From Candidatus Lokiarchaeum ossiferum (GTDB lineage: Archaea; Asgardarchaeota; Lokiarchaeia; Sigyniarchaeales; Promethearchaeaceae), in contig CP104013.1 in assembly GCA_025839675.1 (NCBI GenBank), forward strand, positions 3,690,001 through 3,722,000: a stretch of DNA of 32,000 bases. The letters run 5' to 3'. How positions within the stretch are numbered: position 1 is the first letter of the stretch; each line of letters starts with the position of its first letter. Positions 1 through 32,000 of this stretch are shown one piece after another. A model generated the notes under the pieces. That model saw only the letters and a program-made list of their open reading frames with translations, was not told where the DNA came from and did no database searches. Both the position numbers and the translations under genes were made by a program.

Positions 1-820
1 ATCCTCCATCAAAAGTTATAATGTTTTTTCCATTATTTTGCACTCCACAAGCATTAACATAATAGACTGGAACAAATTGCGAGTTTAAATCTTTTTGAAG
101 TGATTGAATTCGATTATCACGCGCTTGTTCTTTTCCAAAGGTCCAAGGGGAAGAAGAGATATTAACTATGAAATCGGCTCCATTCCGAACCAAGGTTCCC
201 AGCGGGTTATAAGGAATTTGCCGGTTCTTATTATAAATTCTGGAATAATCTTCATACCACATATCCTCACAAATACTTAAACCAATATTGTAGTATTTAC
301 CATCCACAGACAACTTGAATGGTTGATAAGCTTTTTCGATAGATACGCCCATTTCCTGAACTAAATCTATGAAGGGGTAAAAATATCGTTTATCATCGAA
401 GTATCGATAATTGGGTAGAAGAGACTTAAAGGAAACTCCATTCGGAATTCCCAATGTGGAGTTTACGGGATGATTTATCGGTTGTTTGTTTTGAAAGATA
501 TATGCTGCATTATATTTTCGAAATCTCCCATCGGTATTTCGTTTCGATTTGTCAATGAAGATATTTCCATATATAAGAATAATTCCCTCGGATGCCTCCT
601 GTAAGATAGAATTGCATTCCATCAAATAGTCACACCATGATTCTTCTAACCAGACATCTCCGACCAGATACCCTCCCACAGCCATTTCGGGAAAAATTAT
701 CATATCTATTTGAGTACTTTTCGCTTGTTCAATCAATTCCAGCATTTTTTGGAGATTTTTTTCGGGACGACCCGCTTTAACATTTAATTGACATAACCCG
801 ATTTTCATTTTTTTATTCAT
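1..820 (-). CDS. nadE: Carbon-nitrogen hydrolase domain protein, N-terminal part only (ORF runs off the left edge). Best fit is the glutaminase domain of glutamine-dependent NAD+ synthetase.
   Basis: Reverse-strand ORF not in the supplied track because it is open at the edge. My translation from ATG 820 (alternative ATG 808) reads MNKKMKIGLCQLNVKAGRPEKN...DMIIFPEMAVGGY...LLPNYRYFDDKRYFY...GLSICEDMW. The FPE...K...CED Glu/Lys/Cys pattern is that of CN-hydrolases. The LPNYxxFDxxRYF stretch is typical of NadE glutaminase domains. The synthetase domain would lie outside the window, so the NadE assignment is unconfirmed. Confidence 0.6.
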   Translation of the reverse strand, partial: MNKKMKIGLCQLNVKAGRPEKNLQKMLELIEQAKSTQIDMIIFPEMAVGGYLVGDVWLEESWCDYLMECNSILQEASEGIILIYGNIFIDKSKRNTDGRFRKYNAAYIFQNKQPINHPVNSTLGIPNGVSFKSLLPNYRYFDDKRYFYPFIDLVQEMGVSIEKAYQPFKLSVDGKYYNIGLSICEDMWYEDYSRIYNKNRQIPYNPLGTLVRNGADFIVNISSSPWTFGKEQARDNRIQSLQKDLNSQFVPVYYVNACGVQNNGKNIITFDGG

Positions 821-981
821 ACATCCCTATTTTCCAAAGATTGATAGATATAAACGCCCCATCTGGTTAAAAAAATTTGGGATCGGATAGGAAAATTGGA
901 AATTGAGGGGAGATTAGGTACGGAGACTGATAATCATATTTATTACAGAAGTAGTAAATATCACTTGAGGAATAAATATTT

Positions 982-1407
982 ATGTCAAATGCAACAGTTA
1001 GCACCATTACAGCAACCCTTTCTACAATTTTGTTAATAATTGGGATGATATTTGTGATTCGGAAAATAATTACTAGGAAAACTCAGAAATCAAATTCTGA
1101 ACTATCTGCAATTAAATCAAAAAAAATTCTTTATAATCTTCACATGTCTACTACCGCTCTCGCCACGATCTTGGGATTTGTCCATGGGTTTACCGTTGAG
1201 ACAATTAATCAAACCTATGTTATCACCGGATGGATTTTGGGTTTTTCCATGATAGTGATGACAAGTCAAGGCATCTTTCTTGGATTTCAAAATAGATGGC
1301 ACCCATTTTCGGAAGAAGAAGATCAAAAATATAAATATAGTCGAATAATTAAATGGATTTTAACATTTATAATGATTATTGCCTTGGTTGGGCATTTCGT
1401 TTTCTAA
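982..1407 (+). CDS. Small integral membrane protein (about 4 TM), function unknown
   Basis: 141-aa ORF with four hydrophobic segments (TILLIIGMIFVI, ALATILGFVHGF, ITGWILGFSMIVM, ILTFIMIIALVGHFVF). His residues lie in or near TM2 and TM4. It is followed by a 15-T run. Confidence 0.6.
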   Translation: MSNATVSTITATLSTILLIIGMIFVIRKIITRKTQKSNSELSAIKSKKILYNLHMSTTALATILGFVHGFTVETINQTYVITGWILGFSMIVMTSQGIFLGFQNRWHPFSEEEDQKYKYSRIIKWILTFIMIIALVGHFVF

Positions 1408-1413
1408 GAATGG

Positions 1414-1428
1414 TTTTTTTTTTTTTTT
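1414..1428 (+). terminator. Oligo-T (T15) archaeal-type terminator after the 982-1407 gene
   Basis: Uninterrupted run of 15 T beginning 7 nt after the stop codon. Oligo-T tracts are the known archaeal termination signal. Confidence 0.6.
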
Positions 1429-1443
1429 CCCCACTGGAGATTT

Positions 1444-1803
1444 TTACTTCTTTTTTCTTTCCTCATTCTCCCTTTCTGCAATGATGTCTTCTGCCATATC
1501 TGGAAATAGTTTCCTTAAACATGAATCACAATAGCCATGACTGAACCCAGTATCCGTTTTCTCAGTAATGTATTGATCAATTTGCATCCACGCGCCTTCT
1601 TCGGTGAAAACACTTTTACAATTCGAGCATATCACTAAGAAGGATTTTAGAATCTTGATTTCTGAATTTTTTTTCTCCAATTCATCATTTAGCAATTGAA
1701 GATGTTGGTTTTTTTTATGTAAATCTCGTTGGACATTCACCAGCTCGTTATTAAGCTTCATAAGCTCGGTAAGATATTCTTCTTCAGTTTTTTTTGGCAT
1801 CAA
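1444..1803 (-). CDS. Coiled-coil protein with a C-terminal CxxC-x26-HGxCxxC (putative zinc-binding) module
   Basis: 119-aa ORF. Residues ~8-55 are heptad-like (LTELMKLNNELVNVQRDLHKKNQHLQLLNDELEKKNSEIKILK). The C-terminus reads VICSNCKSVFTEEGAWMQIDQYITEKTDTGFSHGYCDSCLRKLFPD. It lies 59 bp downstream of the B12-binding gene on the same strand. Confidence 0.75.
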   Translation of the reverse strand: MMPKKTEEEYLTELMKLNNELVNVQRDLHKKNQHLQLLNDELEKKNSEIKILKSFLVICSNCKSVFTEEGAWMQIDQYITEKTDTGFSHGYCDSCLRKLFPDMAEDIIAERENEERKKK

Positions 1804-1862
1804 GCAGTCATTCCTAAATCATCATTAGATGATCTTTAAAATATTGGAAAAAAAAGTAACGA

Positions 1863-2963
1863 TTATGACCCCTTTTTTATCAGTTCATCAGCAATCTGCA
1901 ATGCAGATTCAATGTCTTTGCCCATTCCATCAGCTCCCACTTCTTTCCATAAATTTTTATTTACCATGAATGGAAATCCACCAACCATTATTTTGATGTT
2001 TGGGTTCTTCGATTTACGAACATTATTAATCAAGCTAACCACTAAGGGGATATTTTGGAACATAGTTGCAGAAATACATAATAAGTCATGATGCTGTAAT
2101 TCTATAATCTGAATTAAATCCGGGGTTGGAGTGTTGGCTCCTAAATAATACGCATCCCATCCATGTAGTTCAAAAATATCTGTCATCAATCGCAATCCCA
2201 TTTCATGTAATTCTCCAGAGATGCATGTTGCGATCAGCGATTTTTCTTTCTTCTGGGGTGTAAAAATATGGAAGTATATCTTTGAAATCACCAATTGAGA
2301 TAAGGATGATGCATAGTGCTCTTGAGCTACTGAAATTTTATTGATCTGCCATAATCTCCCAATTTCATATTGTACTGGCGTAATTACTTGAAGAAATATA
2401 TCTTCAGCAGGAACTCCTTCTTCAAGTTTCGTCATAACTAATTCTATCAATTCATTTTTTTGATTTTTTAAGACTAAATCGAGATAATGTCTCGCCAAGT
2501 CATAATACTTTGTCCCTTCTTTAAGTACTGTTTCTTCTCCATCATAAGGTTCCTTCGTTTTTTCCTTTCCTAAACGTATATAATTTTCCAATTTCTTATG
2601 ATAAGAGACGGGAAGAATTCTTTTTAGTACTTCTTCTAGATATTCAAGGCTTTGGAGAAGGGTGTCTTTTGGAACTCCTCGATAAACAAGAAGCGATTGT
2701 AACCATCCAATATAGTGCGAGAAAGAATTGGGTACATTAAATTCCAATGATTCAATTAGATAAATAAGAGTACGTTTTACATCGCGAAAAGCGAGATCAC
2801 GGTCCAGTTTTGAAAAGGACTGCAATAATTGAGGATAATCTTTGTATTGCAACTCCAATATTTCTTGCGAAATTTGATTTAAATTTTGTAAATGCCCTTC
2901 TAAATATTGTGCGATAGATCCTTCTAATTTACTTTCGATGACAGTTGATTCCATTTCACTCAT
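1863..2963 (-). CDS. Cobalamin (B12)-binding sensor protein, CarH/AerR-like B12 module with an N-terminal all-helical domain and no DNA-binding domain
   Basis: 366-aa ORF. The four-helix-bundle region carries W205-x9-E215-H216 (GRLWQINKISVAQEHYASS). The Rossmann B12 domain carries E251-L-H253-E-M-G256, then 41 residues, S298-A-T300, 27 residues, G328-G329. This is the canonical (D/E)xHxxG-x41-SxL-x26-28-GG spacing. Confidence 0.85.
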   Translation of the reverse strand: MSEMESTVIESKLEGSIAQYLEGHLQNLNQISQEILELQYKDYPQLLQSFSKLDRDLAFRDVKRTLIYLIESLEFNVPNSFSHYIGWLQSLLVYRGVPKDTLLQSLEYLEEVLKRILPVSYHKKLENYIRLGKEKTKEPYDGEETVLKEGTKYYDLARHYLDLVLKNQKNELIELVMTKLEEGVPAEDIFLQVITPVQYEIGRLWQINKISVAQEHYASSLSQLVISKIYFHIFTPQKKEKSLIATCISGELHEMGLRLMTDIFELHGWDAYYLGANTPTPDLIQIIELQHHDLLCISATMFQNIPLVVSLINNVRKSKNPNIKIMVGGFPFMVNKNLWKEVGADGMGKDIESALQIADELIKKGS

Positions 2964-3367
2964 TTTTTTTGATTTTTATTATCAATATCTATTTGGTCAA
3001 ATTTAATTCGGTATATATGGAATATACTCGCTATATCCAATCCGAAACAAAATACAATAGTAAGAAAGTTCAATTGAACCTTAAAGAATTGTCATCTGCT
3101 AAAAAAAAATGAAAAATGTTGAATGTTTCCAACAATCTACTATTCGATAACCAAAAAAAGGGGTATTTGGTAGATCCTTTTGTTTACTTCTCATGTTTAC
3201 TCAAAGTATATAGGTTAAACCTATGTCGTTCAAATACTTTTTAATAAGAAATACCCATTGCCTCAATGAATATCAATAGAGAACCTTATTTTTAATGAAT
3301 TCCCTCCTGAAATGAAATCAATTTAGTACTAAATTTTAAAAACTTTCAAAATTCAATTTGAAATATT

Positions 3368-3955
3368 ATGAAAAGAATCTTACTTCTCTTGCCAGAAGGG
3401 TTTGAATTTCTTGAAGCCAGTGTGTTTATTGATGTCTTTGGTTGGAATCTCGTGGATGGAGATGGAACAACCAAACTATTTACTTGTGGAATGACCAAAG
3501 AGGTTACTAGTGCTTTTGATCAAAAATTAATTGTCGATTACTTGATTGAAGAAATAAATATGGATGATTTTGATGCACTCGCAATTCCTGGGGGATTTGA
3601 GCAATGCGGATATTATATTGACTCTTTCAAAGAACCGATACTGAACTTAATTCGGGAATTTCATTCGAAAGATAAATGGATTGCATCCGTTTGTGTTGCA
3701 GCTATTGTTTTAGGAAGAAGCGGAATCTTGAAGGGGAAAAAGGCTACGACCTATAATATGAACCCTGAAAGACAAGCAATGCTGTCCAAATTTGATGTAA
3801 ATGTTGTTCAAGAACCTATTGTAGTTGATGGAAAAATTATCACTTCGTGGAATCCCTCCACAGCTATGGATGTTGCACTCACTTTATTAGAATTTCTCAC
3901 GTCATTACAAAACGCAGCGTATATTCGAGAAATTATGGGATTTAAAAAAATTTAG
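3368..3955 (+). CDS. DJ-1/PfpI (ThiJ) family protein
   Basis: 195-aa ORF. MKRILLLLPEGFEFLE..., DALAIPGG, and the nucleophile-elbow-like WIASVCVAAIVLGRSGILKGKKAT match the DJ-1/PfpI class I glutamine-amidotransferase-like fold pattern. Confidence 0.8.
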   Translation: MKRILLLLPEGFEFLEASVFIDVFGWNLVDGDGTTKLFTCGMTKEVTSAFDQKLIVDYLIEEINMDDFDALAIPGGFEQCGYYIDSFKEPILNLIREFHSKDKWIASVCVAAIVLGRSGILKGKKATTYNMNPERQAMLSKFDVNVVQEPIVVDGKIITSWNPSTAMDVALTLLEFLTSLQNAAYIREIMGFKKI

Positions 3956-4015
3956 ACTCAAGTGAGGAAGATCTCGTTTAAATTCAGTATAAATAGTATT
4001 ATTTGGAGAAAAGAT

Positions 4016-4025
4016 AAAAAAAAAA
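4016..4025 (-). terminator. Oligo-T (T10 on the minus strand) terminator after the 1492-aa gene
   Basis: A10 on the plus strand equals T10 on the coding strand, starting 5 nt past the stop codon at 4030-4032. Confidence 0.5.
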
Positions 4026-4029
4026 TAAA

Positions 4030-7000
4030 TTATCTATCAAGTGGAACTATAATTCCTCCTCCTCCTCCACTCGGAGTCTTTAGCAGGGCAAAATTCTGTG
4101 CATAATTTGAGGTTGTGCTTGAAATTGTTGCAGATTTAGAAAGATACCCTGGTTTTGATACATATATGTTATATGAACTCGTTAAACCTGCATCAATCGT
4201 AACAGAATAATATCCATTACTTGATGTTAATACACTCGCAAGTTGAGAACCACTTGATGTTTTTATTCGTACTGAAGCCCTATATAAACCCGAACCGTAT
4301 TTATATGATACATATCCTCGGATGGTTATTTGACTGGTAGTTCTTAAGACAGTGTTATATCTACGACTTCCGGCATCTGCATCCACAGATTTTGTTTGTG
4401 TCTTATAGCCAGATTTAGAAATTCGCATTTGATAATTTCCATTCAATATCGATGGGAAATTTTTTGTAGCAAAGTAGCCTGAGCTCGCTGTCTGAACTGT
4501 TTGAAGAATAGTTCCTGATGGAGAGATAATCTCTACTTGTGCACTATAAATCTTACTTCCAATAATATTGCTAACATATCCATTATATGAAACAGGAGTT
4601 TTACAATAAACTGAAATAAAATCTAGTTCTACTTTCTGATGCCAATTTGTGCTCCAAGCATCGTTAAATCCCCACATTAATTTTACAGATCCTTGTCCTG
4701 GAATTAGCCCTTTACTTCTAAGTGTTGCTTCAGAAATGATAATAGAACGAGATTTCCATCCACTATCTTTACCACTTTCAAATCCATCCCCACCGTAATT
4801 AGTAGATCTATGTTCATAGTGTTGGAACACATTGAAACCTGAATTTGGATCTGTCGTTAATCCGACAGCAAAGTTTGTTACTGAGCTAGAAGCATAATTG
4901 GATGTGGCACGAATTTTGAAGTCAATTTGAATATCTCCACCACACCAATTACTTAAATCTATTGTATTATAAGTATATCCTTGGCGAGGTGAACTATATC
5001 CAGAGGATGTTTCCTCCATTTTCAGAGAGATATCAGTTTCAGATAGTGAATTCCGAGATGAAGTTCTTAAGGACCAACCACTTGTTGAATCTCCAAATTC
5101 ACTTAATAACAGCGATAAACTTCTATCATCTTTTACAAATATCCAATAAGTTTTTTCTTGAATGTTCCCAACTTTATCTCGAATAGATGTTGAGACATAG
5201 TATTCCCCTGTAGACAATGTGTTGAAGTCAAATTGTGCATAATAATGAGTCCAATCACTCGATATTGAAGAAATACTTCCCTTTTTACTCATTAATTCAT
5301 CACCAGTAGTGCTCATAATGGTGATTTGGAACCCATATTCAGAATCAATTCCCGAATCTATTCTATACGTTGTAGGATTCCCATTATTAAACTGAGGAAA
5401 ATAAACAACGGATTCAGCAGGATCACATACCATAAATCTCAATGTGGTTAATCCATATATTGGATGCGATGGATCAAGAGTTGATCCCAGCACAAATTCT
5501 TGTATACTCATTTCTTTTTCAATAACAGGAGCTATTGAATCAACAGGGTTTTCAATGTAAAAGCTTGCTGAATGTGTAGACTCCAATCCTGCATTATCTA
5601 ACGCGGTAAAATATATTTTATGCCATCCATTCTTTAACCCATAATATTCACGGGCATAATATAATCCCATATGAGCTTTCCATGATGCAAAATAATCTTC
5701 TGTTGCACTACCAGGTGTGACTGACATCTGTTCAATATATCCATGAACATCTGATTGATCATCATCTGAAGAATAAATTACCGGAGTTCTATATTCCACA
5801 GCTTTTATTTCAAAAGAATCATCACCCACCATTTTAAAATGAGATATTCCTGATTCACCATCTATCCATGGAGTCCAAATATAAACATCATCGAGTGTAA
5901 TAGCATCATATAATTCTTCGAACTCTTCACAATCTATATCCATAAGCATGTTTAAAGCAGATATCAGATTGTTACGTTTAACGGGATCTTCCCACATGCT
6001 ATAGCTAAATCCAAAGTACGGATCATAGTTATTTGTAGTAATCAAATAACTATACATCTGTTGATATAAAGCCTCGACTTTTTTGATACTATATTGAGGT
6101 AGAGCTACAGATAATGGATAAATCGTCCCATAACTATGTTCATCATTACCTTCTATTGAAATATAACTTCTAAAATCATCAATATGAAGTTTAAGTAAGT
6201 ATCGAACCATTACGGACTGTGATTTTTCAGGTAAATTTATTTCCGTTCTACCAACATAATTAGTTCCAGAATATGAATAACCACTCAATTGATCTCGAAA
6301 TTTTAATTTATTTGGTGCTGCATCAATACTAACTGTTACTTTCTTCACGCTCGAATCTGTGTTGTAAGTATTATGATCGTCTGTAGTCTCGAAGGTCAAA
6401 CTCTCCTCATCTCCTGATAATGGATTCACAAGCTTAATAAGTTCACAATCCAAACTCCCAACTTGAACAGATTCATCTGTTGTGAGATAATTTTGCCCTG
6501 TAGGGAGATTTGCATGAATTATTATATCACCAATTACTAAATCATTGGTTAAAGTTTGGGAATATATGTAATCCGTTGCTGGCATTGACACAAGATTAAT
6601 TGATGGTGTTTCTCTATCAAATGCTGATCCGGGTTCAATCTCTCCAACACCAGATAAAACTGATTTAATTAAAGGTGGAAGATCAAAGTTTACAAACTCG
6701 GTTATAGAAGGTCCAATTCTTGCTTGATTAGTATAATCCAACAGAATATTTCCAGGGTGAATATCAAGATCTACCTGTGGGGAACCATAAGGTAAGAACC
6801 AGAATTTTTCTTTACTCGATCCATCATGAGCAGTCCATATGTTTACTTCATAATTGGGGATCATCGGAATTTTCGATTCATAACTCGCAGAGATTTCTCC
6901 ACTGATTTTAGGATAATAGGCATATGCATTATCAATTCCAATTCCAAGAGTATCCCAAACAAGCAATGCTTGAACGGGCAATTCAATTCTTAAAAATACA

Positions 7001-8508
7001 TTTGCAGTAATTTTTCCAATTTTAATGTCCAACTCATATTCGTCCCAACCGACTTGGCCATAAACGCTTCCTAATACATTTGCACTCAATCCATCTCCAC
7101 CTAATTGGAATACTGAACTAATTCGGCCACCCATTTCTACAGGTAGCGTAACATTGGGAAGTTTATCCCATTTTTCTTTAAGATCTATACCTATTTCTCC
7201 CTTTATATATACATCTAATTTACCATACAATCGAAACCCTACAGGAATTCCCATTGCATAAGAACCGAAAGGTGCTTCTAGTACTTTATCTTCTCCAAAA
7301 GGACCTTCAGTTTTGACATACGCAATTAATTGGGAAGGATTTTGGTAATTATTATTGATTTCTATGCCAGTTAGATCATGTAAATTGTTTGGATTGGATG
7401 CATAATAGTCTAACAAAAATTCTAGGTTCATTTCTGCATCAATTCCAAAAGTTACTTCTACGGGTACACCCATAACAGTTATTTCTTGATCATATTCAAA
7501 TTCAATTCCAATCTTAATTGCAATAACATCCGCAAAAACATCAAAGTCAATAGCAGAATGTTCTGATGCTTTATAAGTATGAAATTCCCTGCCAATCCAA
7601 AATGAAATTTTTGTATAGTTGTTTACTTTGAAGTTACCACCAATTCCGACAGAAGAATCGAAGTACTGTTCAATATCGAAGTCTGCTGAATCCCCAACTA
7701 TGAGTTTAATTATTTCTTGGAGAAATGCAATACTCGGGTTTTGTGATGCTAGCTTGAAGAAATTTTCAAGTTGAGTGAATAAATCTTCAGCAGTTCTAAC
7801 AATATTGGATTTATAGTGCAATGTATCCATTTTTTCTATGGGATTTAGAATTCTTTCCATAAATTGGTTTTGATCTTCTTCTACAAAATCAACCGCTCTG
7901 TTCAATATTGCTTTGCTTTTGCCATAATTAATCGATTCAAAAGTTGTTCCTACACTCATGGAAACAACAATCGATGCAACCATTTGATCTACAGTTCCCT
8001 CATTTCCTATAATCGTCTTTTCTTTTGAATTATAATCCAATGTTGCTGAGTAGCAAGAAGCAAAATAATGAAATTGGGAACTACTTGCAAAAACATAATT
8101 TCTAACTATTTCCCATTCTAAAGTGAGCTGATCATCAATAATCAATCCATTTTCATCTCCATGGAAGAAATATATTACAATATAATGTTCATTAACTGTT
8201 TCTAAAACATTTTGTAGAGATTCACTAGAAGCTATTGGTATTGTTGTTAATTTCACCTCATCTCCTATTATTACGATGAAATTTGAAAGGCTTTTTTCAA
8301 TGATATTATCAAATTCTGTGTACAAACAGACTATTTCCATTGAATCCTGATCGCTATCTCCATAATTAACAGAATTATTAAACTCCATAAAATCAATTGA
8401 ATCTTCTTTATAAGATTCTTGATAACCAGAACTATACAGTCCAGGTATAATCATTGAAATAACGAACACGAGAATAATTGAATTTATAACAATTTTTTTC
8501 GTTTGCAT
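4030..8508 (-). CDS. Very large secreted or cell-surface protein. It has an N-terminal signal/anchor, a caspase-like His/Cys region, beta-rich middle domains, Ig-like 'DxxGN' modules, a jelly-roll-like domain and two C-terminal carboxypeptidase-regulatory-like (CarboxypepD_reg) repeats.
   Basis: 1492-aa uninterrupted ORF. N-terminus is MQTKKIVINSIILVFVISMIIPGLYSS. Ig-like modules read FTALDNAGLESTHSASFYI and SIRDKVGNIQEKTYWIFV. The C-terminal tandem repeats are YNGYVSN..SGYFAT..NGNYQMRISKSGYKT and IRGYVSY..NGYYSVT..SYNIYVSKPGYLS. The YV...G.Y.......Y.+..SK.GY pattern is typical of the CarboxypepD_reg fold. Confidence 0.85.
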   Translation of the reverse strand: MQTKKIVINSIILVFVISMIIPGLYSSGYQESYKEDSIDFMEFNNSVNYGDSDQDSMEIVCLYTEFDNIIEKSLSNFIVIIGDEVKLTTIPIASSESLQNVLETVNEHYIVIYFFHGDENGLIIDDQLTLEWEIVRNYVFASSSQFHYFASCYSATLDYNSKEKTIIGNEGTVDQMVASIVVSMSVGTTFESINYGKSKAILNRAVDFVEEDQNQFMERILNPIEKMDTLHYKSNIVRTAEDLFTQLENFFKLASQNPSIAFLQEIIKLIVGDSADFDIEQYFDSSVGIGGNFKVNNYTKISFWIGREFHTYKASEHSAIDFDVFADVIAIKIGIEFEYDQEITVMGVPVEVTFGIDAEMNLEFLLDYYASNPNNLHDLTGIEINNNYQNPSQLIAYVKTEGPFGEDKVLEAPFGSYAMGIPVGFRLYGKLDVYIKGEIGIDLKEKWDKLPNVTLPVEMGGRISSVFQLGGDGLSANVLGSVYGQVGWDEYELDIKIGKITANVFLRIELPVQALLVWDTLGIGIDNAYAYYPKISGEISASYESKIPMIPNYEVNIWTAHDGSSKEKFWFLPYGSPQVDLDIHPGNILLDYTNQARIGPSITEFVNFDLPPLIKSVLSGVGEIEPGSAFDRETPSINLVSMPATDYIYSQTLTNDLVIGDIIIHANLPTGQNYLTTDESVQVGSLDCELIKLVNPLSGDEESLTFETTDDHNTYNTDSSVKKVTVSIDAAPNKLKFRDQLSGYSYSGTNYVGRTEINLPEKSQSVMVRYLLKLHIDDFRSYISIEGNDEHSYGTIYPLSVALPQYSIKKVEALYQQMYSYLITTNNYDPYFGFSYSMWEDPVKRNNLISALNMLMDIDCEEFEELYDAITLDDVYIWTPWIDGESGISHFKMVGDDSFEIKAVEYRTPVIYSSDDDQSDVHGYIEQMSVTPGSATEDYFASWKAHMGLYYAREYYGLKNGWHKIYFTALDNAGLESTHSASFYIENPVDSIAPVIEKEMSIQEFVLGSTLDPSHPIYGLTTLRFMVCDPAESVVYFPQFNNGNPTTYRIDSGIDSEYGFQITIMSTTGDELMSKKGSISSISSDWTHYYAQFDFNTLSTGEYYVSTSIRDKVGNIQEKTYWIFVKDDRSLSLLLSEFGDSTSGWSLRTSSRNSLSETDISLKMEETSSGYSSPRQGYTYNTIDLSNWCGGDIQIDFKIRATSNYASSSVTNFAVGLTTDPNSGFNVFQHYEHRSTNYGGDGFESGKDSGWKSRSIIISEATLRSKGLIPGQGSVKLMWGFNDAWSTNWHQKVELDFISVYCKTPVSYNGYVSNIIGSKIYSAQVEIISPSGTILQTVQTASSGYFATKNFPSILNGNYQMRISKSGYKTQTKSVDADAGSRRYNTVLRTTSQITIRGYVSYKYGSGLYRASVRIKTSSGSQLASVLTSSNGYYSVTIDAGLTSSYNIYVSKPGYLSKSATISSTTSNYAQNFALLKTPSGGGGGIIVPLDR

Positions 8509-9019
8509 TTATATCACCAAAGTTAATTATTTTAATTAACTTATTATGGAGAATATATACTAATCCTTTATAAATAACTAAGCACTATTTGCACATATTT
8601 TCTGAATAAAATGTATAATTAACACATACTTAAATCGTCATGGGATTGATAATTGTAGAGATCTATACCGATTCAAAAAACGGAATTTATTTTTGATAAT
8701 TTGGTTAATAATTTACCTTAAAGTCTATAATCTGATGTATCTTCCATTAATCATCATATTCATGAAATCAGAAATAATTATGGGGGGTCTATAACCAAGA
8801 AAGTGCTAATAATTCGATTTATTAATCTTTCAGTAAAATTTTTATCGCGATCTCTCAAAAATTCCCAAAAAATTTTCAAACGGGCAGAAACATCGAATCA
8901 TAGCAAAATGGTCAGATCCTTTTTGTCGGAGAATATTGATTCCGAATTCAAAATACCAGCACAATTATTAATGGAATTGCCAAACATTTAAATATCTAAC
9001 CTACCATATTAAAATTAGT

Positions 9020-9056
9020 AGTACTCAAATTTTCATCTTGAAGGTTTTGAGTTACT
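9020..9056 (+). promoter_or_regulatory. Imperfect hairpin in the histone gene leader, followed by a GGAGG Shine-Dalgarno at 9063-9067
   Basis: agtactcaaa (9020-9029) pairs with tttgagt(t)act (9046-9056), giving 10 bp with one bulged T and a 16-nt loop. GGAGG lies 11 nt before ATG 9078. Confidence 0.35.
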
Positions 9057-9077
9057 TCTATCGGAGGATTATAAAAA

Positions 9078-9287
9078 ATGAAAGTATTCGCATGGTCTCC
9101 TATTCGAGAACTCATGAAAAAATCCGGCGCAGAAATGGTCAGCCGAGATGCTGTTGATGAATTAATCACCTACTTAGAAAAATACGCCAAAGACTTAACC
9201 AACAAAGCTTTAGAAATGTCCCGACACTCTGGTCGCAAGAAGTTGACCAAAGCTGACATGGAAATGGCTTTAACCTTAGAAATCTAA
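9078..9287 (+). CDS. Archaeal histone (HMfA/B family, single histone fold)
   Basis: The 69-aa ORF MKVFAWSPIRELMKKSGAEMVSRDAVDELITYLEKYAKDLTNKALEMSRHSGRKKLTKADMEMALTLEI aligns by eye along its whole length to HMfB (..PIAPIGRIIKDAGAERVSDDA...ARHAGRKTIKAEDIELA..). It has a good SD and a T9 terminator. Confidence 0.93.
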   Translation: MKVFAWSPIRELMKKSGAEMVSRDAVDELITYLEKYAKDLTNKALEMSRHSGRKKLTKADMEMALTLEI

Positions 9288-9318
9288 AATAAGAATTGGC
9301 ATTTTCTCAAGTCAACAC

Positions 9319-9327
9319 TTTTTTTTT
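9319..9327 (+). terminator. Oligo-T (T9) terminator after the histone gene
   Basis: T9 run 32 nt downstream of the histone stop codon. Confidence 0.5.
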
Positions 9328-9547
9328 CCCCTTTCTTATAACCATAACAAGCGACATTTCATTGCTTAAAAAATTTGAAGAGATACCCGATATTAATAGA
9401 TGTATCCATTTTCATAAAAAATAGTTCAAATCATTCAAAGGATCCGTTCTTCTTAATAAAAAATATTTTTTCCACATAACTTAAAAGATCAGGAATCGCT
9501 ATAAAAGATTAAACCCAAATTTATATAGATTGACCCTAAACTATTGT

Positions 9548-10621
9548 ATGGGAAAAGTTTCTGATCAACGCAAAGGGATTCAATTATTTTTGGGATTAAT
9601 TCTCATAGCTTCCATACCACTAATTAGCGTCATGATCATTGCCTATCGCCCTGAAAAAATAACTTCGAATGAAAACTTTTTTACAAATACCATAAAAGGG
9701 GATCCGGGAGTTGATATTGCAAATTATTCCCTAATTATCAACGGGGAAATTGAAAATCAGTTGAATTACTCCTATGATGAATTCAAAGCACTCCCCAATA
9801 CTACTTTCATAGCAACATTGCAATGTGTTGAGGGACCTTCTTCCACAGCTGAGTTTACTGGAGTGTTAGTTAGTGATTTGCTCGATCTCGCAATTATCAA
9901 TGCCACAGCCCATGATGTAATTTTTTATGGTCTCGATGGATATAGTTCTTCGTTAACTATAGAAGAAGTTTATAATAGTACGATTCTCCTTGCCTATGAA
10001 ATGAATGGTGCTCCCTTACCCCCCGAAACTGGATATCCCCTAGGTATTGTGGCTCCAGGGCATTTAGGTTATAAGTGGGTCCAATGGGTTTATGAAATTA
10101 AAGTTACCACTGAAGATTATCATGGGTATTGGGAATCAAGGGGGTGGGCCGATGATGCGCAATACGATATCGTGTCAGGTTGGGAAATGCATGCCATATT
10201 ATTTTCCATTGCATTCTTTTTTGGCGTTCTGGCTCAAAGTACAGGCTTGAAATTTACTGCAAGGGAATCAAGGATGAAAGAGCTTCCAAAATTTGTAAAT
10301 TCTCAATTTCATCTGGTTGTTTCGATAACCTATATTCTCTCCATCATTGGGATCTTAGTCTATTGGAGTGTAGTCACTTATAATCGGCGGGGAAATCTGT
10401 TTTATACCTTGCACGGATGGACTGCCTTGCTTTCCGTGCTTTTTCATATAATCGGAGGTATTTTAGGAAGACAGCGTTCCATGAATCGGAAAAAAAACCG
10501 AGAAAAACACTTCAATTTTCATCTTGTTGGATTTCTTCTATTTTGCTTCACAATTTTTTTGGGAATCTTGCGAACTACTAACTATGGGGTATCCTTCGGC
10601 TCCTATTTTAATTTTTCTTAA
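9548..10621 (+). CDS. Molybdopterin-dependent oxidoreductase domain (sulfite oxidase / YedY-MsrP family) fused to a C-terminal His-bearing 4-TM module
   Basis: N-terminal anchor is GIQLFLGLILIASIPLISVMIIAY. The Moco-oxidoreductase pattern is YSLIINGEIENQLNYSYDEFKALP...ATLQCVEG...FTGVLVSDLL...LLAYEMNGAPLPPETGYPLGIVAPGHLGYKWVQWVYEIKV. Four TM segments follow with His residues (MHAILF, FHLVV, LHGW..FHIIGG, FHLVGF). The track starts at TTG 9530. I prefer ATG 9548. Confidence 0.8.
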   Translation: MGKVSDQRKGIQLFLGLILIASIPLISVMIIAYRPEKITSNENFFTNTIKGDPGVDIANYSLIINGEIENQLNYSYDEFKALPNTTFIATLQCVEGPSSTAEFTGVLVSDLLDLAIINATAHDVIFYGLDGYSSSLTIEEVYNSTILLAYEMNGAPLPPETGYPLGIVAPGHLGYKWVQWVYEIKVTTEDYHGYWESRGWADDAQYDIVSGWEMHAILFSIAFFFGVLAQSTGLKFTARESRMKELPKFVNSQFHLVVSITYILSIIGILVYWSVVTYNRRGNLFYTLHGWTALLSVLFHIIGGILGRQRSMNRKKNREKHFNFHLVGFLLFCFTIFLGILRTTNYGVSFGSYFNFS

Positions 10622-11129
10622 AGGGGCGTTTCTTTTTTTTCATAAACAAGCTCAGGATTAGTGCAGACATACCTGCGAAAAATTGAATATATATTGAAAA
10701 ACTAGGTGTGAAATCAGAGGGTCCCCAAAAAATGGAATACCCTCGATCCAGAATATGAAGCAAATACCAGATAGCCAAAAGTAAGACTGGAGTTGAAATC
10801 ATTAAAATTCCGCCTATAATTGCTAATTTTCCGTTAAAATCATTTCTTGAAGATATTTTAAAGGTAGATTTAAAAATCAAACCACAACCCACCAAGATCA
10901 CAATAACGGCAAAGAGTGCTGGGATTAAAAACTCCGTTTGAAAATTAGAATATACTACAACTTCGTCTGATCTTAATGCGGAACCAAATACTAAGCCAAA
11001 TGCCCAAAAATGATATAAATAATTTGGACTTACATGAAACATCACCGGTGTTAAAACTGATATGAAGCCAATACATCCGGTTAAACTAAGAAGTATTTTT
11101 TGAATTTTGAATTTTTTTTCCATAATCAA
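10608..11129 (-). CDS. Integral membrane protein (about 5 TM), function unknown
   Basis: 173-aa ORF with multiple hydrophobic segments and a basic C-terminal tail (KKKKRPFKKN). Its 3' end overlaps the convergent 9548-10621 gene by 14 nt. Confidence 0.6.
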   Translation of the reverse strand: MIMEKKFKIQKILLSLTGCIGFISVLTPVMFHVSPNYLYHFWAFGLVFGSALRSDEVVVYSNFQTEFLIPALFAVIVILVGCGLIFKSTFKISSRNDFNGKLAIIGGILMISTPVLLLAIWYLLHILDRGYSIFWGPSDFTPSFSIYIQFFAGMSALILSLFMKKKKRPFKKN

Positions 11130-11307
11130 GAATTATCTATGGGCAATTAGTATAAAATTGCTAAACCTCAATTGTTTTGGTTAAGCCAGTTTTTTATGAA
11201 CAGCAAATTTAAATAGTATTCAATGCCCAAAACATGTCAGAATTGACCCATTTTGACGAATTCGGCTATTTATTGTAAAAAAGGAGAAATATATTTTTAA
11301 AAGCCCA

Positions 11308-12081
11308 TTAAAAAAAACTCTGGGCAAGATATTTTTGAACCCGTTCTGGAGACAGAAAGGGACTATTTTGCTCTCGCAGTTTAGATTGGGCATCAATACT
11401 AAAATTTTTCCCAAAAATAATCTCTAAATCGGTCAGGCGCTCTCTTAATTTTTCACCTGACAATCCTCCAGCAATAATTAAATTGAATCCTTTCAATAAT
11501 TGCTGAATTCTTTGCATTTGCATAAGGTTTAGGGAAATTCCTTTCCCTTGAGAATAATCAATCAAGATATAGGAGATTATTTCCTTGAGTCTATTCAAGT
11601 CTTCTGTTATAAAATACTCAAGGTCTAGGTTTTGATAAGTAGGATTCAGTTGAAATATTAACTGTAAATGCGGAAATTGTGCATGGAGGGAAGTATAAAT
11701 TTCGGAATGAAATTGTTTCTGAGATATATTGAGTTGCAATCCACAATGAAGATGGGGTATTTTAGTGAAGAGTTTAGTAAAAAAGAGTGATAGGAGATCC
11801 ACATCAACCACTTCCTTTTTCCGAATATTATAATGCAGAACTGGTAAAACCTCTGGAAACGATTGAAAACAATAAAGAAAGAGGTCTTTGGTATGTTGAA
11901 CACGCTGAGTATCAGATTTAAGTTTGTATTGAGAGAGTAAAATTCCCAAGGCTAATTTTCGATAGGATTTATCTGACTTGGCTTTTAAAATTGCGAATTG
12001 ATGACAGATGGTAGAGATTTCTTCTTGGGAAAAAATTCCAACAACACTAACGATTTCGGGTACTTCCATATATACTACCAT
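11308..12081 (-). CDS. Divergent TIM-barrel protein resembling phosphoribosylanthranilate isomerase (TrpF-like)
   Basis: 257-aa ORF. VSVVGIFSQEEIS resembles the TrpF N-terminal KICGIT..ED. ILIDYSQGKGISLNL resembles LLDS..GGTG..FDW. LIIAGGLSGEKL resembles ILAGGLNPENV. FSIDAQSKL resembles GVDVSSGVE. The resemblance is weak and by eye only. Confidence 0.35.
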   Translation of the reverse strand: MVVYMEVPEIVSVVGIFSQEEISTICHQFAILKAKSDKSYRKLALGILLSQYKLKSDTQRVQHTKDLFLYCFQSFPEVLPVLHYNIRKKEVVDVDLLSLFFTKLFTKIPHLHCGLQLNISQKQFHSEIYTSLHAQFPHLQLIFQLNPTYQNLDLEYFITEDLNRLKEIISYILIDYSQGKGISLNLMQMQRIQQLLKGFNLIIAGGLSGEKLRERLTDLEIIFGKNFSIDAQSKLREQNSPFLSPERVQKYLAQSFF

Positions 12082-12167
12082 TAGGAGATCTGGCCATAAA
12101 TAGTTTCTATCAAATTGAAGTTGAAGGTTTTATAAGAGATGTTTAGAATAAGAAAAAAAGAGAAGGA

Positions 12168-13295
12168 TTATATCTTCCATTTACCCGCTTGATAGATGAC
12201 TTTACCATCTGCAATGATTTGTGATTCTTCGCTCTTCATATCCTTTAAAATATCCCAGTGGATAGGACATTGTAAATTTTCACTGCCTGTATCTGGAAAT
12301 CCTCTCCCAATGGCCATATGAAGGGTACCGCCCATTTTCTCATCAAAGAGCATGTTTTTGGTAAATTGTTGGATCCCGTAATTTGTTCCCACAGCAAATT
12401 CTCCAACTAAATCTGTATTTTCAATAGATAATAAGGAGTCTAACAACTCTTGTCCTTTTTCAGCAGTGGCTTTAATGACCCGACCATCCTTGAAATCCAA
12501 TCGAATGTTCTCAATTTCTTTACTCTGGTAAATACCAGGATATGTAAATCGAATATGGCCGTTAATGGAATTCTCAACAGGACTTGTAAATACTTCCCCA
12601 TCTGGGAGATTATTATGTCCACAAGAATTTTTCCAGGGACGTCCTTTTACAGAGAGAGTAAGATCCGTATCTTCGCCTAAAACATGGATTTGGTCGATTT
12701 TATTCAATTGTTCTGTAATATTCGCTTGTTCAATTTCTATTTGTTTCCATACTTCTGCTGGATTTTCAGCATCAAGATGTAACGCTTTATAAACAAACTC
12801 CTTATAGGCTTCAGTATCCATTTTTGCATCTTGGGCTAGTACATCACAAGCATAGGGTATTATACACCATTTCAATTCCTTTTTACTTACTCTTTCTTGA
12901 AATACGCCCATAAACTCAATAAATTCTGGCGAGCTTTGTGACATTTTCAATTTTTCTGGAGGAATAAGACTCAATTTCTGGCGATTGTAATCTGCCATAA
13001 TTTGTAAATATCCTTGGTAAGTTTCTACTCCTTTTTTTTGCATGGGGCTGATAAATTTAATTTGATCATCATTGCCATAACGAAGTCTCGCCACTTGTAA
13101 TCCTTTTAATGCACATTGAACTGTAGGATGACCTCCTGCCTTCAACACTTCGATAAAAAGTGCTTTTAAGAGATCGTTCGCAATTTCAGATCCATCAAGA
13201 AGGATCATATCACCCGGTTTCACATCCAACGCATAGCGAATGGCAAGGATGGCTAGCTTTTCATTGAAATCATTTAACATTTTTGTCAAAACCAA
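12168..13295 (-). CDS. Aminopeptidase, peptidase family M29 (AmpS/PepS/aminopeptidase T type)
   Basis: 375-aa ORF. KLAILAIRYALDVKPGDMILL, NLPDGEVFTSP, GEFAVGTNYGI, MLFDEKMGGTLHMAIGRGF and HWDILKD match the conserved blocks of Thermus aminopeptidase T (LPTEEVFTAP, LFDENAASHIAFG, HVDWMI). Confidence 0.88.
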   Translation of the reverse strand: MVLTKMLNDFNEKLAILAIRYALDVKPGDMILLDGSEIANDLLKALFIEVLKAGGHPTVQCALKGLQVARLRYGNDDQIKFISPMQKKGVETYQGYLQIMADYNRQKLSLIPPEKLKMSQSSPEFIEFMGVFQERVSKKELKWCIIPYACDVLAQDAKMDTEAYKEFVYKALHLDAENPAEVWKQIEIEQANITEQLNKIDQIHVLGEDTDLTLSVKGRPWKNSCGHNNLPDGEVFTSPVENSINGHIRFTYPGIYQSKEIENIRLDFKDGRVIKATAEKGQELLDSLLSIENTDLVGEFAVGTNYGIQQFTKNMLFDEKMGGTLHMAIGRGFPDTGSENLQCPIHWDILKDMKSEESQIIADGKVIYQAGKWKI

Positions 13296-13384
13296 TTTAT
13301 AATTACCTTAAGAGAATATGTGGTTATTATGCTAAAAAGCGTTTCTTTATCACCAAACCCTTTTTATTAAATAATTGACTGCTA

Positions 13385-13864
13385 TCAGTCAATAATTGAA
13401 TAACGGTAAAAGAAATCCTGCAGTAGAGCTTGAAATGCTTCTATGTGAGGACATGTAATCAATAACTGCGTTTGTGACTTCACAACAACACCCATTTCTG
13501 GATGGACATAGTTCAGATATTCAAAAACTAGTTTTTGAGTTAATTCTGCATACTTTTGATCAAAATGAAATTCAAAAGAAAACCCTCGATCAGGAAAATC
13601 TGTTAAATCAAAAGGAGGCTTTTGGTCTGAGACTTTTTCTTTCATTTTTTCTTGCTCCTTCGTTAAACTTTGAGTGATTCGGTGAAAATATTCAAAATTT
13701 TCGTAGATGAGTAACACTCCTTTTTCAAAGGGCTCAAATTCGATTTTCAAGTCTTCATGCAAAATCTTTTTTTGGGAATAATAATATGCTATTTTACTAA
13801 AGAAGGAGAGAATTTCGGCATTATTCACAATAATTTTGATAATAAATGGATTTTGCAAAGCCAT
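13385..13864 (-). CDS. Hypothetical cytoplasmic protein
   Basis: 159-aa ORF with no TM segments and no motif I recognise. It is supported only by ORF length and coding-like composition. Confidence 0.5.
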   Translation of the reverse strand: MALQNPFIIKIIVNNAEILSFFSKIAYYYSQKKILHEDLKIEFEPFEKGVLLIYENFEYFHRITQSLTKEQEKMKEKVSDQKPPFDLTDFPDRGFSFEFHFDQKYAELTQKLVFEYLNYVHPEMGVVVKSQTQLLITCPHIEAFQALLQDFFYRYSIID

Positions 13865-13962
13865 ATTATTAATTGGGATCTTAAAAATATTAATTTTGTC
13901 GTGAATCAGTAAAAAAAATACTGATTAATGGTTTGCATTCTGAGTTAAAGAGGAAGAAAAAA

Positions 13963-14298
13963 ATGACTAACGTAATATCAACACGTTTAGAAGAAAACGA
14001 AATTAAAATTTTGAACGAAATTTCTCAAAAAGAGCACATTGATCGATCCGCTCTAATGAGAAAGTTTCTCTTATTGCAAATGCAAGAATATCGAATGAAA
14101 GAATACTCCGAAAAATATCGAAAAGGTATAGTTAGTATGGCGGAAGCAGCAACTCTCGCAGATGTTTCTATTTATTCTATGATGGAGTATTGTCTTCGGG
14201 AACAAATCTGTCCCCCTCCCCCTACTGAAAAAGAACTTCATGAAGAAATTCAAAATTCCCAGACTTTGTTCCAAGAATTGGATAATGAACAACAGTAA
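13963..14298 (+). CDS. Ribbon-helix-helix (CopG-like) plus UPF0175-like HTH fusion protein, an antitoxin-type DNA-binding protein
   Basis: ISTRLEENEIKILNEISQKEHIDRSALMRKFL has the RHH strand-helix-helix pattern. YRKGIVSMAEAATLADVSIYSMMEYCLREQI matches the UPF0175 pattern (G.lSlg.AAelaG.s..ef...L.e.gI). The track uses TTG 13933. ATG 13963 is preferred. Confidence 0.65.
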   Translation: MTNVISTRLEENEIKILNEISQKEHIDRSALMRKFLLLQMQEYRMKEYSEKYRKGIVSMAEAATLADVSIYSMMEYCLREQICPPPPTEKELHEEIQNSQTLFQELDNEQQ

Positions 14299-14421
14299 AA
14301 TATTCTTTTCTGATACTTAGGATCTGATAGAATCTCGATAAAAGAAATCGTGCCTAAGTGATTGAAGCGTATCTAAATTAAGACAATAAATCATTAATTG
14401 CGATATAGAAAGGAGAAAAAA

Positions 14422-17400
14422 TTAAAACTTGTAGAAATACTGATTGATCGGTTTCCGCATTCGGAAGTAAGTGCTGGTGAAATACAGTAGAAAAGAAAAT
14501 CCCACTAAAACACCTAGTACCAAAGCAAGTTCTGGAAAATTGAACATTACTGGGAGGTTATATTTATATACGGACCACGACCCATAACCCCCTGTTATGG
14601 AATAACTTTTCATCCAGGCCCAAGAAGTTATGAATCCTCCCACCAGTCCAATGAATAATGAAAGACTGAAGATCACAACTAATTGGGTGATAACAAATCC
14701 CACTAATTTCTTTTTTCCAAATCCTCTGACTAACATAAGTCCATGAAATTGTTCATTTTCTCGTTGGAAATTTAAATTGGTGATAGCTAATCCGAGGGTG
14801 CATAGGAATCCGATGATTAATAGATTTATATATAACATGCTAAAATACGCGGTGCTTGTATATCCTGCTGATGGTTGAAGAGTGAAAGAGTTTTGGGTCA
14901 GGGAATTCCATTCATGATCATAAAAAGTGAAGGTAGGTGCGTGAAGATTTGGAGGCGCGATTTTACTAATTTCTTGGGTGAGGTTTTCAAGATTTTCTAA
15001 AATAGACATATCAACATCGAGAAAAACCTTCAATTGGCCTATTTGAACTTGTTTAAAGGAAGTATTTAAGAATTGACGATCAATTAACATCATTTCTCCA
15101 TCAAAAGCACCACCTCCATACCAAGAACCTTGATCTTTGCTAGTTATGAAATCTGGGGTTATTCCTGGAAGTAAATTAACTTCCTGAAGTATTTTGACTT
15201 GAATTGGAATTGTTTCATTGAAATCATCTGACACCTCATAAGTATGTTGCTGAATTTCAATGACATTTCCAACTTCAACATTATGATTTTCTAAAAAATC
15301 ATGATTGACAATGACACCTGGGATAGAATTGGCAGAATTTTGATTGAAATCGATTATATCTTGGATTTGAAGAACTAATTGTCTATTGGGAATGAGGTAA
15401 CCATTTTCGCTAATCATTGCCAAGTATTTAGTGAAATCCAAATAGGAAACCATCCCTCGATCTTCAATTCCAAAATTCATCCACCAAAATGATTTTTGTT
15501 GATAATTATTGATGACAAGTGATACAACTGAATTTATAAGCAAATCTCCATTTTGATTTTGGATTTTTAATAGATTTTCTTCAAATAATTCAAGAGAAGA
15601 CACATTTAAAATCATAGGTGTAAAACCATCTTCTTTATCAGATTGATTAAATGGAGAAGCCATTTTTATTTGAATATCCGCCCCAGTTTCAAAATTATCT
15701 TTTATTAAATCCTCACGATGCACAGTATTGATATTAACATTGGCAAAGACAAGTAATGAAGCGAAGAGACTTAACAAGAAGATCATCTGACGATATGGTT
15801 TTCTTCGAATCAATTCTAACCCAATTAATGTTGAATGCTCCTTCATAAAACAAGATGCAATTTTTTTCGATACCCGTGCAAATCTTATGGGTGATTCTAC
15901 GACAAAATATCTAACAATACCAATGATCAGCAATACTGGCATCAAAAATGAAAGAACAGATAAAATTCCTGAAAATTCTTCAATCTTTGCGCTAATTTCA
16001 AGAAACACATCGGGAATACTTGGTATAGTTCCAATCAGATAAATCAGAGTTATTACAAAAGGAATTAATGTGGGTATGATCAGTTTTAATCCCCATTTGG
16101 ATATTTTCTTTTCTGCCTTTTCTATTGGTGTCTCATATAGATTATGATCTTTTCCATTATTTTCTGCATCAAGTTTTCCACTTTCTTCATATATGAGCTC
16201 ACTATACAGTGAATTCAAACCATTTTTATCCAACTCTGCCTGCATCTGATGAATTTTCAAGCGTTTTAATTTATAAAACGTATAAATGCTCCCTAGGGCT
16301 GCTAGCGTGATGCAATATAAGAAATTAGTTACAAATGTTCCAAATCTAAAAATTAAAGGAATAAGAGTTGATGGGGGTGCATCAATTTCGTTGAAATAAT
16401 AATGGGTTATAGTTCCATAACGATCAATTTGGACATGATAATTATGTAGAAATTGTCCATTAAGCCATGGTTGAACAATATAAAATACTCCAATCGCAAG
16501 TAAGATGCTGATTAATGAAGCAACTATTCCAATCATTAAGGATTCTAATAGTAACTGATTTCGAATGACATTTTTTGGCATCCCCTTTGTTCTCATGTAG
16601 AGGAATTCATCGAAACGAGATTTAAATCGTAAATTTATTGCTATTGATCCCAAAAATAAAGAAAAAATTATCACTGGGATGGTTGTCAAAGCAATTTTTG
16701 CACGTTTTTCAATGTCCTTATCTAGATCTCCTGTGATCGCAGAATCGATATTGTTTCTAATTATAATATTTGATGGGATTTCATTGGATAAAGCATTCAC
16801 TTGACTCCCGATTCGTTGAACTTCACTAGAAAGCGTGTTAACATTAATAGCTTTGCGATCATAACTTAAGCCTATGCCTTTTTCTACTTGATATGTGATC
16901 GAATTATTAATACGGGAATTACAATTTAAATTATTAAAAAATATGTTGAAAGAATGAAATTCTCGTTGAGAATCTTGTTCATAGTCAATCAGACCAAAAA
17001 TTGGGGTCTTGACCAACCCATATTGATATAAATTTGATAGTAAGATATCATCGGAGGATGTGTAAGGAGTATTAAAAAATTCAGTAGTTCCAATTGCATA
17101 GGTGCTACGTTTTGGAGTAAAAATACCCACAATCTTCACATTTTCCCAACTAAAACTCGAAGTGTCATTAATCATAGATGTTTTAATAAAGATAGGGAGT
17201 GCCGAATAAGTCTGAACTTGAAGATTTAAATGCGATGCAAGGAGAGCATCGATGATAATCTCATTTTCATTTTGGGGTGCATATCCTTCAATAATCTGAA
17301 AATAATCTTGGAATCTTTGAGTTGCAAAAAAATCTTTATTAAACAAGGATAAAGACAGTTGACTACTCTCAAATTCTGCTAATCCTGCCGGAATATCCTC

Positions 17401-17754
17401 ACTTTGAGAATAATTCTTAAAAAGTAGAAGATTTGAAGAAGAAATTGTAGTATATTGATCAATTGATTCGAGATCAAGTCTCGATCTACGTGCCTCTTTT
17501 AAATAGTCTGGCTCTTCCCCTTCAAAGCGGTCACTAAAATTTAAGGAACTTTCGGGATGGGAATATTGGTCTAATAAAGAAATATCATAAATATTAACAA
17601 ATTTTTGAGAGAGATTGTAATAATTGGCTCCATTGAAATAAAGGGTAATGCCTGTAATTAAAGAAATAGCTAGACCCAATGAAATAATTGTAAGGATAGA
17701 TTTCTTAATATTATTCGCTGATTGGTTCAAATAAAATGTTGCTGTGATATTCAT
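14422..17754 (-). CDS. ABC transporter permease, MacB/FtsX type, with two FtsX modules and two large extracytoplasmic domains (paralogue B)
   Basis: 1110-aa ORF. It has an N-terminal TM, a ~310-aa external domain containing the MacB-PCD-like IIEGYAPQNENEIIIDALLASHLNL, and 3 TM. After a cytoplasmic linker comes a second TM set, a second external domain beginning GADIQIK, and a final 3-TM FtsX module. An AGGGA SD lies before the ATG. Confidence 0.85.
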   Translation of the reverse strand: MNITATFYLNQSANNIKKSILTIISLGLAISLITGITLYFNGANYYNLSQKFVNIYDISLLDQYSHPESSLNFSDRFEGEEPDYLKEARRSRLDLESIDQYTTISSSNLLLFKNYSQSEDIPAGLAEFESSQLSLSLFNKDFFATQRFQDYFQIIEGYAPQNENEIIIDALLASHLNLQVQTYSALPIFIKTSMINDTSSFSWENVKIVGIFTPKRSTYAIGTTEFFNTPYTSSDDILLSNLYQYGLVKTPIFGLIDYEQDSQREFHSFNIFFNNLNCNSRINNSITYQVEKGIGLSYDRKAINVNTLSSEVQRIGSQVNALSNEIPSNIIIRNNIDSAITGDLDKDIEKRAKIALTTIPVIIFSLFLGSIAINLRFKSRFDEFLYMRTKGMPKNVIRNQLLLESLMIGIVASLISILLAIGVFYIVQPWLNGQFLHNYHVQIDRYGTITHYYFNEIDAPPSTLIPLIFRFGTFVTNFLYCITLAALGSIYTFYKLKRLKIHQMQAELDKNGLNSLYSELIYEESGKLDAENNGKDHNLYETPIEKAEKKISKWGLKLIIPTLIPFVITLIYLIGTIPSIPDVFLEISAKIEEFSGILSVLSFLMPVLLIIGIVRYFVVESPIRFARVSKKIASCFMKEHSTLIGLELIRRKPYRQMIFLLSLFASLLVFANVNINTVHREDLIKDNFETGADIQIKMASPFNQSDKEDGFTPMILNVSSLELFEENLLKIQNQNGDLLINSVVSLVINNYQQKSFWWMNFGIEDRGMVSYLDFTKYLAMISENGYLIPNRQLVLQIQDIIDFNQNSANSIPGVIVNHDFLENHNVEVGNVIEIQQHTYEVSDDFNETIPIQVKILQEVNLLPGITPDFITSKDQGSWYGGGAFDGEMMLIDRQFLNTSFKQVQIGQLKVFLDVDMSILENLENLTQEISKIAPPNLHAPTFTFYDHEWNSLTQNSFTLQPSAGYTSTAYFSMLYINLLIIGFLCTLGLAITNLNFQRENEQFHGLMLVRGFGKKKLVGFVITQLVVIFSLSLFIGLVGGFITSWAWMKSYSITGGYGSWSVYKYNLPVMFNFPELALVLGVLVGFSFLLYFTSTYFRMRKPINQYFYKF

Positions 17755-17774
17755 GTTTTTTCCCTGAAATTCAT

Positions 17775-18815
17775 TTACACTAAATCTTTTTTTACATTAA
17801 ATATTGCTACGTTTTGGAAATTCATTGAATGACAATTTAAACATGCAATAGAAAGGGTCGTAATCATTTGAGAACCATGAATGTGGAACGCTGATAAATT
17901 TTTATCATATCCTTTGAGTATATTTTTTGAATGACAAATTGGACATTCAGTAATTGACTCCATCTTGAATATATCTTGAGGTTCCTCAATTAATACCTTA
18001 GATTGCTCATGCTTTGGTTTAATATCGATAATTTGGCTATTTTCATCAGAATAATCATACTCATTAGAATTCAGATCCTTCATTGCCATCTTACCAATTT
18101 CCCGTACGAATTGACCATCGCGAATAATATATGTACGATCTGCAATTTTACGGAACGCAGGATCATGAGTTACAATGATCATGGCCTTATCTGGATATTT
18201 TTCCATGTTTTGATGGAAGATTCCCATGATTTTTTCTGCAGATACAGAATCTATGTTACCTGTGGGTTCATCTGCCAGAATAAGTTTTGGATTGTTAGCA
18301 AACGCTTGTGCAATGGCGACTCGTTGTTTTTCCCCACCAGATAATGTAAAAGGACGGTGCCGGGTTCGATTCTTTAGACCAACATCATTCAATAACTCTT
18401 CAACCCGCGTTTTTCTTTCACTTTTCGGTTTCTTGGCCACAATCATTGGCATTTCTACATTTCCGGCAGCTGTTAAGCTTGGGATCAGATTGAAAAATTG
18501 AAAAATGATGCCAATATCATTTTGAAGGAGCTGTTGAATCCCTTCATCTTTCAATCGACTTATTTCCAATTCTTTTACCTTCACGCTTCCTGCATTAGGG
18601 CGTTCTAATCCTGCTATGATATTTAATAGGGTGGTTTTTCCAGATCCGCTCGGACCCATGATCACAACTAGTTCGCCTGGATAGACAGTTAAATCTATAT
18701 TGTTAAGGGCAATGACTTCCAAATGGCCTTGTTTATAAATTTTGTAGACTCCCTCCAGCGATACAGCAGGGCTTTTTTGCTCGATGTTTTTTTCGTTTGA
18801 ATCTTCTTCAGACAT
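17775..18815 (-). CDS. ABC transporter ATP-binding protein (MacB/LolD-like, COG1136 type) with a C-terminal zinc-ribbon extension
   Basis: Walker A is GPSGSGKTT, the Q-loop region is IIFQFFNL, the signature is LSGGEKQR, Walker B is LILADEPT, and the H-loop is VTHD. The extra ~110-aa tail ends with CPICHS-x28-CLNCHS. I place the start at ATG 18815 (MSEEDSNEK). It is preceded by GAGGA and lies 16 nt after the upstream stop, so it is shorter than the track ORF. Confidence 0.92.
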   Translation of the reverse strand: MSEEDSNEKNIEQKSPAVSLEGVYKIYKQGHLEVIALNNIDLTVYPGELVVIMGPSGSGKTTLLNIIAGLERPNAGSVKVKELEISRLKDEGIQQLLQNDIGIIFQFFNLIPSLTAAGNVEMPMIVAKKPKSERKTRVEELLNDVGLKNRTRHRPFTLSGGEKQRVAIAQAFANNPKLILADEPTGNIDSVSAEKIMGIFHQNMEKYPDKAMIIVTHDPAFRKIADRTYIIRDGQFVREIGKMAMKDLNSNEYDYSDENSQIIDIKPKHEQSKVLIEEPQDIFKMESITECPICHSKNILKGYDKNLSAFHIHGSQMITTLSIACLNCHSMNFQNVAIFNVKKDLV

Positions 18816-18831
18816 ATGAATTCCTCGTGAA

Positions 18832-21800
18832 TTATTTTTTTTCAAAATGTTTTGCAAGGGTTTTCTTTGTAATTCGGGAAAACCCAATAAACCAGATTAC
18901 TAGTGTCATTGAAAAAGTGATAAGTATTATTGATCCGATTTCCAAGATATTGGGGTATATGGGTAAATTTAATTCATGCCTTGTATAGGCTGAACTCCAC
19001 GTATAATATCCTAAACTAGACCAAGTTTCGGTATTTTGTATTAATTTTAGCATAATGTAGGTAGAAAAAAAAGCTGTTAGAATTGCCGGTACTATTGCTA
19101 ATATAAAAATAGTAAGAATTTGAGTTAGTTTTATCTTTGTTAATTTACGGTTTCCGATCCCCTTTGATTTAAACAGGGCATCATAGGGGATATTATTCTT
19201 CTGAATCGCAATTAGAAATAACCCTAAGGTGATCCCAAAAAATATACTCACTATAAGTGATGCCATATATGCAATCTCAATCAAGGGTTCACTATTTATC
19301 GAAAATACGGAGATATCATTCCATTTTTGATTATAAAACTGAATTTTGCTATTTTGATCAAATATCGGAAAAGTGGTTGCAGTTCGATTTTCGAGTAATT
19401 TTTGAGTTATTTCAGCAGGTAATTCTCCTTTAGAATTCAAATTTAAATCAAAGAGGAAGGTTAGTTGCTCTGCTTTATGATTGTAGGTGGAAATTTGATC
19501 AATTTCTGAGGAATCTATGAAAATTAATTTCGAAAATATATCTGGGGCCAAATTATAATCTGGAAAAACACCAGGTAATCTTTCTACCGACCCTAAAATT
19601 TTGCAATTCAAAGACACAAAATTTGGGGTTCCATTCATATCTTTATAATATCTGTAAGTTACCCGAATTTCATCATCAATCATCCATTCACCAGTTAAAA
19701 ATCCTGGAGTTACGAGTATGCCGATATTAGATTTATCTGGATTTGAGTTATATTCATTAATCGATTCAATCTGTTTCATTAACTTATGATTAGGTAGAAT
19801 TTTGTTTCCTTCTTGTATAATAGTTTGATAATCCTCAAAATCAAACAACATCATGGATTTCTCATTATTTTCATATACTTCAGTATTTTTTTCTTGAAAT
19901 AAGATGGGCATCCCATGGTTCACAACCGGATTTCCTTTAGTATCGGTAAATTCTTGCAACTCTTGAGACCAAGAGTTCCATTGTGTTTGGTTGAAATTCA
20001 ATTTCGCTTCAGAGTTAAATTGGACCTTCATATCCGCTCCTATTATGAAGTTTTCATGAATTTTTCCATAATGAATGTAAGAATGGGTCCCAATATTCAC
20101 CCCCACAAATAATGTTATAAAAATGGCAAATAAGGTTAAAATCCGGGAGAGATCTTTTCTTTTAATAAAATTGAGTCCGATTAGATAATCAAATTCTCGA
20201 ATAAAGGGATGAGCTATTTTTTTGGCAACCCGTGCTAAAATAGAAGGTTTTTCCTTGCTGATTAATCGAAAAATTCCATATATTAGTGAAAGGGGGCATA
20301 TCACTGAAATATTTACTAAGTAATATCGTTGATTCAATCTTGCAATGAAATACATGAAATTATCAGAGATTCCATCTATTAGGGATATTTGAACCAGGAA
20401 AAAGAATAATATTGGGAAAAATCCGACTATAATGAATAAATAAGACCATTTAAAAGTCAATTTTTCAATTTCTTCGATATCATTTTCATAAATTTGGTCA
20501 TCGGAGGGATCTAACTGTGGTGCTGATTGGGAGATTTTAGTTTTTTTGCCATATTTGAGCCATTTTTTAAAGGGACTGAAGGCTTTACTTGACTTAAATT
20601 TATTCGTTTTTCTCTTAAACCATTTAAATTTTGATTTTTTGTCTTGTTTCGCTGTAAATAGTGTTGATTCATCATAAATTCCTGAAAAATCTTCAGACCC
20701 GTTCTCAGTGAGTAAATCTGTTAGCGCCATGTTTTTAAAAAATTTAGCAGATTTGTAATTAGATAACAAGGAAATCAAGATTCCCAATCCAAATGTTAGA
20801 AAAATAGATGGGATTCCAATCTGTGGTGAAATTGAAGCACTTACATCCAAGTCAAATGCATAAGGGGTGATCACTTTGTTAAGAATTGGGAATATTACAA
20901 GTCCTCCTAAAAGCGCTAGCGTGGATGAAATCATTCCTATCATCAGAATTTCAATTAAATTTTGCTTTTGAATGGATTTCTTTGAAACACCTTTACTTAA
21001 TAGTAATAAAAATTCTTGAATCCGATCTTGACGGCCAATGTTCAATGAATTTGCCCCCAAAAGTAAACAAAATATCAAAATAGGTATGATCATAATGGCT
21101 GATATCTCTTGGATCGTGTAGCCAGCATAGTCAGTGTTAAGTAATGATTCTTCAATGTATGACTTTAAAAGTATATCTTCTGGCAATTCCCGACGTAATT
21201 GAGTTACCTTGAGGTTAATTTCACTAATTTCTGCTTGTAAGCGATTAAATTTCACTAGTGATTTAGGATATAGTAAGGATAAACCTGTAGAAAAAGGAAC
21301 ATCTATACCATTTGGAATGAATTTTGCTCGTAACGTCTCATTTGTATACAGCTCATTCAAATAATCTATTATAGGATAAGATTTTGTGAAATCTGTAAAA
21401 TTATATGTCCAAAAACATGGAAGGTCTATTAAAATGTCGTTAGATAGTTGACTTGCAATCGAAACATCTGGGGAAAGATAATCGGCATAATTATATCGAG
21501 GATAGTATCTATTTCCAGTTAAGGAAAAATAATTATTTGAAGCCACGTAGATTCCAGCTACTGAATAGTTTGTGAACACAATATCTTCAAATTTATCTTG
21601 CACTGAGCTGTAATCAGAGTAATAATTATTAGCTGATAATCCCAGACGCATTGTCAAATCTATGGTCTTATTGACTCCAAAATCATATGATTTTGCCATT
21701 TCAACTGGAATCATTACTTCATTGGGGTTTTGAGGATATTTTCCCTCAACAATATTGATGATTTTTTTAAATCGGGTGGATTCATAGAAGTCTTCCCCCA

Positions 21801-22209
21801 AGAAATAGAAAGATATGGGAAAGCGTTTTTGATTTTCAGGTAGAGCATTTCCATCATCAAAAGATCCTTTAAAATTGGATCCTTGTGTGGAGTAGAGATA
21901 TCCGTTTTGATCAATATTAAAGCGCCCGAAAGGATGAGATTCTTCTATCGGCAGTGGAGAATTCTCTAAAATTGAATCTAACTCGATTTGGGACTTCAAA
22001 TAATGATCTGAGAAATGGAGTGTTGGATTTTGATAGGAAAGAAGAAAATCATCCATATAGTAAAAACTGTTATAAAAATTATATTCTTGCGCGGCTATGG
22101 TGTAATTTTGGAATCCACTAACCATCGACAGCCCTAAAGAAAATATGATTATAACTAAAATTGAATGACGAATTGAACAAAACGCTTGTTTGAGATTGAA
22201 TGTGAACAT
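18832..22209 (-). CDS. ABC transporter permease, MacB/FtsX type, with two FtsX modules and two large extracytoplasmic domains (paralogue A)
   Basis: 1125-aa ORF with the same architecture as 14422-17754. Matching blocks are IVEGKYPQNPNEVMIPVEMAKSY vs IIEGYAPQNENEIIIDALLASH, IGADMKVQF vs TGADIQIKM, and RLPGVFPDY vs LLPGITPDF. Confidence 0.85.
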   Translation of the reverse strand: MFTFNLKQAFCSIRHSILVIIIFSLGLSMVSGFQNYTIAAQEYNFYNSFYYMDDFLLSYQNPTLHFSDHYLKSQIELDSILENSPLPIEESHPFGRFNIDQNGYLYSTQGSNFKGSFDDGNALPENQKRFPISFYFLGEDFYESTRFKKIINIVEGKYPQNPNEVMIPVEMAKSYDFGVNKTIDLTMRLGLSANNYYSDYSSVQDKFEDIVFTNYSVAGIYVASNNYFSLTGNRYYPRYNYADYLSPDVSIASQLSNDILIDLPCFWTYNFTDFTKSYPIIDYLNELYTNETLRAKFIPNGIDVPFSTGLSLLYPKSLVKFNRLQAEISEINLKVTQLRRELPEDILLKSYIEESLLNTDYAGYTIQEISAIMIIPILIFCLLLGANSLNIGRQDRIQEFLLLLSKGVSKKSIQKQNLIEILMIGMISSTLALLGGLVIFPILNKVITPYAFDLDVSASISPQIGIPSIFLTFGLGILISLLSNYKSAKFFKNMALTDLLTENGSEDFSGIYDESTLFTAKQDKKSKFKWFKRKTNKFKSSKAFSPFKKWLKYGKKTKISQSAPQLDPSDDQIYENDIEEIEKLTFKWSYLFIIVGFFPILFFFLVQISLIDGISDNFMYFIARLNQRYYLVNISVICPLSLIYGIFRLISKEKPSILARVAKKIAHPFIREFDYLIGLNFIKRKDLSRILTLFAIFITLFVGVNIGTHSYIHYGKIHENFIIGADMKVQFNSEAKLNFNQTQWNSWSQELQEFTDTKGNPVVNHGMPILFQEKNTEVYENNEKSMMLFDFEDYQTIIQEGNKILPNHKLMKQIESINEYNSNPDKSNIGILVTPGFLTGEWMIDDEIRVTYRYYKDMNGTPNFVSLNCKILGSVERLPGVFPDYNLAPDIFSKLIFIDSSEIDQISTYNHKAEQLTFLFDLNLNSKGELPAEITQKLLENRTATTFPIFDQNSKIQFYNQKWNDISVFSINSEPLIEIAYMASLIVSIFFGITLGLFLIAIQKNNIPYDALFKSKGIGNRKLTKIKLTQILTIFILAIVPAILTAFFSTYIMLKLIQNTETWSSLGYYTWSSAYTRHELNLPIYPNILEIGSIILITFSMTLVIWFIGFSRITKKTLAKHFEKK

Positions 22210-22251
22210 AAATATAATTCCCTTTTTGATTTTGAAAAAAATAATCCAATT

Positions 22252-22509
22252 TTATTTTAATCGTTCTTTCATGGCTTCCAACAACTCAAAATAGAGTTTT
22301 TTGTAAAGAACAAGTTCACTTTTTACTCGTGTCAGTTCTGCTCGAAGATCTTCATCTTCTTCAATATCTTGTTGAAGGTCTTTTAGTTTATTGTTGGAAA
22401 CACCCGATCCAAATTTCAATTTTAATTGAGTTTGAATGTCTCGATAAGGCATTCCAACACGTAATAATGATTTTGCATAGGTAATTTTTTCTTTTTTAGA
22501 TATATTCAT
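22252..22509 (-). CDS. Small protein with a possible N-terminal HTH and an acidic/coiled-coil C-terminus
   Basis: 85-aa ORF. KITYAKSLLRVGMPYRDIQTQLKLKFGSGVSNNKLKDL is helix-turn-helix-like. EEDEDLRAELTRVKSELVLYKKLYFELLEAMKERLK is heptad-like. It sits 23 nt after the 507-aa gene and 42 nt before the permease. Confidence 0.55.
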   Translation of the reverse strand: MNISKKEKITYAKSLLRVGMPYRDIQTQLKLKFGSGVSNNKLKDLQQDIEEDEDLRAELTRVKSELVLYKKLYFELLEAMKERLK

Positions 22510-22532
22510 GTATAGATCTCCGTAAATATAAA

Positions 22533-24056
22533 TTATATCGTGGTCGAATTTAGTGTAGAATCAGAATCATCTCTATTATTCCCAATCTTATTGAGTATCT
22601 TTTGGTGTTCTACTAGTAATTCTTTTTCATCTATAGTGAATATTTGAGGCTTGCGAATTTTCTCATAGCAATTTCTGCATTTAATAAATCCAATGAGACT
22701 CAATTCTTCAATTAACTTTATGTCAATTCTTTTCTTACAATTTGGACATATGAAATCAGATTTTTTTGGAATTTTTTGCTTTATTATTTGAAATTTACGG
22801 TATTTAAAGCGCATGGCTATGATAATTGGGCATAAAATTATGAAATGTATGATAAATATTAACCAAAAAATTCTTTCACCATAAACCCAGACAAGTAAGA
22901 CAAGTAAATATTGAATTCCAAAAGTGATTACTGGAGTTATTATCATTCTTAAGAGAACCAATATCATTGAACGATTTTTAAAGGGTTTAGGGTTTCCAAA
23001 AAGTAGTATAACATTTATAAAAAGGGCATTTACTAGTAACCAGTATAATGTTGAAAAATCATAGCTCCTATTTGCGTAATTGTAGAGTATATAATTAGCG
23101 AAATACCCCCATAAGAATGAGATCAGGATTGATATCCCAACAAATATACTTGGTCTATTCCATTTTTTTTCCCCAGCTTTTATATTTTGTATGATTTTTG
23201 GATGAAACTCAACATCGCTCGAAAAGAAGTAAATTAAAAGGTTTAAGGTGACGAAATATTGAATTAACAATAAAATTATAACTCCAATCAAGAAAATTAT
23301 AAAATTGGGTAAAATGTTTAAAAACAAATTATTCCATCTTCCTTCGGTTACAAAAATGACTGAATTGGTGATTAGGGATGCAACTAATAAGATAAGAACG
23401 ATATTTTGATTCTTCGACCTATTTTGAAATACTCCAAACAAATTATATGCTCCAAAATTAACAATTATTACTAAAATTACACCAAAATATGATGAAAATA
23501 TATCTAAGGTCATAAAAATGAAGGAGATTAGGTTGAGGATTCCCCAAATAAAATTTGAAGAGATTAATCTCCACTTCAAATCTTTGGAGAGTCCTTTGAA
23601 CCCAAAATACCCCCCAAGTTGATTTATTTGTGCCTCGTCATCAATTCTATTACGGATCATATTTATTTTAAGATTTAAGTGCAACATTAACTCAATAAAA
23701 ACGTTTATAATTAATAGTGAAATTAGGGGGACGAGCAGATATGATATTTCACTTGAACGAAGAAAGAAAATAGGATGAAAAATTGTGAAATTTAACATAA
23801 AAAAGGTCAGGAAAGTAAGAATAACATTGACTCCATTATTAGGATACGCATTTTTGAAGACAAAGTGAAATCCAATTGAGGAAATAATCTCTATCAGAAT
23901 AAACATAAATATTCTAATAAACTGAGAACCATTAAAAGGGTCTGTTGAACTAGAATTTTCATTTAACATCAGAAATAATATGTAAAGGACAATATAATTC
24001 AGACTTACTCCAATATTTACAAGATATTTTTCAAAATTTTTTATGATTTTTGTCAT
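22533..24056 (-). CDS. Polytopic membrane protein (roughly 12 TM) with a cytoplasmic C-terminal zinc ribbon, function unknown
   Basis: 507-aa ORF that is almost entirely hydrophobic segments. The tail reads FICPNCKKRIDIKLIEELSLIGFIKCRNCYEK (CxxC-x19-CxxC). A TATA-like attttaaata (minus strand, 24100-24109) lies 44-53 nt upstream of the ATG. Confidence 0.7.
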   Translation of the reverse strand: MTKIIKNFEKYLVNIGVSLNYIVLYILFLMLNENSSSTDPFNGSQFIRIFMFILIEIISSIGFHFVFKNAYPNNGVNVILTFLTFFMLNFTIFHPIFFLRSSEISYLLVPLISLLIINVFIELMLHLNLKINMIRNRIDDEAQINQLGGYFGFKGLSKDLKWRLISSNFIWGILNLISFIFMTLDIFSSYFGVILVIIVNFGAYNLFGVFQNRSKNQNIVLILLVASLITNSVIFVTEGRWNNLFLNILPNFIIFLIGVIILLLIQYFVTLNLLIYFFSSDVEFHPKIIQNIKAGEKKWNRPSIFVGISILISFLWGYFANYILYNYANRSYDFSTLYWLLVNALFINVILLFGNPKPFKNRSMILVLLRMIITPVITFGIQYLLVLLVWVYGERIFWLIFIIHFIILCPIIIAMRFKYRKFQIIKQKIPKKSDFICPNCKKRIDIKLIEELSLIGFIKCRNCYEKIRKPQIFTIDEKELLVEHQKILNKIGNNRDDSDSTLNSTTI

Positions 24057-24441
24057 TTCATATCAGCTTTAATATTTTAGTTAGTCATATTTTTTTAGCT
24101 ATTTAAAATTATGGTATGTTATTTTTTTTTCTGACTTAAACTTATAAAATAAGAAAAAATGGCTTGAAATCAATTAAAAAAATAACGGAATCATAACAAA
24201 AAATAAATTCTACATTAATCGAATCTAACATTTTTTTTTCATGAAGTGAAAAATTAATCCTCTTCCTTATTTATGTAATTCATTTGTCGTTTCACAGATA
24301 AAAAACAGAGATTAGGATGTTACCTCCTGTTTTTTTAGACATTTTTTCCATTAATCATCTAAAATGTAATTTTGGGATGTTTAGATACAAAAACACGATT
24401 ATTCGAGTGAAAATTTGAAAAGAAAAGAGAAAGTAGGTATA

Positions 24442-24945
24442 TTATTGAAATCGACCATCATCAGTGACATTTTTGTGCGATTGGATTTTATTAGATAACC
24501 ACCCGATTTTAATTTCCTTGTTTTTTACTAATGCACAATCAAACGGAGGCACGAAAGGTTTGATATCAAGCAATGGGGTTTGATCTAACATATCCACATG
24601 TTTAACAGATATAATATTATCATCAATCCCAACGAGTTCTACCAAGCTAAATCCAATGGTATTTGGTCGCGAAGGGGCCCGAGTACTGAATACTCCTCGA
24701 ATTTCTGTGTCCAAATATGGTTTTACCTGCAAATTATGCTTAGTTATCCGATTAAAGTGATAAAATAAGAATATGAAGCTAAATTGATTCAGATCCTTAA
24801 GGCATGGTGTGAATTTGGGAAATATTTCTATCTTACCAACAATATTTGGTTTGGCTGAAGGTTGGATTGGTGCATCGGATCTATTTTTTAATGGAGAATG
24901 GATTATTCCAATGGGATCATAAGATATTGAGGAGTGAGAATTCAT
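24442..24945 (-). CDS. trmO: tRNA (N6-threonylcarbamoyladenosine(37)-N6)-methyltransferase TrmO / TsaA (YaeB, UPF0066) family protein
   Basis: 167-aa ORF. YDPIGIIHSPLKNRSDAPIQPS, FSFIFLFYHF, GVFSTRAPSRPNTIGFSLVEL and DMLDQTPLLDIKPFVPPFD match E. coli YaeB blocks (IGVIRSPYK..PRQP, GVFATRSTFRPNPIGMSLVEL, DLVDGTPVVDIKPYLP). Confidence 0.88.
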   Translation of the reverse strand: MNSHSSISYDPIGIIHSPLKNRSDAPIQPSAKPNIVGKIEIFPKFTPCLKDLNQFSFIFLFYHFNRITKHNLQVKPYLDTEIRGVFSTRAPSRPNTIGFSLVELVGIDDNIISVKHVDMLDQTPLLDIKPFVPPFDCALVKNKEIKIGWLSNKIQSHKNVTDDGRFQ

Positions 24946-25030
24946 AAGTATATGAGAACAATGACACCTAATTATCTTGATTATTTAGTATGTCTCATCT
25001 TTTGAAAGAAAAGAAAAGAAATAGGTAAAA

Positions 25031-26335
25031 TTAGGAAATTATTGACCGTTCTTCTGAAAATTGGAGATATTCTTTGGTATCAATAATTTGCTTGAGGGTG
25101 TGAACGAGATTCCAAACTTCTTCATAAGTATTATATAATGCAATTGGTGCAATACGGATTACATTGGGGGGCCGAAAATCGGGGATAAATCCGTGGTGAA
25201 TTAATGCTTTGTTAATTCGGTAAGCATCTTTCTCACGTTCTAATGCAATATGTCCACTACGACGGGTAGACTCTAAGGGGGTTCCAATCATGAAAGAATA
25301 GGGATCTTGTGAAAGAAGTTCTTTAACGAGAAAAATGAGATATTCGGTCATATGGAGCGATTTTTTCCGAATTTGTTCTATTCCCGCGGCGAGAGTAATT
25401 TCCAATGCGCCTTCAACCCCTCCTGCAGCAATTATTCCAGGGGATGAAATCTGCCACCCACCAGCATTGTTCGCTTGTTCAAATTGTAATGCCATATCAA
25501 ATTGTTTTTCTTTAATATATCCAAACCACCCGATCAAGCCATTTTTCTTACTAAAATGACGTTCATTGATATATAAAAACCCTGGAGCACCTGGACCACT
25601 ATTTAGATACTTATAACTGCACCAGAATGCAAAATCGACGTCCCACTCATCAAATTTATGGGGAACTGCGCCAACCGAATGGCAGCAATCAAATCCAATA
25701 ACGATGTTACGAACATGGGCTTCTTTTGTAAGATGTGCAATGTTTAATAATTGGCCACTTCGATACAACACTGAAGGAAGAATAATTAAAGCGATATCAG
25801 GCGTCATCATTTCGATGATTTTTTGTTCATCTAAGGTTTTACCATCTTCACTGGGAACTAATACCAAGTGATTTTGGAGGTTCAAACCCTTCATTTGAAT
25901 CTGCCCGCCAAGAGCATAAAGATCATTCGGAAAATTCAATTCATCGGCTAATATTTTGGTTTTTGCTCCTTCAGGTTGATAAAAAGTGCTCACTAAGGAA
26001 TGTAAATTGATTGTGGTGGTTCCCGTCATTACTACTTCTGAAGGTTTCGCCCCCACTATCGGAGCTATTTTTTCCCCCATCCGTTCGCTAAAATAAAACC
26101 AAGGAATTTGAGCATTTAACCATCCTCCAATACCCATAGATTTCCATTCATTTAAAACTCGTTGAATCGCTATTTCTGATTTTCGGGGCATTAATCCTAA
26201 GGAATTTCCATCCAAGTAGATTTTATCTACGGGTAGGAAAAATTGTTCCCGAAAGTGGTGTAGTGGATCTTTGCCATCCAAACTTTGTGCAAATTCATGA
26301 GTGGATACAAATTTATCAGCGCCAGGAAGAGCCAT
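25031..26335 (-). CDS. kynU: Kynureninase (PLP-dependent, aminotransferase class V fold)
   Basis: 434-aa ORF. LDGKDPLHHFREQFFLPVDKIYLDGNSLGLMP and FAFWCSYKYLNSGPGAPGFLY (PLP-lysine block) are the kynureninase family signatures as I recall them. Confidence 0.85.
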   Translation of the reverse strand: MALPGADKFVSTHEFAQSLDGKDPLHHFREQFFLPVDKIYLDGNSLGLMPRKSEIAIQRVLNEWKSMGIGGWLNAQIPWFYFSERMGEKIAPIVGAKPSEVVMTGTTTINLHSLVSTFYQPEGAKTKILADELNFPNDLYALGGQIQMKGLNLQNHLVLVPSEDGKTLDEQKIIEMMTPDIALIILPSVLYRSGQLLNIAHLTKEAHVRNIVIGFDCCHSVGAVPHKFDEWDVDFAFWCSYKYLNSGPGAPGFLYINERHFSKKNGLIGWFGYIKEKQFDMALQFEQANNAGGWQISSPGIIAAGGVEGALEITLAAGIEQIRKKSLHMTEYLIFLVKELLSQDPYSFMIGTPLESTRRSGHIALEREKDAYRINKALIHHGFIPDFRPPNVIRIAPIALYNTYEEVWNLVHTLKQIIDTKEYLQFSEERSIIS

Positions 26336-26489
26336 GAAAAAATTACGTCTTGCTGCAATATAAATGTTAAGCTTTCAAGAGCACATGATTTTAAAGGTTG
26401 AAAATTTTGTCCAATTTCGAATTAAAAACTTAAATGTAGAAAAAAGGGATATTTAGATATACATAAGCAAAAGTAGGTAAATCGGAAAA

Positions 26490-27662
26490 ATGGTCAAAAA
26501 TCATACTTTGTCTACCAGAAAACATTTGTTAATTACATTAGCCTTATTTTTTCTCACTTTTCCCTTTGTAACTGGATTGAAAGAGCAAAATATTCCAGTG
26601 TGGAGTCATTATATTGAACCAAATTATCTGCAACATGGAATAAAAATAATGAATGAAAATCAACATCCTACTTACAGTTATCTAAAAGAATCTCATCAAT
26701 TAGATTTTTCCTTAGACAAAAACTTCTCACTTGCGTGTTCAGATGGTTTGTATGAATACAAAGAATTTTATAATACCTCAAACTGGGACGATGTGGATTC
26801 ATTTTCCCCCTATCAAATTTCACAAAATCGAGATATAGAATATAGTATGGCATACAATATTTCAGATACTGCGCGAAATTCCTTCACTATATCGTTCGAA
26901 GATATGTTTCTCATATATCCTTCAGAAAGTGTAATAATTGATAATTCTGGCAGTGATCCTGTTATCAATAATCTCTTAGGATATTCAAAATCTCCTTATT
27001 CAGAAGCCACTTTTTCCTCAACTAATATTTCCTCTGAAAAAATATCCTCATCTACCATAAGAAATGGATGGTCTTCTAATTATGCTGGTTGTCTCATCGA
27101 AGGTTCCTCATATAATGGCAGTGACAACAAGATAAATGTTGCTATTCAAAATACCTTCGATATTTCATCTCAAAATTCATCCTTATATTTTTCTTTATTC
27201 CTATCAAACTTAGATCAGCTTGAACTGCTTTTTAATAATAGTATTTTACCAGACAAGACTCAATACGGTTTGGGAGTTAAAATTCATTTGCATACAACAA
27301 ATCTTGGAGATTCAAGTTATTTCCCTAAATTTATAAGTGAATCTTCTTATAGATCTCAAGGTATGTGGAATCTTTTTCCATTGGATGAAGGATATGGGGT
27401 TGAAATGTTTCACTTTACAGATTATCAAGATCCGAACCTTGAAACCTTTTATTTTGTTTTTCCAAGATTAAAAATTGGGCAATATAACAAACTATTTTAT
27501 AACTTTGAACTCAAATTGAATCATGATTCTATTAAAGTGGGGGGTTTTTCTCTTGATGATCTTGCATCTATCCCATCTTATTCTCCTTTATTAGTTTTAG
27601 TTCTATTCTGCACAATAACTGGATTAATCTATGTCGTCAATACAAAAAAAATTCAAAGTTAA
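26490..27662 (+). CDS. Secreted, C-terminally membrane-anchored Ser/Asn-rich protein, function unknown
   Basis: 390-aa ORF. It has an N-terminal signal-like LLITLALFFLTFPFVTG, many N-x-S/T sequons, a C-terminal TM (LLVLVLFCTITGLIYVV) and a short basic tail. Confidence 0.65.
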   Translation: MVKNHTLSTRKHLLITLALFFLTFPFVTGLKEQNIPVWSHYIEPNYLQHGIKIMNENQHPTYSYLKESHQLDFSLDKNFSLACSDGLYEYKEFYNTSNWDDVDSFSPYQISQNRDIEYSMAYNISDTARNSFTISFEDMFLIYPSESVIIDNSGSDPVINNLLGYSKSPYSEATFSSTNISSEKISSSTIRNGWSSNYAGCLIEGSSYNGSDNKINVAIQNTFDISSQNSSLYFSLFLSNLDQLELLFNNSILPDKTQYGLGVKIHLHTTNLGDSSYFPKFISESSYRSQGMWNLFPLDEGYGVEMFHFTDYQDPNLETFYFVFPRLKIGQYNKLFYNFELKLNHDSIKVGGFSLDDLASIPSYSPLLVLVLFCTITGLIYVVNTKKIQS

Positions 27663-27687
27663 AAGAAAAAAAGATTTAAGAAGGGAA

Positions 27688-28956
27688 TTACTCTCCGGAA
27701 GAAGGAATTTCCTTCTTAGCTCCCAATTTACGATAATTTGCGATGAGGAATGGAATTAAGATCACAAAGGTTGCCGCTCCTAGCACTAGCATCGTTGATA
27801 AGAGGGAATTAAGTCCAAGTAAAGAAGAATGATCCATTGAGTATCCTGTAAGCAGTGCAAACCCCATATAAACCAAATTCAAGCAAAAATTGATAATAGA
27901 AAGGACTGTAGCCCGACGATCTGAGGGAATATGGTCATTAGCATATTTGTCCAAAATTGTCCACGTATAATCACGGGTGAAGAAGAATATAAACACAAAT
28001 GCCAAACTCAATGGTGTAGTTAGTAACACCATCAAGAATAACATCACCCCGAAAATTATGGTAATTCCGTAGAAGGACCCTTTCTCCCCAAGTTTTTTTT
28101 CAATAGAAAACCGTAATGGGGCGAAAAATCCAATTACGCCGCGGGTAAATGCAAAAATGAGTCCGAAATAAATCACTGGGATATTAATCTCAACGAGATA
28201 AAAGGACTCCATCATATTGCAAAATAACATAGGAACAGTCAGCACTAGGACCCAAAAGATAGTGATGAATCGAACAATATGATTTTTCCAGACAAAACAT
28301 AAGGATTTACCAATTAATTTGTATTGTGCAGCGACAGTTTTTGATTTTTCGAAAGTTATTGGCTCTTTCATTGTAAATGCGATTATTCCTGCGATTGTTA
28401 AAGTAATTCCATGTACCAAGTATGGTAATCTTATGTCAATTGTATAGAAAATTGCACCTAAGATGGAAGCCAGAATAATTGCAATGGATGTAATGATATC
28501 TCTTCGGCTAGTATATTTTATATATTCTTGATCTTTATTCATTTGCTTTAGTGTATCATAAAATAGTGCATTGATTGCTCCAGAAAGGAATGAATCACCA
28601 AAACCCATCAGAATTGCTGCAAAAACATATCCGTTGAAGGTTGTAAATACTGCTGTTAGGATTAAACTTAGACCCCATAGTCCCATTCCGAGACTTGTGG
28701 ATAATTTTCTACCAAATATATCGGCAAAAGCACCGCTCGGAATATCTGTAAAGAAAATCACTGCAGAAATAATTGCTTCCAATAAACCAATTTGAGTAAA
28801 ACTAAGTCCACGGGCTTGGAAGTATAGAATTCCGACTGGCATAGAAATCCATAAATTGCGAAAGAACATCGCAGCGAAATATTTTTTGACGTTGCTTTGC
28901 ATAGCTTGATTGTGATTAGAGTCCATATTTTGTTTGGTTTCATCATTAGTTGTCAT
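27688..28956 (-). CDS. MFS (major facilitator superfamily) transporter
   Basis: 422-aa ORF with about 12 TM segments. MFS motif A-like GAFADIFGRK lies between TM2 and TM3. Confidence 0.85.
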   Translation of the reverse strand: MTTNDETKQNMDSNHNQAMQSNVKKYFAAMFFRNLWISMPVGILYFQARGLSFTQIGLLEAIISAVIFFTDIPSGAFADIFGRKLSTSLGMGLWGLSLILTAVFTTFNGYVFAAILMGFGDSFLSGAINALFYDTLKQMNKDQEYIKYTSRRDIITSIAIILASILGAIFYTIDIRLPYLVHGITLTIAGIIAFTMKEPITFEKSKTVAAQYKLIGKSLCFVWKNHIVRFITIFWVLVLTVPMLFCNMMESFYLVEINIPVIYFGLIFAFTRGVIGFFAPLRFSIEKKLGEKGSFYGITIIFGVMLFLMVLLTTPLSLAFVFIFFFTRDYTWTILDKYANDHIPSDRRATVLSIINFCLNLVYMGFALLTGYSMDHSSLLGLNSLLSTMLVLGAATFVILIPFLIANYRKLGAKKEIPSSGE

Positions 28957-29023
28957 TAGTATCAGCGTTTATTGTGAGTAGATGGAAAAATGTAGTAGTA
29001 AAAGTGTGCTTCTTTAACTTTAG

Positions 29024-29197
29024 CTATTCGGATTGTTCTCCTCGGGTTAGATGCTGCTCTAAACCACAAGTTTTGCAGATGTATAGATTATCATGTAATA
29101 GGAAAAGTGGAGAATTACATTCTTCACATTGCCCTGCTTGCAAATGGATCTCACTTTTAGACCATTTAGCACACGATTTCCGGTTTGACTTAGTCAT
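29024..29197 (-). CDS. Small zinc-ribbon protein (57 aa), UPF0148 / autoantigen-p27-like CxxCxxPLF...CxxCG core
   Basis: Not in the track because it is under 60 aa. My translation is MTKSNRKSCAKWSKSEIHLQAGQCEECNSPLFLLHDNLYICKTCGLEQHLTRGEQSE. GAAGGT lies 8 nt before the ATG and a TATA-like ctttaaatt lies about 45 nt upstream. It is antisense to the Cys-rich 92-aa track ORF. Confidence 0.5.
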   Translation of the reverse strand: MTKSNRKSCAKWSKSEIHLQAGQCEECNSPLFLLHDNLYICKTCGLEQHLTRGEQSE

Positions 29198-29349
29198 TTT
29201 AATTACCTTCTTTTTTTCAAATGTTTAACCTCAATTTAAAGTTAATAAGTTATGTTTGATACTACATAGAATAGTACATAATGGCACAATCTATGTTTTC
29301 TGAATATGCCATTCGAGGTAAAAAAAGAAAGGGAAGGAAAAACTGTGGA

Positions 29350-30168
29350 CTATTCCGGTTTGAAAGCTTTCAAACTAAAGAGAAAAGGCATGTTAAATTT
29401 CTCCGGATGTCGGAAATACCAGTGCTTATCCTCGCGTAATTCCATATCGGGGTGAACTTGGAAAGAACTAAAGGGATGTTCGTTAAAATATTCCATGTGA
29501 AGACCAGATGTAAATAATCCATTTAAGAGTTCCATGAGGGTATGTTGCCACTCGTAACTCTTGGTATTTTGGATCTTTTCTTCTGTGTCTACATAAGTAC
29601 GATCATTGTCTATAAGTTCTGGTTCTTTTTTCACAAAATAGGGCCCTCCAACTCTGTAGCTTTCATCATCCTCAACATCCATAAGCATCCCATAAGGATG
29701 AAATTCTGCCATGTACAGGAATCCACCCGGGTTTAATCGATCGGCAATAACTTCAAATAACTTTGGTAGATCAGGAAGCCAGCAAAGAAGTCCATAGGTC
29801 ATGTAGACAATGTCAAATTTTTCTTCGATCAATTTTGGAACATCGTATACATTACCTTGCATGAATTTAGCGGATAACCCTAATTCCTCATTCGTTTTAG
29901 TTGCCATATCTACCATTCCTTGGCTAAAATCAACTCCAGTAACGTGGGCACCTTTTCGAGCTAATGACATAGAATCCAACCCAAAATGACACATCAGATG
30001 CAAAATCGATTTTCCCTCAACATCACCTAGCTCCCGTTGTTCAAGTCCATATAATGAGGTTTTTCCTTCCTTAAAGCCTTTTACATCATAGAACCGGGAT
30101 TTTGAATGGATATTGGCCATTTCATCCCATCGACGTTGATTAATATCAAACTCAGAAGTATTTTTCAT
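29350..30168 (-). CDS. Class I SAM-dependent methyltransferase
   Basis: 272-aa ORF. Motif I region is SILHLMCHFGLDS, post-I is HVTGVDFS, then FDIVYMTYGLLCWL and LNPGGFLYMAEFHP. Confidence 0.85.
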   Translation of the reverse strand: MKNTSEFDINQRRWDEMANIHSKSRFYDVKGFKEGKTSLYGLEQRELGDVEGKSILHLMCHFGLDSMSLARKGAHVTGVDFSQGMVDMATKTNEELGLSAKFMQGNVYDVPKLIEEKFDIVYMTYGLLCWLPDLPKLFEVIADRLNPGGFLYMAEFHPYGMLMDVEDDESYRVGGPYFVKKEPELIDNDRTYVDTEEKIQNTKSYEWQHTLMELLNGLFTSGLHMEYFNEHPFSSFQVHPDMELREDKHWYFRHPEKFNMPFLFSLKAFKPE

Positions 30169-30276
30169 AAAGGGGAAAAGGTATTTTGATTATTAAGGTT
30201 ATCTAAAAAACCAAACATTTGATAAATTACATTCGCAATCATACTATAATTTAGTTTATAATTTACTTTTTCTTTT

Positions 30277-30810
30277 TCAATACATTTTAGATGGTAATGT
30301 GCTCCATACAAACCCCGTTTCTTCATATTTTTCTTCAGCATGTGTTATGAAATCCACATAAGTTGGGATTCCTCCTAGTTTTTGATAAAATTCACACGCA
30401 GAATTTTGACTTAGTGCCCAGATCAGCATAGATTGATATCCTAGTTCTTCAAAATACTGGACGACTTTGAAAAATAGTTGTGTTCCAATTCCTTGCTGCC
30501 AATATTCTGGTAAAATGTACATGGCATAGAGTTCACCATCAACCACATCTGAATAATTTCTCGGAATTCCGCACCAAGTGTACCCGACAATCCTTAGATC
30601 CGAATCTTGAATAACAAAAATGCGACTTGGATCGATCTTGGTTTGATTAATCCGCTTTATCCATTTCGGAACCCGTTCTGGAATTGTTAAGCTATCCAAA
30701 TAGTGATCCGAAATCAAATTACGATACGCTTTTTTCCAACTCAAAACACGTACAGTTGCAATTTCTAACGCATCTTCCAGTCGTGCTACCCTAATATTCA
30801 TATCCATCAA
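30277..30810 (-). CDS. GNAT family N-acetyltransferase
   Basis: 177-aa ORF. IRVARLEDALEI and the acetyl-CoA motif A YWQQGIGTQLFFKVVQYFEELGY (Q/RxxGxG/A) support the call. Confidence 0.88.
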   Translation of the reverse strand: MMDMNIRVARLEDALEIATVRVLSWKKAYRNLISDHYLDSLTIPERVPKWIKRINQTKIDPSRIFVIQDSDLRIVGYTWCGIPRNYSDVVDGELYAMYILPEYWQQGIGTQLFFKVVQYFEELGYQSMLIWALSQNSACEFYQKLGGIPTYVDFITHAEEKYEETGFVWSTLPSKMY

Positions 30811-30986
30811 AATGATTTAAGCTAAATGAATTTTATATTCTTTCATCGATTGAATCCAGTTTTGAAAATATTTTCTAATTACACCCATTAACCATAACAC
30901 CATAATTGAATTTCAATGGGAGTAAATATTACAACTTGAAGGAGGCTAGTTTTTAGCAAAACATGTTTTATTATCACTTGATCAAA

Positions 30987-32000
30987 ATGAAATACCGAAA
31001 ACTGTTTGATGAAGACACTTCCATTTTAGGTTTCGGATGTATGCGTTTACCTACAATTAAAGAAGGAGACACAACTAAAATCAATCAACCTGAAGCGATT
31101 AAGCAAATTCGCCATGGAATTGACCAAGGGATTAATTACATTGATACCGCTTGGCCATATCACAATCAAGAAAGTGAAGTTGTGGTTGGAAAAGCATTGC
31201 AAGACGGTTATCGTGAAAAAGTAAAATTGGTTACCAAAGCCCCCGTTTGGGAATATAAGGTCCCAGAGGATTTTGAGAAATATTTAAAATTGCAGCTAGA
31301 AAAATTGCAAACCGATCATTTGGATATATATTTACTCCATGCGTTAAGCAAAATGCGATTTTCGAGGGTTCAAGAATTAAAATTATTCGAACAAGCCGAA
31401 AAAGCTAAAAAAGCAGGATTGATCAAACACTTTGGCTTTTCTTTTCATGGCAATTATGAAACGTTCATCGAAATAATTGATGCATATGATTGGGATGTGA
31501 CTCAGATTCAATTCAATTACATGGATGTCAATTCCCAAGCAACTGAAAAGGGATTGAAGTATGCGGGAAAGAAAGGTATTCCTGTCATAGTCATGGAACC
31601 TTTATTGGGGGGAAAGCTTGTTCGACAAACTGATGAGGGCCTAAAATTCTTGAACGAAGCAAAAACACAACAATCCTTAGCTGCATGGGCACTCCAGTTT
31701 GTGTGGAATTATTCTGAAGTTAAAGTGGTATTGAGCGGAATGAATACGATGGAGATGATTGATGAAAATTGTGCAAGTGCTGATCGTGCGGGAATCAATT
31801 CTCTTTCGGATGAAGATCTTGCCACCATTGCTGGACTTAAAGCTTCCTTTGAAAAATTGATCTATATTCCATGCACTCGTTGTGAATATTGCATGCCTTG
31901 TCCTTCGGGAGTGAATATTCCAATGAATTTACGCGTCTTAAATGAAGCGGTATGGACAGGGTCTGCAGCTTCCATGCAAAGCTGGTTTGATGGGTTTGCT
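30987..32000 (+). CDS. Aldo/keto reductase with a C-terminal Fe-S cysteine cluster (COG1453-type), truncated at the right edge
   Basis: My translation from ATG 30987 reads MKYRKLFDEDTSILGFGCMRLP...GINYIDTAWPYHNQESEVVVGKAL... and then CTRCEYCMPCPSGVNIP (from 31872). An in-frame ATG at 30963 is possible, but homologues typically start MKYRKLG. The ORF is open to the end of the window. Confidence 0.85.
   Translation, partial: MKYRKLFDEDTSILGFGCMRLPTIKEGDTTKINQPEAIKQIRHGIDQGINYIDTAWPYHNQESEVVVGKALQDGYREKVKLVTKAPVWEYKVPEDFEKYLKLQLEKLQTDHLDIYLLHALSKMRFSRVQELKLFEQAEKAKKAGLIKHFGFSFHGNYETFIEIIDAYDWDVTQIQFNYMDVNSQATEKGLKYAGKKGIPVIVMEPLLGGKLVRQTDEGLKFLNEAKTQQSLAAWALQFVWNYSEVKVVLSGMNTMEMIDENCASADRAGINSLSDEDLATIAGLKASFEKLIYIPCTRCEYCMPCPSGVNIPMNLRVLNEAVWTGSAASMQSWFDGFA

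Follow-up and report, generated by a model that had tools for sequence, protein, structure and literature searches.

The minus-strand gene at positions 1863..2963 of the window, which here means the whole stretch of 32,000 nucleotides that was analysed, encodes a member of the described photoglobin-B12 ("photocobilin") family. The open reading frame list gives a product of 366 amino acids plus stop codon from an ATG start, and a database protein search found it to be 100% identical to NEF87_003106 of Candidatus Lokiarchaeum ossiferum, bearing out the archaeal origin given in the preliminary description of this DNA. In that organism the protein is annotated as "hypothetical"; its domains, identified by Pfam and in the AlphaFold2 model, follow the order photoglobin, B12-binding_2, B12-binding.

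[quoted passage not shown] For photocobilins, work published in 2024 demonstrated light sensing by adenosylcobalamin together with biliverdin and action through protein contacts (PMC10979010). Both domain orders fall within the family as described in print (PMC8717448, PMC10979010). The globin-first order is found in at least 568 species genomes, several of them archaeal.

The earlier reading of a corrinoid-dependent, possibly light-gated sensor is supported by these comparisons, since the best solved relatives are light-responsive cobalamin domains, and the accompanying suggestion of signalling through protein contact gains support from stand-alone photocobilins, which have been shown to act in this way (PMC10979010). 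The novelty implied for the protein is much smaller than it had seemed, because the architecture is already named and abundant and has archaeal members (PMC8717448, PMC10979010). The words Asgard and Lokiarch do not occur in the text of PMC8717448, and no link of Lokiarchaea to cobalamin photoreceptors or light sensing was found in the literature searched. New here are a conserved helix in the partner proteins, seen at the family level, and the L. ossiferum neighbour in which this helix is combined with a four-cysteine domain; the substitution of three conserved globin-pocket residues in the sensor is a further new finding.

Family Assignment

Sequence comparison of the sensor with the PDB gave SasPcob (8J2W/8J2X, 1e-25), AbPcob (8J2Y, 1e-17) and the CtMerR domain (8JBS, 6e-15), and a 50-sequence family profile matched 8J2X at 4.5e-41, with the cobalamin module reaching 1e-31 separately. 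The AlphaFold2 model of the sensor has a pLDDT of 89.8 and a pTM of 0.85. In a Foldseek search with the whole model, the cobalamin modules of light-responsive proteins rank first (8J2W, rmsd 2.0 Å over 205 columns), and the methyltransferase corrinoid proteins rank below light-responsive cobalamin domains in both the PDB sequence and the Foldseek comparison. Only the cobalamin module was aligned by Foldseek because the domain order is permuted, and the globin was therefore modelled separately. Neighbour joining of 24 family members gave a star-like tree in which the L. ossiferum protein has a long branch and stands at BLOSUM62 distances of 0.61–0.68 from every other member.

Cobalamin-Binding Module

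The combination of Wx9EH and ExHxxG is the signature of the adenosylcobalamin photoreceptor CarH from Thermus and Myxococcus. Its presence in the sensor, as reported in the preliminary description, was reproduced by translation: W205-x9-E215-H216 is encoded at nucleotides 2349–2351 (W205), 2319–2321 (E215) and 2316–2318 (H216), and E251-x-H253-x-x-G256 at 2211–2213 (E251), 2205–2207 (H253) and 2196–2198 (G256), while S298-x-T300 and G328-G329 follow after spacers of the same lengths as described, 41 and 27 residues. The first element lies in a four-helix bundle (B12-binding_2, PF02607; residues 154–233, positions 2265..2504, minus strand), for which Pfam gives a match over residues 157–226 with an E-value of 3.4e-13. 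The second lies in a Rossmann-type B12-binding domain (PF02310; residues 241–366, positions 1866..2243, minus strand), matched over residues 243–354 with an E-value of 5e-17. This domain carries G250-x-x-H253, of which H253 is the predicted lower axial histidine, together with G256, G275-x-x-x-P279, S298-x-T300 and G328-G329.

All four light-response motifs of SignatureFinder (GxxW, EH, GxxH and GxxxP) are present as G202xxW205, E215H216, G250xxH253 and G275xxxP279. Across 120 homologues there is no variation at W205, E215, H216, H253, G275, P279 or GG328-329, and G250 is kept in 97 of them; given this invariance and the Pfam domain matches, the signature residues are not a chance occurrence. 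The Pfam matches and the signature residues together confirm a CarH-type cobalamin-binding module in the sensor. No MerR or other DNA-binding family was detected in the protein with Pfam or NCBIfam, in agreement with the earlier statement that it lacks a DNA-binding domain.

W205 is followed by Q206, a position at which Q is found in 106/120 homologues, and no histidine adjoins the tryptophan. In TtCarH this place is held by H132, the histidine beside the cap tryptophan that serves as upper ligand in the light state. Within the four-helix bundle, the sensor segment EIGRLWQINKISVAQEH aligns with EIGVLWQANRWSVAQEH of SasPcob, and the SasPcob residues equivalent to G202xxW205 and E215H216 touch the adenosyl group in the crystal structure (PMC10979010). 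By analogy, we infer that G202-x-x-W205 and E215-H216 would cap the upper axial (adenosyl) face of the cobalamin.

Photoglobin Domain

The N-terminal domain (residues ~17–137, positions 2553..2915, minus strand) is a photoglobin, that is, a phycobiliprotein-like non-haem globin, as indicated by profile matches and by Foldseek comparison of the domain model, and it gives the protein a second predicted chromophore domain. The preliminary description had taken the first ~160 residues as all-helical, not MerR-like and vaguely globin-like; the AlphaFold2 model places helices at residues 7–137, so that the first ~140 residues are helical, and the globin resemblance has become a definite assignment of the photoglobin type. 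The 50-sequence family profile matched the C-terminal globin of SasPcob with an i-E-value of 6e-6 and allophycocyanin/ApcF chains at 1e-6 to 1e-3. With the N-domain model, the best 50 Foldseek matches are all phycobiliproteins, smURFP (rmsd 2.3–2.6 Å) or 8J2X; the superposition on the 8J2X globin has an rmsd of 2.6 Å over 123 columns, and the query-normalised TM score is 0.66–0.74 across the matches listed. The window protein alone gave no Pfam match to PF00502 at E<=1, and a precomputed PF00502 match is recorded for many sensor homologues. The linker to the cobalamin module (residues 138–153, positions 2505..2552, minus strand) has no secondary structure in the AlphaFold2 model and is poorly conserved in the homologue alignment.

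With the SasPcob numbering offset set from W61, E71/H72 and H108, D61 of the sensor aligns with SasPcob Asp270, the conserved Asp of the third globin helix, and W87 with Trp296, and both are present in 120/120 homologues. In SasPcob this pair holds biliverdin and touches the corrin (PMC10979010). Column statistics over the 120 homologues show that the conserved globin residues D61, Y68, F81, Y84 and W87 are retained and that three pocket positions are atypical, namely A58 (S in 48/120, C in 48/120, A in 3/120), R64 (Y in 100/120) and T65 (H in 107/120). Many family members, though not all, have a distal Cys, Ser or Thr three positions ahead of the Asp (CXQD-type motif). The sensor lacks it and has A-F-R-D, in which the Arg-Asp of the CXRD motif of phycobiliproteins is preserved. 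SasPcob also lacks this Cys and yet binds biliverdin non-covalently (PMC10979010), so A58 does not exclude membership among the photocobilins. In AbPcob, whose pocket has one substitution, biliverdin binding is weak (PMC10979010). Because three conserved pocket residues are substituted here, bilin binding by the L. ossiferum globin is uncertain.

Gene Neighbourhoods and the Candidate Partner

A signalling protein, usually a histidine kinase, comes directly after the sensor or is fused to it in about 92% of the related loci that could be evaluated. Among 80 evaluable loci, 65 were scored as adjacent, 7 more were assigned by inspection and 2 are fusions, and all these neighbours carry a conserved helix, YxELxxLNNELxxxQRELAKKN; HATPase_c is present in 49/60 downstream open reading frames. 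In one fusion (locus L017), the sensor (residues 7–354), the helix (394) and the H-box (428) lie in a single polypeptide. PMC8717448 likewise reports photoglobin-B12 genes in operons that encode two-component signalling proteins, S-helix transmitters among them. Association with signal-transduction genes is thus found at the family level, and the L. ossiferum neighbour has the same helix together with a PAS/REC-linked domain. The only unusual feature of the L. ossiferum case is a tiny signalling neighbour where its relatives have a histidine kinase.

This candidate signalling partner appears in the open reading frame list at positions 1444..1800 of the minus strand, with 118 amino acids from the ATG at 1800 (119 from the TTG at 1803). 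Gene calls in three assemblies likewise give 118 aa, and a word-indexed protein search with the 119-aa query returned as its sole match a 98% identical protein recorded in L. ossiferum. Its signalling-helix motif, Y9-LTELMKLNNELVNVQRDLHKKN-31 (positions 1708..1776, minus strand), matches the helix that precedes HisKA in the neighbour kinases. Used as a query, this helix gave 75 matches at E<1e-2 among 2,748 open reading frames, the best being 5.7e-9 in Promethearchaeota BC3, and among these open reading frames it is almost confined to proteins encoded beside the sensor. No match came from 19 of 20 shuffled queries or from the reversed query, and coiled-coil bias was rejected as an explanation on these controls.

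The partner also has a four-cysteine domain, C58-x2-C61...H88-G-x-C91-x2-C94 (positions 1501..1632, minus strand), which is probably metal-binding. A representative-cluster search found at least 15,663 clusters matching it at E<=1e-3, and the domain forms the C-terminal end of signalling proteins of the PAS/REC/HAMP kind. Searches of Pfam (E<=10), NCBIfam and PDB sequences returned only noise, and a literature search for the motif found nothing relevant. At three deltaproteobacterial loci, a REC-PAS response regulator ending in this domain is encoded two genes downstream of the sensor. Among the best 150 four-cysteine-domain proteins, the L. ossiferum neighbour is the only one that carries the helix.

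Most partner kinases have a domain of ~130 amino acids before the helix; the L. ossiferum partner has none, and the contact surface for the sensor may lie in this missing domain. No second helix-bearing protein was found in L. ossiferum with residues 1–190 of the BC3 partner kinase as the query. The spacer between the sensor and partner genes (62 bp, positions 1801..1862, minus strand), read directly from the sequence, begins with a T8 run immediately behind the stop codon of the sensor and contains a TTTAAA box that lies ~35 nt before the ATG of the partner. This run and the possible TATA box weaken the case for strict co-transcription, and the partner may be transcribed from a separate promoter.

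Proposed Mechanism

We consider it fairly probable that the protein is a stand-alone photocobilin-type sensor, with the N-terminal photoglobin packed against the CarH-like module, that signals to the protein encoded downstream. Homology to SasPcob and AbPcob predicts base-off/His-on binding of adenosylcobalamin through H253, with the adenosyl group capped by W205, E215 and H216. Light from UV to green would break the Co–C bond and shift the E215/H216 helix, after which the oligomeric or surface state of the sensor would change; characterised photocobilins undergo light-driven adenosyl loss and a dimer-to-monomer change, and the stand-alone ones control an enzyme in trans (PMC10979010). The light state is expected to be water/hydroxide-ligated and not bis-His, because Q206 and the lack of a histidine next to the tryptophan are as in SasPcob. 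The globin may carry a linear tetrapyrrole that widens the spectral range; the retained D61/W87 pair makes this possible and A58, R64 and T65 make it uncertain. Against the mechanism as a whole stand the opposite domain order of the characterised photocobilins and their ~25% identity over the aligned module, the sediment habitat, and the lack of any haem oxygenase or cobalamin gene among the open reading frames scanned in the window.

The gene neighbourhoods suggest that the signal would pass to the downstream-encoded protein by protein contact. In the relatives, the receiver would be a kinase with the conserved signalling helix, whereas in L. ossiferum the four-cysteine domain follows directly on the helix, an arrangement that suggests a route without a phosphorelay. 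Such signalling via a minimal effector, consisting of the partner-kinase helix and the four-cysteine domain, is put forward tentatively. If true, the pair would amount to a naturally short-circuited sensor, kinase and response-regulator pathway and, of the systems available, would be the simplest in which to look for the function of a very large domain family.

The partner draws attention to a very widespread signalling domain without a Pfam, NCBIfam or PDB match, and the helix LNNELxxxQRELAKKN, together with the natural sensor-kinase fusions, indicates a possible docking site, a point left open by PMC10979010. If the sensor is photoactive, a Lokiarchaeon would have light, or the state of a light-labile cofactor, among its environmental inputs, and because L. 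ossiferum is in culture, light input is directly testable. Overall, the "hypothetical protein" label in a cultured Asgard archaeon is replaced by a specific, testable function, and assignment to the photocobilin family also puts right the name "MtbC1 corrinoid protein", which is misleading and is borne by many homologues.

Alternative Interpretations

L. ossiferum is an anaerobe from sediment, where light is scarce and oxygen-dependent haem oxygenase and biliverdin synthesis are not expected. This setting would suit a light-independent sensor of the availability, form or redox state of cobalamin in dark anoxic sediment, with the pocket serving for ligand discrimination, and it agrees with the frequency of homologues among strictly anaerobic and non-phototrophic organisms (such as Methanobacterium, Methanotrichaceae, Desulfomonile, Syntrophaceae and Anaerolineae) and with the activity of AbDPcob, which is altered already in the dark by AdoCbl binding alone (PMC10979010). 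However, the residues that separate light-responsive from enzymatic cobalamin domains are invariant across the family, the characterised proteins with this signature are all photoactive (PMC10979010, PMC11796333) and the phototroph Heliobacterium also has a family member, so that we regard a light-independent role as unlikely. It is somewhat easier to envisage a photoreceptor that uses B12 only, its globin having lost or never had bilin binding and acting only as a corrin-edge shield or partner-docking surface, which we judge possible but doubtful. No haem oxygenase was found by an open reading frame scan of the window, and A58, R64 and T65 replace the S/C, Y and H of the family, which recalls the weak biliverdin binding of AbPcob; yet the other conserved globin residues, D61, Y68, F81, Y84 and W87, are retained, and the non-covalent binding by Cys-less SasPcob and the Arg-Asp of A-F-R-D speak for a bilin.

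Two further alternatives were weighed. The adjacency of the 118-aa neighbour might be incidental, the sensor signalling instead to a kinase or other protein encoded elsewhere in the 6-Mb genome; the 62-bp spacer with its T8 run and TTTAAA box and the lack of the N-terminal domain found in most partner kinases point this way, and the context examined comprises the window and one flank. We nevertheless find this rather unlikely, as the neighbour carries a family-specific helix that, among 2,748 open reading frames, is almost restricted to sensor-adjacent proteins and is its sole carrier among the best 150 four-cysteine-domain proteins, and the four-cysteine domain also occurs in the sensor operon of the three deltaproteobacteria. 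A methyltransferase-cognate corrinoid protein of the MtaC/MtbC/MtmC type, shuttling methyl groups, is suggested by the JGI name of homologues ("methanogenic corrinoid protein MtbC1"), by NCBIfam matches to MtgC (1e-13) and MtbC (6e-10), and by profile scores of 1e-19 to 3e-14 for the Rossmann part of 1Y80, 4JGI and 3EZX. The NCBIfam models nevertheless reach only 15–51 bits against curated cut-offs of 215–450, the cap helix has W...EH as against F...EV in 1Y80, the conserved neighbour is a histidine kinase, and there is an extra globin domain; no substrate-specific or CoM/THF methyltransferase genes were found among the window open reading frames of at least 90 aa, the sensor neighbours and one flank. 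A methyl-carrier role is highly improbable and was rejected on the missed cut-offs, the differing cap residues and the gene context; the preliminary description had named placement with MtaC/MtmC as grounds for refuting its own light-sensor reading, and neither the scores, far under the cut-offs, nor the F...EV of 1Y80 support such a placement.

Comparison With Known Systems

Among the closest described systems is the photoglobin-B12 family of Schneider et al. (2021; PMC8717448), which has exactly the same architecture and is known from computational work. In the sections consulted, neither the particular helix motif of the partners nor the four-cysteine domain is mentioned, and the L. ossiferum sensor lacks the C/S of the CXQD-type motif given there for the family.

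SasPcob, AbPcob and AbDPcob (8J2W/8J2X, 8J2Y; PMC10979010) share with the sensor the CarH-like module, with W-x9-EH and (D/E)xH, and the phycobiliprotein-like globin. SasPcob likewise has no histidine next to the tryptophan, its Asp270/Trp296 pair has equivalents in D61 and W87, and its stand-alone format, in which SasPcob acts through protein contacts, is shared by the sensor. There are also differences. The globin is C-terminal in the crystallised photocobilins, whereas in the L. ossiferum sensor it occupies residues 17–137, ahead of the cobalamin module at 154–366; identity is ~25% over the aligned cobalamin module, and pocket residues differ. The host is an Asgard archaeon and not an actinobacterium, and the photocobilin neighbours are STAS/SpoIIE proteins or a fused diguanylate cyclase, in contrast to the helix and four-cysteine protein of L. 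ossiferum.

Corrinoid proteins of methyltransferase systems (MtmC 3EZX, MttC 7XCN, 1Y80 and 4JGI) share the helical cap and Rossmann fold and the DxHxxG...SxL...GG residues, but they lack the W...EH cap (F...EV in 1Y80) and the globin, and they are encoded with methyltransferases and not with kinases. Stand-alone B12-binding homologues such as AerR act on partner proteins rather than on DNA. In this respect the sensor resembles the cobalamin-binding antirepressors AerR/PpaA (7TE2); however, AerR has no globin and is a distant fold match (Foldseek rank 37, 16% identity), and no CrtJ/PpsR-type partner gene was found near the sensor among the window open reading frames and in one flank.

Finally, CarH/LitR from Thermus thermophilus and Myxococcus xanthus has in common with the sensor the four-helix bundle and Rossmann domain, W-x9-E-H and the lower axial histidine in ExHxxG. 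Sequence similarity to CarH (2e-8) is much weaker than to the photocobilins, and the NCBIfam model NF052513 gives the sensor 55 bits against a cut-off of 400. CarH/LitR proteins have a MerR-type DNA-binding domain and a histidine beside the tryptophan, which gives a bis-His light state, whereas the sensor has neither; by analogy, the chemistry of AdoCbl photolysis would be expected to be common to both.

Cobalamin Module of the Sensor

The sensor gene (1863-2963, minus strand; ATG start, 366 aa) encodes a protein in which Pfam recognises B12-binding_2 at residues 157-226 (E 3.4e-13) and B12-binding at residues 243-354 (E 5e-17), the two families with which the preliminary description had proposed a comparison; no Pfam family was found on the first ~150 residues. 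The CarH-type signature claimed there was reproduced by script in residues and coordinates, namely W205-x9-E215-H216 (nt 2316-2351) and E251-x-H253-x-x-G256 (nt 2196-2213), followed by 41 residues, S298-x-T300, 27 residues, and G328-G329. The archaeal assignment also holds, an identical protein being on record from a cultured Asgard archaeon; the G+C content of the window is ~33%.

W205, E215, H216, H253, G275, P279, and G328-G329 are invariant in 120 homologues, and the motifs, as read from the sequence, are not a product of chance. The light-response signature of cobalamin domains consists of GxxW, EH, GxxH, and GxxxP (PMC11796333), and the sensor carries all four. Its cap segment (EIGRLWQINKISVAQEH) aligns with EIGVLWQANRWSVAQEH of the photocobilin SasPcob, and AbPcob and CtMerR have W...EH segments that align there too; in 1Y80, a corrinoid protein of the methyltransferase type, these positions read F...EV.

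N-Terminal Photoglobin and Candidate Bilin Pocket

Sequence search of the sensor against the PDB ranked the solved relatives as 8J2W/8J2X ("Cobalamin-binding protein", E 1e-25), 8J2Y (AbPcob photoreceptor domain, E 1e-17), 8JBS (CtMerR cobalamin-binding domain, E 6e-15), 5C8A (TtCarH, E 2e-8), and 3EZX (MtmC, E 1.6e-5). The entries 8J2W, 8J2X, and 8J2Y are the photocobilins SasPcob and AbPcob, B12 photoreceptors in which a CarH-like module is fused to a biliverdin-binding five-helix globin (Zhang et al., 2024; PMC10979010). A weak second alignment ran between sensor residues 51-114 and the globin at the C-terminus of SasPcob. Profile A1, built from 50 full-length homologues, matched 8J2X (4.5e-41) in two independent stretches: the cobalamin module (i-E 1e-31), and the N-terminal domain, which aligned with residues 230-320 of SasPcob (i-E 6e-6). 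Further matches to the N-terminal region were chains of ApcF, allophycocyanin, and phycocyanin (1e-6 to 1e-3). When residues 1-144 were modelled with AlphaFold2 (pLDDT 87.8) and the model was searched against the PDB by fold, 50 of the 50 matches listed were phycobiliprotein-type globins, smURFP, or 8J2X, with query-normalised TM-scores among them of 0.66-0.74 and rmsd values of 2.3-2.6 Å for smURFP and 2.6 Å over 123 columns for 8J2X. Many homologues also carry a precomputed PF00502 (phycobilisome protein) match. Taken together, profile, predicted fold, and PF00502 evidence identify the N-terminal domain as a photoglobin, so that its earlier description as "vaguely RsbR-N/globin-like" was a good call. 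Schneider et al. [quoted passage not shown]

Numbering in the SasPcob PDB chain equals that of the paper minus six, as derived from W61, E71/H72, and H108. Asp270 of SasPcob, which binds biliverdin, aligns with sensor D61; the counterpart of W87 is Trp296, a residue packed against ring D of the bilin and hydrogen-bonded to the corrin (PMC10979010). D61, F81, and W87 are kept in 120/120 homologues and Y84 in 118/120. Three positions are atypical among the 120: 58 (A in L. ossiferum; S in 48, C in 48), 64 (R; Y in 100), and 65 (T; H in 107). Because the CXQD motif typical of photoglobins (PMC10151467) is replaced in the sensor by A-F-R-D, covalent bilin attachment is excluded. Non-covalent binding is uncertain, and that the sensor binds a bilin at all, as the photocobilins would suggest, is possible though somewhat doubtful.

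Distribution, Gene Neighbourhood, and the Partner Helix

The protein search found 684 clusters at E<=1e-5; the matches listed are ~350 aa long and align with almost the full length of the query, the best non-self match among them having only ~40% identity. With each species represented by a single genome, a relative was found in at least 568 genomes. The bacterial hosts span many phyla (examples are Chloroflexota, Acidobacteriota, Heliobacterium, Paenibacillus, Bacteroidota, Verrucomicrobia, and deltaproteobacteria), and relatives are also encoded by archaea such as Promethearchaeota BC3, Methanotrichaceae, Methanobacterium, and one unclassified archaeon. The rough family tree has a star shape in which the L. 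ossiferum sensor sits on a long branch, and no claim about origin is based on it. We regard the sensor as almost certainly a member of the photoglobin-B12, or photocobilin, family.

A histidine kinase gene directly follows the sensor gene in each of the three closest homologues, and in the 60 related loci with a called adjacent same-strand ORF this ORF contains HATPase_c in 49 and HisKA in 45. Just before the H-box, the partners share a helix with the consensus YxELxRLNNELxxxQRELAKKNxxLExLNxxKNxFLGxAAHDLRNPL. In L. ossiferum, the gene immediately downstream of the sensor (1444-1800, minus strand) encodes a 118-aa protein with the N-terminus EEEYLTELMKLNNELVNVQRDLHKKNQHLQLLNDE. Its residues 1-56, counted from the TTG start, gave 75 matches at E<1e-2 among 2,748 ORFs of related loci, the best being the Promethearchaeota BC3 partner kinase (5.7e-9); against the same ORFs, neither 19 of 20 shuffled queries nor the reversed query gave a match. 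A strict version of the helix motif picks out 31 ORFs among the 2,748, and each of the 31 adjoins a sensor gene or is fused to a sensor.

By locus, the helix protein is adjacent in 65, adjacent though missed by the ORF caller through an over-extended start in 7, and part of the sensor polypeptide in 2, while in 5 the contig ends too soon and in 6 there is no helix protein; the sensor is tied to a helix-bearing protein in ~92% of the 80 evaluable loci. One fusion gene (L017:775-2724, plus strand) encodes sensor, helix, and kinase as a single polypeptide, with the sensor at residues 7-354, the start of the helix at 394, and the H-box of the histidine kinase at 428; the other (L045:4031-5725, plus strand) encodes a 564-aa sensor fusion that lacks the strict motif. 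These natural fusions support a functional link between sensor and partner. What follows the helix varies (HisKA, PAS, or other kinase types), and the helix behaves like an input-coupling signalling helix; S-helix transmitters are listed for photoglobin operons in PMC8717448.

Partner kinases such as those at L020:5023-6225 and L081:5009-6223 have a common N-terminal domain of ~100-130 aa with no Pfam match, and a second, weaker helix copy (ELxxIxNEQxNxLR) ~35 residues before the main one. The closest homologue, P0002 (40% identity), lies in a locus (L004:5672-12053 and L005) with the order sensor, kinase, REC-PAS protein, KaiB, and KaiC-like double ATPase, an arrangement through which light may feed into a Kai-type clock module.

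Four-Cysteine Domain of the Candidate Partner

Residues 57-100 of the L. ossiferum partner (1501-1632, minus strand) form a four-cysteine domain, C58-x2-C61 ... H88-G-x-C91-x2-C94, with no match in Pfam, NCBIfam, or the PDB. In an exhaustive search it was matched by 15,663 representative clusters (cut-off E<=1e-3), mostly at the C-terminus of longer proteins, those examined having PAS, REC, or HAMP domains; it also occurs in stand-alone proteins of 83-141 aa. Its consensus in the database proteins P0122-P0270 is LPICSxCKKIRDDxGxWxxIExYIxxHSxAxFTHGICPxCxxKLYP. Three deltaproteobacterial loci have the operon order sensor, kinase, and a REC-PAS-coiled-coil protein that has this domain at its end, where the match to the L. 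ossiferum partner reaches E 2e-18. Since the L. ossiferum partner is the only one of the 150 best four-cysteine-domain proteins with a kinase-type helix, it looks like the usual kinase's input helix joined directly to a response-regulator output domain. A caveat is that the ~130-aa N-terminal domain seen in most partner kinases is missing from it.

In the spacer (1801-1862), the sensor stop codon is followed at once by a T8 run, and a TTTAAA box precedes the partner ATG by ~35 nt. Together they have the look of an archaeal terminator and, after it, a promoter, and the two genes may therefore be transcribed separately, a second caveat. A database copy of the partner (P0121) is 98% identical and lies on a 6.27-Mb contig, while an identical sensor copy lies on a contig of 6.03 Mb; the records appear to come from two genome versions or strains of L. 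ossiferum.

Other Genes in the Window

Convergent to the partner gene is that of a 141-aa membrane protein (982-1407, plus strand) with a weak DUF4405 match (E 0.005). A 1,492-aa protein (4030-8508, minus strand) with a hydrophobic N-terminus, C-terminal CarboxypepD_reg repeats, and Ig-like domains is probably a large surface protein. Further genes encode a 69-aa histone-fold protein (CBFD_NFYB_HMF / Histone; 9078-9287, plus strand, = L001:3677-3886), an Oxidored_molyb (molybdopterin oxidoreductase) domain fused to a DUF4079 / cytochrome b561-like membrane domain (9530-10621, plus strand), a MacB-like transporter cluster with an ABC ATPase between two FtsX-type permeases of 1,110 and 1,125 aa (14422-22209, minus strand), and a kynureninase-like protein (Aminotran_5 + KYNU_C; 25031-26335, minus strand).

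Proposed Mechanism and Alternatives

Domain identities, signature residues, family membership, and conserved neighbourhood are directly established, and characterised relatives suggest how the protein might work. AdoCbl would bind base-off/His-on at H253, with the adenosyl group held by W205, E215, and H216; light would cleave the Co-C bond, the E215/H216 helix would shift, and the dimer interface would be lost. The new sensor state would then alter engagement of a partner protein, and, from gene context, the signal could reach the adjacent 118-aa protein via its signalling helix.

Detection of light through AdoCbl is, on analogy with these relatives, the probable function. A light-independent cobalamin or redox sensor is nevertheless plausible and would suit an anaerobic sediment organism, and a photoreceptor that uses B12 only, its globin ligand-free, is a rival to the bilin-binding reading. 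A methyl-carrier corrinoid protein is essentially excluded: the sensor misses the curated family cut-offs, its cap residues differ, no methyltransferase genes were found in the window or flank, and the conserved neighbour is a kinase. As for signal output, the sensor may be real and the neighbouring 118-aa gene incidental; we judge the chances that this protein is the sensor's partner to be about even.

Relation to Known Photoreceptors

The family, for which archaeal members had been noted, was predicted in 2021 (PMC8717448) and validated in 2024 (PMC10979010). A limited literature search, which is not proof of absence, found neither a link between Lokiarchaea and cobalamin photoreceptors nor a characterised archaeal B12 photoreceptor. 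What is of interest here is that the host is an Asgard archaeon in culture, together with the helix motif of the partners and the natural sensor fusions, the chimeric 118-aa partner, and the large four-cysteine domain that is without a match in family or structure libraries. The sensor architecture itself is already known, since PMC10979010 groups AlphaFold models with the B12 module at either terminus; only the cobalamin-module-first version has been experimentally characterised. Finally, the residue after the cap Trp is Gln in the sensor, as in SasPcob, and not His. This predicts, by analogy, a water/hydroxide-ligated light state for the sensor, in contrast to the bis-His light state of CarH.
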